Positions 1 through 31,309 of a DNA stretch of 31,309 nucleotides are shown here, in pieces (the first letter of the stretch is position 1; the number at the start of each line of letters is the position of its first letter). The translations under genes were made by a program, and so were the position numbers. The DNA is from a virus. Its lineage: Duplodnaviria > Caudoviricetes. The notes under the pieces are model-generated. The model made no database searches. It was not told where the DNA came from and was given only the letters and a program-made list of their open reading frames with translations. The stretch covers positions 1 to 31,309 of IMG/VR virus record IMGVR_UViG_3300032234_000470, one strand, 5' to 3'.

Positions 1-545
1 ACGATGAGGGCGGAGCCACCCTTGCACAGCCAGCGATTGCCTAGGACTGTGTTGGGGTCGTTAGCGCGGTCAAAGGCAAGGAGGCTATCCGCGTCCATCT
101 TGACCGGGGTGGCAGAGCCAGCCGCGCGGCCTTGGACAGCTTTAAGCGAGCCTTCGGTATAGGCAAGCAGGGTGTCCGGGTCGGTAGCCGGGTCAGCGGA
201 AAGCTCGGCAGTCTTCTTGGCGACAGTATTGATGTGCCGCAGGATGGACTGTCGCTTTACCTCATCGGCCCAAGCCGGGTTGACAAGCGACGCGCCGATT
301 GCCGTGGTAAGCTCCGAGATGTAAAAGGCCTCGACTGTGGACTTGCGCTCACGGAGGCGCATGGTGACAGTAAGCTCGTCGGCGGAGACATTTTCGTCGG
401 CAAGTGAGAGGATGGCGGCGGCGATGTCCTGATGCTTTGGCTCAAGGAAATCGGACGGGATAAGGCCGGGCGGAAAGGGAAGGGAATCCCTTAGCAGTCC
501 GCCGAGGAGAAAGGCCTCTGCGTCTGCGGATTGATGGTTGGGCAT
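1..545 (-). CDS. DnaB-N domain fused to a RecA/AAA-type helicase (partial, runs off the window)
   Basis: Not in the ORF track; translated by hand from ATG 545: MPNHQSADAEAFLLGGLLRD...DFLEPKHQDIAAAI...DELTV (DnaB N-terminal-like), then DPNTVLGNRWLCKGGSALIV, the strand that normally precedes a Walker A. Open to position 1. Confidence 0.75.
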   Translation of the reverse strand, partial: MPNHQSADAEAFLLGGLLRDSLPFPPGLIPSDFLEPKHQDIAAAILSLADENVSADELTVTMRLRERKSTVEAFYISELTTAIGASLVNPAWADEVKRQSILRHINTVAKKTAELSADPATDPDTLLAYTEGSLKAVQGRAAGSATPVKMDADSLLAFDRANDPNTVLGNRWLCKGGSALI

Positions 546-572
546 GGTTTGATGGAAAGGTTCAGGCGGAGG

Positions 573-869
573 TCATGGTCGCGCCTTTCGTTTATGACAA
601 TGCTTTTGTTTGGGTGGGCCGAAATGGTCTAGGAGGCGGAGCCGTCCGTTGGTGATGACGCGGAAACGGCGCACGACAAGGATTCCGGATTCTACGGCTC
701 GTTTGAGGTAGATGGCGGCTTGGCTTGTTGTCATCTTCCATCGGATTGCCCAATCGTCGCGCTTGAGGAAACCGGGGTCTGGCTTAACGGCGGACTTGTT
801 TATTTCGGCGATGACGGCGGAAAGGATTTCGTCCGAGGCCCGGCGGTATGCCATGCGGCGCGCTTTCAT
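573..869 (-). CDS. hypothetical basic protein, possible winged HTH
   Basis: ATG 869 overlaps the upstream stop (ATGA); DDWAIRWKMTTSQAAIYLKRAVESGIL is HTH-like. Confidence 0.55.
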   Translation of the reverse strand: MKARRMAYRRASDEILSAVIAEINKSAVKPDPGFLKRDDWAIRWKMTTSQAAIYLKRAVESGILVVRRFRVITNGRLRLLDHFGPPKQKHCHKRKARP

Positions 870-1156
870 ACGCTCGGCTTGCCCTCCTTGGCGGCTCGCC
901 ACGCAATCACGGCGGGGTCGGTTTCCCAGAGATAAGGAGACTCGCAAACAATATCCCCGGCCTTGCGGAGACGCTCGTTTTCACCTTGTAGCAAATCGAC
1001 ATAGCCATCGAGCTTGATGCCAAGGTTGCGGAGCCGCTCGACCTCGGCCTTGAGGCTGGCGTAGTCAGAGTGGTGAACCCATTCGCCTCCAAGGGACTCG
1101 ACGATGGTATAGCCTTCGTCCCCGCACTTGACGTTATAACGGATAGGTTCGCTCAT
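866..1156 (-). CDS. hypothetical phage protein with coiled coil
   Basis: ATGA overlap with the 1153 stop; GEWVHHSDYASLKAEVERLR is a common phage small-protein pattern. Confidence 0.65.
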   Translation of the reverse strand: MSEPIRYNVKCGDEGYTIVESLGGEWVHHSDYASLKAEVERLRNLGIKLDGYVDLLQGENERLRKAGDIVCESPYLWETDPAVIAWRAAKEGKPSV

Positions 1157-1920
1157 CGGCGTAGTCCTTTCGGCGGAGTCCATACTGTCAGGTCAGACTG
1201 CCAAAGCCATCGGTCACCGATGCGGTGGATAATCCAAGCCTTCCAATTGTTGCCGGAAAACCACCCGGCGATGAAGCCGTTATTCCACCGAGCAGTCCCG
1301 AGGTAGTTCGCGGCGTATTCCATGTCGTCGATTCTGCAGAGGCATGGGGCCATGTATGCCGCGCCTCCGCCATGCTTAGGGAGGTTGACCTGATGCCCGG
1401 TGTGGCCGTGGCCGCACATAAACAGTCCACCTTCGGTCGCGTAGTGCATGCCAAGCTTCGCAAGGTTGCTTCCGATTCCGTGGTGAGACGAGATTGGGCC
1501 AATGCGTAACAGGCCGCGCTTGCCGTGGTAAGGCAGGATTCGCTTTACGCCGGATTTGCGGGCCTCGCGGTCAATCTTAGATTCCAAATCGGAGCAGTAG
1601 TCTCTCACGACGGCGGAAGGGTGCGACCGGGCCATCGCTGAAAGGCGATACTCATGGTTTCCCTTGTGGTAGTAGGTCGGGCGAAACTTGCGAAGGAAGT
1701 CCACCCCGGCTTCGACATCCTCCTTCAAGGACTCGGCTCCCTCGGTGTCGGACATCGCGCCTTTGCGAAGCGAGCGCATGTCAAAATGGTCGCCTCCGGC
1801 GATGCGGATGTCCGGCTTGAAGTCGGCGCAGTATGCGTAAAGCGCGGCGAGGCTTTCGGCATCCGCCATGTCTCCGTGGGTGTCGGAAGCGAATACGAAC
1901 TTGGTAGGTTTGGTGGTCAT
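1153..1920 (-). CDS. calcineurin-like metallophosphoesterase
   Basis: Motifs SDTHG, GGDHFD, GNHE, HHG and GHGH occur in canonical order. Confidence 0.9.
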   Translation of the reverse strand: MTTKPTKFVFASDTHGDMADAESLAALYAYCADFKPDIRIAGGDHFDMRSLRKGAMSDTEGAESLKEDVEAGVDFLRKFRPTYYHKGNHEYRLSAMARSHPSAVVRDYCSDLESKIDREARKSGVKRILPYHGKRGLLRIGPISSHHGIGSNLAKLGMHYATEGGLFMCGHGHTGHQVNLPKHGGGAAYMAPCLCRIDDMEYAANYLGTARWNNGFIAGWFSGNNWKAWIIHRIGDRWLWQSDLTVWTPPKGLRR

Positions 1921-2264
1921 TGGTCAAGCTGGCTCTTTTCCGGCGGGAAAAGGTTGTAGACTTTCTGCGGACCGGGGGGAGGAGGGTATGCGGAGCGTTT
2001 TGGAAATGGGATTCCAAACGAAGCAAGCTTCTCGCTGGTAAATCCCATCATCTCTGCCGTGTCGGCGAATCCGATTCCGAGGCGGAAGGCTTCGCGGACT
2101 AGAACCGACTCGTCGTATGGTTGAACCTTGTCCTTGTCCTTGAACTCGCAAGCCACGATGAATTTTGCGCGGGCCGGGGAGATTCCAAGTATCTCGCATC
2201 GTTCAGCGAAAGTAAGAGGACGATTGCGGTTGTTCTCGCAGACCATGTCATCTTCAGATGCCAA
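1917..2264 (-). CDS. hypothetical protein, possible HTH DNA-binding protein
   Basis: LTFAERCEILGISPARAK and FADTAEMMGFTSEKL are HTH-like; overlaps both neighbours. Confidence 0.5.
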   Translation of the reverse strand: MASEDDMVCENNRNRPLTFAERCEILGISPARAKFIVACEFKDKDKVQPYDESVLVREAFRLGIGFADTAEMMGFTSEKLASFGIPFPKRSAYPPPPGPQKVYNLFPPEKSQLDQ

Positions 2265-2844
2265 GTTTGCGGGCCAAGTCCTTGCCTTCGTTCAGGATTC
2301 GCTGGCGAGAGTCAGGGAGGAAAATGTATTCATGGTCAAAGGCGACCTGACGGGTGATTAGTCCGATGGACTTGCCCTCCTCCTCGTTAGCCGCCTCGAC
2401 CCCGGTTGTCCTGACCATGACCTTATGGAGCTTCCAATCCTGCGCGCCGACGAGCATGTTCTCAATTACCTCAAGCTCGTTGATGTATCGCCAATCGGAA
2501 CAGATGATGGTCGTCCCGATTCCGATGCTGTTGTTGCACCGGGCGATGAGCTGGCATTGGCGCGTGAAAGCGAGGGCGAAGACGTCCTCGTTGATTGAGC
2601 GAGCGAACACCCCGGCGGATACTAGGAAATGCCTGTGCCTAACCTTGAAGGATTCGTTCCTGAAAGTCTGGGTCGCTCCTGAGCCGCCGATGCCGAGCGA
2701 CTGCATGTAGGAGTCGCAAGCTTGCTTAAGCACGTCGGCGAAGTTCAGGTGGACGACCGGGCCGCTCGCGACGAGGGAAACTCCGTCCGCGAGGGTGTCC
2801 TTACCCGCACGAGCATACCCTGTGATTAGGATTACATTGTTCAT
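2254..2844 (-). CDS. deoxynucleoside monophosphate kinase-like P-loop protein
   Basis: ITGYARAGKDT Walker A, FADVLK, and ISDWRYINE-type motif (CSDWRYINE). Confidence 0.8.
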   Translation of the reverse strand: MNNVILITGYARAGKDTLADGVSLVASGPVVHLNFADVLKQACDSYMQSLGIGGSGATQTFRNESFKVRHRHFLVSAGVFARSINEDVFALAFTRQCQLIARCNNSIGIGTTIICSDWRYINELEVIENMLVGAQDWKLHKVMVRTTGVEAANEEEGKSIGLITRQVAFDHEYIFLPDSRQRILNEGKDLARKLGI

Positions 2845-2865
2845 GCGAGTAAGGACGGCCCTTGG

Positions 2866-3351
2866 TTAGAACGGAACGGACTCCCCGGCCTCGGACGAGA
2901 AGGACTCAGGCACATCGGACGCGCCGTTGCCCTTGTAGCCGACAGCTTCGACCGGGGTAATCTTGGTGAGCTTGTAGTTGAACTGCATCTTGCCGTTCCA
3001 TTCCTCGTCCGGCGTGGCTTCGATTTCGATGGTGGCTTTCTTGCCGAACGCCGGGGAGACGAACCTGATGAGGTTGTCCACAGTCATGGAGGTGGGCGGC
3101 TCCGGCGTGAAGCTCCCGGTGAGCTTGCCGACCAGCATCGCGAGGCCTTTGCCAAACTCGACGGAGTAATTCTTGGTCATGCAGTTGCCGTCGCCGTCCA
3201 CGAAGAACAGGCGGCAGGAGGCGAAGCCCTTCTTGTTGACCTTGAAGCGTTCCAGCATCTTGTCATCCTTGGGCTTGACCAGCTTGAGGATGTAGGTGCC
3301 GGACTTCTCGATGTTCTTGAGAGGCGGGAGTTCGTTGTTGGGAGGGTTCAT
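2866..3351 (-). CDS. putative single-stranded DNA-binding protein
   Basis: Follows the ERF and exonuclease genes; beta-rich; acidic C-terminal tail ending ESVPF; start MNPPNNEL after an A/C-rich leader. Confidence 0.55.
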   Translation of the reverse strand: MNPPNNELPPLKNIEKSGTYILKLVKPKDDKMLERFKVNKKGFASCRLFFVDGDGNCMTKNYSVEFGKGLAMLVGKLTGSFTPEPPTSMTVDNLIRFVSPAFGKKATIEIEATPDEEWNGKMQFNYKLTKITPVEAVGYKGNGASDVPESFSSEAGESVPF

Positions 3352-3404
3352 TATGGTGTTTGGTTGGTGGGAGATTGGTATGGTGAAAGGGCCGATGGTC
3401 GCCA

Positions 3405-4214
3405 TCAGGCGAACTTGATGGGTTCGGCGACGGATGGCTTTGCCGAGATGTCGATGACCTTGATGTCATGTCCGTAACCCGGCCACTCGTCAAGCGCAAC
3501 GCAAGACTTGTAGGTGCTGACGGCGGATTCGAAGTCAGCGACCGCGAGGCTCATAAGCTCCGGCCCGATTTCGTAGACGGAAAACTCAAAGGGAGCCTCT
3601 TTCTCTGCGGCGATGAATCGGAATCCTTTGAGCCGGGTCTTGAACGCGGCCTCGTAAGCTGTGCGATACAGGTGCGCTTGGAGGTTGTAGCGATAGTTGC
3701 GGACGGACTGAAGGAAACCGCGAGGCGAGGCATCCTCCGTCGTCTTGAGGTCATACAGGTATCCGTCGTCACCGAGCGCGTCGATGGCGCATTTGATGGT
3801 GACTCCGCAGTATTCGGTCGCGAACATGAACTCAGTCTTGGTGAACTTGACTCCGATGGCATCACGAGCGCGAAGCATGGCGTCAGCGACATTGTTGCCG
3901 AGCGTCCATTCCTCCGCGGTCAGGATGGTCTTCCCGGCGGCGACGGCGAGGAATGCCTCATACGCGGCCTTGCCTTCCTTGGTGCGGCGGTCGATGCCTT
4001 CAGGCAGGGCGGCATACTTGTCCGCCGTGACGAGGTTGCCCTCAAGGACGGCGGAGTGAACGAACGAACCGATTCGGAGAGCTTTCGTCTCCTCGCGCGG
4101 CGCGGTGATGTAGGCCCGGTAGTGGGCCGGGGACTTGAGCAGTTCCTTCGCACCTGAGTAGTTCAGGGCGATGGTCGCGTCGTATTCTTTTCTGGTGTTG
4201 ATTTCGTTGGGCAT
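3405..4214 (-). CDS. PD-(D/E)XK exonuclease (exonuclease VIII/RecE-like, DUF3799-type)
   Basis: LNYSGAKELLKSPAHY, GSFVHSAVLE, KCAIDAL, YDLKTT, YNLQAHLY, FIAAEKEAPF and WPGY. Confidence 0.9.
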   Translation of the reverse strand: MPNEINTRKEYDATIALNYSGAKELLKSPAHYRAYITAPREETKALRIGSFVHSAVLEGNLVTADKYAALPEGIDRRTKEGKAAYEAFLAVAAGKTILTAEEWTLGNNVADAMLRARDAIGVKFTKTEFMFATEYCGVTIKCAIDALGDDGYLYDLKTTEDASPRGFLQSVRNYRYNLQAHLYRTAYEAAFKTRLKGFRFIAAEKEAPFEFSVYEIGPELMSLAVADFESAVSTYKSCVALDEWPGYGHDIKVIDISAKPSVAEPIKFA

Positions 4215-4237
4215 GGTTTTGTTTGGTTGGTGGGAAA

Positions 4238-4585
4238 TTAGATGCCTTCGTCCTCGTCGGCGTTTAGTTCGTCGATGTGCTGGGCGATGTTATCGCAGGA
4301 TTGGATGGCTTCGGCGATGGCCTTGTCGCATTGGGCAAGGGTGTTCCTCATCACTTTTATGGATGAGTTGATGCGCTTGAGGCGGTCGTAGAGCGGCTTC
4401 AAATCCCAAAGCTCCGTGAGCGGCGTGTTCAAGGCCCGGAGGTGTTCGCGCTTCCCGGCGTGGATGTCGTCGAGGAGGTGGCGGGCATCGTCGCCGACAA
4501 TCTCCGTGTCGCAGAAATACTCTAGAGAACTTAGCTGTTCCTCGATGTTCTTGAGGTGCTTTTGTAGTGCTTCTTTGCTGGTCAT
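4238..4585 (-). CDS. hypothetical helical protein
   Basis: Tiles with neighbours; phage-like codon usage. Confidence 0.65.
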   Translation of the reverse strand: MTSKEALQKHLKNIEEQLSSLEYFCDTEIVGDDARHLLDDIHAGKREHLRALNTPLTELWDLKPLYDRLKRINSSIKVMRNTLAQCDKAIAEAIQSCDNIAQHIDELNADEDEGI

Positions 4586-4594
4586 GGCTTTGGT

Positions 4595-4852
4595 TTAGGT
4601 GCGGGCTTCTTGGATGGCAAGGTCTTTCGTCGTGCGGAGAAAGAATCTCACGGACACCGGAGGACGTAGCGAAGCGAGGTTGTCTTTCTTCCACGCGGCG
4701 AGGCGGTCGGTGAACTCGGACATGCGGGAGGCCTTGACCTCGCAGTAAGGAAGGCCGTCAAGGCAGATGAACAGGGCGAAAGGCTCCGGCGTGTTGGCCG
4801 CGAGCTTTATGATTGAGGAAGGGATTAGCTTCGTCTTGGTGATTGGCTTCAT
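4595..4852 (-). CDS. hypothetical protein
   Basis: ATGA overlap with the upstream gene. Confidence 0.65.
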   Translation of the reverse strand: MKPITKTKLIPSSIIKLAANTPEPFALFICLDGLPYCEVKASRMSEFTDRLAAWKKDNLASLRPPVSVRFFLRTTKDLAIQEART

Positions 4853-5103
4853 ACGGCGTTAGGGTTGAACCGGAAATACTCTTGGCCGTGCTTGGCCCAG
4901 AACTCGACATGGCTACCGGACACGCGGACGGCGCGGCGCTTCCATTTCCAAAGCTCCTCGGTGAAGGAGTCCTTGTCCCAGACCACGAACTCCGGGTTCT
5001 CTACCCGGCCATCAATAATAAGGAACAAGGCATGGCTCTCGCGAGGCATCTTGGAAGCCATGTGTGACATGGCTGTCGGAGGGTTGGCGCGTCGTTCAGG
5101 CAT
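4849..5103 (-). CDS. hypothetical protein
   Basis: ATG 5103 (MPERRANPP) overlaps the upstream gene end; resembles 4595-4852 (ALFLIIDG vs ALFICLDG). Confidence 0.6.
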   Translation of the reverse strand: MPERRANPPTAMSHMASKMPRESHALFLIIDGRVENPEFVVWDKDSFTEELWKWKRRAVRVSGSHVEFWAKHGQEYFRFNPNAV

Positions 5104-5383
5104 CCTTCTTGAACAGCTTGGCGAGGATTTCGTTGGCCCGGTCGAGGTCGGCGCGTGTCGCCTCAAGCTCGTTAGCCATTTCCCGGCGTAGGCTTACGCC
5201 ATCGCGGCGGAGGATTTCGTTTTCTTCCATGACGCGAAGCCATTTGGCTTCAAAGTCACGGGCCTCGATGCGGAAGTAATTGACCGTCCCGTTCAGCCGC
5301 TCGACTTGCATCTGCGCGTGGTGCAGTTGGAGCCGGAGGTTCGTGACCTCCTTGCTCAGTTCCGATTCGTCGTCGCGGCTCAT
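5096..5383 (-). CDS. coiled-coil hypothetical protein
   Basis: Heptad-rich; ATGA overlap with the ERF gene. Confidence 0.65.
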   Translation of the reverse strand: MSRDDESELSKEVTNLRLQLHHAQMQVERLNGTVNYFRIEARDFEAKWLRVMEENEILRRDGVSLRREMANELEATRADLDRANEILAKLFKKDA

Positions 5384-5964
5384 TTGGAGATTGCCTTGAG
5401 GAAGGCGGATTGGTTCTCGGTGATGATGAGCTGGTGTTCGTTGCTCAAGCTGGCGAGGCTGTGTCCTTCAGCAAGCCACCCTTTGGACACAAGGTAGGCT
5501 TGGGCTTTGTCAATCTTATCCGGCGGGATGAAGCCAAACCAGACATCCGGGCGAGACGCGGGCCGGGGAGCCGGGGAGGAGGCCTTCGCTCCGTCGTCGT
5601 CGATGTCCGTGGAGATACCACAGGCGGTTTGGAGCGATTGGCGGCGGAGGTAGGTAATTGCGCTCCCGAGCTTCTGTGCGTCGCCCGGTGCGACGAAGGA
5701 GAGGGTTCCGCTGTCGTGAGACTCGCCCGACGCGTGGAGGAAGGTGGTCGTGACGCGAACCTGACCCTCTGCCGAGGACAGGCTTTGGTGGACGGCGAGG
5801 TTATGCTCACGGGCCACAGCTTTTACTGTGTCCAGAATCTCCGAGAGCGAGGCGTATCTGGACTTATAGGCCGGGTTGATGCGGTCGGCGGAGACGTTGC
5901 CGATGGCGTTGAGGAAGGCGACCAAGTCTTGGCGCGCCGTGTTGGGTTGGTTGTCTTTGGGCAT
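5380..5964 (-). CDS. ERF-family single-strand annealing recombinase
   Basis: NPAYKSRYASLSEIL, TTFLHASGE, QKLGSAITYLRR and DIDDDG signature motifs. Confidence 0.92.
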   Translation of the reverse strand: MPKDNQPNTARQDLVAFLNAIGNVSADRINPAYKSRYASLSEILDTVKAVAREHNLAVHQSLSSAEGQVRVTTTFLHASGESHDSGTLSFVAPGDAQKLGSAITYLRRQSLQTACGISTDIDDDGAKASSPAPRPASRPDVWFGFIPPDKIDKAQAYLVSKGWLAEGHSLASLSNEHQLIITENQSAFLKAISK

Positions 5965-5979
5965 GGTGGTTGGTGGAAA

Positions 5980-6444
5980 TTAGTTGATGGCCTTACGAAG
6001 ACCAGCGTCAAGGATTAAGAGTGCGTCCGCCGTAGCGAGCGTGACATGATTGTCCGGGTAAAGCTCTGAGGCGCGGGCCTTCAGCTTGTTCTTCCATTGG
6101 GTTGTGGTCTGCTCGCCTTTCGTCCCGACCGGGTGGGCCTTCTGCCAGACCGGAGGGCGCACCGGGTGAATCTTGAAGCCGAGGGCGACGGCGGCTCCGT
6201 AGCAGATGCCGTAGTTGAGCATCATCTTGCCGATGGCCGAGCCGGGGATGTTGCGGCCCGCGAACAACGGCGGAAGCTCGATGTAGAGTTCAACGATGTC
6301 AGACCCCTTCGCGACATTCGCGAGCAGGGTGCAAGTGTCAAAGTCAGTCGGCGGCATGCGGAGCGCGGTCGTCTTGCCGTTGAAGTGCCAAGCGATGCCT
6401 CCGTTTACGCCGGGGTCGATTGCGATAGTAAGGATGTCGTTCAT
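5980..6444 (-). CDS. RuvC-like Holliday junction resolvase
   Basis: IAIDPGVNGGIA, YIE, PPVWQK and ADALLI RNase H-fold motifs. Confidence 0.85.
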   Translation of the reverse strand: MNDILTIAIDPGVNGGIAWHFNGKTTALRMPPTDFDTCTLLANVAKGSDIVELYIELPPLFAGRNIPGSAIGKMMLNYGICYGAAVALGFKIHPVRPPVWQKAHPVGTKGEQTTTQWKNKLKARASELYPDNHVTLATADALLILDAGLRKAIN

Positions 6445-6716
6445 GGCTGTGCCTTGAGAGTCTGAAGCTCGTTACGCAAGGTCAAGGCCGAACCATCGGA
6501 CAGGGAAGCCAAGGTAGTGAATCGTTCCTGCTCAATGTATAGGCGACCGACCTCAGAGAAACGGAGGTGTGCGTGAGCCGGGTCAGCGGCGACCTCCTTC
6601 ATCGCGGCGAGAAGCTTGCCACGGGAATCCCGCGCCCTCTCGCGGAATGCCCTTGCCTCAGAGCGCGTGGCCTTGAGGATGGCTTTGAGGTTGGCGATGC
6701 GGTGTTTGGTTTCCAT
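6441..6716 (-). CDS. hypothetical early protein
   Basis: Start METKHRI; its stop overlaps the RuvC ATG. Confidence 0.6.
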   Translation of the reverse strand: METKHRIANLKAILKATRSEARAFRERARDSRGKLLAAMKEVAADPAHAHLRFSEVGRLYIEQERFTTLASLSDGSALTLRNELQTLKAQP

Positions 6717-6724
6717 GTGAGGGA

Positions 6725-6979
6725 TTATTCGCACTCCTCGCCGTTGATGCATTCCAGCATGGTGTGGACTTCGTCGCCGAACGCGAGGAGAGAGGCGTAA
6801 CGCTCAAGAGCATCAGCCGTGTCCGATGCCCGGCGATACTTCGCGCTCCCGGCCTTGGCGTTGTTGCGTTCGGCAACCTTGTCGAGCCAGCGTTCGTGAA
6901 GGTCAGTCACCGTGTCGATGATGTCCCATGCGTCGTATTCTTTTTCGAGGGCCGCGATGATAGTTTCTTGTGTGGTCAT
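6725..6979 (-). CDS. hypothetical early protein
   Basis: Start MTTQET preceded by the repeated leader ACAAACGACC. Confidence 0.65.
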   Translation of the reverse strand: MTTQETIIAALEKEYDAWDIIDTVTDLHERWLDKVAERNNAKAGSAKYRRASDTADALERYASLLAFGDEVHTMLECINGEECE

Positions 6980-6999
6980 GGTCGTTTGTTGGTGAGGGT

Positions 7000-7254
7000 T
7001 CAACCCTGAGGGCGATTGTTGATGCCGACCTTGGTGATGACGGCGAGGTTCTGGGTGATGAGCTGGTCGCGGAGCTTGCCGAGCTTGCTCTTTGCGAGCT
7101 TGCGCTGGACAGAGCCAAGCGGGGAGTCGATGACTTGCAGGAACCAGAACGCATAGGAGCGTTTGGTTTCGGCGAGCGTACCCTCCTTATGGAGAAGGTC
7201 GAAGTCCCGGTTCGCGAGGATGGCGTTGATGCGGTCTGAGGTGTTGGCGGTCAT
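7000..7254 (-). CDS. hypothetical early protein
   Basis: Start MTANTS preceded by the same repeated leader. Confidence 0.65.
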   Translation of the reverse strand: MTANTSDRINAILANRDFDLLHKEGTLAETKRSYAFWFLQVIDSPLGSVQRKLAKSKLGKLRDQLITQNLAVITKVGINNRPQG

Positions 7255-7276
7255 GGTCGTTTGTGGGTGAGAGTGA

Positions 7277-7486
7277 TTACTTGGCGGCGAGAGCGGCTTC
7301 GTAGGCGGAATAGGCGGCTTCGTAGGCGGCGAAAGCAACAGAAAGCTCGCATCCGCTAACAAATCTTCCCTGAGAAGAAGAATCGTAGGCGGCAGAGTTG
7401 GCGCGAGCCAACTTAACAGCTTCGGCGGCGGAGTTAAGCGCGGCGAGCGCGGAGTTCATTGAGGACTTTTCGTTGGTGGTATTCAT
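7277..7486 (-). CDS. Ala-rich small early protein
   Basis: First gene after early promoter copy 1; AAYEAAYSAYEAA repeats. Confidence 0.6.
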   Translation of the reverse strand: MNTTNEKSSMNSALAALNSAAEAVKLARANSAAYDSSSQGRFVSGCELSVAFAAYEAAYSAYEAALAAK

Positions 7487-7494
7487 TGGTGGTG

Positions 7495-7563
7495 TTTGGT
7501 GGAACGAGAGTAAAGTTGGCCGAAAGGGGTCTGGGTGACAAGGTTTATTTTCGGAAATCGCAC
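7495..7563 (-). promoter_or_regulatory. repeated early promoter, copy 1
   Basis: AAAATAAACC-TTGTCA(7541-7536)-N17-CAACTT(7518-7513)-TACTCTCGTTCCACCAAA; conserved with copies 2 and 3. Confidence 0.75.
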
Positions 7564-7991
7564 GGGAGGGTTTGCCGAATAGATACGACCCTTTTGGCGT
7601 AATCGGTCAGGGGAAGCCCATTACGAATCGCTCCGCCCGGCCCCAGATTCCAGCATGCGGCCAGCTGGGCGTCGGTCGGGTAAGGGTAGCCCGCGCCTCG
7701 GAGCCGGGTGCGGATGACTTCAAGATACGCGCTCGCCATGTATTTCTGGACTGCGGAATCCCGCCATGCGTGACGCTTGTAAGTTCTGCGGCCTTGCGAC
7801 TTGAGGAGTGCGTTCGCATCCTGCCAAGCTTCCGGGTGCATCTGATACGCACCAAGCGCACGACCTCCGTCCCCTACGGCGAAGTGGTCCAATCGTGACT
7901 CAACGATTCCGATTGCCATAAGCAACATCTCATCCGATGCCTCAAGCCCGGCACAGGCAATCATCGAGTAAAGTGTGAGTGCGAGTCTCAT
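7545..7991 (-). CDS. lytic transglycosylase / lysozyme-like protein with N-terminal hydrophobic segment
   Basis: AIGIVES (catalytic Glu), AVGDGGRALGAYQM and WNLGPG. Confidence 0.85.
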   Translation of the reverse strand: MRLALTLYSMIACAGLEASDEMLLMAIGIVESRLDHFAVGDGGRALGAYQMHPEAWQDANALLKSQGRRTYKRHAWRDSAVQKYMASAYLEVIRTRLRGAGYPYPTDAQLAACWNLGPGGAIRNGLPLTDYAKRVVSIRQTLPCDFRK

Positions 7992-8692
7992 CTGAGGTTG
8001 AGCAGGATTTCATCCGGGCGGCGCGGATTGTCTTTGATGGCCTTGCCCCATTTCTTCTTGAGGTAGGCGATGCACTCGCGCTCAAGCTCCGAGGTGCGGT
8101 AGGAAACAGCACCACCCTTGTTGGAGCGATGAGCAAACTCCGCAAGGATGTTGTCAACGCGCAGGACGCGTCCGAAAGCCTCGATGTGCCGCAGGGTGTA
8201 ATCGTAGTCTTCTTTGAGGCGCATCTTCTCGTCGAACCGGATGTCGCAAGGGAACACCAGAATCATGTCTCCGACGATGAAGGCCCGGTCGCGGTAAGGC
8301 TTCTCCGGATTGTAGAAGTAGGGGTTGGAAGTCGGGGCGACTCCGCACAGCTTGGCTCCGAACTTCTGCCCGGCAGTCAGCATGTCGCGGGCCGCAGAGA
8401 TGAGCTTGACCTGTTCGGTGTCCGTTTTGCTATGGGCTTTCTTGACGCGCTTCAGGTCGTCGGACAGTTGGAGGCAGGGGAGGCCAAGGGCGAACGCGGC
8501 TTCAAGTGCGGCGTTGCGGCTCTCGCACAGCTTGCCGGACTCCACGACATTCTTTGCCCCGGCGGCGCGGTAAGCGTCCCCTTCCCCGGCGGCGACGAAC
8601 CAAGTAGCGTCGGCGACGTGCGCGTTCATCGCCGGAACCCGGTCAGGGCGGCGCGCGCTGATGATGGAGACGAAGATGTTGTTATTATTCAT
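7988..8692 (-). CDS. TET-associated (TAGT/JGT/GREB1-like) GT-A DNA-base glycosyltransferase
   Basis: IISARR, SRNAAL, LQLSDDL, LCGVAP, RFDEKMRLKEDYDYTL and NKGGA follow the motif order of TAGT/base-J glucosyltransferases. Confidence 0.82.
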   Translation of the reverse strand: MNNNNIFVSIISARRPDRVPAMNAHVADATWFVAAGEGDAYRAAGAKNVVESGKLCESRNAALEAAFALGLPCLQLSDDLKRVKKAHSKTDTEQVKLISAARDMLTAGQKFGAKLCGVAPTSNPYFYNPEKPYRDRAFIVGDMILVFPCDIRFDEKMRLKEDYDYTLRHIEAFGRVLRVDNILAEFAHRSNKGGAVSYRTSELERECIAYLKKKWGKAIKDNPRRPDEILLNLR

Positions 8693-8695
8693 GGG

Positions 8696-9064
8696 TCAAT
8701 CACGCTGGGGGCGAGAGTAGTCGTCGTCAAGCCGGATGACGTCCGTAAGGTCGGGAGTGGACACTTCAAGGAGGACGCTATCCTCCGCCGCCTCAAAACG
8801 ATGCAGGGTCGTTGCAGGGATGTGGACAGCGCGGCCCGGTAGCCATTCCATCTGGCTGTCCCTTGCCCCGTAGGTCAGGATGACCCGGCCCGACAGGAGG
8901 TAAAGCGTCTCTACCTTGCGCTCATGGTATTGCAGGGACAGTCGTTTGCCCCGGCTGACTTCAAGGAGCTTCCCGGCGTATTGGGTCTGGTCGGCATACC
9001 AGATTTCGCGGCCCCATGGCTTGACGACAATCTTGGGTTGGTAGGTAGGGTCTGGTAGGTGCAT
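8696..9064 (-). CDS. cupin, mannose-6-phosphate isomerase-like
   Basis: KPWGREIW, YAGKLL, LSLQYHERKVETLY, HIPATTLHRF and EVSTPDLTDVIRLDDDY. Confidence 0.85.
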   Translation of the reverse strand: MHLPDPTYQPKIVVKPWGREIWYADQTQYAGKLLEVSRGKRLSLQYHERKVETLYLLSGRVILTYGARDSQMEWLPGRAVHIPATTLHRFEAAEDSVLLEVSTPDLTDVIRLDDDYSRPQRD

Positions 9065-9069
9065 AAGGG

Positions 9070-9357
9070 TCAAGGGAGGAAACGGCGCGGAACCATCGAC
9101 CCAACGATTGGGCCATCAGTAGGAGCGTCGTAGGAATAGGTTATGCCTACCCAGCCGCCAGCCGCAACATAAGGTTCAATGCGAACCTCGCGGCATCCGG
9201 CCCGGTCGTAGGCATCAGCATAGAGGTCGCACAGCTTTCGGCATCGTGGTAGCGCGGTCTTGTTGGAGCAGATGTCCCCGGCCTCGATGCGGTCGTTGAC
9301 CTCAGACACATCCGCCATCAGGTGACGGAAAACGAAATGATGAGCCTGAGCGTTCAT
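9070..9357 (-). CDS. hypothetical early protein
   Basis: Start MNAQAHHF in an ATGA overlap with the upstream stop. Confidence 0.6.
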   Translation of the reverse strand: MNAQAHHFVFRHLMADVSEVNDRIEAGDICSNKTALPRCRKLCDLYADAYDRAGCREVRIEPYVAAGGWVGITYSYDAPTDGPIVGSMVPRRFLP

Positions 9358-9587
9358 TGGTATTCGACGACGCAATCCGGGCAGACCCAGAAGCTTCCGC
9401 GCATCACGGAGATGGTGGACGGGGACTTGCGGTTGTAGTAGATTGCCTTGACCTCGTAGCGTTCCCCGGCGAGGCGGTCGCCGCAACACGGGCAAGGTCG
9501 CCAAGTGAACTCGTCCCGGCTTGGGTATCCGTTCGCGTCGGTGATGGTTTCGAGACGCTCAAGGTTTCGGTGCAGGAGGTTGCTCAT
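9354..9587 (-). CDS. small zinc-finger-like protein
   Basis: CPCC...CPDC. Confidence 0.7.
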   Translation of the reverse strand: MSNLLHRNLERLETITDANGYPSRDEFTWRPCPCCGDRLAGERYEVKAIYYNRKSPSTISVMRGSFWVCPDCVVEYQ

Positions 9588-9598
9588 TGGTTGTGGAA

Positions 9599-9928
9599 TT
9601 AGTGGCCGGAGGATTCGAAGAAGTCATACATCAGGTCGCGAGCATACTTGTCCCAATCAAAGTAAAGCTCGCAAGGGTGGGTATGTCGCCCGTGCTTGGG
9701 GAGGTCGCCGAACAGGTCGGTCGCGTCGGCAAGCTCGTAGGCGAAGTCCCGGTCGCTCCGGTGTTCGCCGTAGTAGCTGTCGGACGCGTTCTCCAAGTCG
9801 CTCAGGGTCGGCTCGGTAATGCCGAGGTGTTCGCAGTAGGCGACCATGGCTTCCGGCTTGAGGCTGATGTCCTTGTGGGGATACAGCTCCGCGACGAGCG
9901 CGTGGAGGTCTTTTGATTTCTTAGGCAT
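9599..9928 (-). CDS. ardA: ArdA-like antirestriction (DNA mimic) protein, short form
   Basis: Acidic; DSYYGEHRSDRDFAYEL and YFDWDKYARDL match the ArdA middle and C-terminal domains. Confidence 0.75.
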   Translation of the reverse strand: MPKKSKDLHALVAELYPHKDISLKPEAMVAYCEHLGITEPTLSDLENASDSYYGEHRSDRDFAYELADATDLFGDLPKHGRHTHPCELYFDWDKYARDLMYDFFESSGH

Positions 9929-9937
9929 GGAAGTGGG

Positions 9938-10075
9938 TCAGCGATGGCGGCGGACGACCTTGGCTTTGACAGGCTCCGGGCCGTTGATGAGGCGGTAGAG
10001 TTCCGGGCCGCAGAAGGTCACGACCGCGAGCCATCCGAAGATGGCGATGGCGAACAGGGTGGCCATGGCTTTCAT
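9938..10075 (-). CDS. 45-aa membrane protein
   Basis: Hand translation MKAMATLFAIAIFGWLAVVTFCGPELYRLINGPEPVKAKVVRRHR; fills the gap between neighbours. Confidence 0.6.
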   Translation of the reverse strand: MKAMATLFAIAIFGWLAVVTFCGPELYRLINGPEPVKAKVVRRHR

Positions 10076-10094
10076 GTCGGGAAGCTTGCGAGGG

Positions 10095-10322
10095 TTAGCC
10101 GCGGGGAGACTCGCCGATGATGTAGCCGAAGTCGTCGCGGATGGCGCGGGCCAGCTCGACGAGCTTGAGGTCGCAAGCCGGGACGCGCTTGTGGTCGGCC
10201 TTGAGCGCGGCGCGGAACGCCGAGATGACGGAGACGAGCGTCGTGTTGTCGTGGCCCGGCGCGCCGTAGAGCTTCGCGAGGGTCGTGCCGACGATGATGG
10301 TTGTGATGCTGATGCTGTTCAT
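10095..10322 (-). CDS. hypothetical early protein
   Basis: Preceded by the 21-bp repeated junction element. Confidence 0.65.
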   Translation of the reverse strand: MNSISITTIIVGTTLAKLYGAPGHDNTTLVSVISAFRAALKADHKRVPACDLKLVELARAIRDDFGYIIGESPRG

Positions 10323-10349
10323 TGTTGTGATGTTTGTGGGTGAGAGTGA

Positions 10350-10550
10350 TTAGGCGTTGACCGGGCCGACATCGGCGAGGAACTGCTTGACCCCGGCGAG
10401 GGTGTATTCGCTACCGGAGGTCTGGCCGTTTCCGTTTTCGGTGGCGAAGCCGGGCTTAAGGTTAATCCAGTAAATCTTTCGACCGAAGTCCGATTCGATT
10501 TCGATGTTCTGGACAGCCGGGTGATTGTTGAGCTTTTCGAGGGTGGTCAT
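10350..10550 (-). CDS. hypothetical early protein
   Basis: First gene after early promoter copy 2. Confidence 0.7.
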   Translation of the reverse strand: MTTLEKLNNHPAVQNIEIESDFGRKIYWINLKPGFATENGNGQTSGSEYTLAGVKQFLADVGPVNA

Positions 10551-10562
10551 TTGTATGTTGGG

Positions 10563-10636
10563 TTTGGTGGAACGAGAGTAACCTTGCCCGATGAACCGAC
10601 CGGGCGAAAGGTTTATTTTCGGGTCGAGTGCGATTT
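10563..10636 (-). promoter_or_regulatory. repeated early promoter, copy 2
   Basis: AAAATAAACC-TTTCGC-N17-CAAGGT-TACTCTCGTTCCACCAAA. Confidence 0.75.
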
Positions 10637-10691
10637 AGGGGTTTGGTCGATACAGTATCGGTTTAGGCCGGGCTTCCGGGAGGCCTGTTTT

Positions 10692-10721
10692 ACCCCTCTG
10701 GCAAGCCCGTGGAGGCCTTTT
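10692..10721 (+). repeat. 30-bp dispersed intergenic element, copy A
   Basis: ACCCCTCTGGCAAGCCCGTGGAGGCCTTTT; 27/30 identical to the reverse complement of 22388-22417. Confidence 0.8.
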
Positions 10722-10755
10722 AAGGCCCGGCGCGGCCCAACCCTAAGGCCGGAGG

Positions 10756-10935
10756 TCACAGAAAGCCTCCTTCGGCTATGGCCCGGAGTTGCTCGTATCC
10801 TCGGCATGCGGCCCCATTAGTCAGGTAAAGGCCCGGCTCGCGTTCGACAGATTCAATCAGCTCGGCAAGCTTGTCCTCGTCCTGCGGAATCTCAGCCAGC
10901 CCGTGAAGCACCGACATGATGTAGTTGGGACTCAT
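10756..10935 (-). CDS. 59-aa hypothetical protein
   Basis: Hand translation MSPNYIMSVLHGLAEIPQDEDKLAELIESVEREPG...; TGATG overlap with the upstream stop. Confidence 0.55.
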   Translation of the reverse strand: MSPNYIMSVLHGLAEIPQDEDKLAELIESVEREPGLYLTNGAACRGYEQLRAIAEGGFL

Positions 10936-11141
10936 CAGGAGTGGGTGTAGCCGTCCGGCTCGATGACCATGTACATGACCATGCCGGACTGCCCGACCAC
11001 GCGGATGGCGATGGCGCGTTCCGCCGGGAGGTGCGTGAGGTCGTTGAAGTCGAGCGTCCAGCCACGGGTCTGTAGCTTGGACAGCCCGACGAGCTGGTCA
11101 CGGGTGAGCGTGAAGGTCTGTGCGGTCTTGGGAGGGTGCAT
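10935..11141 (-). CDS. hypothetical early protein
   Basis: Start MHPPKT; ends IEPDGYTHS. Confidence 0.65.
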   Translation of the reverse strand: MHPPKTAQTFTLTRDQLVGLSKLQTRGWTLDFNDLTHLPAERAIAIRVVGQSGMVMYMVIEPDGYTHS

Positions 11142-11145
11142 GGGA

Positions 11146-11415
11146 TTAAAGATTGGCGAGGAGGGCGGTGACATGTTCGCGGGCCGCGTCAGGCGCGTCG
11201 CTGTCAGGATGCTGGAGGTCTTCTGCGGCAAGGGTGAGGGATTCCTTAATGGTCTGTCCCTTAGCGATGCGTAGCGAGAATCTGTCGCCGTAGGTCAGGT
11301 CGCATTCCGGGCGACCGAGGGACTTGTGGAAGGCTTCCATCGTGCGGACTCCGCTTGGGTCATTGCCCATCAGCATGGAGATGCCGGGTCGCCCGGTAGT
11401 TTCGAGGTTATACAT
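11146..11415 (-). CDS. hypothetical early protein
   Basis: Start MYNLETT after an A/C-rich leader. Confidence 0.6.
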   Translation of the reverse strand: MYNLETTGRPGISMLMGNDPSGVRTMEAFHKSLGRPECDLTYGDRFSLRIAKGQTIKESLTLAAEDLQHPDSDAPDAAREHVTALLANL

Positions 11416-11440
11416 TGGTTGTATTGGGTTGGGTGAGAGA

Positions 11441-11743
11441 TTACTTGGCGAAGACCATCGCCCACAGCTGGTCGGCGCGGGCCTTGGTGATGACGGGCTT
11501 GATGCCGGACTTCTCGTTGGCGAGGATTTCGCAACCGATGATGTGCCGGGCAACCTTGGCCTTGTCGAAGTAGGACATGGTGTTGCGGGCATACCAGAGG
11601 CAGACGGAGCGCGTCGTAGAGTCGGCCTCGTCCCAGCTGACGGGGAGCGCGTCCGGGACAGTCAGCCCGGCATCCCGGTTGGTGCTGACGAGGATTCGCT
11701 CGTCGTGGTCGAGGGCGGTGATGGGCTTGAACGGGGTGGTCAT
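11441..11743 (-). CDS. hypothetical early protein
   Basis: Repeated leader ACAAACGACCATGACC. Confidence 0.7.
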   Translation of the reverse strand: MTTPFKPITALDHDERILVSTNRDAGLTVPDALPVSWDEADSTTRSVCLWYARNTMSYFDKAKVARHIIGCEILANEKSGIKPVITKARADQLWAMVFAK

Positions 11744-11776
11744 GGTCGTTTGTGGTGTTGGTTTTTGAAAGGTTTA

Positions 11777-12064
11777 TTAGGCGGTAATCAGGCCCATCTT
11801 GATGGCCTTCTTGCGGCACTTCGTGCAGGTGATATCGCTGAAGGAGTAGTTGCCATTGGCATGAGCACGAGCGTTGAAAGCGTCGGAGCCGCAGGTCGTG
11901 TGTAATCCGGTCTTGTGAAGCTGGCCGTCGTTCTTCTTGAACTCCATCGTGTAAATGATGTGAAGCTCAGAGCCGCGTCCGGCGCGTCCGACATTAAAAG
12001 TCCGCTTGATGTCGTGCTCGACAGTAACGAATTCTTTGTTGGTGTTGATTTCGGTGGTGGTCAT
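11777..12064 (-). CDS. hypothetical early protein, possible Zn-binding
   Basis: First gene after promoter copy 3; H...CG...ITCTKC. Confidence 0.65.
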   Translation of the reverse strand: MTTTEINTNKEFVTVEHDIKRTFNVGRAGRGSELHIIYTMEFKKNDGQLHKTGLHTTCGSDAFNARAHANGNYSFSDITCTKCRKKAIKMGLITA

Positions 12065-12075
12065 TTGTGGTGTGG

Positions 12076-12150
12076 TTTGGTGGAACGAGAACAACCTTGC
12101 CCGAACCTCCGACTCAACGAAAGGTTTATTTTGGGGTCTAAGTGCGATTT
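12076..12150 (-). promoter_or_regulatory. repeated early promoter, copy 3
   Basis: AAAATAAACC-TTTCGT-N17-CAAGGT-TGTTCTCGTTCCACCAAA. Confidence 0.75.
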
Positions 12151-12206
12151 ATGGGTTTAGCGAATACAGGCTCTACTGCGACCGAGGCCCGGCTACCCCC
12201 AAAAAG

Positions 12207-12235
12207 ACCCCTTGGGAGGCCCGTGGAGGCCTTTT
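12207..12235 (+). repeat. dispersed intergenic element, copy B
   Basis: ACCCCTTGGGAGGCCCGTGGAGGCCTTTT. Confidence 0.75.
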
Positions 12236-12258
12236 GACCCCTTACCCCTACCCTTCCC

Positions 12259-12567
12259 CTACCTTTTAGACCGACCCCGGCTCTTGAGCCAAGCCAGCCC
12301 GGCGTCCACCAGCTCCGGGGAAGCGTAGCCCGCCATCCCTGCCGCCGCATACCCAAGGCCCGCGTTCGCGAAGTAGGACTGCGTGGCGAGGCCGACCAAC
12401 AAAGAAGTCAGCCCAGCGACGGCTGTCCGGCGGGCGATGTAACCAAGGGAGTGCCTTTCAGTCGAACAAAAGTAGCGCACCATCCACGAAACCGCGCCGA
12501 TGGCGATTCCGATGCCAATGTCTCGCAAGCTTGCGGGGACTTCTTCCGGCTGTGGAACGGGACTCAT
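12259..12567 (-). CDS. putative holin
   Basis: Small; 2-3 hydrophobic segments; basic C-terminus; last gene of the late block. Confidence 0.7.
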   Translation of the reverse strand: MSPVPQPEEVPASLRDIGIGIAIGAVSWMVRYFCSTERHSLGYIARRTAVAGLTSLLVGLATQSYFANAGLGYAAAGMAGYASPELVDAGLAWLKSRGRSKR

Positions 12568-12860
12568 GTGATGCGAGGCGGCTTGTTATTCTTGTCCATA
12601 AGCACCCGGCGGTAGTTCTGCTTCCAGAGGGTGTCGCACAGCTTCTTGCCCGCGGCATCAACCAGCTTCTCTGTCGCCGGGGAAACGTCGTCAGGGAAAA
12701 GGGTGATATGAAGCACCTCGTGGCACAGCACCTCAAGCTGACGTTTCGCCCCAAGGCGCGGGTCAATCTCAATAAGAGGGCGCGCCGCATCGAAGTGCGC
12801 CTGACCCCAAGCGACCTCGCGACCCAGCTTGCGCCAGACTACCTTAATCCCCTTTGCCAT
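12564..12860 (-). CDS. small zincin-like (HEXXH) protein
   Basis: Start MAKGIKVVWRKLG; IEIDPRL...LEVLCHEVLH...E. Confidence 0.7.
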   Translation of the reverse strand: MAKGIKVVWRKLGREVAWGQAHFDAARPLIEIDPRLGAKRQLEVLCHEVLHITLFPDDVSPATEKLVDAAGKKLCDTLWKQNYRRVLMDKNNKPPRIT

Positions 12861-13548
12861 GCGAGGAGTTGACGGAATCTCGCACCTTGTCCCAAGCCCA
12901 CCAAAGGCCAAGTCCGGAAGCCGCGGATGCTGTGCCGATGGCAAGCCACATGAAGTAAGGCGAGTCCACGATGAAGGGGACTGCTCCACAGAACGCGCCG
13001 CAAAGAAGAAGGGGGATGCCGATACGCGGCCCGGCCAGAGCCGTAGCCAACGCGCCGATGACCGCCAGCCCGGCTCCGGTCAGCGTCCAGATGTTTTCGG
13101 AGGCCTCTCGCTTTACCCGCTCAAGCTCCCCGGTGAGGTCGGCGATACGCTCGTCCTTCAACTTGGAAACACGGGAGGCTTCCTTCTGGTCTGCCTCCAT
13201 CTTGGAGCGCGCTTCGGTGACTTGGGCGGCGAGCTTCCGGGCGGCTTCCTCTGCGGCCTTGTAGTCCTTCTGGTCGGCCTTGGCGGCACGAGCCTTAGCC
13301 ACGGCGAGGTCGCCCTCGTTCGGGGCCGGGAGGAGGGCCAAGGCGACGGACGACTCGGCGCGGACGACTTCGGGCTTGTCGGCGTTATCCTTCACGACGG
13401 TGACTGCGGCCGCAACTTTGTTGTTCCTCGTGTCGATTCCGGACGAGAAAGTAGACATGTTCTCGGAACGCGTCGGCGCGTCCGGTTGAGGCGGAAGCTT
13501 CGACGAAGAACAGCCGACCAAAAGAATGGAGGCCGCGAGCAGGCGCAT
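12844..13548 (-). CDS. lipoprotein with coiled coil and C-terminal TM helices (spanin candidate)
   Basis: MRLLAASILLVGC lipobox; helical periplasmic region; hydrophobic C-terminal segments. Confidence 0.6.
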   Translation of the reverse strand: MRLLAASILLVGCSSSKLPPQPDAPTRSENMSTFSSGIDTRNNKVAAAVTVVKDNADKPEVVRAESSVALALLPAPNEGDLAVAKARAAKADQKDYKAAEEAARKLAAQVTEARSKMEADQKEASRVSKLKDERIADLTGELERVKREASENIWTLTGAGLAVIGALATALAGPRIGIPLLLCGAFCGAVPFIVDSPYFMWLAIGTASAASGLGLWWAWDKVRDSVNSSHGKGD

Positions 13549-13652
13549 TACTTGGAGCAATACTTGATGTAAAGCTCGCGGGCCTTTTCGGCGATGTCGT
13601 TGCGGTAAACCCCGGCGGCATATCCGAGGGCGATGGCGATGATATAGCTCAT
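13548..13652 (-). CDS. 34-aa membrane peptide
   Basis: Hand translation MSYIIAIALGYAAGVYRNDIAEKARELYIKYCSK; TAATG overlap with the next gene. Confidence 0.6.
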   Translation of the reverse strand: MSYIIAIALGYAAGVYRNDIAEKARELYIKYCSK

Positions 13653-13656
13653 GGGA

Positions 13657-15177
13657 TTAGGCAAGGCGCGCACCGATGCGGTAGTTCAATCCGCCGATGG
13701 CAACGATGATATCGTTTGAGTCGGATCCGCCCGTATGGGTCGTGACGCTGTTGACGGAGAAGGCAGGGCCGGCTCCGTTGGAGAAGGTGTCCGCCTTGAC
13801 GTTGCCGACGACCTCGACCTTGGAGGTAGGCGTGAAGCCAGTAGCGACGCCGATGCCGACGTTGCCAGCATTGTCGATGATGAAGGCGTTGGCATCCGGG
13901 GTCGTGGAGTCCTCGACGAGAAGAGCGTTGCCCGTGCCGTTCTGAGTTACGCGCAAGGCTGGGAGGGTCGTATTTACATTGATAACCCCGGCCGAGGAGG
14001 TGCTTAGGCATTGTCTCCAAGCACCCGTTCCGTCACGGAAATTGAGGCTGACTCCGCCCGTGGCAATCCACATATCTCCGGCGACGTTGCTTCCCGTCTC
14101 GTTTCCGCCGATGCCGATGTTGATGCCAGCGCGGGAGGTGTTGGCGGTGAAAGAAACCTTGTTTGAGAAAGTCTGCTGTGTTGCTCCTGAAGAGAGTTGT
14201 GCGTAGTTGGTAAGTGCAGAAGGAATGTCTTGAAACTTGACCAGACGGTCAATCGTGTCATCGGCTGTGGCTACCCAGAAGTTGCCCGTGCCATCAGTCC
14301 AGATTTGACCAAGCAACGCCCCCCCTGCGTTTGGCGGTCCACCGGGTAGAATAAGTTTCCCTAAACCATCAAAGGAAACATTCCCGGTGAACGTAGGGCC
14401 AGAAAGAGGAGCGTAAGCCGACAGCGCGGAGGTCGTGGCGTATCCCTGACCCTTGACGAAGGCAGTCGTGGCGATGCTGGTGTCATTATCACCAAGCGAA
14501 GGCGTAACGGCACGAGCGTCTCCCGTGAACACAGGCGAAGCAAGCGGAGCGGCACCAGAGACGTCGGCTACGACAAGCGATACGGCCCCGATTTTGCCAG
14601 CCACCGAGGTTACGGGGGCGGTGGTCAGGTATCCCTGACCCTTGACGAAGGCCGTCGTGGCGATGCTCGTATCGTTGTCCGCCAACGGAGGAGTGACTGA
14701 CCTAGGATTGCCCGTCAAGACCGGGTCAAATAGCGGAGCGTAATTCTGGAGGGAAATAACCGGAGCGTAATTCTGCCCCCTGACCCAAGCGGTCGTGGCA
14801 ATGCTGGTGTCATTGTCCGAGAGCGAAGGCGTGACCGAACGAGGGTCGCCCGTGAACACAGGCGAGGAAAGATTAGCCTTCAGGTTCAGCGCCGACTGCA
14901 AATCCGTCTGGTCAGACAGCGTCCCGGTGATTTCGCCCCAAGAGGTCGAGGGGTCTACGTTAATCCATTCGGTGTTGTAGTCTACGCCGTCGACCTTGGC
15001 GAGTACCTGACCCGCGCTACCGCCGACGGGAACGCCGACACCGGGTTCCCCTTGGTCGCCCTTGTCACCCTTTTCTCCGGGGATGCCTTGCGGTCCTTGG
15101 GGGCCGGGTGCGCCGAGGGTGAACACCATCGACCCGGTGGGCGATGCGGGAGTTAGGACAAGCTCGATATTAGCCAT
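13657..15177 (-). CDS. tail fibre protein
   Basis: Collagen-like GXY stretch, WGEITGTLSDQTDL, three TGxPRxVTPxxxDNDTSIATTA repeats, VTSVAGKIGAV and GNVGIG. Confidence 0.85.
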   Translation of the reverse strand: MANIELVLTPASPTGSMVFTLGAPGPQGPQGIPGEKGDKGDQGEPGVGVPVGGSAGQVLAKVDGVDYNTEWINVDPSTSWGEITGTLSDQTDLQSALNLKANLSSPVFTGDPRSVTPSLSDNDTSIATTAWVRGQNYAPVISLQNYAPLFDPVLTGNPRSVTPPLADNDTSIATTAFVKGQGYLTTAPVTSVAGKIGAVSLVVADVSGAAPLASPVFTGDARAVTPSLGDNDTSIATTAFVKGQGYATTSALSAYAPLSGPTFTGNVSFDGLGKLILPGGPPNAGGALLGQIWTDGTGNFWVATADDTIDRLVKFQDIPSALTNYAQLSSGATQQTFSNKVSFTANTSRAGINIGIGGNETGSNVAGDMWIATGGVSLNFRDGTGAWRQCLSTSSAGVINVNTTLPALRVTQNGTGNALLVEDSTTPDANAFIIDNAGNVGIGVATGFTPTSKVEVVGNVKADTFSNGAGPAFSVNSVTTHTGGSDSNDIIVAIGGLNYRIGARLA

Positions 15178-15496
15178 TGGGGAGGGTGATTTCTTGGTCA
15201 ACGACAAAGCGGACAGTAGTCGTGGAGAAAACGATGCCGTCCTTTACGCAACGAAGGTCAATCGCGGCAGTCCCGACGGCCCAATCCGCCGTTTCGGAAG
15301 CTTCGGCCCGCAGGGATACAGTCAGATTGTCCTCTCCGATGGTGACGGCAAGAGGGCGGCGCGTCCGCGAGAAGTCAAGGACTTCGCTTTCAATAGTCAC
15401 CCCGGAAAGGTTTACCGGGTCGCCTTCGCCGGGGACATACGGGCCAGAGGCCGCAAAAGTCTGCCCGCGCTTCCAAATGATTGTCGGTGCCGCCAT
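15170..15496 (-). CDS. baseplate upper (BppU-N-like) tail protein
   Basis: KRGQTF...PVNLSG...T.DW..G.A.IDL pattern; immediately before the fibre. Confidence 0.6.
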   Translation of the reverse strand: MAAPTIIWKRGQTFAASGPYVPGEGDPVNLSGVTIESEVLDFSRTRRPLAVTIGEDNLTVSLRAEASETADWAVGTAAIDLRCVKDGIVFSTTTVRFVVDQEITLPNG

Positions 15497-15500
15497 GACC

Positions 15501-15515
15501 CTACGCGGGAGTCAA
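15501..15515 (-). promoter_or_regulatory. conserved late element TTGACTCCCGCGTAG, copy 1
   Basis: Exact 15-mer, 4 nt before ATG 15496. Confidence 0.85.
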
Positions 15516-15524
15516 AGTCTGGGG

Positions 15525-16040
15525 TTAGGTGATGGGGGTCAGTTTACCGATTGAGATGACCTGACCTGTGCTTGAGCTTGGACTGCCGTTGGGAACCTCC
15601 TGAATGGCATTGGGAGGGCTGAACAATTCTATGCCTACAAGGGCAGTCGTCACGCCGTCTTGGAACTGCATCAATTCGCCCAACAACTCCTCTTGGATTT
15701 CTTCCGGGACGAGGGTCGAAGGTTCGTCCAATTCGTCGTCGAACCAATCAAGTTCCACAAGTGACATATCAACCACTTGAGTGACGAAAAAGTTCCTGAA
15801 CTCTACGGGGTATCCGTTCGTACGCGCATACCTATCTGCCCTGATTAGTCCGCTACCCGGTGATGCCGACATAAATGCGGTCAAGATGTTGCTTCCGCTT
15901 ACTTCGTAATTCCTGTTATACGAAAAGTTCTCAACGAAATACAGGTTCATGTTGGCGAACCTTCCAAACGCCGTCCTAAGACTTGCCCATGTCCTGTAAT
16001 TCGTGAAGGTCGTCCCTCCGATGATGACGGCCTTTGCCAT
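15525..16040 (-). CDS. hypothetical tail-region protein
   Basis: TAATG overlap; position in the tail module. Confidence 0.65.
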   Translation of the reverse strand: MAKAVIIGGTTFTNYRTWASLRTAFGRFANMNLYFVENFSYNRNYEVSGSNILTAFMSASPGSGLIRADRYARTNGYPVEFRNFFVTQVVDMSLVELDWFDDELDEPSTLVPEEIQEELLGELMQFQDGVTTALVGIELFSPPNAIQEVPNGSPSSSTGQVISIGKLTPIT

Positions 16041-17611
16041 TACACTCTGGCGTAATAGTAAGTTGCCGTCTTGGTTCCGAGCTTGATGCGGTCAGCCCAT
16101 AGCGAGCCGGTGACATATTGGTCTACGGCGAACTTGTCGTCTGGTAACTTTGTAACTTTAGCCAGAACGATGTAAGCAAGTTGGTCGGTATCGTCCGGAG
16201 GCTCGGAGTCGAGCGTGTAGACGCGCGGATAAGGGTCGTCTTCTGGCGGGCTCCCGGGCGCTCGGGATGGGTAGAATGTATTGACCGGATTTGGTCCGGT
16301 TCGCAGGACAATCCAAGTTTCAGTCCCAGCCGCCAAGGCGATTTGAGGTTGGGGGATGACATCCATGTAAACCCATGCTTCCGATACGTCGTCGTAAATC
16401 AAAGGCATCAGGTTGTTAATCGTGCCCGGGCAGATATTGTAAACGGCGTAAGGCTGTTGGCCTTCAGGCGTGAGATACTTGAGTCCTTTGACTTTGAACG
16501 GGAAACATACGTCGTCGTCCGGGACAACCTGATTCGCGCAACTGCCGGGAAGCTTGTAGTCGTAGTTCGCCGAAGTCCAATCCGCCGGGCCGACAAACTC
16601 CTCATACCAATCGTCGTTATCTTCAACGAGAGAATTCATGCCATTAAGGGTGTCGGCGTTAGCCATCAGCGACCATTTAGGCGTGGCATTTTTGTTCAGG
16701 TTGTAAGGGTCGTTCGTCTCGGTCAGGTCATCCTGATTGCACAAGGTCGTGCCGTTGAACAGGCAGGGAATCTGAAGGTCAATCGGGCCTACGATGTGCT
16801 GGTCAATAGAGAGTCTAATGCCTTCGCCCGGAACATTGGTCGCCGTAACAATTCCGATTAGCTTGACCGCGTATCCCCATTTGACCGGGTTGAACCAAGT
16901 CGTGTGGCAGTTGCCCCAGTCGCCTTGAAGCCCGGTTGACATCGCGTCGTAGCCGACCATCTTCTGGACGTTGGTCTTGTTCACATATTCCGACGGCCCT
17001 GTTTCAGAAAAAATGATGGACTCAATGTCGTCCCCGGACGGGAAAATTGAAACCCAAGGAGCTTCCGCATTGAGGAGGGCGGATTCCGTGTCATCGTTTG
17101 ACTGATTGATGTCGAACTTGCTTATGGTGACGTAGTATGTCCCGGCGAAAGAAAGGGTGTAGTATCCGTTTCCGTCCATCCAAGCAGGGTCGCCCGCGCC
17201 GGATGTCAGGTTTACGCCTGAGCCGTAGACGGCGACCTTGCTAATCCAACCCTGCCTTTGGTCGCTATGACCGCCCTGACGGACGCGAGGCATGTTGCTT
17301 TGGGTGAAACTGACAGTCCCCTTGGCGATTTGAAGGCGCTCAACTCCTTCAACTGTTACGACGCGCATCTGATACTGCTGGACGATGCTGGCCGGAGCTG
17401 GTTGCCCCGGCTCGATTCGTGCCTGACCACCCGTAATGACTGCTCCTCCCGGCGTGAAACTGACCGACGGGCCTTCGCCCAAATACGGCATCGGCAAGCT
17501 TGCCTGAATGCCGGAGGCGAGGTCGTTGAGTTGCTTGGCCTGAATTGGCGACCCGGCCTCAAACCTTGAGTTGAAGCGCGAGCCGGAGCCGTTGAAGCCA
17601 AGGTCTTCCAT
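16040..17611 (-). CDS. putative tail tip/structural protein
   Basis: 523 aa, beta-rich, downstream of the tape-measure-like gene. Confidence 0.65.
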   Translation of the reverse strand: MEDLGFNGSGSRFNSRFEAGSPIQAKQLNDLASGIQASLPMPYLGEGPSVSFTPGGAVITGGQARIEPGQPAPASIVQQYQMRVVTVEGVERLQIAKGTVSFTQSNMPRVRQGGHSDQRQGWISKVAVYGSGVNLTSGAGDPAWMDGNGYYTLSFAGTYYVTISKFDINQSNDDTESALLNAEAPWVSIFPSGDDIESIIFSETGPSEYVNKTNVQKMVGYDAMSTGLQGDWGNCHTTWFNPVKWGYAVKLIGIVTATNVPGEGIRLSIDQHIVGPIDLQIPCLFNGTTLCNQDDLTETNDPYNLNKNATPKWSLMANADTLNGMNSLVEDNDDWYEEFVGPADWTSANYDYKLPGSCANQVVPDDDVCFPFKVKGLKYLTPEGQQPYAVYNICPGTINNLMPLIYDDVSEAWVYMDVIPQPQIALAAGTETWIVLRTGPNPVNTFYPSRAPGSPPEDDPYPRVYTLDSEPPDDTDQLAYIVLAKVTKLPDDKFAVDQYVTGSLWADRIKLGTKTATYYYARV

Positions 17612-17613
17612 CG

Positions 17614-18486
17614 TCAGAAAATAGAGTCGGCCATCGGGCCGTAGATGTCAGAATCCCAGCCCGTCCCTCCGCCAACCATGATGTCGTAGACGACCTTAAT
17701 CCCGGCGTAATTATCCGGAGTCCCGATGCACTCGGCGTTCGCCGCGGTAAGCAAGCAAAGCTCAGGGGAAAGCGCGCCGAGGATGTCTCCCGGAGTGATG
17801 AGCTTGAACATGTCGCCCGGAGTCTTAAGAGTCCTTCCGACCCCATTGGTCATGGTTGCGGCCCGATACCCCTGTTGAGGATTGAAGAAAATAATACCCC
17901 TGACAGAATACATGGGGCGAAGGAACTGACGAATCCCGGCCTTGGGGTTTCGCGTTCCGTTCGCCGGAAGACCGAACCCGTCAAATCGCCAAGGGAAAAG
18001 AGGGTCGCTGGAAGGGATGAAGATTGGTTTATTGGGGTTGCTTGAAGGCTGTGACGGCGGGCCAGCCAAAATCTGCGTCGGTGAATCTGCTCCAATAGTT
18101 CCGTCCGTTACGATGGTGAAGTTCGGGTGAGTCTCGATTGGTTGCGCCGTCGTCGTGGAAACACCGGAAATCTGCGCGTCCGTGTAGCCGATTCCGCGGG
18201 CAACGCCCATGTAGTCGATGGTAATCGTTGCGACTCCGCCGGGCTGTAGGGCGATTGCATATTTGTGGGACTTCATCTCAAAACCGACATCATACGGATA
18301 GTCGATTCCCATGCTCACCATGTCAATGGTGTCAGTAAGGTTGCTGTTGGCGGAGTCTAGGCTGAAGACAAGTTGAGCCTGAGCCAGACCGAACGCGTCA
18401 ATGACGATTGAACCCGTCGCCGTAGGGACTCCGGGAGCGACAAGCTCGTTGCCGTAATTTAGGCGCGTGATGGATGGGTCTGGCAT
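17614..18486 (-). CDS. putative distal tail/hub protein
   Basis: Directly after the tape measure; QPIETHPNF and GWDSDIY motifs. Confidence 0.6.
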   Translation of the reverse strand: MPDPSITRLNYGNELVAPGVPTATGSIVIDAFGLAQAQLVFSLDSANSNLTDTIDMVSMGIDYPYDVGFEMKSHKYAIALQPGGVATITIDYMGVARGIGYTDAQISGVSTTTAQPIETHPNFTIVTDGTIGADSPTQILAGPPSQPSSNPNKPIFIPSSDPLFPWRFDGFGLPANGTRNPKAGIRQFLRPMYSVRGIIFFNPQQGYRAATMTNGVGRTLKTPGDMFKLITPGDILGALSPELCLLTAANAECIGTPDNYAGIKVVYDIMVGGGTGWDSDIYGPMADSIF

Positions 18487-18487
18487 G

Positions 18488-19702
18488 TTACTTGGCGACG
18501 TTTACGGGTTTGGTTTGGGCTGGCTTTGAGGACTCTTGGACAAGCTTGCCCGTATTGTCAGCAGTCTTGTTTGCCGCGTCAAGCATTGAACTCTGGTAAG
18601 TCCCGGAAAGGATTGAGCTTACATCGCCACCGCCGATTTCCTGAAGCGAAGATGCGGCCATGACTCTGGCGGCTTGAAGGAGCGGTGGTCCTTCCGGCTG
18701 TCCTTTCTTTTCTTCCTTCTCCATATCCTTCTTCCGCATCTCCAAGATTGTCTTGATTGCGTTTTTAGCGGTAGCCTCGGTCTCGGCAGAAAGGAAAATG
18801 CTGTCAGTAAAATTATCCCTAAGTTGTTCGAGGGCGGCGTTTACGGCGTCTGGGTCGCCCTTAACTTCGGAATAAATCTGACTTCCAATCGACCTTCCTT
18901 CTTGTTCGGCAGTTCCTCCTGTCTTACCAAGCTGACCACCCATTACCTCTTGAGCCACATCAGCGCCTTCAATTTTGGCGCTCAAAAGACCAAGGCCAGA
19001 AGCCGTTCCTCCACCAACCCCTTCAAGTCCTCGCTTGAATCTTTCGATTCGACGCTCAGTCTTTGCCATGCTTTCAACAGTCTTGTCGCTCATCAAAACA
19101 ACTGATTTGGTGAACTCATCTAAGTTGAGTTTACCGTTCTTGTAGATTGCCGAGAGTTGTTCTCCTTGAAGACCAAACAGCTGAACGGCACGCTGAGCCG
19201 AAAGAGACTCAAGCCCGGTTCGGTCGTATTCATCCGCGAGACGTCGAAGGACTTCAATGGCTGAAACCTTACCTTTCGTTACTTCGTCCTCGCTGAACTT
19301 CAATGAGCGAAGGACTGCCCGGTGAGACTCGCTACCCTTTGCGGCGGCATCGTTCACCTTGGCGAAATAGTTCATCGTCCGGCCTACGGCCTCCATGGAA
19401 ACGCCGACCTCCGCGCCGTATCGTGCCAGAAGCTGAAACTCTTGCGAGCTTTTCCCGGTTCCGAATCGTTTGAAAGCATCGTCGAGGCCTTTGGCAGTCT
19501 TCAATGCGGCTCCCATGCTTTCGGCGAATTTTCCGAAAAGCGTAGATAGAGCCAAGGCTGAAGCCATGCTTGCCATTGTCGCTTTGTTGAAGTCTCCGAA
19601 CCAAGCACTCAAAGCTCCTCCGGCCTTGTTCACGGCCTCCCCGGCACCCTTCGCCACATCGGTGAAGTCGCCGCCGAACTTTACTTTTACGTCGTCTGCC
19701 AT
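18488..19702 (-). CDS. tape-measure-like protein (short, 404 aa)
   Basis: Ala/Gly-rich and helical; MADDVKVKFGGD start; A.QLFG..G.QL motif; SSLQEIGGG. Confidence 0.7.
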   Translation of the reverse strand: MADDVKVKFGGDFTDVAKGAGEAVNKAGGALSAWFGDFNKATMASMASALALSTLFGKFAESMGAALKTAKGLDDAFKRFGTGKSSQEFQLLARYGAEVGVSMEAVGRTMNYFAKVNDAAAKGSESHRAVLRSLKFSEDEVTKGKVSAIEVLRRLADEYDRTGLESLSAQRAVQLFGLQGEQLSAIYKNGKLNLDEFTKSVVLMSDKTVESMAKTERRIERFKRGLEGVGGGTASGLGLLSAKIEGADVAQEVMGGQLGKTGGTAEQEGRSIGSQIYSEVKGDPDAVNAALEQLRDNFTDSIFLSAETEATAKNAIKTILEMRKKDMEKEEKKGQPEGPPLLQAARVMAASSLQEIGGGDVSSILSGTYQSSMLDAANKTADNTGKLVQESSKPAQTKPVNVAK

Positions 19703-19705
19703 AGG

Positions 19706-20287
19706 TCAGTTTCTTGGTTGTTGGTTATTTTGCTCGCGCTTGTATTTCTGGATAGCCTCCCAATCATCATCAGACATGACTGAGACATCAGCACCTAATG
19801 CCGTGCTGTGAGCGATATGCAACCAAATAGCTTCCGCTTCAGGCATCGTCCAAGCTTCCTCCAAGGTGCATCCGTTACGGGTCAGGGATGCGATTACGGC
19901 AAGTTGCCAAGGAATCCCGGCCTTGTTGTAAGTTCCTTCCGAGCCACCCTTTTCCCAGAAGCGCGGCCAGAAAGCCTGCTGATTGAGGTATGACACCAGC
20001 TTCGCAACTTCGGCGACAAGAATCTCCTCGTTGAACTGCATCCGGCTTACCCAGAACTTTTCACGCAGGGTTGCTGGCGTTGCGATTTGTTCGATTGTGC
20101 GCGAGGATAGAATCTTTACAGCCGCGACAAGGTGGGCAGGGTTGATGTGCTTGTCCGTTTCGATTACCGGGCTGTTGATTGCTTCAAGGGCGACCCGGTG
20201 GCGAAGGCAGAAGGGTAAAAGACGAATCCCGCAAACCTCGGTTGAGGGTTGCAGGATTGTCGCCGCTTTAATCCACCGCTTTTCCAT
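19706..20287 (-). CDS. putative tail assembly chaperone
   Basis: Between tail tube and tape measure; C-terminal EEAWTMPEAEAIW is gpT-like. Confidence 0.6.
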   Translation of the reverse strand: MEKRWIKAATILQPSTEVCGIRLLPFCLRHRVALEAINSPVIETDKHINPAHLVAAVKILSSRTIEQIATPATLREKFWVSRMQFNEEILVAEVAKLVSYLNQQAFWPRFWEKGGSEGTYNKAGIPWQLAVIASLTRNGCTLEEAWTMPEAEAIWLHIAHSTALGADVSVMSDDDWEAIQKYKREQNNQQPRN

Positions 20288-20310
20288 TGGTGGTTAAGCC
20301 CGTTTTGGGC

Positions 20311-20652
20311 TTAGGCGATTTCCTGATACTTGCGTCCGTTGATGCCGACTCGACGGAAAGACTCGTTAGTGCCGTCGTTGGTAATGTCGTCGATGATGTA
20401 CGAGACGCTACCGTAAGTGATTAGATTGCCGGGGACGGGAATAGTGGCACCGACTTTAAGGACACCAACGAAATTGACACCCTTAATCAAGTCGTCTTTA
20501 CGGACGGTGATGATGCGGCCCTGAGCGTCTTTGACTTCGACGTGGAGGTTGCAGTTCTCCTTGAGGTTGTCCGACTGGATGGTGATGAACGAGGACGTCA
20601 CATCGACCGGGCCGAAGTCGTGGTCAACGCCGTAAGTATTGGGAAGTGCCAT
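20311..20652 (-). CDS. putative tail tube protein
   Basis: Position after tail completion; has its own late element; beta-rich. Confidence 0.55.
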   Translation of the reverse strand: MALPNTYGVDHDFGPVDVTSSFITIQSDNLKENCNLHVEVKDAQGRIITVRKDDLIKGVNFVGVLKVGATIPVPGNLITYGSVSYIIDDITNDGTNESFRRVGINGRKYQEIA

Positions 20653-20673
20653 GAGGGTCGCTTGGTGTTGAGT

Positions 20674-20688
20674 CTACGCGGGAGTCAA
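20674..20688 (-). promoter_or_regulatory. conserved late element, copy 2
   Basis: Exact 15-mer; contains the TGA stop of 20685-21131. Confidence 0.85.
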
Positions 20689-21131
20689 GCCGGAGGATAG
20701 ACGGCGACCGCGGTGTAGGTCAGGACATTACCGTAGCGTCGGTCGGACACTCCCTCCTCGTCGGAGCGAAGCCAAGCATGGTACAGCTTGCCTTGCGTCC
20801 ATGCGTCCTTGAGTCCGGATAAGTCCTGCATGATTGCCTGAACATTCTCTACCCTACCCCGGTGTAGATTGAGAGCTTCTGCTTCCGTAGGCGCGTCGTC
20901 CGCGGAAGAATAGATGTAGATTTTAAGGCTCAACTCGAAATTGCCAAGTGGACGAGAGCCGAAATTTGGGTGAGAGTCGGCTCCTTCTGCGTAAAGTATC
21001 ACGGAAGGGATAGAACGAATCTCTCCGGTCTGACCAATGTTGACTTGAACGCCGGGGAGCATGGATGCGTTAGTTGCAAACCAAGCCGCCATGGACTGCT
21101 CTGCGATTGTTCGGATTCCGTATGTAGTCAT
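20685..21131 (-). CDS. putative tail completion/terminator protein
   Basis: Start MTTYGIR; size and synteny. Confidence 0.6.
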   Translation of the reverse strand: MTTYGIRTIAEQSMAAWFATNASMLPGVQVNIGQTGEIRSIPSVILYAEGADSHPNFGSRPLGNFELSLKIYIYSSADDAPTEAEALNLHRGRVENVQAIMQDLSGLKDAWTQGKLYHAWLRSDEEGVSDRRYGNVLTYTAVAVYPPA

Positions 21132-21132
21132 G

Positions 21133-22026
21133 TCAGAAGTTCTTCTGTGTGTTGGTAGTGAGTCCTTGTGCCGTTGCAAGCCAAAGCGGAACCTTGCGTT
21201 TATTAAGCTCCGCCGCCATCTTCACTCGCATGGCGTATTGTCGGTAGCTTATTGCGGCCTTGAGGAGTCCCTTTGGCATGGCCCTAAGCCCGAAAAGGTG
21301 GCCGATTAGAACCTCCGGCTTCATAGGCTGTTGAATCATGTCCTGACCGATGGCGTAGGACTGACCAATCTGGTGGTTCTTAATCCACGCCGGAGCGCGG
21401 ATTTCCTTTGAGCGAATCTTCTGGGCCGCGAACCAATAGCCAGATTTGAGTGAGCCGATGTCCTTCAGCTTCTGCTTGGCGTATTTGGTGATGTCGGACT
21501 CCTTCTTGACGAAAGCGAAAGCGGACTTGGACTTCTTTGCGTAATCAACAAGACCGCCTTTTCCGGAGTATTTACGCAGTTTCTGGTGGGTCTTCGCCAT
21601 CGCTCCAGCATCTGAGCCTACATAAGATAGAGTGCGCCGGGGTGGGTTTCGGGCCTGAAACATCTCCCACAGCTTCTGTTTCGAGATGCTGGACTTGCCC
21701 TCTCCTTGTGACTTTGACCATAGTTTGAAGACTTCGAAGCTTCGCATGTCGGCGACCTGTTGCTTGGTCGCCTTTTCGATTGGCTGGAAGACCTTGAATA
21801 AAGCCAGATTAACATTCTCCTCTCCCTTTTTCTTGGAACCCGGCTCCATCCCTTTCCCCGCGCTTGTGAACGGACGAGTGTATTTGACTAAGTCCAAACA
21901 AAAATGCCCGGCCTGTTCGCGGACGACTTCGCCTAGTTCTTTGCCCATGACTTTGGAATAGTCATGCAGATGGGCCATCAGCGTTGAGGCATCAAGCGAA
22001 ACATTCTTTGTTGGCTTGATAGCCAT
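21133..22026 (-). CDS. basic neck/tail-completion protein
   Basis: Start MAIKPTK; Lys/Arg-rich; GSLKSGY; synteny. Confidence 0.6.
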   Translation of the reverse strand: MAIKPTKNVSLDASTLMAHLHDYSKVMGKELGEVVREQAGHFCLDLVKYTRPFTSAGKGMEPGSKKKGEENVNLALFKVFQPIEKATKQQVADMRSFEVFKLWSKSQGEGKSSISKQKLWEMFQARNPPRRTLSYVGSDAGAMAKTHQKLRKYSGKGGLVDYAKKSKSAFAFVKKESDITKYAKQKLKDIGSLKSGYWFAAQKIRSKEIRAPAWIKNHQIGQSYAIGQDMIQQPMKPEVLIGHLFGLRAMPKGLLKAAISYRQYAMRVKMAAELNKRKVPLWLATAQGLTTNTQKNF

Positions 22027-22028
22027 TA

Positions 22029-22370
22029 TCAGGCCGGGCCTACCTTGGTCTGAACCCGGACGATAACCCAAGCCGACGGAGGGCGGTCGTTGATGGCGAC
22101 GATGCGGTATTGTTTGCCGTTAAAGGTGACAAGGTTTCCGTAGATGACTACGCCGGGATGGGCGATAGTGTCCGCCTTCAGGAACTTCACGTCAAACGAG
22201 GCCGCGTCAAGGAAGCCACCCGTCTCCAAATCCTGCTGAACCATAGGGTCGCCCATCAGGACATTGAAAGACACCGGAAGGCCGGAAGCTTTCTGAACAG
22301 TCACAGCCTTGGGAATCTCGTCGAGGATTTCCCCGGCGTCTGCGGCCCATTCGTCTTGGATACTGCCCAT
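22029..22370 (-). CDS. head-closure (gpFII-like) protein
   Basis: After the capsid gene; GNLVTFNGKQYRIVAI pattern. Confidence 0.65.
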   Translation of the reverse strand: MGSIQDEWAADAGEILDEIPKAVTVQKASGLPVSFNVLMGDPMVQQDLETGGFLDAASFDVKFLKADTIAHPGVVIYGNLVTFNGKQYRIVAINDRPPSAWVIVRVQTKVGPA

Positions 22371-22374
22371 GCCT

Positions 22375-22389
22375 CTACGCGGGAGTCAA
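22375..22389 (-). promoter_or_regulatory. conserved late element, copy 3
   Basis: Exact 15-mer, 4 nt before ATG 22370. Confidence 0.85.
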
Positions 22390-22417
22390 AAGGCCTCTAC
22401 GGGCCAGCCAGAGGGGT
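22388..22417 (-). repeat. 30-bp dispersed element, copy C (inverted relative to A and B)
   Basis: Minus strand ACCCCTCTGGCTGGCCCGTAGAGGCCTTTT abuts late element copy 3. Confidence 0.8.
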
Positions 22418-22431
22418 CTATTGACCCTCCC

Positions 22432-22461
22432 AAACAAAAGACCCCGGTTGCCCGAGGTCTT
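22432..22461 (-). terminator. intrinsic terminator after the major capsid gene
   Basis: AAGACCTCGG-GCAA-CCGGGGTCTT-TTGTTT hairpin with U tract; a second hairpin lies at about 22473-22502. Confidence 0.85.
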
Positions 22462-22511
22462 GTAAGGGAAGACTCCCCCTTGCTTTTCGGCAGAGGGGGG
22501 AGCCGTTATGA

Positions 22512-23432
22512 TTAGAGGTCGGAGATGACGACGCGGAGGGCGGCGTCGGGGTTACCGACGGACTCGCCCGTAATCCACGAAGCCGAGACGTTCGACAGAC
22601 CCTTGGTCCAATCGTACCAGCTACGGAGCGCGAAGGCGAAGCCGGAGTCGGGGTCTTGGACGGTAATCTGCTCGCCACCACCCGTGGTCGGGGCGGCCGG
22701 GACGCGCGTCACGATGACGTGACCTTCGCGGCAGGAGGCGATACCATTGAGGTGTTCGGTGAAGGTCGTGCCGGAGCCGGGGAAGCCGTTGTACTCGTAG
22801 ATGTCGATGCCGTGGAGGCGACCGACCTTACCATCGCGAATCACCGAGGTGTCGCCGATGGACAGGTACTGAGCCACGGAGGCATCCTGAAGGAGCTGGC
22901 CGAAGGCATCCGGGGTGAGGAGCAGGGAGCGCTCGCCCATCGGGAGATTGGCCTTGGTCATGGCGGTAGCCGCGCCAGCGATGGCGACGCGGTTGAAGTT
23001 GGCCTTGGTGCCGGAGTAGGCGATGCCGTCGTAGTTGGCGGCAGTCGTCAGGCCGATAACGCCATCGAACAGGGACTTGACGGTAGCGTTAGCCATCGGA
23101 GCGATGAACACGCGGCGAAGCATGTCGAGGCTGATGGTGGCGACTTCGGTGTCGTCGAAGGCCGCGGCGACATACTTATGGTCGGCGAGGGTGATGGCGA
23201 CATCCGTAGCGTCAGCGTCCGAAGGGACGAAGCCGTTGGCGCGGACGTAGGTGTTCGCCGTGAATTTGTTGGCGAAACGGGTGTGGACGACCTGACCCTT
23301 TTCAGCGACATAGGCGCTGAAGTCGGTGGTCACGATTTTGTTGAGGGGAGCGAGGACCGGGACGAGGGTGCGGAGGGTTTCCGCGGCCACGAACTGAGGA
23401 GCCAAGCCCTGATTGAGGACGTTGTTCGACAT
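22512..23432 (-). CDS. major capsid protein
   Basis: 306 aa after protease and scaffold; GQVVH, GKVGRLHGIDIYE; strong codon bias; followed by a terminator. Confidence 0.85.
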   Translation of the reverse strand: MSNNVLNQGLAPQFVAAETLRTLVPVLAPLNKIVTTDFSAYVAEKGQVVHTRFANKFTANTYVRANGFVPSDADATDVAITLADHKYVAAAFDDTEVATISLDMLRRVFIAPMANATVKSLFDGVIGLTTAANYDGIAYSGTKANFNRVAIAGAATAMTKANLPMGERSLLLTPDAFGQLLQDASVAQYLSIGDTSVIRDGKVGRLHGIDIYEYNGFPGSGTTFTEHLNGIASCREGHVIVTRVPAAPTTGGGEQITVQDPDSGFAFALRSWYDWTKGLSNVSASWITGESVGNPDAALRVVISDL

Positions 23433-23463
23433 GATTATTTAGGGAGTGAGGGGTGGTTGAAAA

Positions 23464-23925
23464 TTACTTGATGCCCAGATGGGCGACGATGGAGGCGCGG
23501 TTCTTGTTGTAGAACGCGACCTTCTCGGAAGGATTGCTGATGGCGAGATACTCGTTCCAGACTTCCTCGGGGGACTTGGAGGCGGCGGAGTCCGCGGCGG
23601 AGATTTCCACCGGGTTGACGCCGACGGAGGCGGCGATGGCGGCAGACTTCTTGCCGACGGACTCAATCTGAGCGACGGCCTCCTTCTTCACGGACTCGGA
23701 GGCGGCAAGAGCCTTAGCCATTTCTTCTACCTTGGCGATGGCCGCGTCGCGCTCGGCGACGACGGAGGCGGAGGCTTCAAGTAGCTTCTTCGCAGAAGCA
23801 TATTCAGAAGCAAGCTCGCTGTTCTTGGCCTTGAGGGAAGCCACTTCCTTCGCCATCGCTTCGGCTTCGCCGGACTTGGAGGTGAAGGCGGACTTCAGCG
23901 CCTTGAGGGATTCTTCGAGGGTCAT
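23464..23925 (-). CDS. scaffold-like coiled-coil protein
   Basis: Start MTLEESLK downstream of late element copy 4; Ala/Glu/Lys helical. Confidence 0.7.
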   Translation of the reverse strand: MTLEESLKALKSAFTSKSGEAEAMAKEVASLKAKNSELASEYASAKKLLEASASVVAERDAAIAKVEEMAKALAASESVKKEAVAQIESVGKKSAAIAASVGVNPVEISAADSAASKSPEEVWNEYLAISNPSEKVAFYNKNRASIVAHLGIK

Positions 23926-23942
23926 CGGTCTTTGAGTTGAGC

Positions 23943-23957
23943 CTACGCGGGAGTCAA
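23943..23957 (-). promoter_or_regulatory. conserved late element, copy 4
   Basis: Exact 15-mer; contains the TGA stop of the S49 gene. Confidence 0.85.
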
Positions 23958-25360
23958 GCGACTCCCTTGGAGCGGTTCTTTTTGACCGAACCCTTGTTGT
24001 GCTTGGAGTCCGTCTCGACAGCTTTCTCGCCGGAGTCATTCTCGTCATCCGCGTCGTCCTTGGACTTGTCCTCGTCGGGCTTGTCCTCGCCGTCCGGCTG
24101 AGGTTCGGTACCCTCGTCGTCCTCGGATTTCTTCTCGTCTTCTTCGTCCTCGGATTCGGGCTTCTCGTCGTCGTCAGACTTGGACTCGGGCTTTTCCTCT
24201 TCGTCCTCCTCCTTCGGCTCCTCGTCGTCGCCTTCGGACTTCTTTTCGTCCTCTTCTTCCTCGTCCTTGGGCTTGTCTTCGTCGTCAGACTTGGACTTCT
24301 TTTCCTCGTCTTCGTCTTCGGATTTCTTTTCTTCGTCCTCGTCTTCAGACTTCTTGTCCTCGTCTTCGTCCTCGGCGGACAGCTTAATCTTCAGGCCGGA
24401 GAGGGCGCGGGAAGCCGCAGTAGCCCGAAGCTTCTTGAGGGCCATGGCCTCTTCTTCTTCGCCATCCTCTTCGGAGGAAGCACCCATCTCGTCTCCGTGA
24501 CGCTTGTCGTTTTCCTCGTCGGACTCGACCTGAGCAAACACAGCGGCATCAAGCTCCTTGAGCATTTCGTCAAAGCCATTGGTCAGGGACGTAACAAGCC
24601 CGGCTTCCGCGCCGCGCTTGCCGGAGAACATCTGGCCTTCCATCGAGCTGTCCTCGACGAAGGAACGGACGGACTTCACCGCCTCCTTGAAGTCGGCGTG
24701 GATGTCCTCGACTTCCTGCTGAAGCATCTTGCGCTGGTTTTCGTCAAGAGACGTTCCGGGGATTCCCGCACCCTTGTAGGTGCCGGACTTGATGACGTCC
24801 ATCTTGACCCCTTCCATCTTGAAAGCTTCCGAGCAGTCAGGGAAGGCGATATACACGCCGATTGAGCCTACGGACGAAGAAGGGGTCGCGTAGAACTTGG
24901 AGGCCTGAGAGCCAAGCCAATAGGCCGCGGAACAGCATTCGTTGCCCGTGAAAGAGATGACCTCCTTGGAGCAATTCTTGATGCGGTTGGCGAGTTCAGG
25001 GACACCTACCGACGTGCCGCCGGGAGAGTCGATGTCAAGAATGATGGTCTTGATGGAGGTGTCGCGTTCGCACTCCTCAAGCATTTCCTCGATGTCGCGG
25101 ATGTCGCAACAGCCGCAAAGCGACTCAAGCTCGGACAGGTTCTTGCCGATGACACCCTTGACCGGGATGATGGCGAAGGGAGGGAACTTTTCGAGCGTCG
25201 GCTTCTCGCCGAAAATTGCGGAAAGCATGTCGCCCATGTCGGACATCTTCGCGTCCATGGGGATTTCCATGTCGCCGACCCGGTTGAGGTAGGCCTCAGC
25301 CTGAGCAGGCTGGATGAGGAGAGGGCGCTGGCCCTTGAAGTCCTTGGAGAGATTACGCAT
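23954..25360 (-). CDS. S49-family head maturation protease with long D/E/K tail
   Basis: LDIDSPGG, CSAAYWLGSQ, VGSIGVY and IKSGTYK; start MRNLSK overlaps the portal end. Confidence 0.92.
   Translation of the reverse strand: MRNLSKDFKGQRPLLIQPAQAEAYLNRVGDMEIPMDAKMSDMGDMLSAIFGEKPTLEKFPPFAIIPVKGVIGKNLSELESLCGCCDIRDIEEMLEECERDTSIKTIILDIDSPGGTSVGVPELANRIKNCSKEVISFTGNECCSAAYWLGSQASKFYATPSSSVGSIGVYIAFPDCSEAFKMEGVKMDVIKSGTYKGAGIPGTSLDENQRKMLQQEVEDIHADFKEAVKSVRSFVEDSSMEGQMFSGKRGAEAGLVTSLTNGFDEMLKELDAAVFAQVESDEENDKRHGDEMGASSEEDGEEEEAMALKKLRATAASRALSGLKIKLSAEDEDEDKKSEDEDEEKKSEDEDEEKKSKSDDEDKPKDEEEEDEKKSEGDDEEPKEEDEEEKPESKSDDDEKPESEDEEDEKKSEDDEGTEPQPDGEDKPDEDKSKDDADDENDSGEKAVETDSKHNKGSVKKNRSKGVA
23990..24380 (-). 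repeat. low-complexity coding repeats (KKSEDEDEE-like)
   Basis: Degenerate tandem repeats visible in both DNA and protein. Confidence 0.85.
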
Positions 25361-26933
25361 TGGAGTTGTTTTGAGAGTCGTCAGGGAATGGGGTGAATGA
25401 TTCCTGCTCAGGGGCAGGACTGTTTCCGAGCGTCTGGTCGATGTCCGCCGGATTGTTGGAAGGCTGGTAAATGGAGGAAACCGGAACATTGAACTCCGTC
25501 GCGGTTTCTTGGATGAGCTTGGCATCTGCGGCCCGGCGGCGGATTTCCTCGCGAGGGTCCATGCCAAGCTCGGAGAAGTGGTCGGACAGGGTCTTGAGTC
25601 CCATAGCGATGTCCTTCTGGTTGGCGGCAGATTCGCGTCCGGCATCGACGGTCACGCGGCGCGGAGTGACCCAATTGACCTTATACCATTCGTCGTTGGC
25701 AGGGAGGTCGCCTCTGGCGATGGCGTTGCCGATGACGTAGCCCCAGACCGGGGTAAGGAAGCGCGTCATGAACATGTGCTGGCGAGCGCCGAAGTGGCGT
25801 TCTGCCTTGCTGACGACGAGACGGATGGCCGCGCCACCGATTCCATTAGGGTCTGCCGTGAACTGATAGGGAAGGACTCCCGCGGTGGAATCTTTCTGGA
25901 GATGCTCGATGAAACCCGTGAAGCTGGCGTTCGGACGCTGGCTCTGGAAGCTCTCGAGCTTTTCACCCGGCGCAAGGGAGAGAATCTTTCCTCCGATAAA
26001 GGCTCCGACCTGTTCGGGATTATCGTAAACGCCGTTCGGGTAATCCTGCGGGCGCATACCGAAGGCTTGGAAGTCAGAAACACTACCGTCAAACTGCGGA
26101 TTCTCGCGAGTGATGGTGCGAGTGATGTCCGAGGCGGTCTTGACGGCAAGCTTCTCCATCGACAGAATCTCAAGGATGTCGATGAGGTTGTTGATGCTGT
26201 GTTGCATCGGCGAGTATGCTCGCGCGCCGGAGACATTCTCCGGATGATGCAGATGGAGCATCGAATTGGACGGAATAAGGCGCGTAGTGCCGTCGCTACG
26301 GATGACGTTGTATCCGACGACCGCGCCGTATTTGTTGAACATGATGCCGTCGAACATTCCTTCCGGTGCGCCCATGGCCGCGGCAGAAGTGCCAACCCGG
26401 TGAGATTCGATTAACTGAATCTTGGCTACTCCGTCAGGGGAGAAGGTCTTGAGGACGAACATTTCCCCGTCAACATCCACCTTTCGGCAGGCAATCTGCT
26501 GGCATTCCCAGAAGTTAAACCGCCCGGTGATGTCGCAAGGCTTGTTGGCCCAATCGAGGAAGTAATGCTCCGCAAGCGCGTTCCAAGTCTGGTCTTTGCT
26601 CGCGGCCTGACCACGGATGCCATCGCCGATGGCATACATGACATTGTCAGAAATCATCTGACGGATGAGGCCGGAGTTGACCGCCAGCCAGCGCATCTTG
26701 CGCGTCAGCTCTTGGCGGTCGAAGACCGTCATCACCTTCTTCTGGTCGGCGGGCCACGGAGTGTTGACCCATTGACGCTTGTTGGAATACTTCGCGCCTT
26801 CAAACTGAGAGAAGATGCCCGAACCTCCGCCGCCGAATCCGTCGGCCATGGTCTTCAGTCCCTTCTTGCGGGCATACGCCTTAACATCGGCGACAGCTTT
26901 GCGGACTTGGGACTTGGTAAGTTTCTTAGGCAT
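25353..26933 (-). CDS. portal protein, lambda family
   Basis: DRQELTRKMRWLAVNSG, VDGEMF, QLIESHRV, DGIMFNKYG, LAPGE and VDAGRE. Confidence 0.92.
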   Translation of the reverse strand: MPKKLTKSQVRKAVADVKAYARKKGLKTMADGFGGGGSGIFSQFEGAKYSNKRQWVNTPWPADQKKVMTVFDRQELTRKMRWLAVNSGLIRQMISDNVMYAIGDGIRGQAASKDQTWNALAEHYFLDWANKPCDITGRFNFWECQQIACRKVDVDGEMFVLKTFSPDGVAKIQLIESHRVGTSAAAMGAPEGMFDGIMFNKYGAVVGYNVIRSDGTTRLIPSNSMLHLHHPENVSGARAYSPMQHSINNLIDILEILSMEKLAVKTASDITRTITRENPQFDGSVSDFQAFGMRPQDYPNGVYDNPEQVGAFIGGKILSLAPGEKLESFQSQRPNASFTGFIEHLQKDSTAGVLPYQFTADPNGIGGAAIRLVVSKAERHFGARQHMFMTRFLTPVWGYVIGNAIARGDLPANDEWYKVNWVTPRRVTVDAGRESAANQKDIAMGLKTLSDHFSELGMDPREEIRRRAADAKLIQETATEFNVPVSSIYQPSNNPADIDQTLGNSPAPEQESFTPFPDDSQNNSNA

Positions 26934-26939
26934 AAACTC

Positions 26940-27206
26940 TTATAGACCTCGGAAGTTCCAGAGTCCATTGTAAACACGGACTCGGTCGATTGCTCCATAT
27001 TGGGCCGGGTCTTTGATTTGAAGCGCGTATCGGCATTCAATCAGAGTCGTCTGGATGTCCATCGGGAAGGACTTGGTCACCGAAGTGCCGGAATCCGTGT
27101 AGCTCATCATGGTCTTCCCCTCCATCAAGAGGCTTGCGGCCTTGTCAGCAATAGCCTCAATGCGAGCTTGAGATAGGATTAGAAAGCACCCGGTTGCCTG
27201 AGCCAT
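26940..27206 (-). CDS. head-tail joining (gpW-position) protein
   Basis: 88 aa between terminase and portal. Confidence 0.65.
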   Translation of the reverse strand: MAQATGCFLILSQARIEAIADKAASLLMEGKTMMSYTDSGTSVTKSFPMDIQTTLIECRYALQIKDPAQYGAIDRVRVYNGLWNFRGL

Positions 27207-27210
27207 AACC

Positions 27211-27225
27211 CTACGCGGGAGTCAA
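27211..27225 (-). promoter_or_regulatory. conserved late element, copy 5
   Basis: Exact 15-mer, 4 nt before ATG 27206. Confidence 0.85.
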
Positions 27226-27336
27226 AATGGAAGGCCCATCCCTTGACCATGTTGGCAGAGGGGATGGGTGCCGCCTCCGAAACCCATGCCCGAGCAAAGG
27301 AGGTGCGAGTTCAGTCTGACTGCCGGGATTGAAGTG

Positions 27337-29160
27337 TCAAGCCTCCGTCTCGCCGGAAGATTCCTTTTCCTCCGGCGCAACGACGTCATCAGGCTTTCCC
27401 GTAAGCCGCCAAGCCAAGGCCGGGAGGATGCAGATGACCTCGCAATCCCAGAAGTGATTGTCCTTTGAGCCGATTTGCTCCCAGAATGGCTTTCCGTTCG
27501 TGGCGATTGTTCTCTTCTCTGACTTCATCTGGTCGCGGTATTCATCCGAGACATCCTTGGGAATCATATGCTTGCCGCGCTTGATGAGCGCCGCCAGCAC
27601 GTCTTTCAGGCGCAGATTGGAGAAGTAGAATCGCTTCACGCGCTTACTTCCGACAGCTTCGACCACCGGGGCAGAGTAAGGCCGCAGTTCCGTCTTGAGG
27701 CCGACCGGGGTCTTGACCCTCCAAGCGAACTCGTTGCGCTGGTCGCCACGGGTAGCCACCCAGCCGTTAGCCGCACATGCCTGAAGCACCTCGTCTGGCT
27801 GGTAGCCTGAGTCGATGAAGACATTGGCCGGGTGGACTTGGTATTTCTTGTGGGCCTCGGCCAGCTGTGACCAAGAGAAGCAGTAACCGCAGTCAACAAG
27901 ACGGGAGCGTCCGTCGCCAGACCATCCTCGGATGACCCAATAGAAACCGCGCTTCTGCACGTCCACTCCCATGAACCGCATGCGCACAAAATCAGGCTCG
28001 GCCCGCATTTCCGGCGTGATTAGGTGGAAGGCCGTCGGGTGTCCCTTTACGAATCCGCCCTCCTGCTCCCAATCCGCACCCATGGCGAAATCGCCCGGCG
28101 CGGCATCGGTCTTTATCTCATCCGGCTGTTCTTCGAACTTTTCTGCGAGCCGTTTTTGGATGAAGATACGCAGAGGCTCCTCGTCGCCGTATTCCTCGAT
28201 GGATTCTTTGGCTTTGATTAGCATCACGGCCAGCTCACCCCAGCTCATCGTCGCGATGCTGTTCCAATGAAGGCCGATGTAGCTTGAGTTGCTGGACGCT
28301 TTTGTTGATACGAATTTACCCGCGGCGTTGGCTTCAAGACGGGTTGCGTTGGTGTCTGGAAGCTTCGTCTTGCAGGAAACACACTCGTAGGTAGTCCCGT
28401 GCGCAACCTTGAGCAGATTCCATTCCTCATTAACCTTTGCGTCTTCCGGAAACTTTACCTGTGACCAGACCCAAGGCTGAAGATGCCCGCAGGAAGGACA
28501 GCACATATTCCAATCCCGCATGTCCGTGGACTCATGTAGCTGGTGAAACTCCTGCCCGTCTTGACCACCCTGCGACATGAAGATGCGCTTGCCCATCCAA
28601 CCGAACGCCGTCACGCGCGCGCTCGCTTCGGCCAAGTGTCCGGGCGGAGCCATCCAACACTCGTCCGCGATGACGTAACGCAACGAAAGTCGCTGAAGGT
28701 TTGTCTCGTTGTGGATTCCGCGACAATAGATTGTCATGCGGTCAAAGTCAGAAGTCGTCGAACGCTCCATGTCGTCGTTCTTGAACTTTGCTTTCACCGG
28801 CGGGCAATTGTTCCAAACCGGGCGAAGGTATCGGATAGAGAAGTCTTTAGCCTCTGCATCCGTAGCCTGAAGCACCATGGTCGGGCCGGGTTGGTTCGCG
28901 ATGACGTAGCAGGAAAACAAACGGGCGAGCAAAGATTTGCCGGACTGAATGCTGGCAAGGATTGTCAGCAAGCGCGTCTCCGGGTCAGCCGCGATGCGCA
29001 AGGCCTCGGCAATCCACGGAGTGCGCTCCGCCCGGAACGGGCCGGGCATCGGCGAGTCAGGGATGGCGTTGACGTTATCCTCAAGCCATTGAACAATGTC
29101 TCCGGAGTAGGCTGGCTTCATGACGGTCTTGCCGACCTTTATCAGTTCAGCCTTATTCAT
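27337..29160 (-). CDS. terminase large subunit, lambda gpA family
   Basis: PGPFRAERTPW, QSGKS Walker A, IADE Walker B, CPSCGH and CVSC, GVDVQ, IDSGY and NHFWDC. Confidence 0.95.
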   Translation of the reverse strand: MNKAELIKVGKTVMKPAYSGDIVQWLEDNVNAIPDSPMPGPFRAERTPWIAEALRIAADPETRLLTILASIQSGKSLLARLFSCYVIANQPGPTMVLQATDAEAKDFSIRYLRPVWNNCPPVKAKFKNDDMERSTTSDFDRMTIYCRGIHNETNLQRLSLRYVIADECWMAPPGHLAEASARVTAFGWMGKRIFMSQGGQDGQEFHQLHESTDMRDWNMCCPSCGHLQPWVWSQVKFPEDAKVNEEWNLLKVAHGTTYECVSCKTKLPDTNATRLEANAAGKFVSTKASSNSSYIGLHWNSIATMSWGELAVMLIKAKESIEEYGDEEPLRIFIQKRLAEKFEEQPDEIKTDAAPGDFAMGADWEQEGGFVKGHPTAFHLITPEMRAEPDFVRMRFMGVDVQKRGFYWVIRGWSGDGRSRLVDCGYCFSWSQLAEAHKKYQVHPANVFIDSGYQPDEVLQACAANGWVATRGDQRNEFAWRVKTPVGLKTELRPYSAPVVEAVGSKRVKRFYFSNLRLKDVLAALIKRGKHMIPKDVSDEYRDQMKSEKRTIATNGKPFWEQIGSKDNHFWDCEVICILPALAWRLTGKPDDVVAPEEKESSGETEA

Positions 29161-29749
29161 CCTTTGAAAGCTCCGTGCGGATTCTCAGCGACCAAGCCTC
29201 AAGAGCCTTAACCGCCTTTGCCGGGTTCTCCGGGTTGCATGCCTCGGCGACGTCCAAGGCCAGCTTGTCTAATCTGTTAACGAATTCACTCGCAAGCTTC
29301 CGCATGGCTTCCGACGCATCGGAGGCCCGGATGTATTCCCGGTTCATCAGCGCGAGCCTGTCCGCCTCTGCCTTCAACTTGGTGAGGGTGTTGACGGTCT
29401 TATCGTAGGACGCGTAGAGCCGGGACTGCTGAGGGGAGCCGGACTTGACCGCCTTGATGTATTGGTTGCGCGAAATCTGAACAAGGATGCGCTGTCTCTC
29501 TACGATGGAGTCGAAGGTCTCCAGCACAGTCTGTGGAGCCTTTTCTTCGACCTCCTCGGCGGGTTCCTCCCCCGGTGCGGCATCGAGCTTGTAATCGCCC
29601 GGTGCGATGCCTGTCGTCAGGTGGCGTTGCGCCCTCCACTTCTCCGCCTCCTCAACGCTGTCCAGCGGCATCCCCTCAGACACAAGCTGGGAGATGCGGC
29701 CCGGAGAAAGCTCCCACCTTTCGGCGAGCGTCTTTTGGCTGACGGCCAT
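29153..29749 (-). CDS. terminase small subunit, Nu1-like
   Basis: N-terminal HTH SQKTLAERWELSPGRISQLVSEGMP; overlaps the large subunit start. Confidence 0.85.
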   Translation of the reverse strand: MAVSQKTLAERWELSPGRISQLVSEGMPLDSVEEAEKWRAQRHLTTGIAPGDYKLDAAPGEEPAEEVEEKAPQTVLETFDSIVERQRILVQISRNQYIKAVKSGSPQQSRLYASYDKTVNTLTKLKAEADRLALMNREYIRASDASEAMRKLASEFVNRLDKLALDVAEACNPENPAKAVKALEAWSLRIRTELSKDE

Positions 29750-30570
29750 CAGGCGGTCTTGTTTCGTTTCTTCAATTCAACCTCGGCGCGCTTTGCCCGG
29801 ATGCGGGAAATCTCGTCCTTCGGCATCTCGCAGTTCCACATCTGTTGGAGGCTGTAAAAGACCACAGTATATCGGACGGCATCCTCAGACAGCTTGCGGA
29901 TAGGGGTCACTCCGTGAAGGTAGGACTGTCCGTCAAACAAGGTAAGACTGCCGTGCGTACACTTCAAACACAGGTCAAGCTCCGGAAGGGCAAGGTATCC
30001 GCCCTCAATGTTCTTCTTGAACGCGAACATGGCCGACCACACATTCTTGTAGTTGCCCGCGTCGAAGTGATACTTCAAGGGGTTGTTGTGGTTGATGATG
30101 CCACTCGTGAACATTGACTTACCGATTCGGTATCCGGCCAGCACCTTCTCCTCGGTCAGCTGGAGATGAGTTTCCGCGAGGGACGGGTTGTATGCGTGAT
30201 AGTATTTCGCGGCCACCTCGGCGAATCGCTGAACCACGTCACTCTCGTTAGGTTGCTCGGCGGCGATGGACGCGGCCCGGCAAGGATGATTGCGGACGAC
30301 ATTACGCGGCGCGTATCCGAAGATGCGGCTCGTCGTAAGCAATCCGTTGCTTCGGTAGTTCTTGGAGTAGTTGACCCGGCCCAAGGCCTCGACGAACTCA
30401 CGCATGTCCTCGTCCACCTTGGCGATATAGACCAGAACAATCTGGTCGCCCAAGTAAACGATGGTGTTCTCGTCAATCAGCGTGGAGCCGTCCTCCGGCT
30501 TCGCGGAGCGAGACTTATATTCCTTGAGATTAATCTCCCTGAACTTGGCGTGTATTGACTTGATAGCCAT
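29749..30570 (-). CDS. TET/JBP-family 2OG-Fe(II) dioxygenase
   Basis: SRIFGYAPR, FTSGIIN, YHFDAGN (HxD), GGYLALPE, FDGQSYLHGVTP (distal H) and RYTVVFY (2OG Arg); likely start MAIKS at 30570. Confidence 0.88.
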   Translation of the reverse strand: MAIKSIHAKFREINLKEYKSRSAKPEDGSTLIDENTIVYLGDQIVLVYIAKVDEDMREFVEALGRVNYSKNYRSNGLLTTSRIFGYAPRNVVRNHPCRAASIAAEQPNESDVVQRFAEVAAKYYHAYNPSLAETHLQLTEEKVLAGYRIGKSMFTSGIINHNNPLKYHFDAGNYKNVWSAMFAFKKNIEGGYLALPELDLCLKCTHGSLTLFDGQSYLHGVTPIRKLSEDAVRYTVVFYSLQQMWNCEMPKDEISRIRAKRAEVELKKRNKTA

Positions 30571-31195
30571 TGGATTCCAGAAGATGGTTAACGACCTCAG
30601 CGTTGTTTGCAAGGCCGAACTTGTCGGCGTAGTCCGCGAGCGCGTCAATGACCGCGTTGTATTCCTCCATGCCGTAAACGAGGATAATCTGCCGAATGAT
30701 GGATTTGTCGTAGTCACCCTTGCGCTCGCTGATGCTCTTGCCGCGCTCCTCGCCGTCAGAGGTCAACTGCTCTACGTCACCCACATCGGTGATGAGATAA
30801 CCAAGGTCACTTTCGTCGAAGCCGATGAGCGACAGGTCGATTTCCCCGGCCTCCTGAATGGCAAGCAGTTCGGCCTTCAGGATGTCCGCGTCCCACCCGG
30901 CGTTCAGGGCAAGCTTGTTGTCCGCAAGCACATAGGCGCGCATCTGCGAGGGAGACAGGTGACTGAGAGTAATAGTCGGCACCTCAGTCATGCCAAGTTT
31001 AGTAGCCGCCGCAAGTCTGCCATGCCCGGCGATGACAGTTAAATCTTCTTGGATGAGGATGGGGTTGTTAAACCCAAACTCCTCGATGGATTTTGCAAGC
31101 TGTGCGACTTGCTCCTCGGAGTGCGTTCGCGCGTTGTTGGCATAGGGTTTGAGTGACGCGACTGCGGTGATTTTGATTTCGAATTTCTGGCTCAT
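30530..31195 (-). CDS. ParB/Srx N-terminal domain protein
   Basis: LKPYANNARTH, SIEEFGFNNPILI, IAGHGRLAAA and ADNKLALNAGWD; no methylase domain fused. Confidence 0.9.
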   Translation of the reverse strand: MSQKFEIKITAVASLKPYANNARTHSEEQVAQLAKSIEEFGFNNPILIQEDLTVIAGHGRLAAATKLGMTEVPTITLSHLSPSQMRAYVLADNKLALNAGWDADILKAELLAIQEAGEIDLSLIGFDESDLGYLITDVGDVEQLTSDGEERGKSISERKGDYDKSIIRQIILVYGMEEYNAVIDALADYADKFGLANNAEVVNHLLESNGYQVNTRQVQGD

Positions 31196-31309
31196 GGACG
31201 TGGTGGAGTTTAGGTTTGATGTTTTTTGCTAAAATGGTGCGTATTTCGGGCAGACGCGCACTCTGCGGAGCGTCCCCCCGAGGGGTTAAAAGATTCCTTA
31301 ACCGGGGTG

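Follow-up and report, generated by a model that had tools for sequence, protein, structure and literature searches.

ParB-linked TET dioxygenases of phages oxidise thymine to 5-hydroxymethyluracil (5hmU), and one ParB-dependent enzyme, 5mYOX176, also oxidises 5-methylcytosine (5mC) in vitro (PMC13229309). As described there, the ParB-dependent subclass is linked to adjacent genes for GATases, P-loop kinases and AADTs, and glycosyltransferases mainly to a ParB-independent clade. PF18751 is the label that O'Toole et al. 2026 give to the P-loop kinase of ParB-TET clusters (PMC13229309); such kinases add a phosphate to 5hmU in DNA, and a modular gene pool has been proposed for thymidine hypermodification pathways (PMC8989533). 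The phage GT-A glycosyltransferases reported as tested in PMC8256090 and the Pyle preprint (bioRxiv 10.1101/2023.12.21.572611) are encoded alongside a C5-methyltransferase in gene clusters and have 5-hydroxymethylcytosine (5hmC) as their substrate, and the preprint describes a motif that they share with JGT, R...DDD...EDY/F. The mining of TET pathways described in these sources has covered 5-10 genes around TET (PMC8256090, PMC13229309, Pyle preprint).

We analyzed a 31,309-nt virus contig (the window) from a lambda-like tailed phage, in which every gene annotated here lies on the minus strand. From the right end, the genes run ParB-N, TET, the terminase subunits TerS and TerL, portal, head and tail genes, and holin, followed by small accessory genes, ArdA, a cupin, a glycosyltransferase (GT_A) and an SLT-like gene, and then by resolvase, ERF, exonuclease VIII, dNMP kinase, phosphoesterase and, at the left end, a cut helicase gene. 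The features needed below are these:

31253 to 31263, minus strand: cos-like 11-nt site, 58 nt upstream of ParB
30530 to 31195, minus strand: ParB-N protein overlapping the TET start (ParB_N, E 1.3e-6), predicted TET activator
29749 to 30570, minus strand: TET/JBP dioxygenase, 273 aa (Tet_JBP, E 3.2e-15, above cut-off), predicted first step (T to 5hmU)
29153 to 29749, minus strand: terminase small subunit, directly after TET (phrog_57, E 6e-11)
10561 to 10625, minus strand: repeated intergenic element, with copies at 7493-7557 and 12074-12138 and a partial copy at 11767-11785
9599 to 9928, minus strand: ArdA-like anti-restriction protein in the gene run of GT_A (ArdA, E 4e-7)
9070 to 9357, minus strand: conserved 95-aa ORF with no Pfam or PHROG match, upstream flank of a variable slot
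8696 to 9064, minus strand: cupin of the mannose-6-phosphate-isomerase type, 122 aa (Cupin_2 1e-7, MannoseP_isomer 8e-7, Atlas score 0.98)
7988 to 8692, minus strand: GT-A glycosyltransferase of the TAGT/JGT-like group (GT_A), 234 aa (Pfam, PHROG, AF2 model), predicted second step
7545 to 7991, minus strand: SLT-like transglycosylase, downstream flank of the slot (SLT, E 0.0042)

The sequence-only reading had set a base-J-type glycosyltransferase, in a cassette with ArdA, 21 kb from a TET in the packaging operon. TET indeed lies between ParB and TerS/TerL, its stop overlapping the TerS start, and ArdA does belong to the gene run of GT_A, which is tightly packed (gaps of -4, -4, 5, 3 and -4) and ends with a 4-nt overlap between the GT_A stop and the start of the SLT-like gene. 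The distance holds on the linear record (21,056 nt, or 21.1 kb) but not round the circle. A sibling record, L045, which matches the window at 98% in ParB and at 100% over the 62 TET residues that it contains, spans both window ends with 3,172 nt extra between them, so the genome measures about 34.5 kb and the two genes lie about 11.9 kb, or 25 ORFs, apart round the circle. The extra 3,172 nt hold the remainder of the helicase gene and five ORFs, of which one is a pyrimidine-dimer glycosylase and none a methyltransferase. The 11-nt site upstream of ParB is likely cos, the physical genome end; the same 11 nt form the last letters of L130 and the first letters of L012, and at the matching place L260, L266, L267, L268, L145 and L282 end and L016 and L167 begin. 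On that reading, the packaged chromosome would begin with the ParB and TET genes. The TET genes of this lineage are monophyletic (support 99/95), which suggests vertical descent.

The ParB-TET locus resembles 5mYOX clade C1 as described in PMC13229309: ParB-N abuts Tet_JBP, no C5-methyltransferase is adjacent, and the pair is linked to terminase. TET carries the motif H168-x-D170...H219...R233 and a tail beyond C247; this tail after the last conserved Cys, and a ParB C-terminal block, are similar to those of clade C1 in a comparison by eye with the published sequences, our TET tree being built from the loci gathered in this analysis. Unlike clade C1, the window has no tailoring gene next to TET (no adjoining kinase, AADT or GATase gene occurs in the window), and the presumptive partner lies about 25 genes off and varies among siblings. 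The prediction that neighborhood-based mining would miss such a pairing is supported by the supplementary information of O'Toole 2026, where 10 CDS were taken on each side of a match (PMC13229309). Since mining reaches only 5-10 genes, a distant partner may exist for other orphan-looking TETs, and counts of partners would be too low. One apparently orphan TET is seen in L019/G004, a 32-kb record with ParB-TET directly before terminase and no TAGT or GT_A match; a protein with a PAPS-reductase-domain Pfam match precedes the pair (L019:4967-5863).

The glycosyltransferase ORF encodes 234 aa conserved among relatives, and the GT-A motifs first read from it are all present (SRN at 58, SDD at 77, KEDYD at 160 and NKGG at 191). 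Residues R59, N60, S77, D78, D79, K160-Y163, N191, G193 and G194 are invariant in an alignment of 120 relatives out of the 472 found. A TAGT profile search had been proposed as a check on the family; TAGT (PF20691) is the only Pfam family that GT_A matches, but at E 0.0042 and 17.5 bits the match stays under the gathering cut-off of 27.5. Three relatives (L046, P0101 and P0119) clear that cut-off with 30.5-37.3 bits, and TAGT is matched at E<=0.01 by 87 of the 120 relatives, none of which matches another Pfam family. The TAGT family was reportedly defined by Iyer et al. in 2013. PHROG 842 (beta-glucosyl-HMC-alpha-glucosyltransferase) matches GT_A at 1e-8, whereas an NCBIfam search with GT_A and TET gave no match. 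The AF2 model has a pLDDT of 95.6, and its comparison with solved structures returned GT-A folds (best Z 13.8, rmsd 3.3-3.7 over 188-203 residues), from which the GT-A fold can be assigned to the model with confidence; the acceptor cannot be read from the fold. The GT alignment found nothing meaningful among the sequences of solved structures (best E 0.18). The TAGT/JGT family call of the sequence-only reading is supported. The protein is basic (pI 9.2) and has no hydrophobic segment.

In its GT-A fold, its R...xDD...EDY pattern and the family-wide adjacency to TET described below, GT_A is like the 5mYOX-associated GT-A enzymes of phages (PF20691; PMC8256090; Pyle preprint). It differs from the tested ones in being remote from TET, in falling below the Pfam cut-off, in its cupin neighbor and in having SDD for DDD; the motif reads R59...S77-D78-D79...E161-D162-Y163, with Ser replacing the first Asp across the whole subfamily. 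The predicted chemistry is also like that of kinetoplastid base J (JBP1/2 and JGT), namely hydroxylation of thymine in DNA followed by GT-A sugar transfer, the differences being the phage setting and the predicted ParB activator.

Among relatives, the genes for the two steps usually stand together. Outside the lineage, TET lies within 3 kb of the glycosyltransferase at 73 of 82 loci and at 8.3 kb in one more, and after clustering at 90% identity within 3 kb in 55 of 61 clusters; these calls come from profiles built with sequences gathered in this analysis, and the three outside-locus TET calls that were scanned also match Pfam Tet_JBP. The proposed check of co-occurrence thus supports the pairing, although carriage of the gene independently of TET, named beforehand as evidence against it, does occur at the remaining 8 of the 82 loci. 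Five of these records were searched whole, two of them complete, and none has Tet_JBP; three of the five carry radical SAM genes. In L060, L064 and L077, GT_A relatives stand beside radical SAM genes with no TET, and L064 further contains two ParB genes, another glycosyltransferase and an FkbM methylase. GT_A matches in cellular genomes number five, three with TET close by, one on a 1.9-kb contig, and the fifth at a locus with ParB and two TAGTs before terminase. The nearest outside glycosyltransferase, that of L046 (62% identity), belongs to an unbroken ParB-TET-GT run with terminase-like ORFs after it, and the L046 TET is the best-scoring match to the window TET among 74 loci. Across these 74 loci, similarity to the window's glycosyltransferase and similarity to its TET do not correlate (rho 0.06); no co-evolution is seen, which fits modular shuffling.

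Comparison with sibling phages shows that the place occupied by the cupin and GT_A is an exchangeable slot, flanked by the 95-aa ORF and the SLT-like gene, which adjoin directly in empty-slot relatives. G001, a complete relative of 36,192 nt (identity of 90% in TerL and 77% in TET, with a median of 81% for the proteins of 44 genes), lacks GT_A and matches TAGT nowhere; between the same flanking genes it carries an ORF of 88 aa and a P-loop kinase of 176 aa (L122:10302-10832). This kinase-type slot is common to G001, G006, L131 and L132. The slot kinase (P0123) has no PF18751 match at E<=0.1, but relatives at 34-44% identity do match, down to 1e-11, and PF18751 (Ploopntkinase3, 5-HMUDK) is annotated on 11 of 35 kinase relatives; an alignment of the kinase against the sequences of solved structures gave generic P-loop matches only. 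TET lies within 3 kb at 62 of 76 loci of kinase relatives, and an amino acid:DNA transferase is also present at the three such loci checked. A third occupant, found in L127 and L135, is a different TAGT (GT_B, at 2481-3281 in L127; Pfam 1e-6) at most 24% identical to GT_A, and the best matches of GT_B among the loci of this analysis adjoin TETs. L127 and L135 are fragments lacking the terminase region, and no TET is shown on the same contig. The cupin accompanies GT_A in 3 of 3 siblings, is missing from the kinase and GT_B slots, and also occurs near TET and a glycosyltransferase in the outside loci L047, L055, L056 and L057. A larger cluster in L047 (7167-12066) comprises TET, a ParB-like gene, a 424-aa ORF, a GT_A relative, a radical SAM/SPASM gene and a window-type cupin, and it is seen in L055, L056 and L057 as well.

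Occupancy of the slot follows the presence of TET. Each of the four TET genomes whose slot can be seen has a partner gene in it (the window; G002 and L130, two records abutting at both junctions and counted as one genome; G001; and G006), a count that leaves out the TET-bearing L017 and L018, in whose records the slot is not included. By contrast, none of eight TET-less relatives that are at least 90% complete (G007-G010, G013, G014, G016, G017) has the cupin and GT_A, GT_B or the kinase in its slot, TET absence being called with a profile that did find TET in G001 and G006; G019 and G020 (without Tet_JBP, slot not seen) and G011, G012, G015 and G018 (<90% complete) were left out of the eight. 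The TET-less slots are empty in G007-G010 and G016, hold short filler in G013 and G017, and hold a C5-methyltransferase in G014. Records with a filled slot form one clade (support 96 in a tree of RuvC, ERF and SLT), so they are not independent, and the contrast in presence and absence amounts to about one event, partly a matter of shared ancestry. The weight of the slot evidence lies instead in three acquisitions made separately, every one of them drawn from a family associated with TET. In distant relatives the slot contains a C5-methyltransferase (L281), a short methylase-like gene (L301) or filler ORFs (L280, L310); it is therefore a general hot spot, and the position of GT_A may reflect recombination there. 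A gene of about 286 aa resembling a PAPS-reductase domain is found sporadically (L001:4050-4910, L003:8506-9366, L129, L280, L301, L324), not in the window.

The two groups also differ in GATC content. Counts are 1, 0, 0 and 0 in four genomes with TET and a filled slot versus 317, 432, 207 and 56 in TET-less ones, and GATC is near-absent from the TET-bearing and filled-slot records of the lineage (the whole window, L011-L018, L127, L131, L135 and others); every empty-slot record counted has many, and the outside TET phages L046, L019 and L020 keep theirs. The missing GATC circumstantially places the GT_B records with the TET phages. The loss likely reflects a common host with a GATC-recognising defence, in which case modification of thymine would give GATC no shield. 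We considered the empty-slot record L139 as the other half of the TET-bearing L018 and rejected this, as the two do not overlap and contain 39 and 0 GATC sites, respectively. The T-containing dinucleotide ratios compared showed no clear difference between four TET and four TET-less genomes.

What is observed, then, is a family, a fold, a gene layout, and a slot that in siblings holds one of three TET-associated enzymes. We consider GT_A to be a predicted DNA glycosyltransferase that probably completes a two-locus pathway with the remote ParB-TET pair, acting on thymine of the phage DNA. That GT_A and TET likely co-operate follows from close relatives carrying another transferase or a kinase in the slot of GT_A, and the idea of a remote pairing is supported by the comparison at each level, from the habit of the family to slot exchange in siblings and the four of four versus none of eight. 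In the proposed pathway, ParB, encoded with TET beside terminase, would activate TET; the pair would oxidise some thymines in phage DNA to 5hmU; GT_A would put a sugar on 5hmU, for which it would have to act on DNA, giving a base-J-like base; and the cupin may help to supply the sugar, a role in sugar supply or tailoring that its sugar-isomerase family suggests. Thymine is the likely substrate because no C5-methyltransferase occurs in the window, L045, G002 with L130, G001 or G006 and ParB-linked TETs make 5hmU, and the likely product is accordingly predicted as a base-J-like base on thymine. The split layout would have arisen most simply if the second-step genes were swapped by recombination at the accessory slot while ParB-TET was inherited vertically at the cos-like end. 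Purifying selection acts on GT_A, cupin and TET.

Where the kinase replaces GT_A, the outcome would differ. The slot occupant of G001, G006, L131 and L132 is related to the PF18751 kinases of the 5-HMUDK and AADT hypermodification pathway (PMC8989533); unlike in that pathway, no homologue of AADT, GATase or GNAT is present in G001 and G006, so modification there would go no further than phosphomethyl-uracil. The occurrence of kinase and TET without AADT in G001 and in L224 suggests phosphomethyl-uracil as an end product. The L224 locus (1386-3339) consists of a ParB-like gene, a PF18751-related kinase, TET and terminase, with no AADT match.

A glycosyltransferase working independently of TET, on a protein, the virion, a host surface polymer or a base prepared in another way, with the cupin as its sugar source, is an unlikely reading, but several observations bear on it. 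GT_A relatives without TET exist, the adjoining gene is SLT-like, and protein glycosylation has been reported for the related GREB1 domain (PMC7968844). Among solved folds, cell-surface and glycan glycosyltransferases rank best (Z up to 13.8, 9-17% identity among the top matches); against this, according to the Pyle preprint, cell-wall glycosyltransferases are also the top PDB matches of phage DNA GT-A enzymes, GT_A has no membrane segment, and its 120 relatives match no Pfam family but TAGT. The lineage itself contains TET-free TAGTs: at the pre-terminase site, G007, G008 and L249 have ParB and another TAGT but no TET (L162:8623-10342, L165:1700-3350, L249:4941-6591), and Tet_JBP is absent anywhere in G007 or G008. 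Their terminases are closer to that of the window (85-89%) than those of the TET-bearing L017 and L018 (68-74%). This TAGT is strong (Pfam 1.9e-36), yet that of G007 and G008 is not significantly similar to GT_A (E 0.7) and comes with its own ParB, of a type with a longer C-terminal domain. G009 has at this site a ParB fused to an N6/N4-methylase, which together with the ParB-TAGT pairs makes the pre-terminase site a second variable slot. Siblings fill the slot of GT_A with a TET-associated kinase or a second TAGT, and the eight TET-less genomes have none of the three. It would be quite improbable for GT_A to serve TET on cytosine instead, with 5mC from the host or a sporadic phage methylase oxidised to 5hmC and then glycosylated. 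Characterised phage GT-A enzymes do use 5hmC (PMC8256090, Pyle preprint), the ParB-dependent 5mYOX176 also accepts 5mC in vitro (PMC13229309), and C5-methylase-like genes occur sporadically in L003 (with GT_A), L127 (with GT_B) and L131 (with the kinase). The window, L045, G002 with L130, G001 and G006 nevertheless contain no C5-methyltransferase, one is found within 5 kb at only 1 of 43 related TET loci, and the alternative slot occupant is related to kinases that act on 5hmU (PMC8989533). That GT_A stands apart from its usual partner could also mark it as a decaying relic of a rearrangement, but this is contradicted by 19-30 synonymous differences versus 1 non-synonymous in comparison with each of three siblings, by which the gene is maintained, and by the retention of all invariant residues; we give such decay hardly any credence.

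The sequence-only reading went further and took the split for a timing device, with the glycosyltransferase made early from an early-type promoter at 10563-10636 and the late TET as the switch, which is compatible with the two-locus pathway on thymine. DNA would be modified just before packaging, so that bare 5hmU would never build up. ParB-TET does come first after the cos-like site, TET overlaps TerS, and GT_A lies in a packed run with ArdA behind the repeated element, upstream of the recombination and replication genes. The repeat is real (10561-10625), but it has no sigma-70 match: a scan of 5500-13000 limited to the sigma-70 consensus found 0 sites versus 1.7 expected. Moreover, the sibling L045 has a further copy (L045:1855) some 2.4 kb ahead of ParB-TET; the interval is occupied by ORFs of the same strand and shows no terminator-like site in that orientation, which counts against a temporal split with TET as its switch. 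The hot-spot nature of the slot offers another source for the layout, and since most relatives keep TET and the glycosyltransferase adjacent, the chemistry does not need separate timing. On balance we find the timing device doubtful. In one metatranscriptome, short pieces cover GT_A (7987-8138, 8291-8545) and the start of ParB (31046-31222), and they hold no information on level or time. In three runs of one study, probably of DNA, both regions are covered by a related strain, each on its own contig and to a similar depth, which is weak evidence and not independent.

A joint reading, which we put forward tentatively from these comparisons, is that a vertically inherited, packaging-linked ParB-TET pair would lay down 5hmU late, while a remote early cassette, swapped among siblings, would set whether it receives a sugar (the two transferases) or becomes a bare phosphomethyl base (the kinase, with no amino-acid transferase). 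If it holds, neighborhood mining would have missed base J in phages as well as a terminal base that is new and the switching of modification type among siblings. The chemistry is of a known kind, described from 2021 to 2026, and the split layout with an exchangeable second step appears new. No split TET/GT layout, and no demonstration of glycosylated 5hmU in phage, was found in the largely open-access literature searched. Siblings with one TET and three alternative second steps offer a ready-made set for leave-one-out and swap experiments, which bears on whether phages make glycosylated 5hmU and whether a pathway can end at phosphomethyl-uracil; as a labelling reagent, a DNA glycosyltransferase specific for 5hmU would also be useful.

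Several further features of these genomes are of interest in their own right. Another type of second step is seen beside ParB-TET before terminase in the form of a methyltransferase (L020:3400-4107, with an FkbM match, and L022:635-1318, similar by eye). In L045, a conserved ORF of 210 aa that hints weakly at a helix-turn-helix (L045:3544-4176) immediately precedes the cos-like site, and after the ORF comes a motif common to the lineage just before that site (about 31290-31303 in the window); the two are a candidate late regulator and its site. ArdA, also found in TET-less relatives, stops in the window (TAA, 9599-9601) five codons before the end of its siblings, ...YFRNQ, which may be a truncation or an assembly error. 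A host call from the terminase was tried and set aside, the best by terminase E-value of the 10 cultured phages listed, Verrucomicrobia phage P8625, being too distant at 24% identity. The S49 head protease (23954-24500 in the window) has a long, acidic, repetitive C-terminal tail, the length of which differs among strains.

What the first reader, a model, noticed from the sequence alone, without database searches (positions are those of the whole stretch)
29749..31195. ParB plus TET/JBP dioxygenase wired into the terminase operon: oxidase half of a split DNA-hypermodification system
Seen: the complete HxD...H...R TET/JBP motif set; a 41-nt overlap with the ParB-like gene; a TGATG coupling to the small terminase. 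Known: TET/JBP enzymes hydroxylate 5mC or T, and phage versions occur with ParB proteins, glycosyltransferases and often C5-methyltransferases. Here no methyltransferase is recognisable in 31 kb and the ParB lacks its usual methylase fusion. Inference: the substrate may be thymine (giving 5hmU and a base-J-like product) or host-installed 5mC, and modification may be tied to packaging.
Basis: partly seen in the sequence, partly recalled or inferred. Interest (0 to 1): 0.85.

Follow-up and report, generated by a model that had tools for sequence, protein, structure and literature searches.

The report
Phage thymine oxidase with remote partner
A bacterial virus carries, just ahead of its DNA-packaging genes, a two-gene unit that likely oxidises thymine in its own DNA, plus a far-off gene that likely adds a sugar; this kind of system was shown in the lab in 2026, though this branch of the enzyme family appears untested.

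Summary
30570-29749 encodes a 273-aa TET/JBP dioxygenase (Pfam E 3e-15, TET fold, HxD/H/R intact), overlapping a ParB gene by 41 nt and joined by TGATG to the small terminase. The system is largely known: O'Toole 2026 (PMC13229309) showed ParB-dependent phage thymine dioxygenases, and cultured actinophages have the same pre-terminase layout. This scan also noted the kind earlier, in another genome.

Thymine is the likely substrate. No C5-methyltransferase was found here or in 36 records carrying or related to this enzyme. In two complete relatives, a 5hmU-DNA-kinase-like gene replaces the glycosyltransferase at 7988-8692, so the 'split' reading gains support.

Packaging coupling is weak. TGATG also occurs in TET-less relatives, and 12 of 14 near-complete relatives have the terminase but no TET.

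What is new:
(1) The enzyme belongs to the Nigel-gp2 clade, which lacks the insert essential in the tested enzymes.
(2) The tailoring slot is remote and swappable.
(3) GATC is purged in TET-bearing relatives (1 site against about 142 expected) but normal in the closest TET-less kin. This is unexplained and may reflect the host.

Verdict: new variant of a known kind, interest 0.4.

The parts
30530..31195 (-). ParB-like protein, 221 aa: N-terminal ParB domain, helical segment, disordered linker, small C-terminal domain, no HTH seen; likely activator of the dioxygenase
   Evidence: PF02195 E 1.3e-6; model domains 1-95, 103-135, linker 138-155 with pLDDT<50, helices 176-208; C-terminal IRQI motif conserved in 22 aligned ParBs; lies within 2.6 kb upstream of the TET in 32 of 35 loci, the other 3 cut short
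29749..30570 (-). TET/JBP 5-methylpyrimidine dioxygenase, 273 aa, Nigel-gp2 clade; H168/D170/H219/R233; 26-aa extension after the last conserved Cys (C247); 'variable insert' reduced to about 7 aa
29153..29749 (-). Terminase small subunit, translationally coupled by TGATG; neighbour, not shown to be part of the modification system
   Evidence: phrog_57 E 6e-11; 81-85% identical in TET-less G044/G045
27337..29160 (-). Terminase large subunit (lambda gpA type); neighbour
   Evidence: PF05876 and PF20454
7988..8692 (-). TAGT-like GT-A glycosyltransferase, 234 aa; likely tailoring enzyme for the hydroxymethyl base; sits in a swappable slot
   Evidence: PF20691 E 0.004, below cut-off; phrog_842 E 1e-8; 42-44% identical to the GT directly after a same-clade TET in L011; a TET-like gene lies within three genes in 6 of 7 non-identical loci
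8696..9064 (-). Cupin (mannose-6-phosphate-isomerase C-terminal-like), travels with the GT in the slot; possibly sugar supply or modification (inferred)
   Evidence: Cupin_2 E 1e-7, MannoseP_isomer E 8e-7; present with the GT in L043, L044, L059 and absent from the kinase and second-GT slots
7545..7991 (-). Lytic-transglycosylase-like gene, downstream boundary of the tailoring slot (not part of the system)
   Evidence: SLT E 0.004; used as anchor
9070..9357 (-). Small conserved gene, upstream boundary of the tailoring slot (not part of the system)
   Evidence: homologues flank the slot in most relatives; no Pfam or PHROG hit

Best explanation
The ParB and TET/JBP genes likely form a ParB-activated thymine dioxygenase that would turn some thymines of replicated phage DNA into 5-hydroxymethyluracil, which the glycosyltransferase at 7988-8692 would then sugar-coat into a base-J-like base, most likely to blunt host nucleases. 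Shown: the fold, the iron and 2-oxoglutarate ligands, the gene layout, no C5-methyltransferase in the contig or in complete relatives, and the exchange of the distant slot between two glycosyltransferase types and a 5hmU-kinase-like gene. Inferred: thymine as substrate (about 0.75), the need for ParB (about 0.65), the GT acting on the product (about 0.7), and the defence role. The place ahead of the terminase is likely a cassette site that gives expression around the time DNA is packaged, not a physical link to the motor.
For: Tet_JBP hit, invariant HxD/H/R and TET fold. ParB anatomy matches the activator type described in PMC13229309: NBD, helix segment, linker, CTD, no DNA-binding domain. 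The C-terminal extension that marks ParB-dependent enzymes is present, 22-43 aa in 93 of 93 aligned sequences. No PF00145 in 0 of 36 records, 7 of them >=90% complete. In this phage family the C5-methyltransferase occurs only in TET-less genomes (3 of 14). The same-clade enzymes of cultured phages Nigel and Wooper sit beside PF18751 5hmU-DNA-kinase genes, and Wooper also has an amino-acid:DNA transferase; these enzymes are characterised on 5hmU DNA (PMC8989533). Both TET-bearing complete relatives carry a kinase of that type in the GT's slot, and none of the 12 TET-less ones carries such a kinase (11 of 35 relatives have PF18751; hhalign to Nigel gp3 97.7%). A TAGT hit occurs in 13 of 36 records.
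Against: No biochemical test exists for this clade in what I could read. It lacks the variable insert (about 7 aa in 93 of 93) whose replacement by a linker abolished activity in the tested enzymes (26-32 aa in 5mYOX185/176, counted by eye). Several tested cognate pairs gave 0-2% 5hmU, and purified enzymes oxidised 5mC about as well as T. TAGT genes also occur in 3 TET-less relatives, so a TAGT does not prove a TET partner, and the window GT scores below the Pfam cut-off. The kinase itself misses PF18751. The TET-bearing complete genomes are close kin, so the slot pattern rests on few independent events (quick tree).
Confidence: 0.58

Rival explanations
1. ParB-TET makes 5hmU, but the GT at 7988-8692 is an unrelated passenger that acts on another acceptor, and the DNA stays at plain 5hmU.
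For: The GT lies 21 kb away in a variable gene region. TAGT genes occur without TET in G044, G045 and G052. It is absent from both complete TET-bearing relatives.
Against: Its nearest non-identical relatives lie within three genes of a TET-like gene in 6 of 7 loci. L011 has ParB-TET-GT contiguous with 42% identity to both window proteins. The slot holds a tailoring-type gene in all 3 TET-bearing near-complete genomes (window, G001, G006) and in 0 of 12 TET-less ones.
Confidence: 0.17
2. The physiological substrate is 5-methylcytosine laid down by a host methyltransferase, giving glycosyl-5hmC.
For: Tested phage T-dioxygenases also oxidise 5mC in vitro. The GT matches a T-even hydroxymethylcytosine glucosyltransferase family (phrog_842). 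The host is unknown.
Against: The partner kinases are of the 5hmU-DNA-kinase family. Same-clade enzymes occur in phages of very different GC and terminase type with no C5-methyltransferase. C/G-only six-base palindromes are more avoided than T-containing ones in the window (O/E 0.26 vs 0.56), though TET-less G042 and G052 show that bias too.
Confidence: 0.12
3. The module is mechanically tied to packaging: ParB-TET docks on the terminase or marks the DNA for cutting or filling.
For: A large terminase lies within 2 kb downstream in 30 of 35 loci, across unrelated terminase types. The idea is in print as a hypothesis (PMC8256090 and PMC4738411 passages).
Against: 12 of 14 near-complete relatives have the terminase but no TET. 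The same site holds ParB-fusion plus TAGT (G044, G045), an N6/N4 methyltransferase (G053), or no such gene (G042, G052, G056, G062). TGATG is shared with those cassettes. L011 and L031 have no terminase match in 10 kb downstream.
Confidence: 0.07
4. The insert-less clade has another chemistry, such as demethylating 6-methyladenine (as fungal CcTet does) or acting on RNA.
For: CcTet chains, one bound to 6mA DNA, are among the top fold matches. GATC, the usual adenine-methylation site, is purged in TET-bearing relatives. The insert is missing.
Against: The neighbours are hydroxymethylpyrimidine-tailoring enzymes (TAGT, 5hmU kinase, AADT). TET2 and NgTet1 score as high as or higher than CcTet. 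GATC is normal in Nigel, Wooper and 6 of 22 other loci.
Confidence: 0.06

Closest known systems
ParB-dependent phage thymine dioxygenases, Clade C1, e.g. 5mYOX176/ParB176 (O'Toole et al. 2026, PMC13229309)
   Same: Tet_JBP enzyme with a neighbouring ParB that has NBD and CTD but no DNA-binding domain; no adjacent C5-methyltransferase; C-terminal extension after the last conserved Cys; terminases (19%), GTs (31%) and ParBs (27%) reported as commonest neighbours.
   Different: The window enzyme lacks the long variable insert. Five motifs of its clade occur in 0 of 12 supplementary files. C1-like proteins align at only 18-22%. The tailoring gene is not adjacent.
Mycobacteriophage Nigel gp1-gp3 and Gordonia DR-cluster / Rhodococcus Tonitrus genes 1-5 (ParB, Tet-like JBP, aGPT-Pplase2, 5hmU kinase, terminase)
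   Same: Same enzyme clade (30-35% identity, short insert); ParB then TET directly ahead of the terminase; described in print as a predicted thymidine hypermodification system (PMC11955845, PMC9302106).
   Different: There the tailoring genes are in the operon and use the kinase/amino-acid route. Here the tailoring gene is 21 kb away and is a glycosyltransferase. GATC is not purged in the 7.6-kb Nigel and Wooper stretches. Nigel gp2 and gp3 are mis-annotated as queuine tRNA-ribosyltransferase and small terminase.
Phage C5-MT/TET/GT 5mC hypermodification clusters, Clades A/B (Burke et al. 2021, PMC8256090; Pyle et al., bioRxiv 2023.12.21.572611)
   Same: TET/JBP oxidase feeding a GT-A glycosyltransferase.
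   Different: They need a cognate C5-methyltransferase within five genes; none is present here or in 36 records.
Trypanosome JBP1/2 plus JGT (base J)
   Same: Predicted chemistry: thymine to 5hmU to glycosyl-5hmU.
   Different: Eukaryotic, no ParB; the sugar and linkage here are unknown. No JBP sequence was compared directly.

Membership tests
TET/JBP 5-methylpyrimidine dioxygenases (PF12851) | Tet_JBP profile above the curated cut-off | tested here: met
   56.2 bits against a cut-off of 34.9, E 3.2e-15
TET/JBP 5-methylpyrimidine dioxygenases (PF12851) | HxD...H iron ligands and the 2-oxoglutarate Arg on a TET-type double-stranded beta-helix | tested here: met
   H168, D170, H219, R233 invariant in 93 of 93; top fold matches TET2, NgTet1, CMD1 at Z 19-20, above FTO/AlkB at <=15.9
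ParB-dependent T-dioxygenases (Clade C1) | Adjacent ParB with NBD and CTD, no DNA-binding domain | tested here: met
   no HTH Pfam hit at E<=0.01; CTD resembles the tested ParBs by eye
ParB-dependent T-dioxygenases (Clade C1) | No neighbouring C5-methyltransferase | tested here: met
ParB-dependent T-dioxygenases (Clade C1) | C-terminal extension beyond the last conserved Cys | tested here: met
   26 aa after C247, helical in the model; 22-43 aa in 93 of 93
ParB-dependent T-dioxygenases (Clade C1) | Variable insert (vi) domain, essential in the tested enzymes | tested here: not met
   7 residues between R73 and S81 in 93 of 93; long inserts in C1-like proteins of alignment A4 and 26-32 aa in 5mYOX185/176 counted by eye
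ParB-dependent T-dioxygenases (Clade C1) | Placement inside Clade C1 in a tree or similarity network with the tested enzymes | not tested
   the paper's sequences were compared by eye and by motif search only; the three C1-like proteins held align at 18-22%, which points to a separate clade
ParB-dependent T-dioxygenases (Clade C1) | T to 5hmU activity that rises with the cognate ParB | not testable with these tools
   needs co-expression and LC-MS
Phage 5mC-dioxygenase clusters (Clades A/B) | Cognate C5-methyltransferase near the TET gene | tested here: not met
   0 of 36 records, 0 of 7 near-complete; none in the window or in the gap-filling ORFs
TET-associated glycosyltransferases (PF20691), for 7988-8692 | Profile above cut-off; GT-A acidic motif; TET neighbourhood | tested here: inconclusive
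   17.5 bits against 27.5; D78 invariant and D79 nearly so in 17 aligned GTs, several above cut-off; relatives beside TET in 6 of 7 loci
5hmU DNA kinase family (PF18751), for the relative's slot gene P0123 | Profile match or homology to members | tested here: inconclusive
   no direct hit; 11 of 35 relatives carry PF18751; hhalign to Nigel gp3 probability 97.7, E 2.3e-12

The most novel reading that the evidence does not exclude
An untested, insert-less clade of ParB-activated thymine dioxygenases feeds a remote, exchangeable tailoring slot, so sister phages put either a sugar (a phage base J) or a phosphate (no amino-acid transferase found, so possibly a terminal 5-phosphomethyluracil) on the same 5hmU handle; and the modification itself makes GATC a liability, for example by leaving it unprotected or by hindering host adenine methylation, so that total GATC loss is a genome-wide footprint of the system.
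Probability: 0.2. Interest if true: 0.65.

Novelty: new variant of a known kind. Interest (0 to 1): 0.4.

Why it matters
The kind of system is established, so the locus itself is not a surprise. It matters in three smaller ways. First, its enzyme clade is common (829 hits; 102 GenBank phage records, many mis-annotated) and lacks the insert thought to govern ParB dependence, so it directly tests the 2026 model. Second, the swap of GT and kinase at one remote slot shows that neighbourhood mining within a few genes misses tailoring partners, and it offers a candidate for a phage-made glycosyl-5hmU. Third, the GATC purge gives a testable link between the modification and host restriction.

Tried and rejected
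Complex prediction of TET with ParB gave 'no answer'; it is not used for or against binding. A sequence search of the PDB found no relative; the fold search did. The phrog_6059 label 'queuine tRNA-ribosyltransferase' was rejected as a propagated mis-annotation, since fold and motifs are TET-type. The longer GTG start at 30717 was rejected: close relatives start at the ATG and are 273 aa. A hidden methyltransferase in the missing 3.2 kb was rejected from L035 and G001. An amino-acid:DNA transferase was sought in the kinase-bearing genomes with PF18724 and PF18723 and not found (0 of 5 records each; PF18746 was not searched on its own). One mutational route for GATC loss was rejected: replacements are mixed (AATC 54, GACC 28, CATC 26, GAGC 14 of 176 sites). 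The promoter and terminator scan of 26900-31309 gave chance-level counts. The host search by large terminase found only matches of about 25%, plus one 30-residue match. The careful terminase tree did not finish; the quick tree was used. Iyer et al. 2013 was not held. The supplement of PMC8256090 could not be read, so its Clade D enzymes may include insert-less members that were tested without ParB.
Full report
What the window is. The window is the whole held record: a 31,309-bp phage contig without terminal repeats, with its genes on the minus strand. Pfam and PHROG identify a lambda-type terminase, portal, protease, capsid, helicase, recombination genes and an ArdA-like protein among 52 ORFs scanned. 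The contig is cut inside the helicase at one end and just above ParB at the other. A near-identical record, L035, spans both ends and shows about 3.2 kb missing. The host is unknown.

Observation. The ORF 30570-29749 is a 273-aa TET/JBP protein: Pfam E 3.2e-15, H168-x-D170, H219 and R233, all invariant in 93 aligned sequences (the query and 92 of the 120 listed hits, of 829 found). The model is confident (pLDDT 92.7) and matches NgTet1, TET2, CMD1 and CcTet ahead of FTO and AlkB. The 41-nt overlap with ParB and the TGATG junction with the small terminase are exact. Neither is unusual: 16 of 40 junctions counted overlap by 1-8 nt, and TGATG precedes the small terminase in three TET-less relatives as well.

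What is already known. O'Toole et al. 2026 (PMC13229309; I read main-text parts 1-5 of 7 and the Discussion, Dataset S11 whole, half of Dataset S2, and ran term searches over 12 supplements; figures not seen) show that phage TET/JBP enzymes lying next to a ParB oxidise thymine to 5hmU, up to 35% of T in E. coli, and need the ParB. That ParB has an N-terminal nucleotide-binding domain and a C-terminal dimer domain but no DNA-binding domain. Only 6% of surveyed pathways had a C5-methyltransferase; 19% had terminases and 31% glycosyltransferases. The window ParB has that anatomy, and the TET has the C-terminal extension that marks the ParB-dependent class. The layout ParB-TET-(tailoring)-terminase is present in cultured phages Nigel and Wooper. 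It is described as a predicted modification system for CaiB (PMC9302106, one passage) and Tonitrus (PMC11955845, main text). The packaging idea is in print as a hypothesis (PMC8256090, parts 1-2 of 6 and passages; PMC4738411, passages). Iyer et al. 2013 I know only from those citations and recall.

Where this enzyme differs. It groups by sequence with Nigel gp2 and Wooper gp2 (30-33%) and aligns at only 18-22% with C1-like proteins. The 'variable insert', whose replacement by a linker abolished activity in the tested enzymes, is 7 residues in 93 of 93 aligned sequences against 26 and 32 in 5mYOX185 and 176 (counted by eye). Five motifs of this clade occur in none of the 12 supplementary files. 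Paper searches for a biochemical test of this clade found none. The library lacks most subscription journals, and the supplement of Burke 2021, with its inactive Clade D enzymes, could not be read. So it works like a ParB-dependent T-dioxygenase, but I do not file it as a member of Clade C1.

Substrate. PF00145 finds nothing in the window, in the gap-filling ORFs, or in 36 records, 7 of them at least 90% complete (35 are the TET loci, one a kinase-bearing relative). Among 14 near-complete relatives of this phage, 2 have the TET and 3 others have a C5-methyltransferase; none has both. Same-clade enzymes in Nigel and Wooper sit next to PF18751 kinases, and Wooper has an amino-acid:DNA transferase; these enzyme types were characterised on 5hmU DNA (PMC8989533, passages). 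Against this, tested enzymes also oxidise 5mC in vitro, so host 5mC cannot be excluded.

The split system. The gene at 7988-8692 is a weak TAGT match (E 0.004, below cut-off). It is 42% identical to the GT that directly follows a same-clade TET in L011. Of 10 loci found for it, 3 are identical copies in close kin; 6 of the other 7 have a TET-like gene within three genes (3 confirmed by Pfam, 3 by blastp). Its position, just before the lytic transglycosylase gene, is a slot. The window and three fragments hold cupin plus GT. Three fragments hold a second TAGT type above cut-off (two scanned). G001, G006 and two fragments hold a 176-aa P-loop kinase, whose relatives carry PF18751 in 11 of 35 cases and which aligns to Nigel gp3 at 97.7% probability, though it misses the profile itself. 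None of the 12 TET-less near-complete genomes has a GT or kinase in the slot, and none has the kinase anywhere. Limits: the TET-bearing genomes are close kin; the fragments' TET status is not seen; and three TET-less genomes carry a different, strong TAGT near the terminase, so a TAGT alone does not imply a TET partner. No amino-acid:DNA transferase was found in the kinase genomes with two of the profiles.

Packaging. ParB lies within 2.6 kb upstream in 32 of 35 loci (the profile was built partly from these loci) and a large terminase within 2 kb downstream in 30 of 35, so the position is conserved. But 12 of 14 near-complete relatives have the terminase and no TET. The closest TET-less ones, G044 and G045 (large terminase 89% and 85%, same well-supported branch in a quick tree), have a ParB-fusion plus TAGT at the same site. 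G053 has an N6/N4 methyltransferase there, and G042, G052, G056 and G062 show no such gene before the small terminase. This reads as a cassette site for DNA-modifying genes expressed with the packaging operon. That it sets timing is inference; no physical link is shown.

An unexplained footprint. GATC occurs once in the window against about 142 expected, and not at all in G001, G006 or the stretches held of G003, G014 and G015. It is at O/E 1.03-1.10 in G044 and G045 and 0.42-1.07 in the other ten TET-less genomes (three whole, seven from 13-20 kb stretches). Of 102 family loci, 11 have O/E below 0.1, all in the window/G001 group; the other 91 are at 0.39 or more. In the wider TET clade, 14 of 22 loci of at least 9 kb are at or below 0.1, 2 are intermediate and 6 are at 0.56-0.82; the Nigel and Wooper stretches are normal. 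Replacements are mixed, which fits selection against the site. The simplest cause is a host with a GATC-cutting enzyme that the thymine mark does not block; the TET-less sisters may be protected by their own cassette or use another host. Flodman 2019 (PMC6449724, passages) reports that MboI and Sau3AI still partly cut thymine-hypermodified DNA and that Dam methylates it only partly, which is compatible with this. One paper search for such a link found nothing relevant. Many loci are kin, so the number of independent cases is small.

Mechanism and odds. Most likely, ParB and TET are made with the packaging operon; ParB activates the Fe(II)/2-oxoglutarate enzyme on double-stranded DNA; a share of thymines becomes 5hmU; and the GT, perhaps helped by the cupin, adds a sugar that hinders host nucleases. 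Structure, layout and co-occurrence are shown; each chemical step is inferred. Overall 0.58. Rivals: plain 5hmU with an unrelated GT 0.17, host 5mC 0.12, true packaging coupling 0.07, other chemistry 0.06.

Verdict. Real, largely explained, and a new variant of a known kind. The value lies in the untested insert-less clade, the remote swappable slot and the GATC purge. Interest 0.4.

Noticed in passing
window 1-31309 (single site at 13724): GATC is almost absent (1 against about 142 expected); CTAG, GTAC and many six-base palindromes such as GGCGCC, GAGCTC and ACCGGT are also strongly avoided.
   Followed up: partly
L181:3124-4843 (G044) and L182:900-2550 (G045): Close relatives carry, at the ParB-TET position, a ParB N-terminal domain fused to another conserved domain plus a strong TAGT (E 1e-38), with no TET; their GATC content is normal. 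Acceptor base unknown.
   Followed up: partly
L037:12109-12639 (G001): 5hmU-DNA-kinase-like gene with no amino-acid:DNA transferase found in the complete genome by two profiles; the 87-115 aa ORF just before it has no useful family hit.
   Followed up: partly
L010:3400-4107, L012:635-1318, L030:259-612, L031:11055-11543: FkbM-type methyltransferases (PF05050) sit next to same-clade TET genes, suggesting an O-methyl tailoring route; L017 and L019 have a different small P-loop protein between ParB and TET.
   Followed up: no
L035:2617-3123 (the part missing from the window): Pyrimidine-dimer-glycosylase-like gene (PF03013) three genes above ParB; a look-alike is seen by eye in TET-less G044 too.
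   Followed up: no
window 9599-9928: ArdA-like anti-restriction protein (Pfam E 4e-7) two genes above the tailoring slot.
   Followed up: no
window 7988-8692: The GT is 100% identical in three other records whose neighbouring genes are 83-99% identical, which may mean a recent spread.
   Followed up: no
L052:776-2382 (phage Nigel, NC_011044): RefSeq names gp2 'queuine tRNA-ribosyltransferase' and gp3 'terminase small subunit'; Pfam gives Tet_JBP and Ploopntkinase3. PHROG families 6059 and 800 appear to carry the same wrong labels.
   Followed up: yes
window 23954-24600: The head maturation protease has a long, very acidic, repetitive C-terminal tail.
   Followed up: no
window 10525-10720 and 12041-12170: Related non-coding-looking stretches recur (also near 7447-7565 and in the missing part), seen as repeated blastn matches; possibly regulatory elements.
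   Followed up: no
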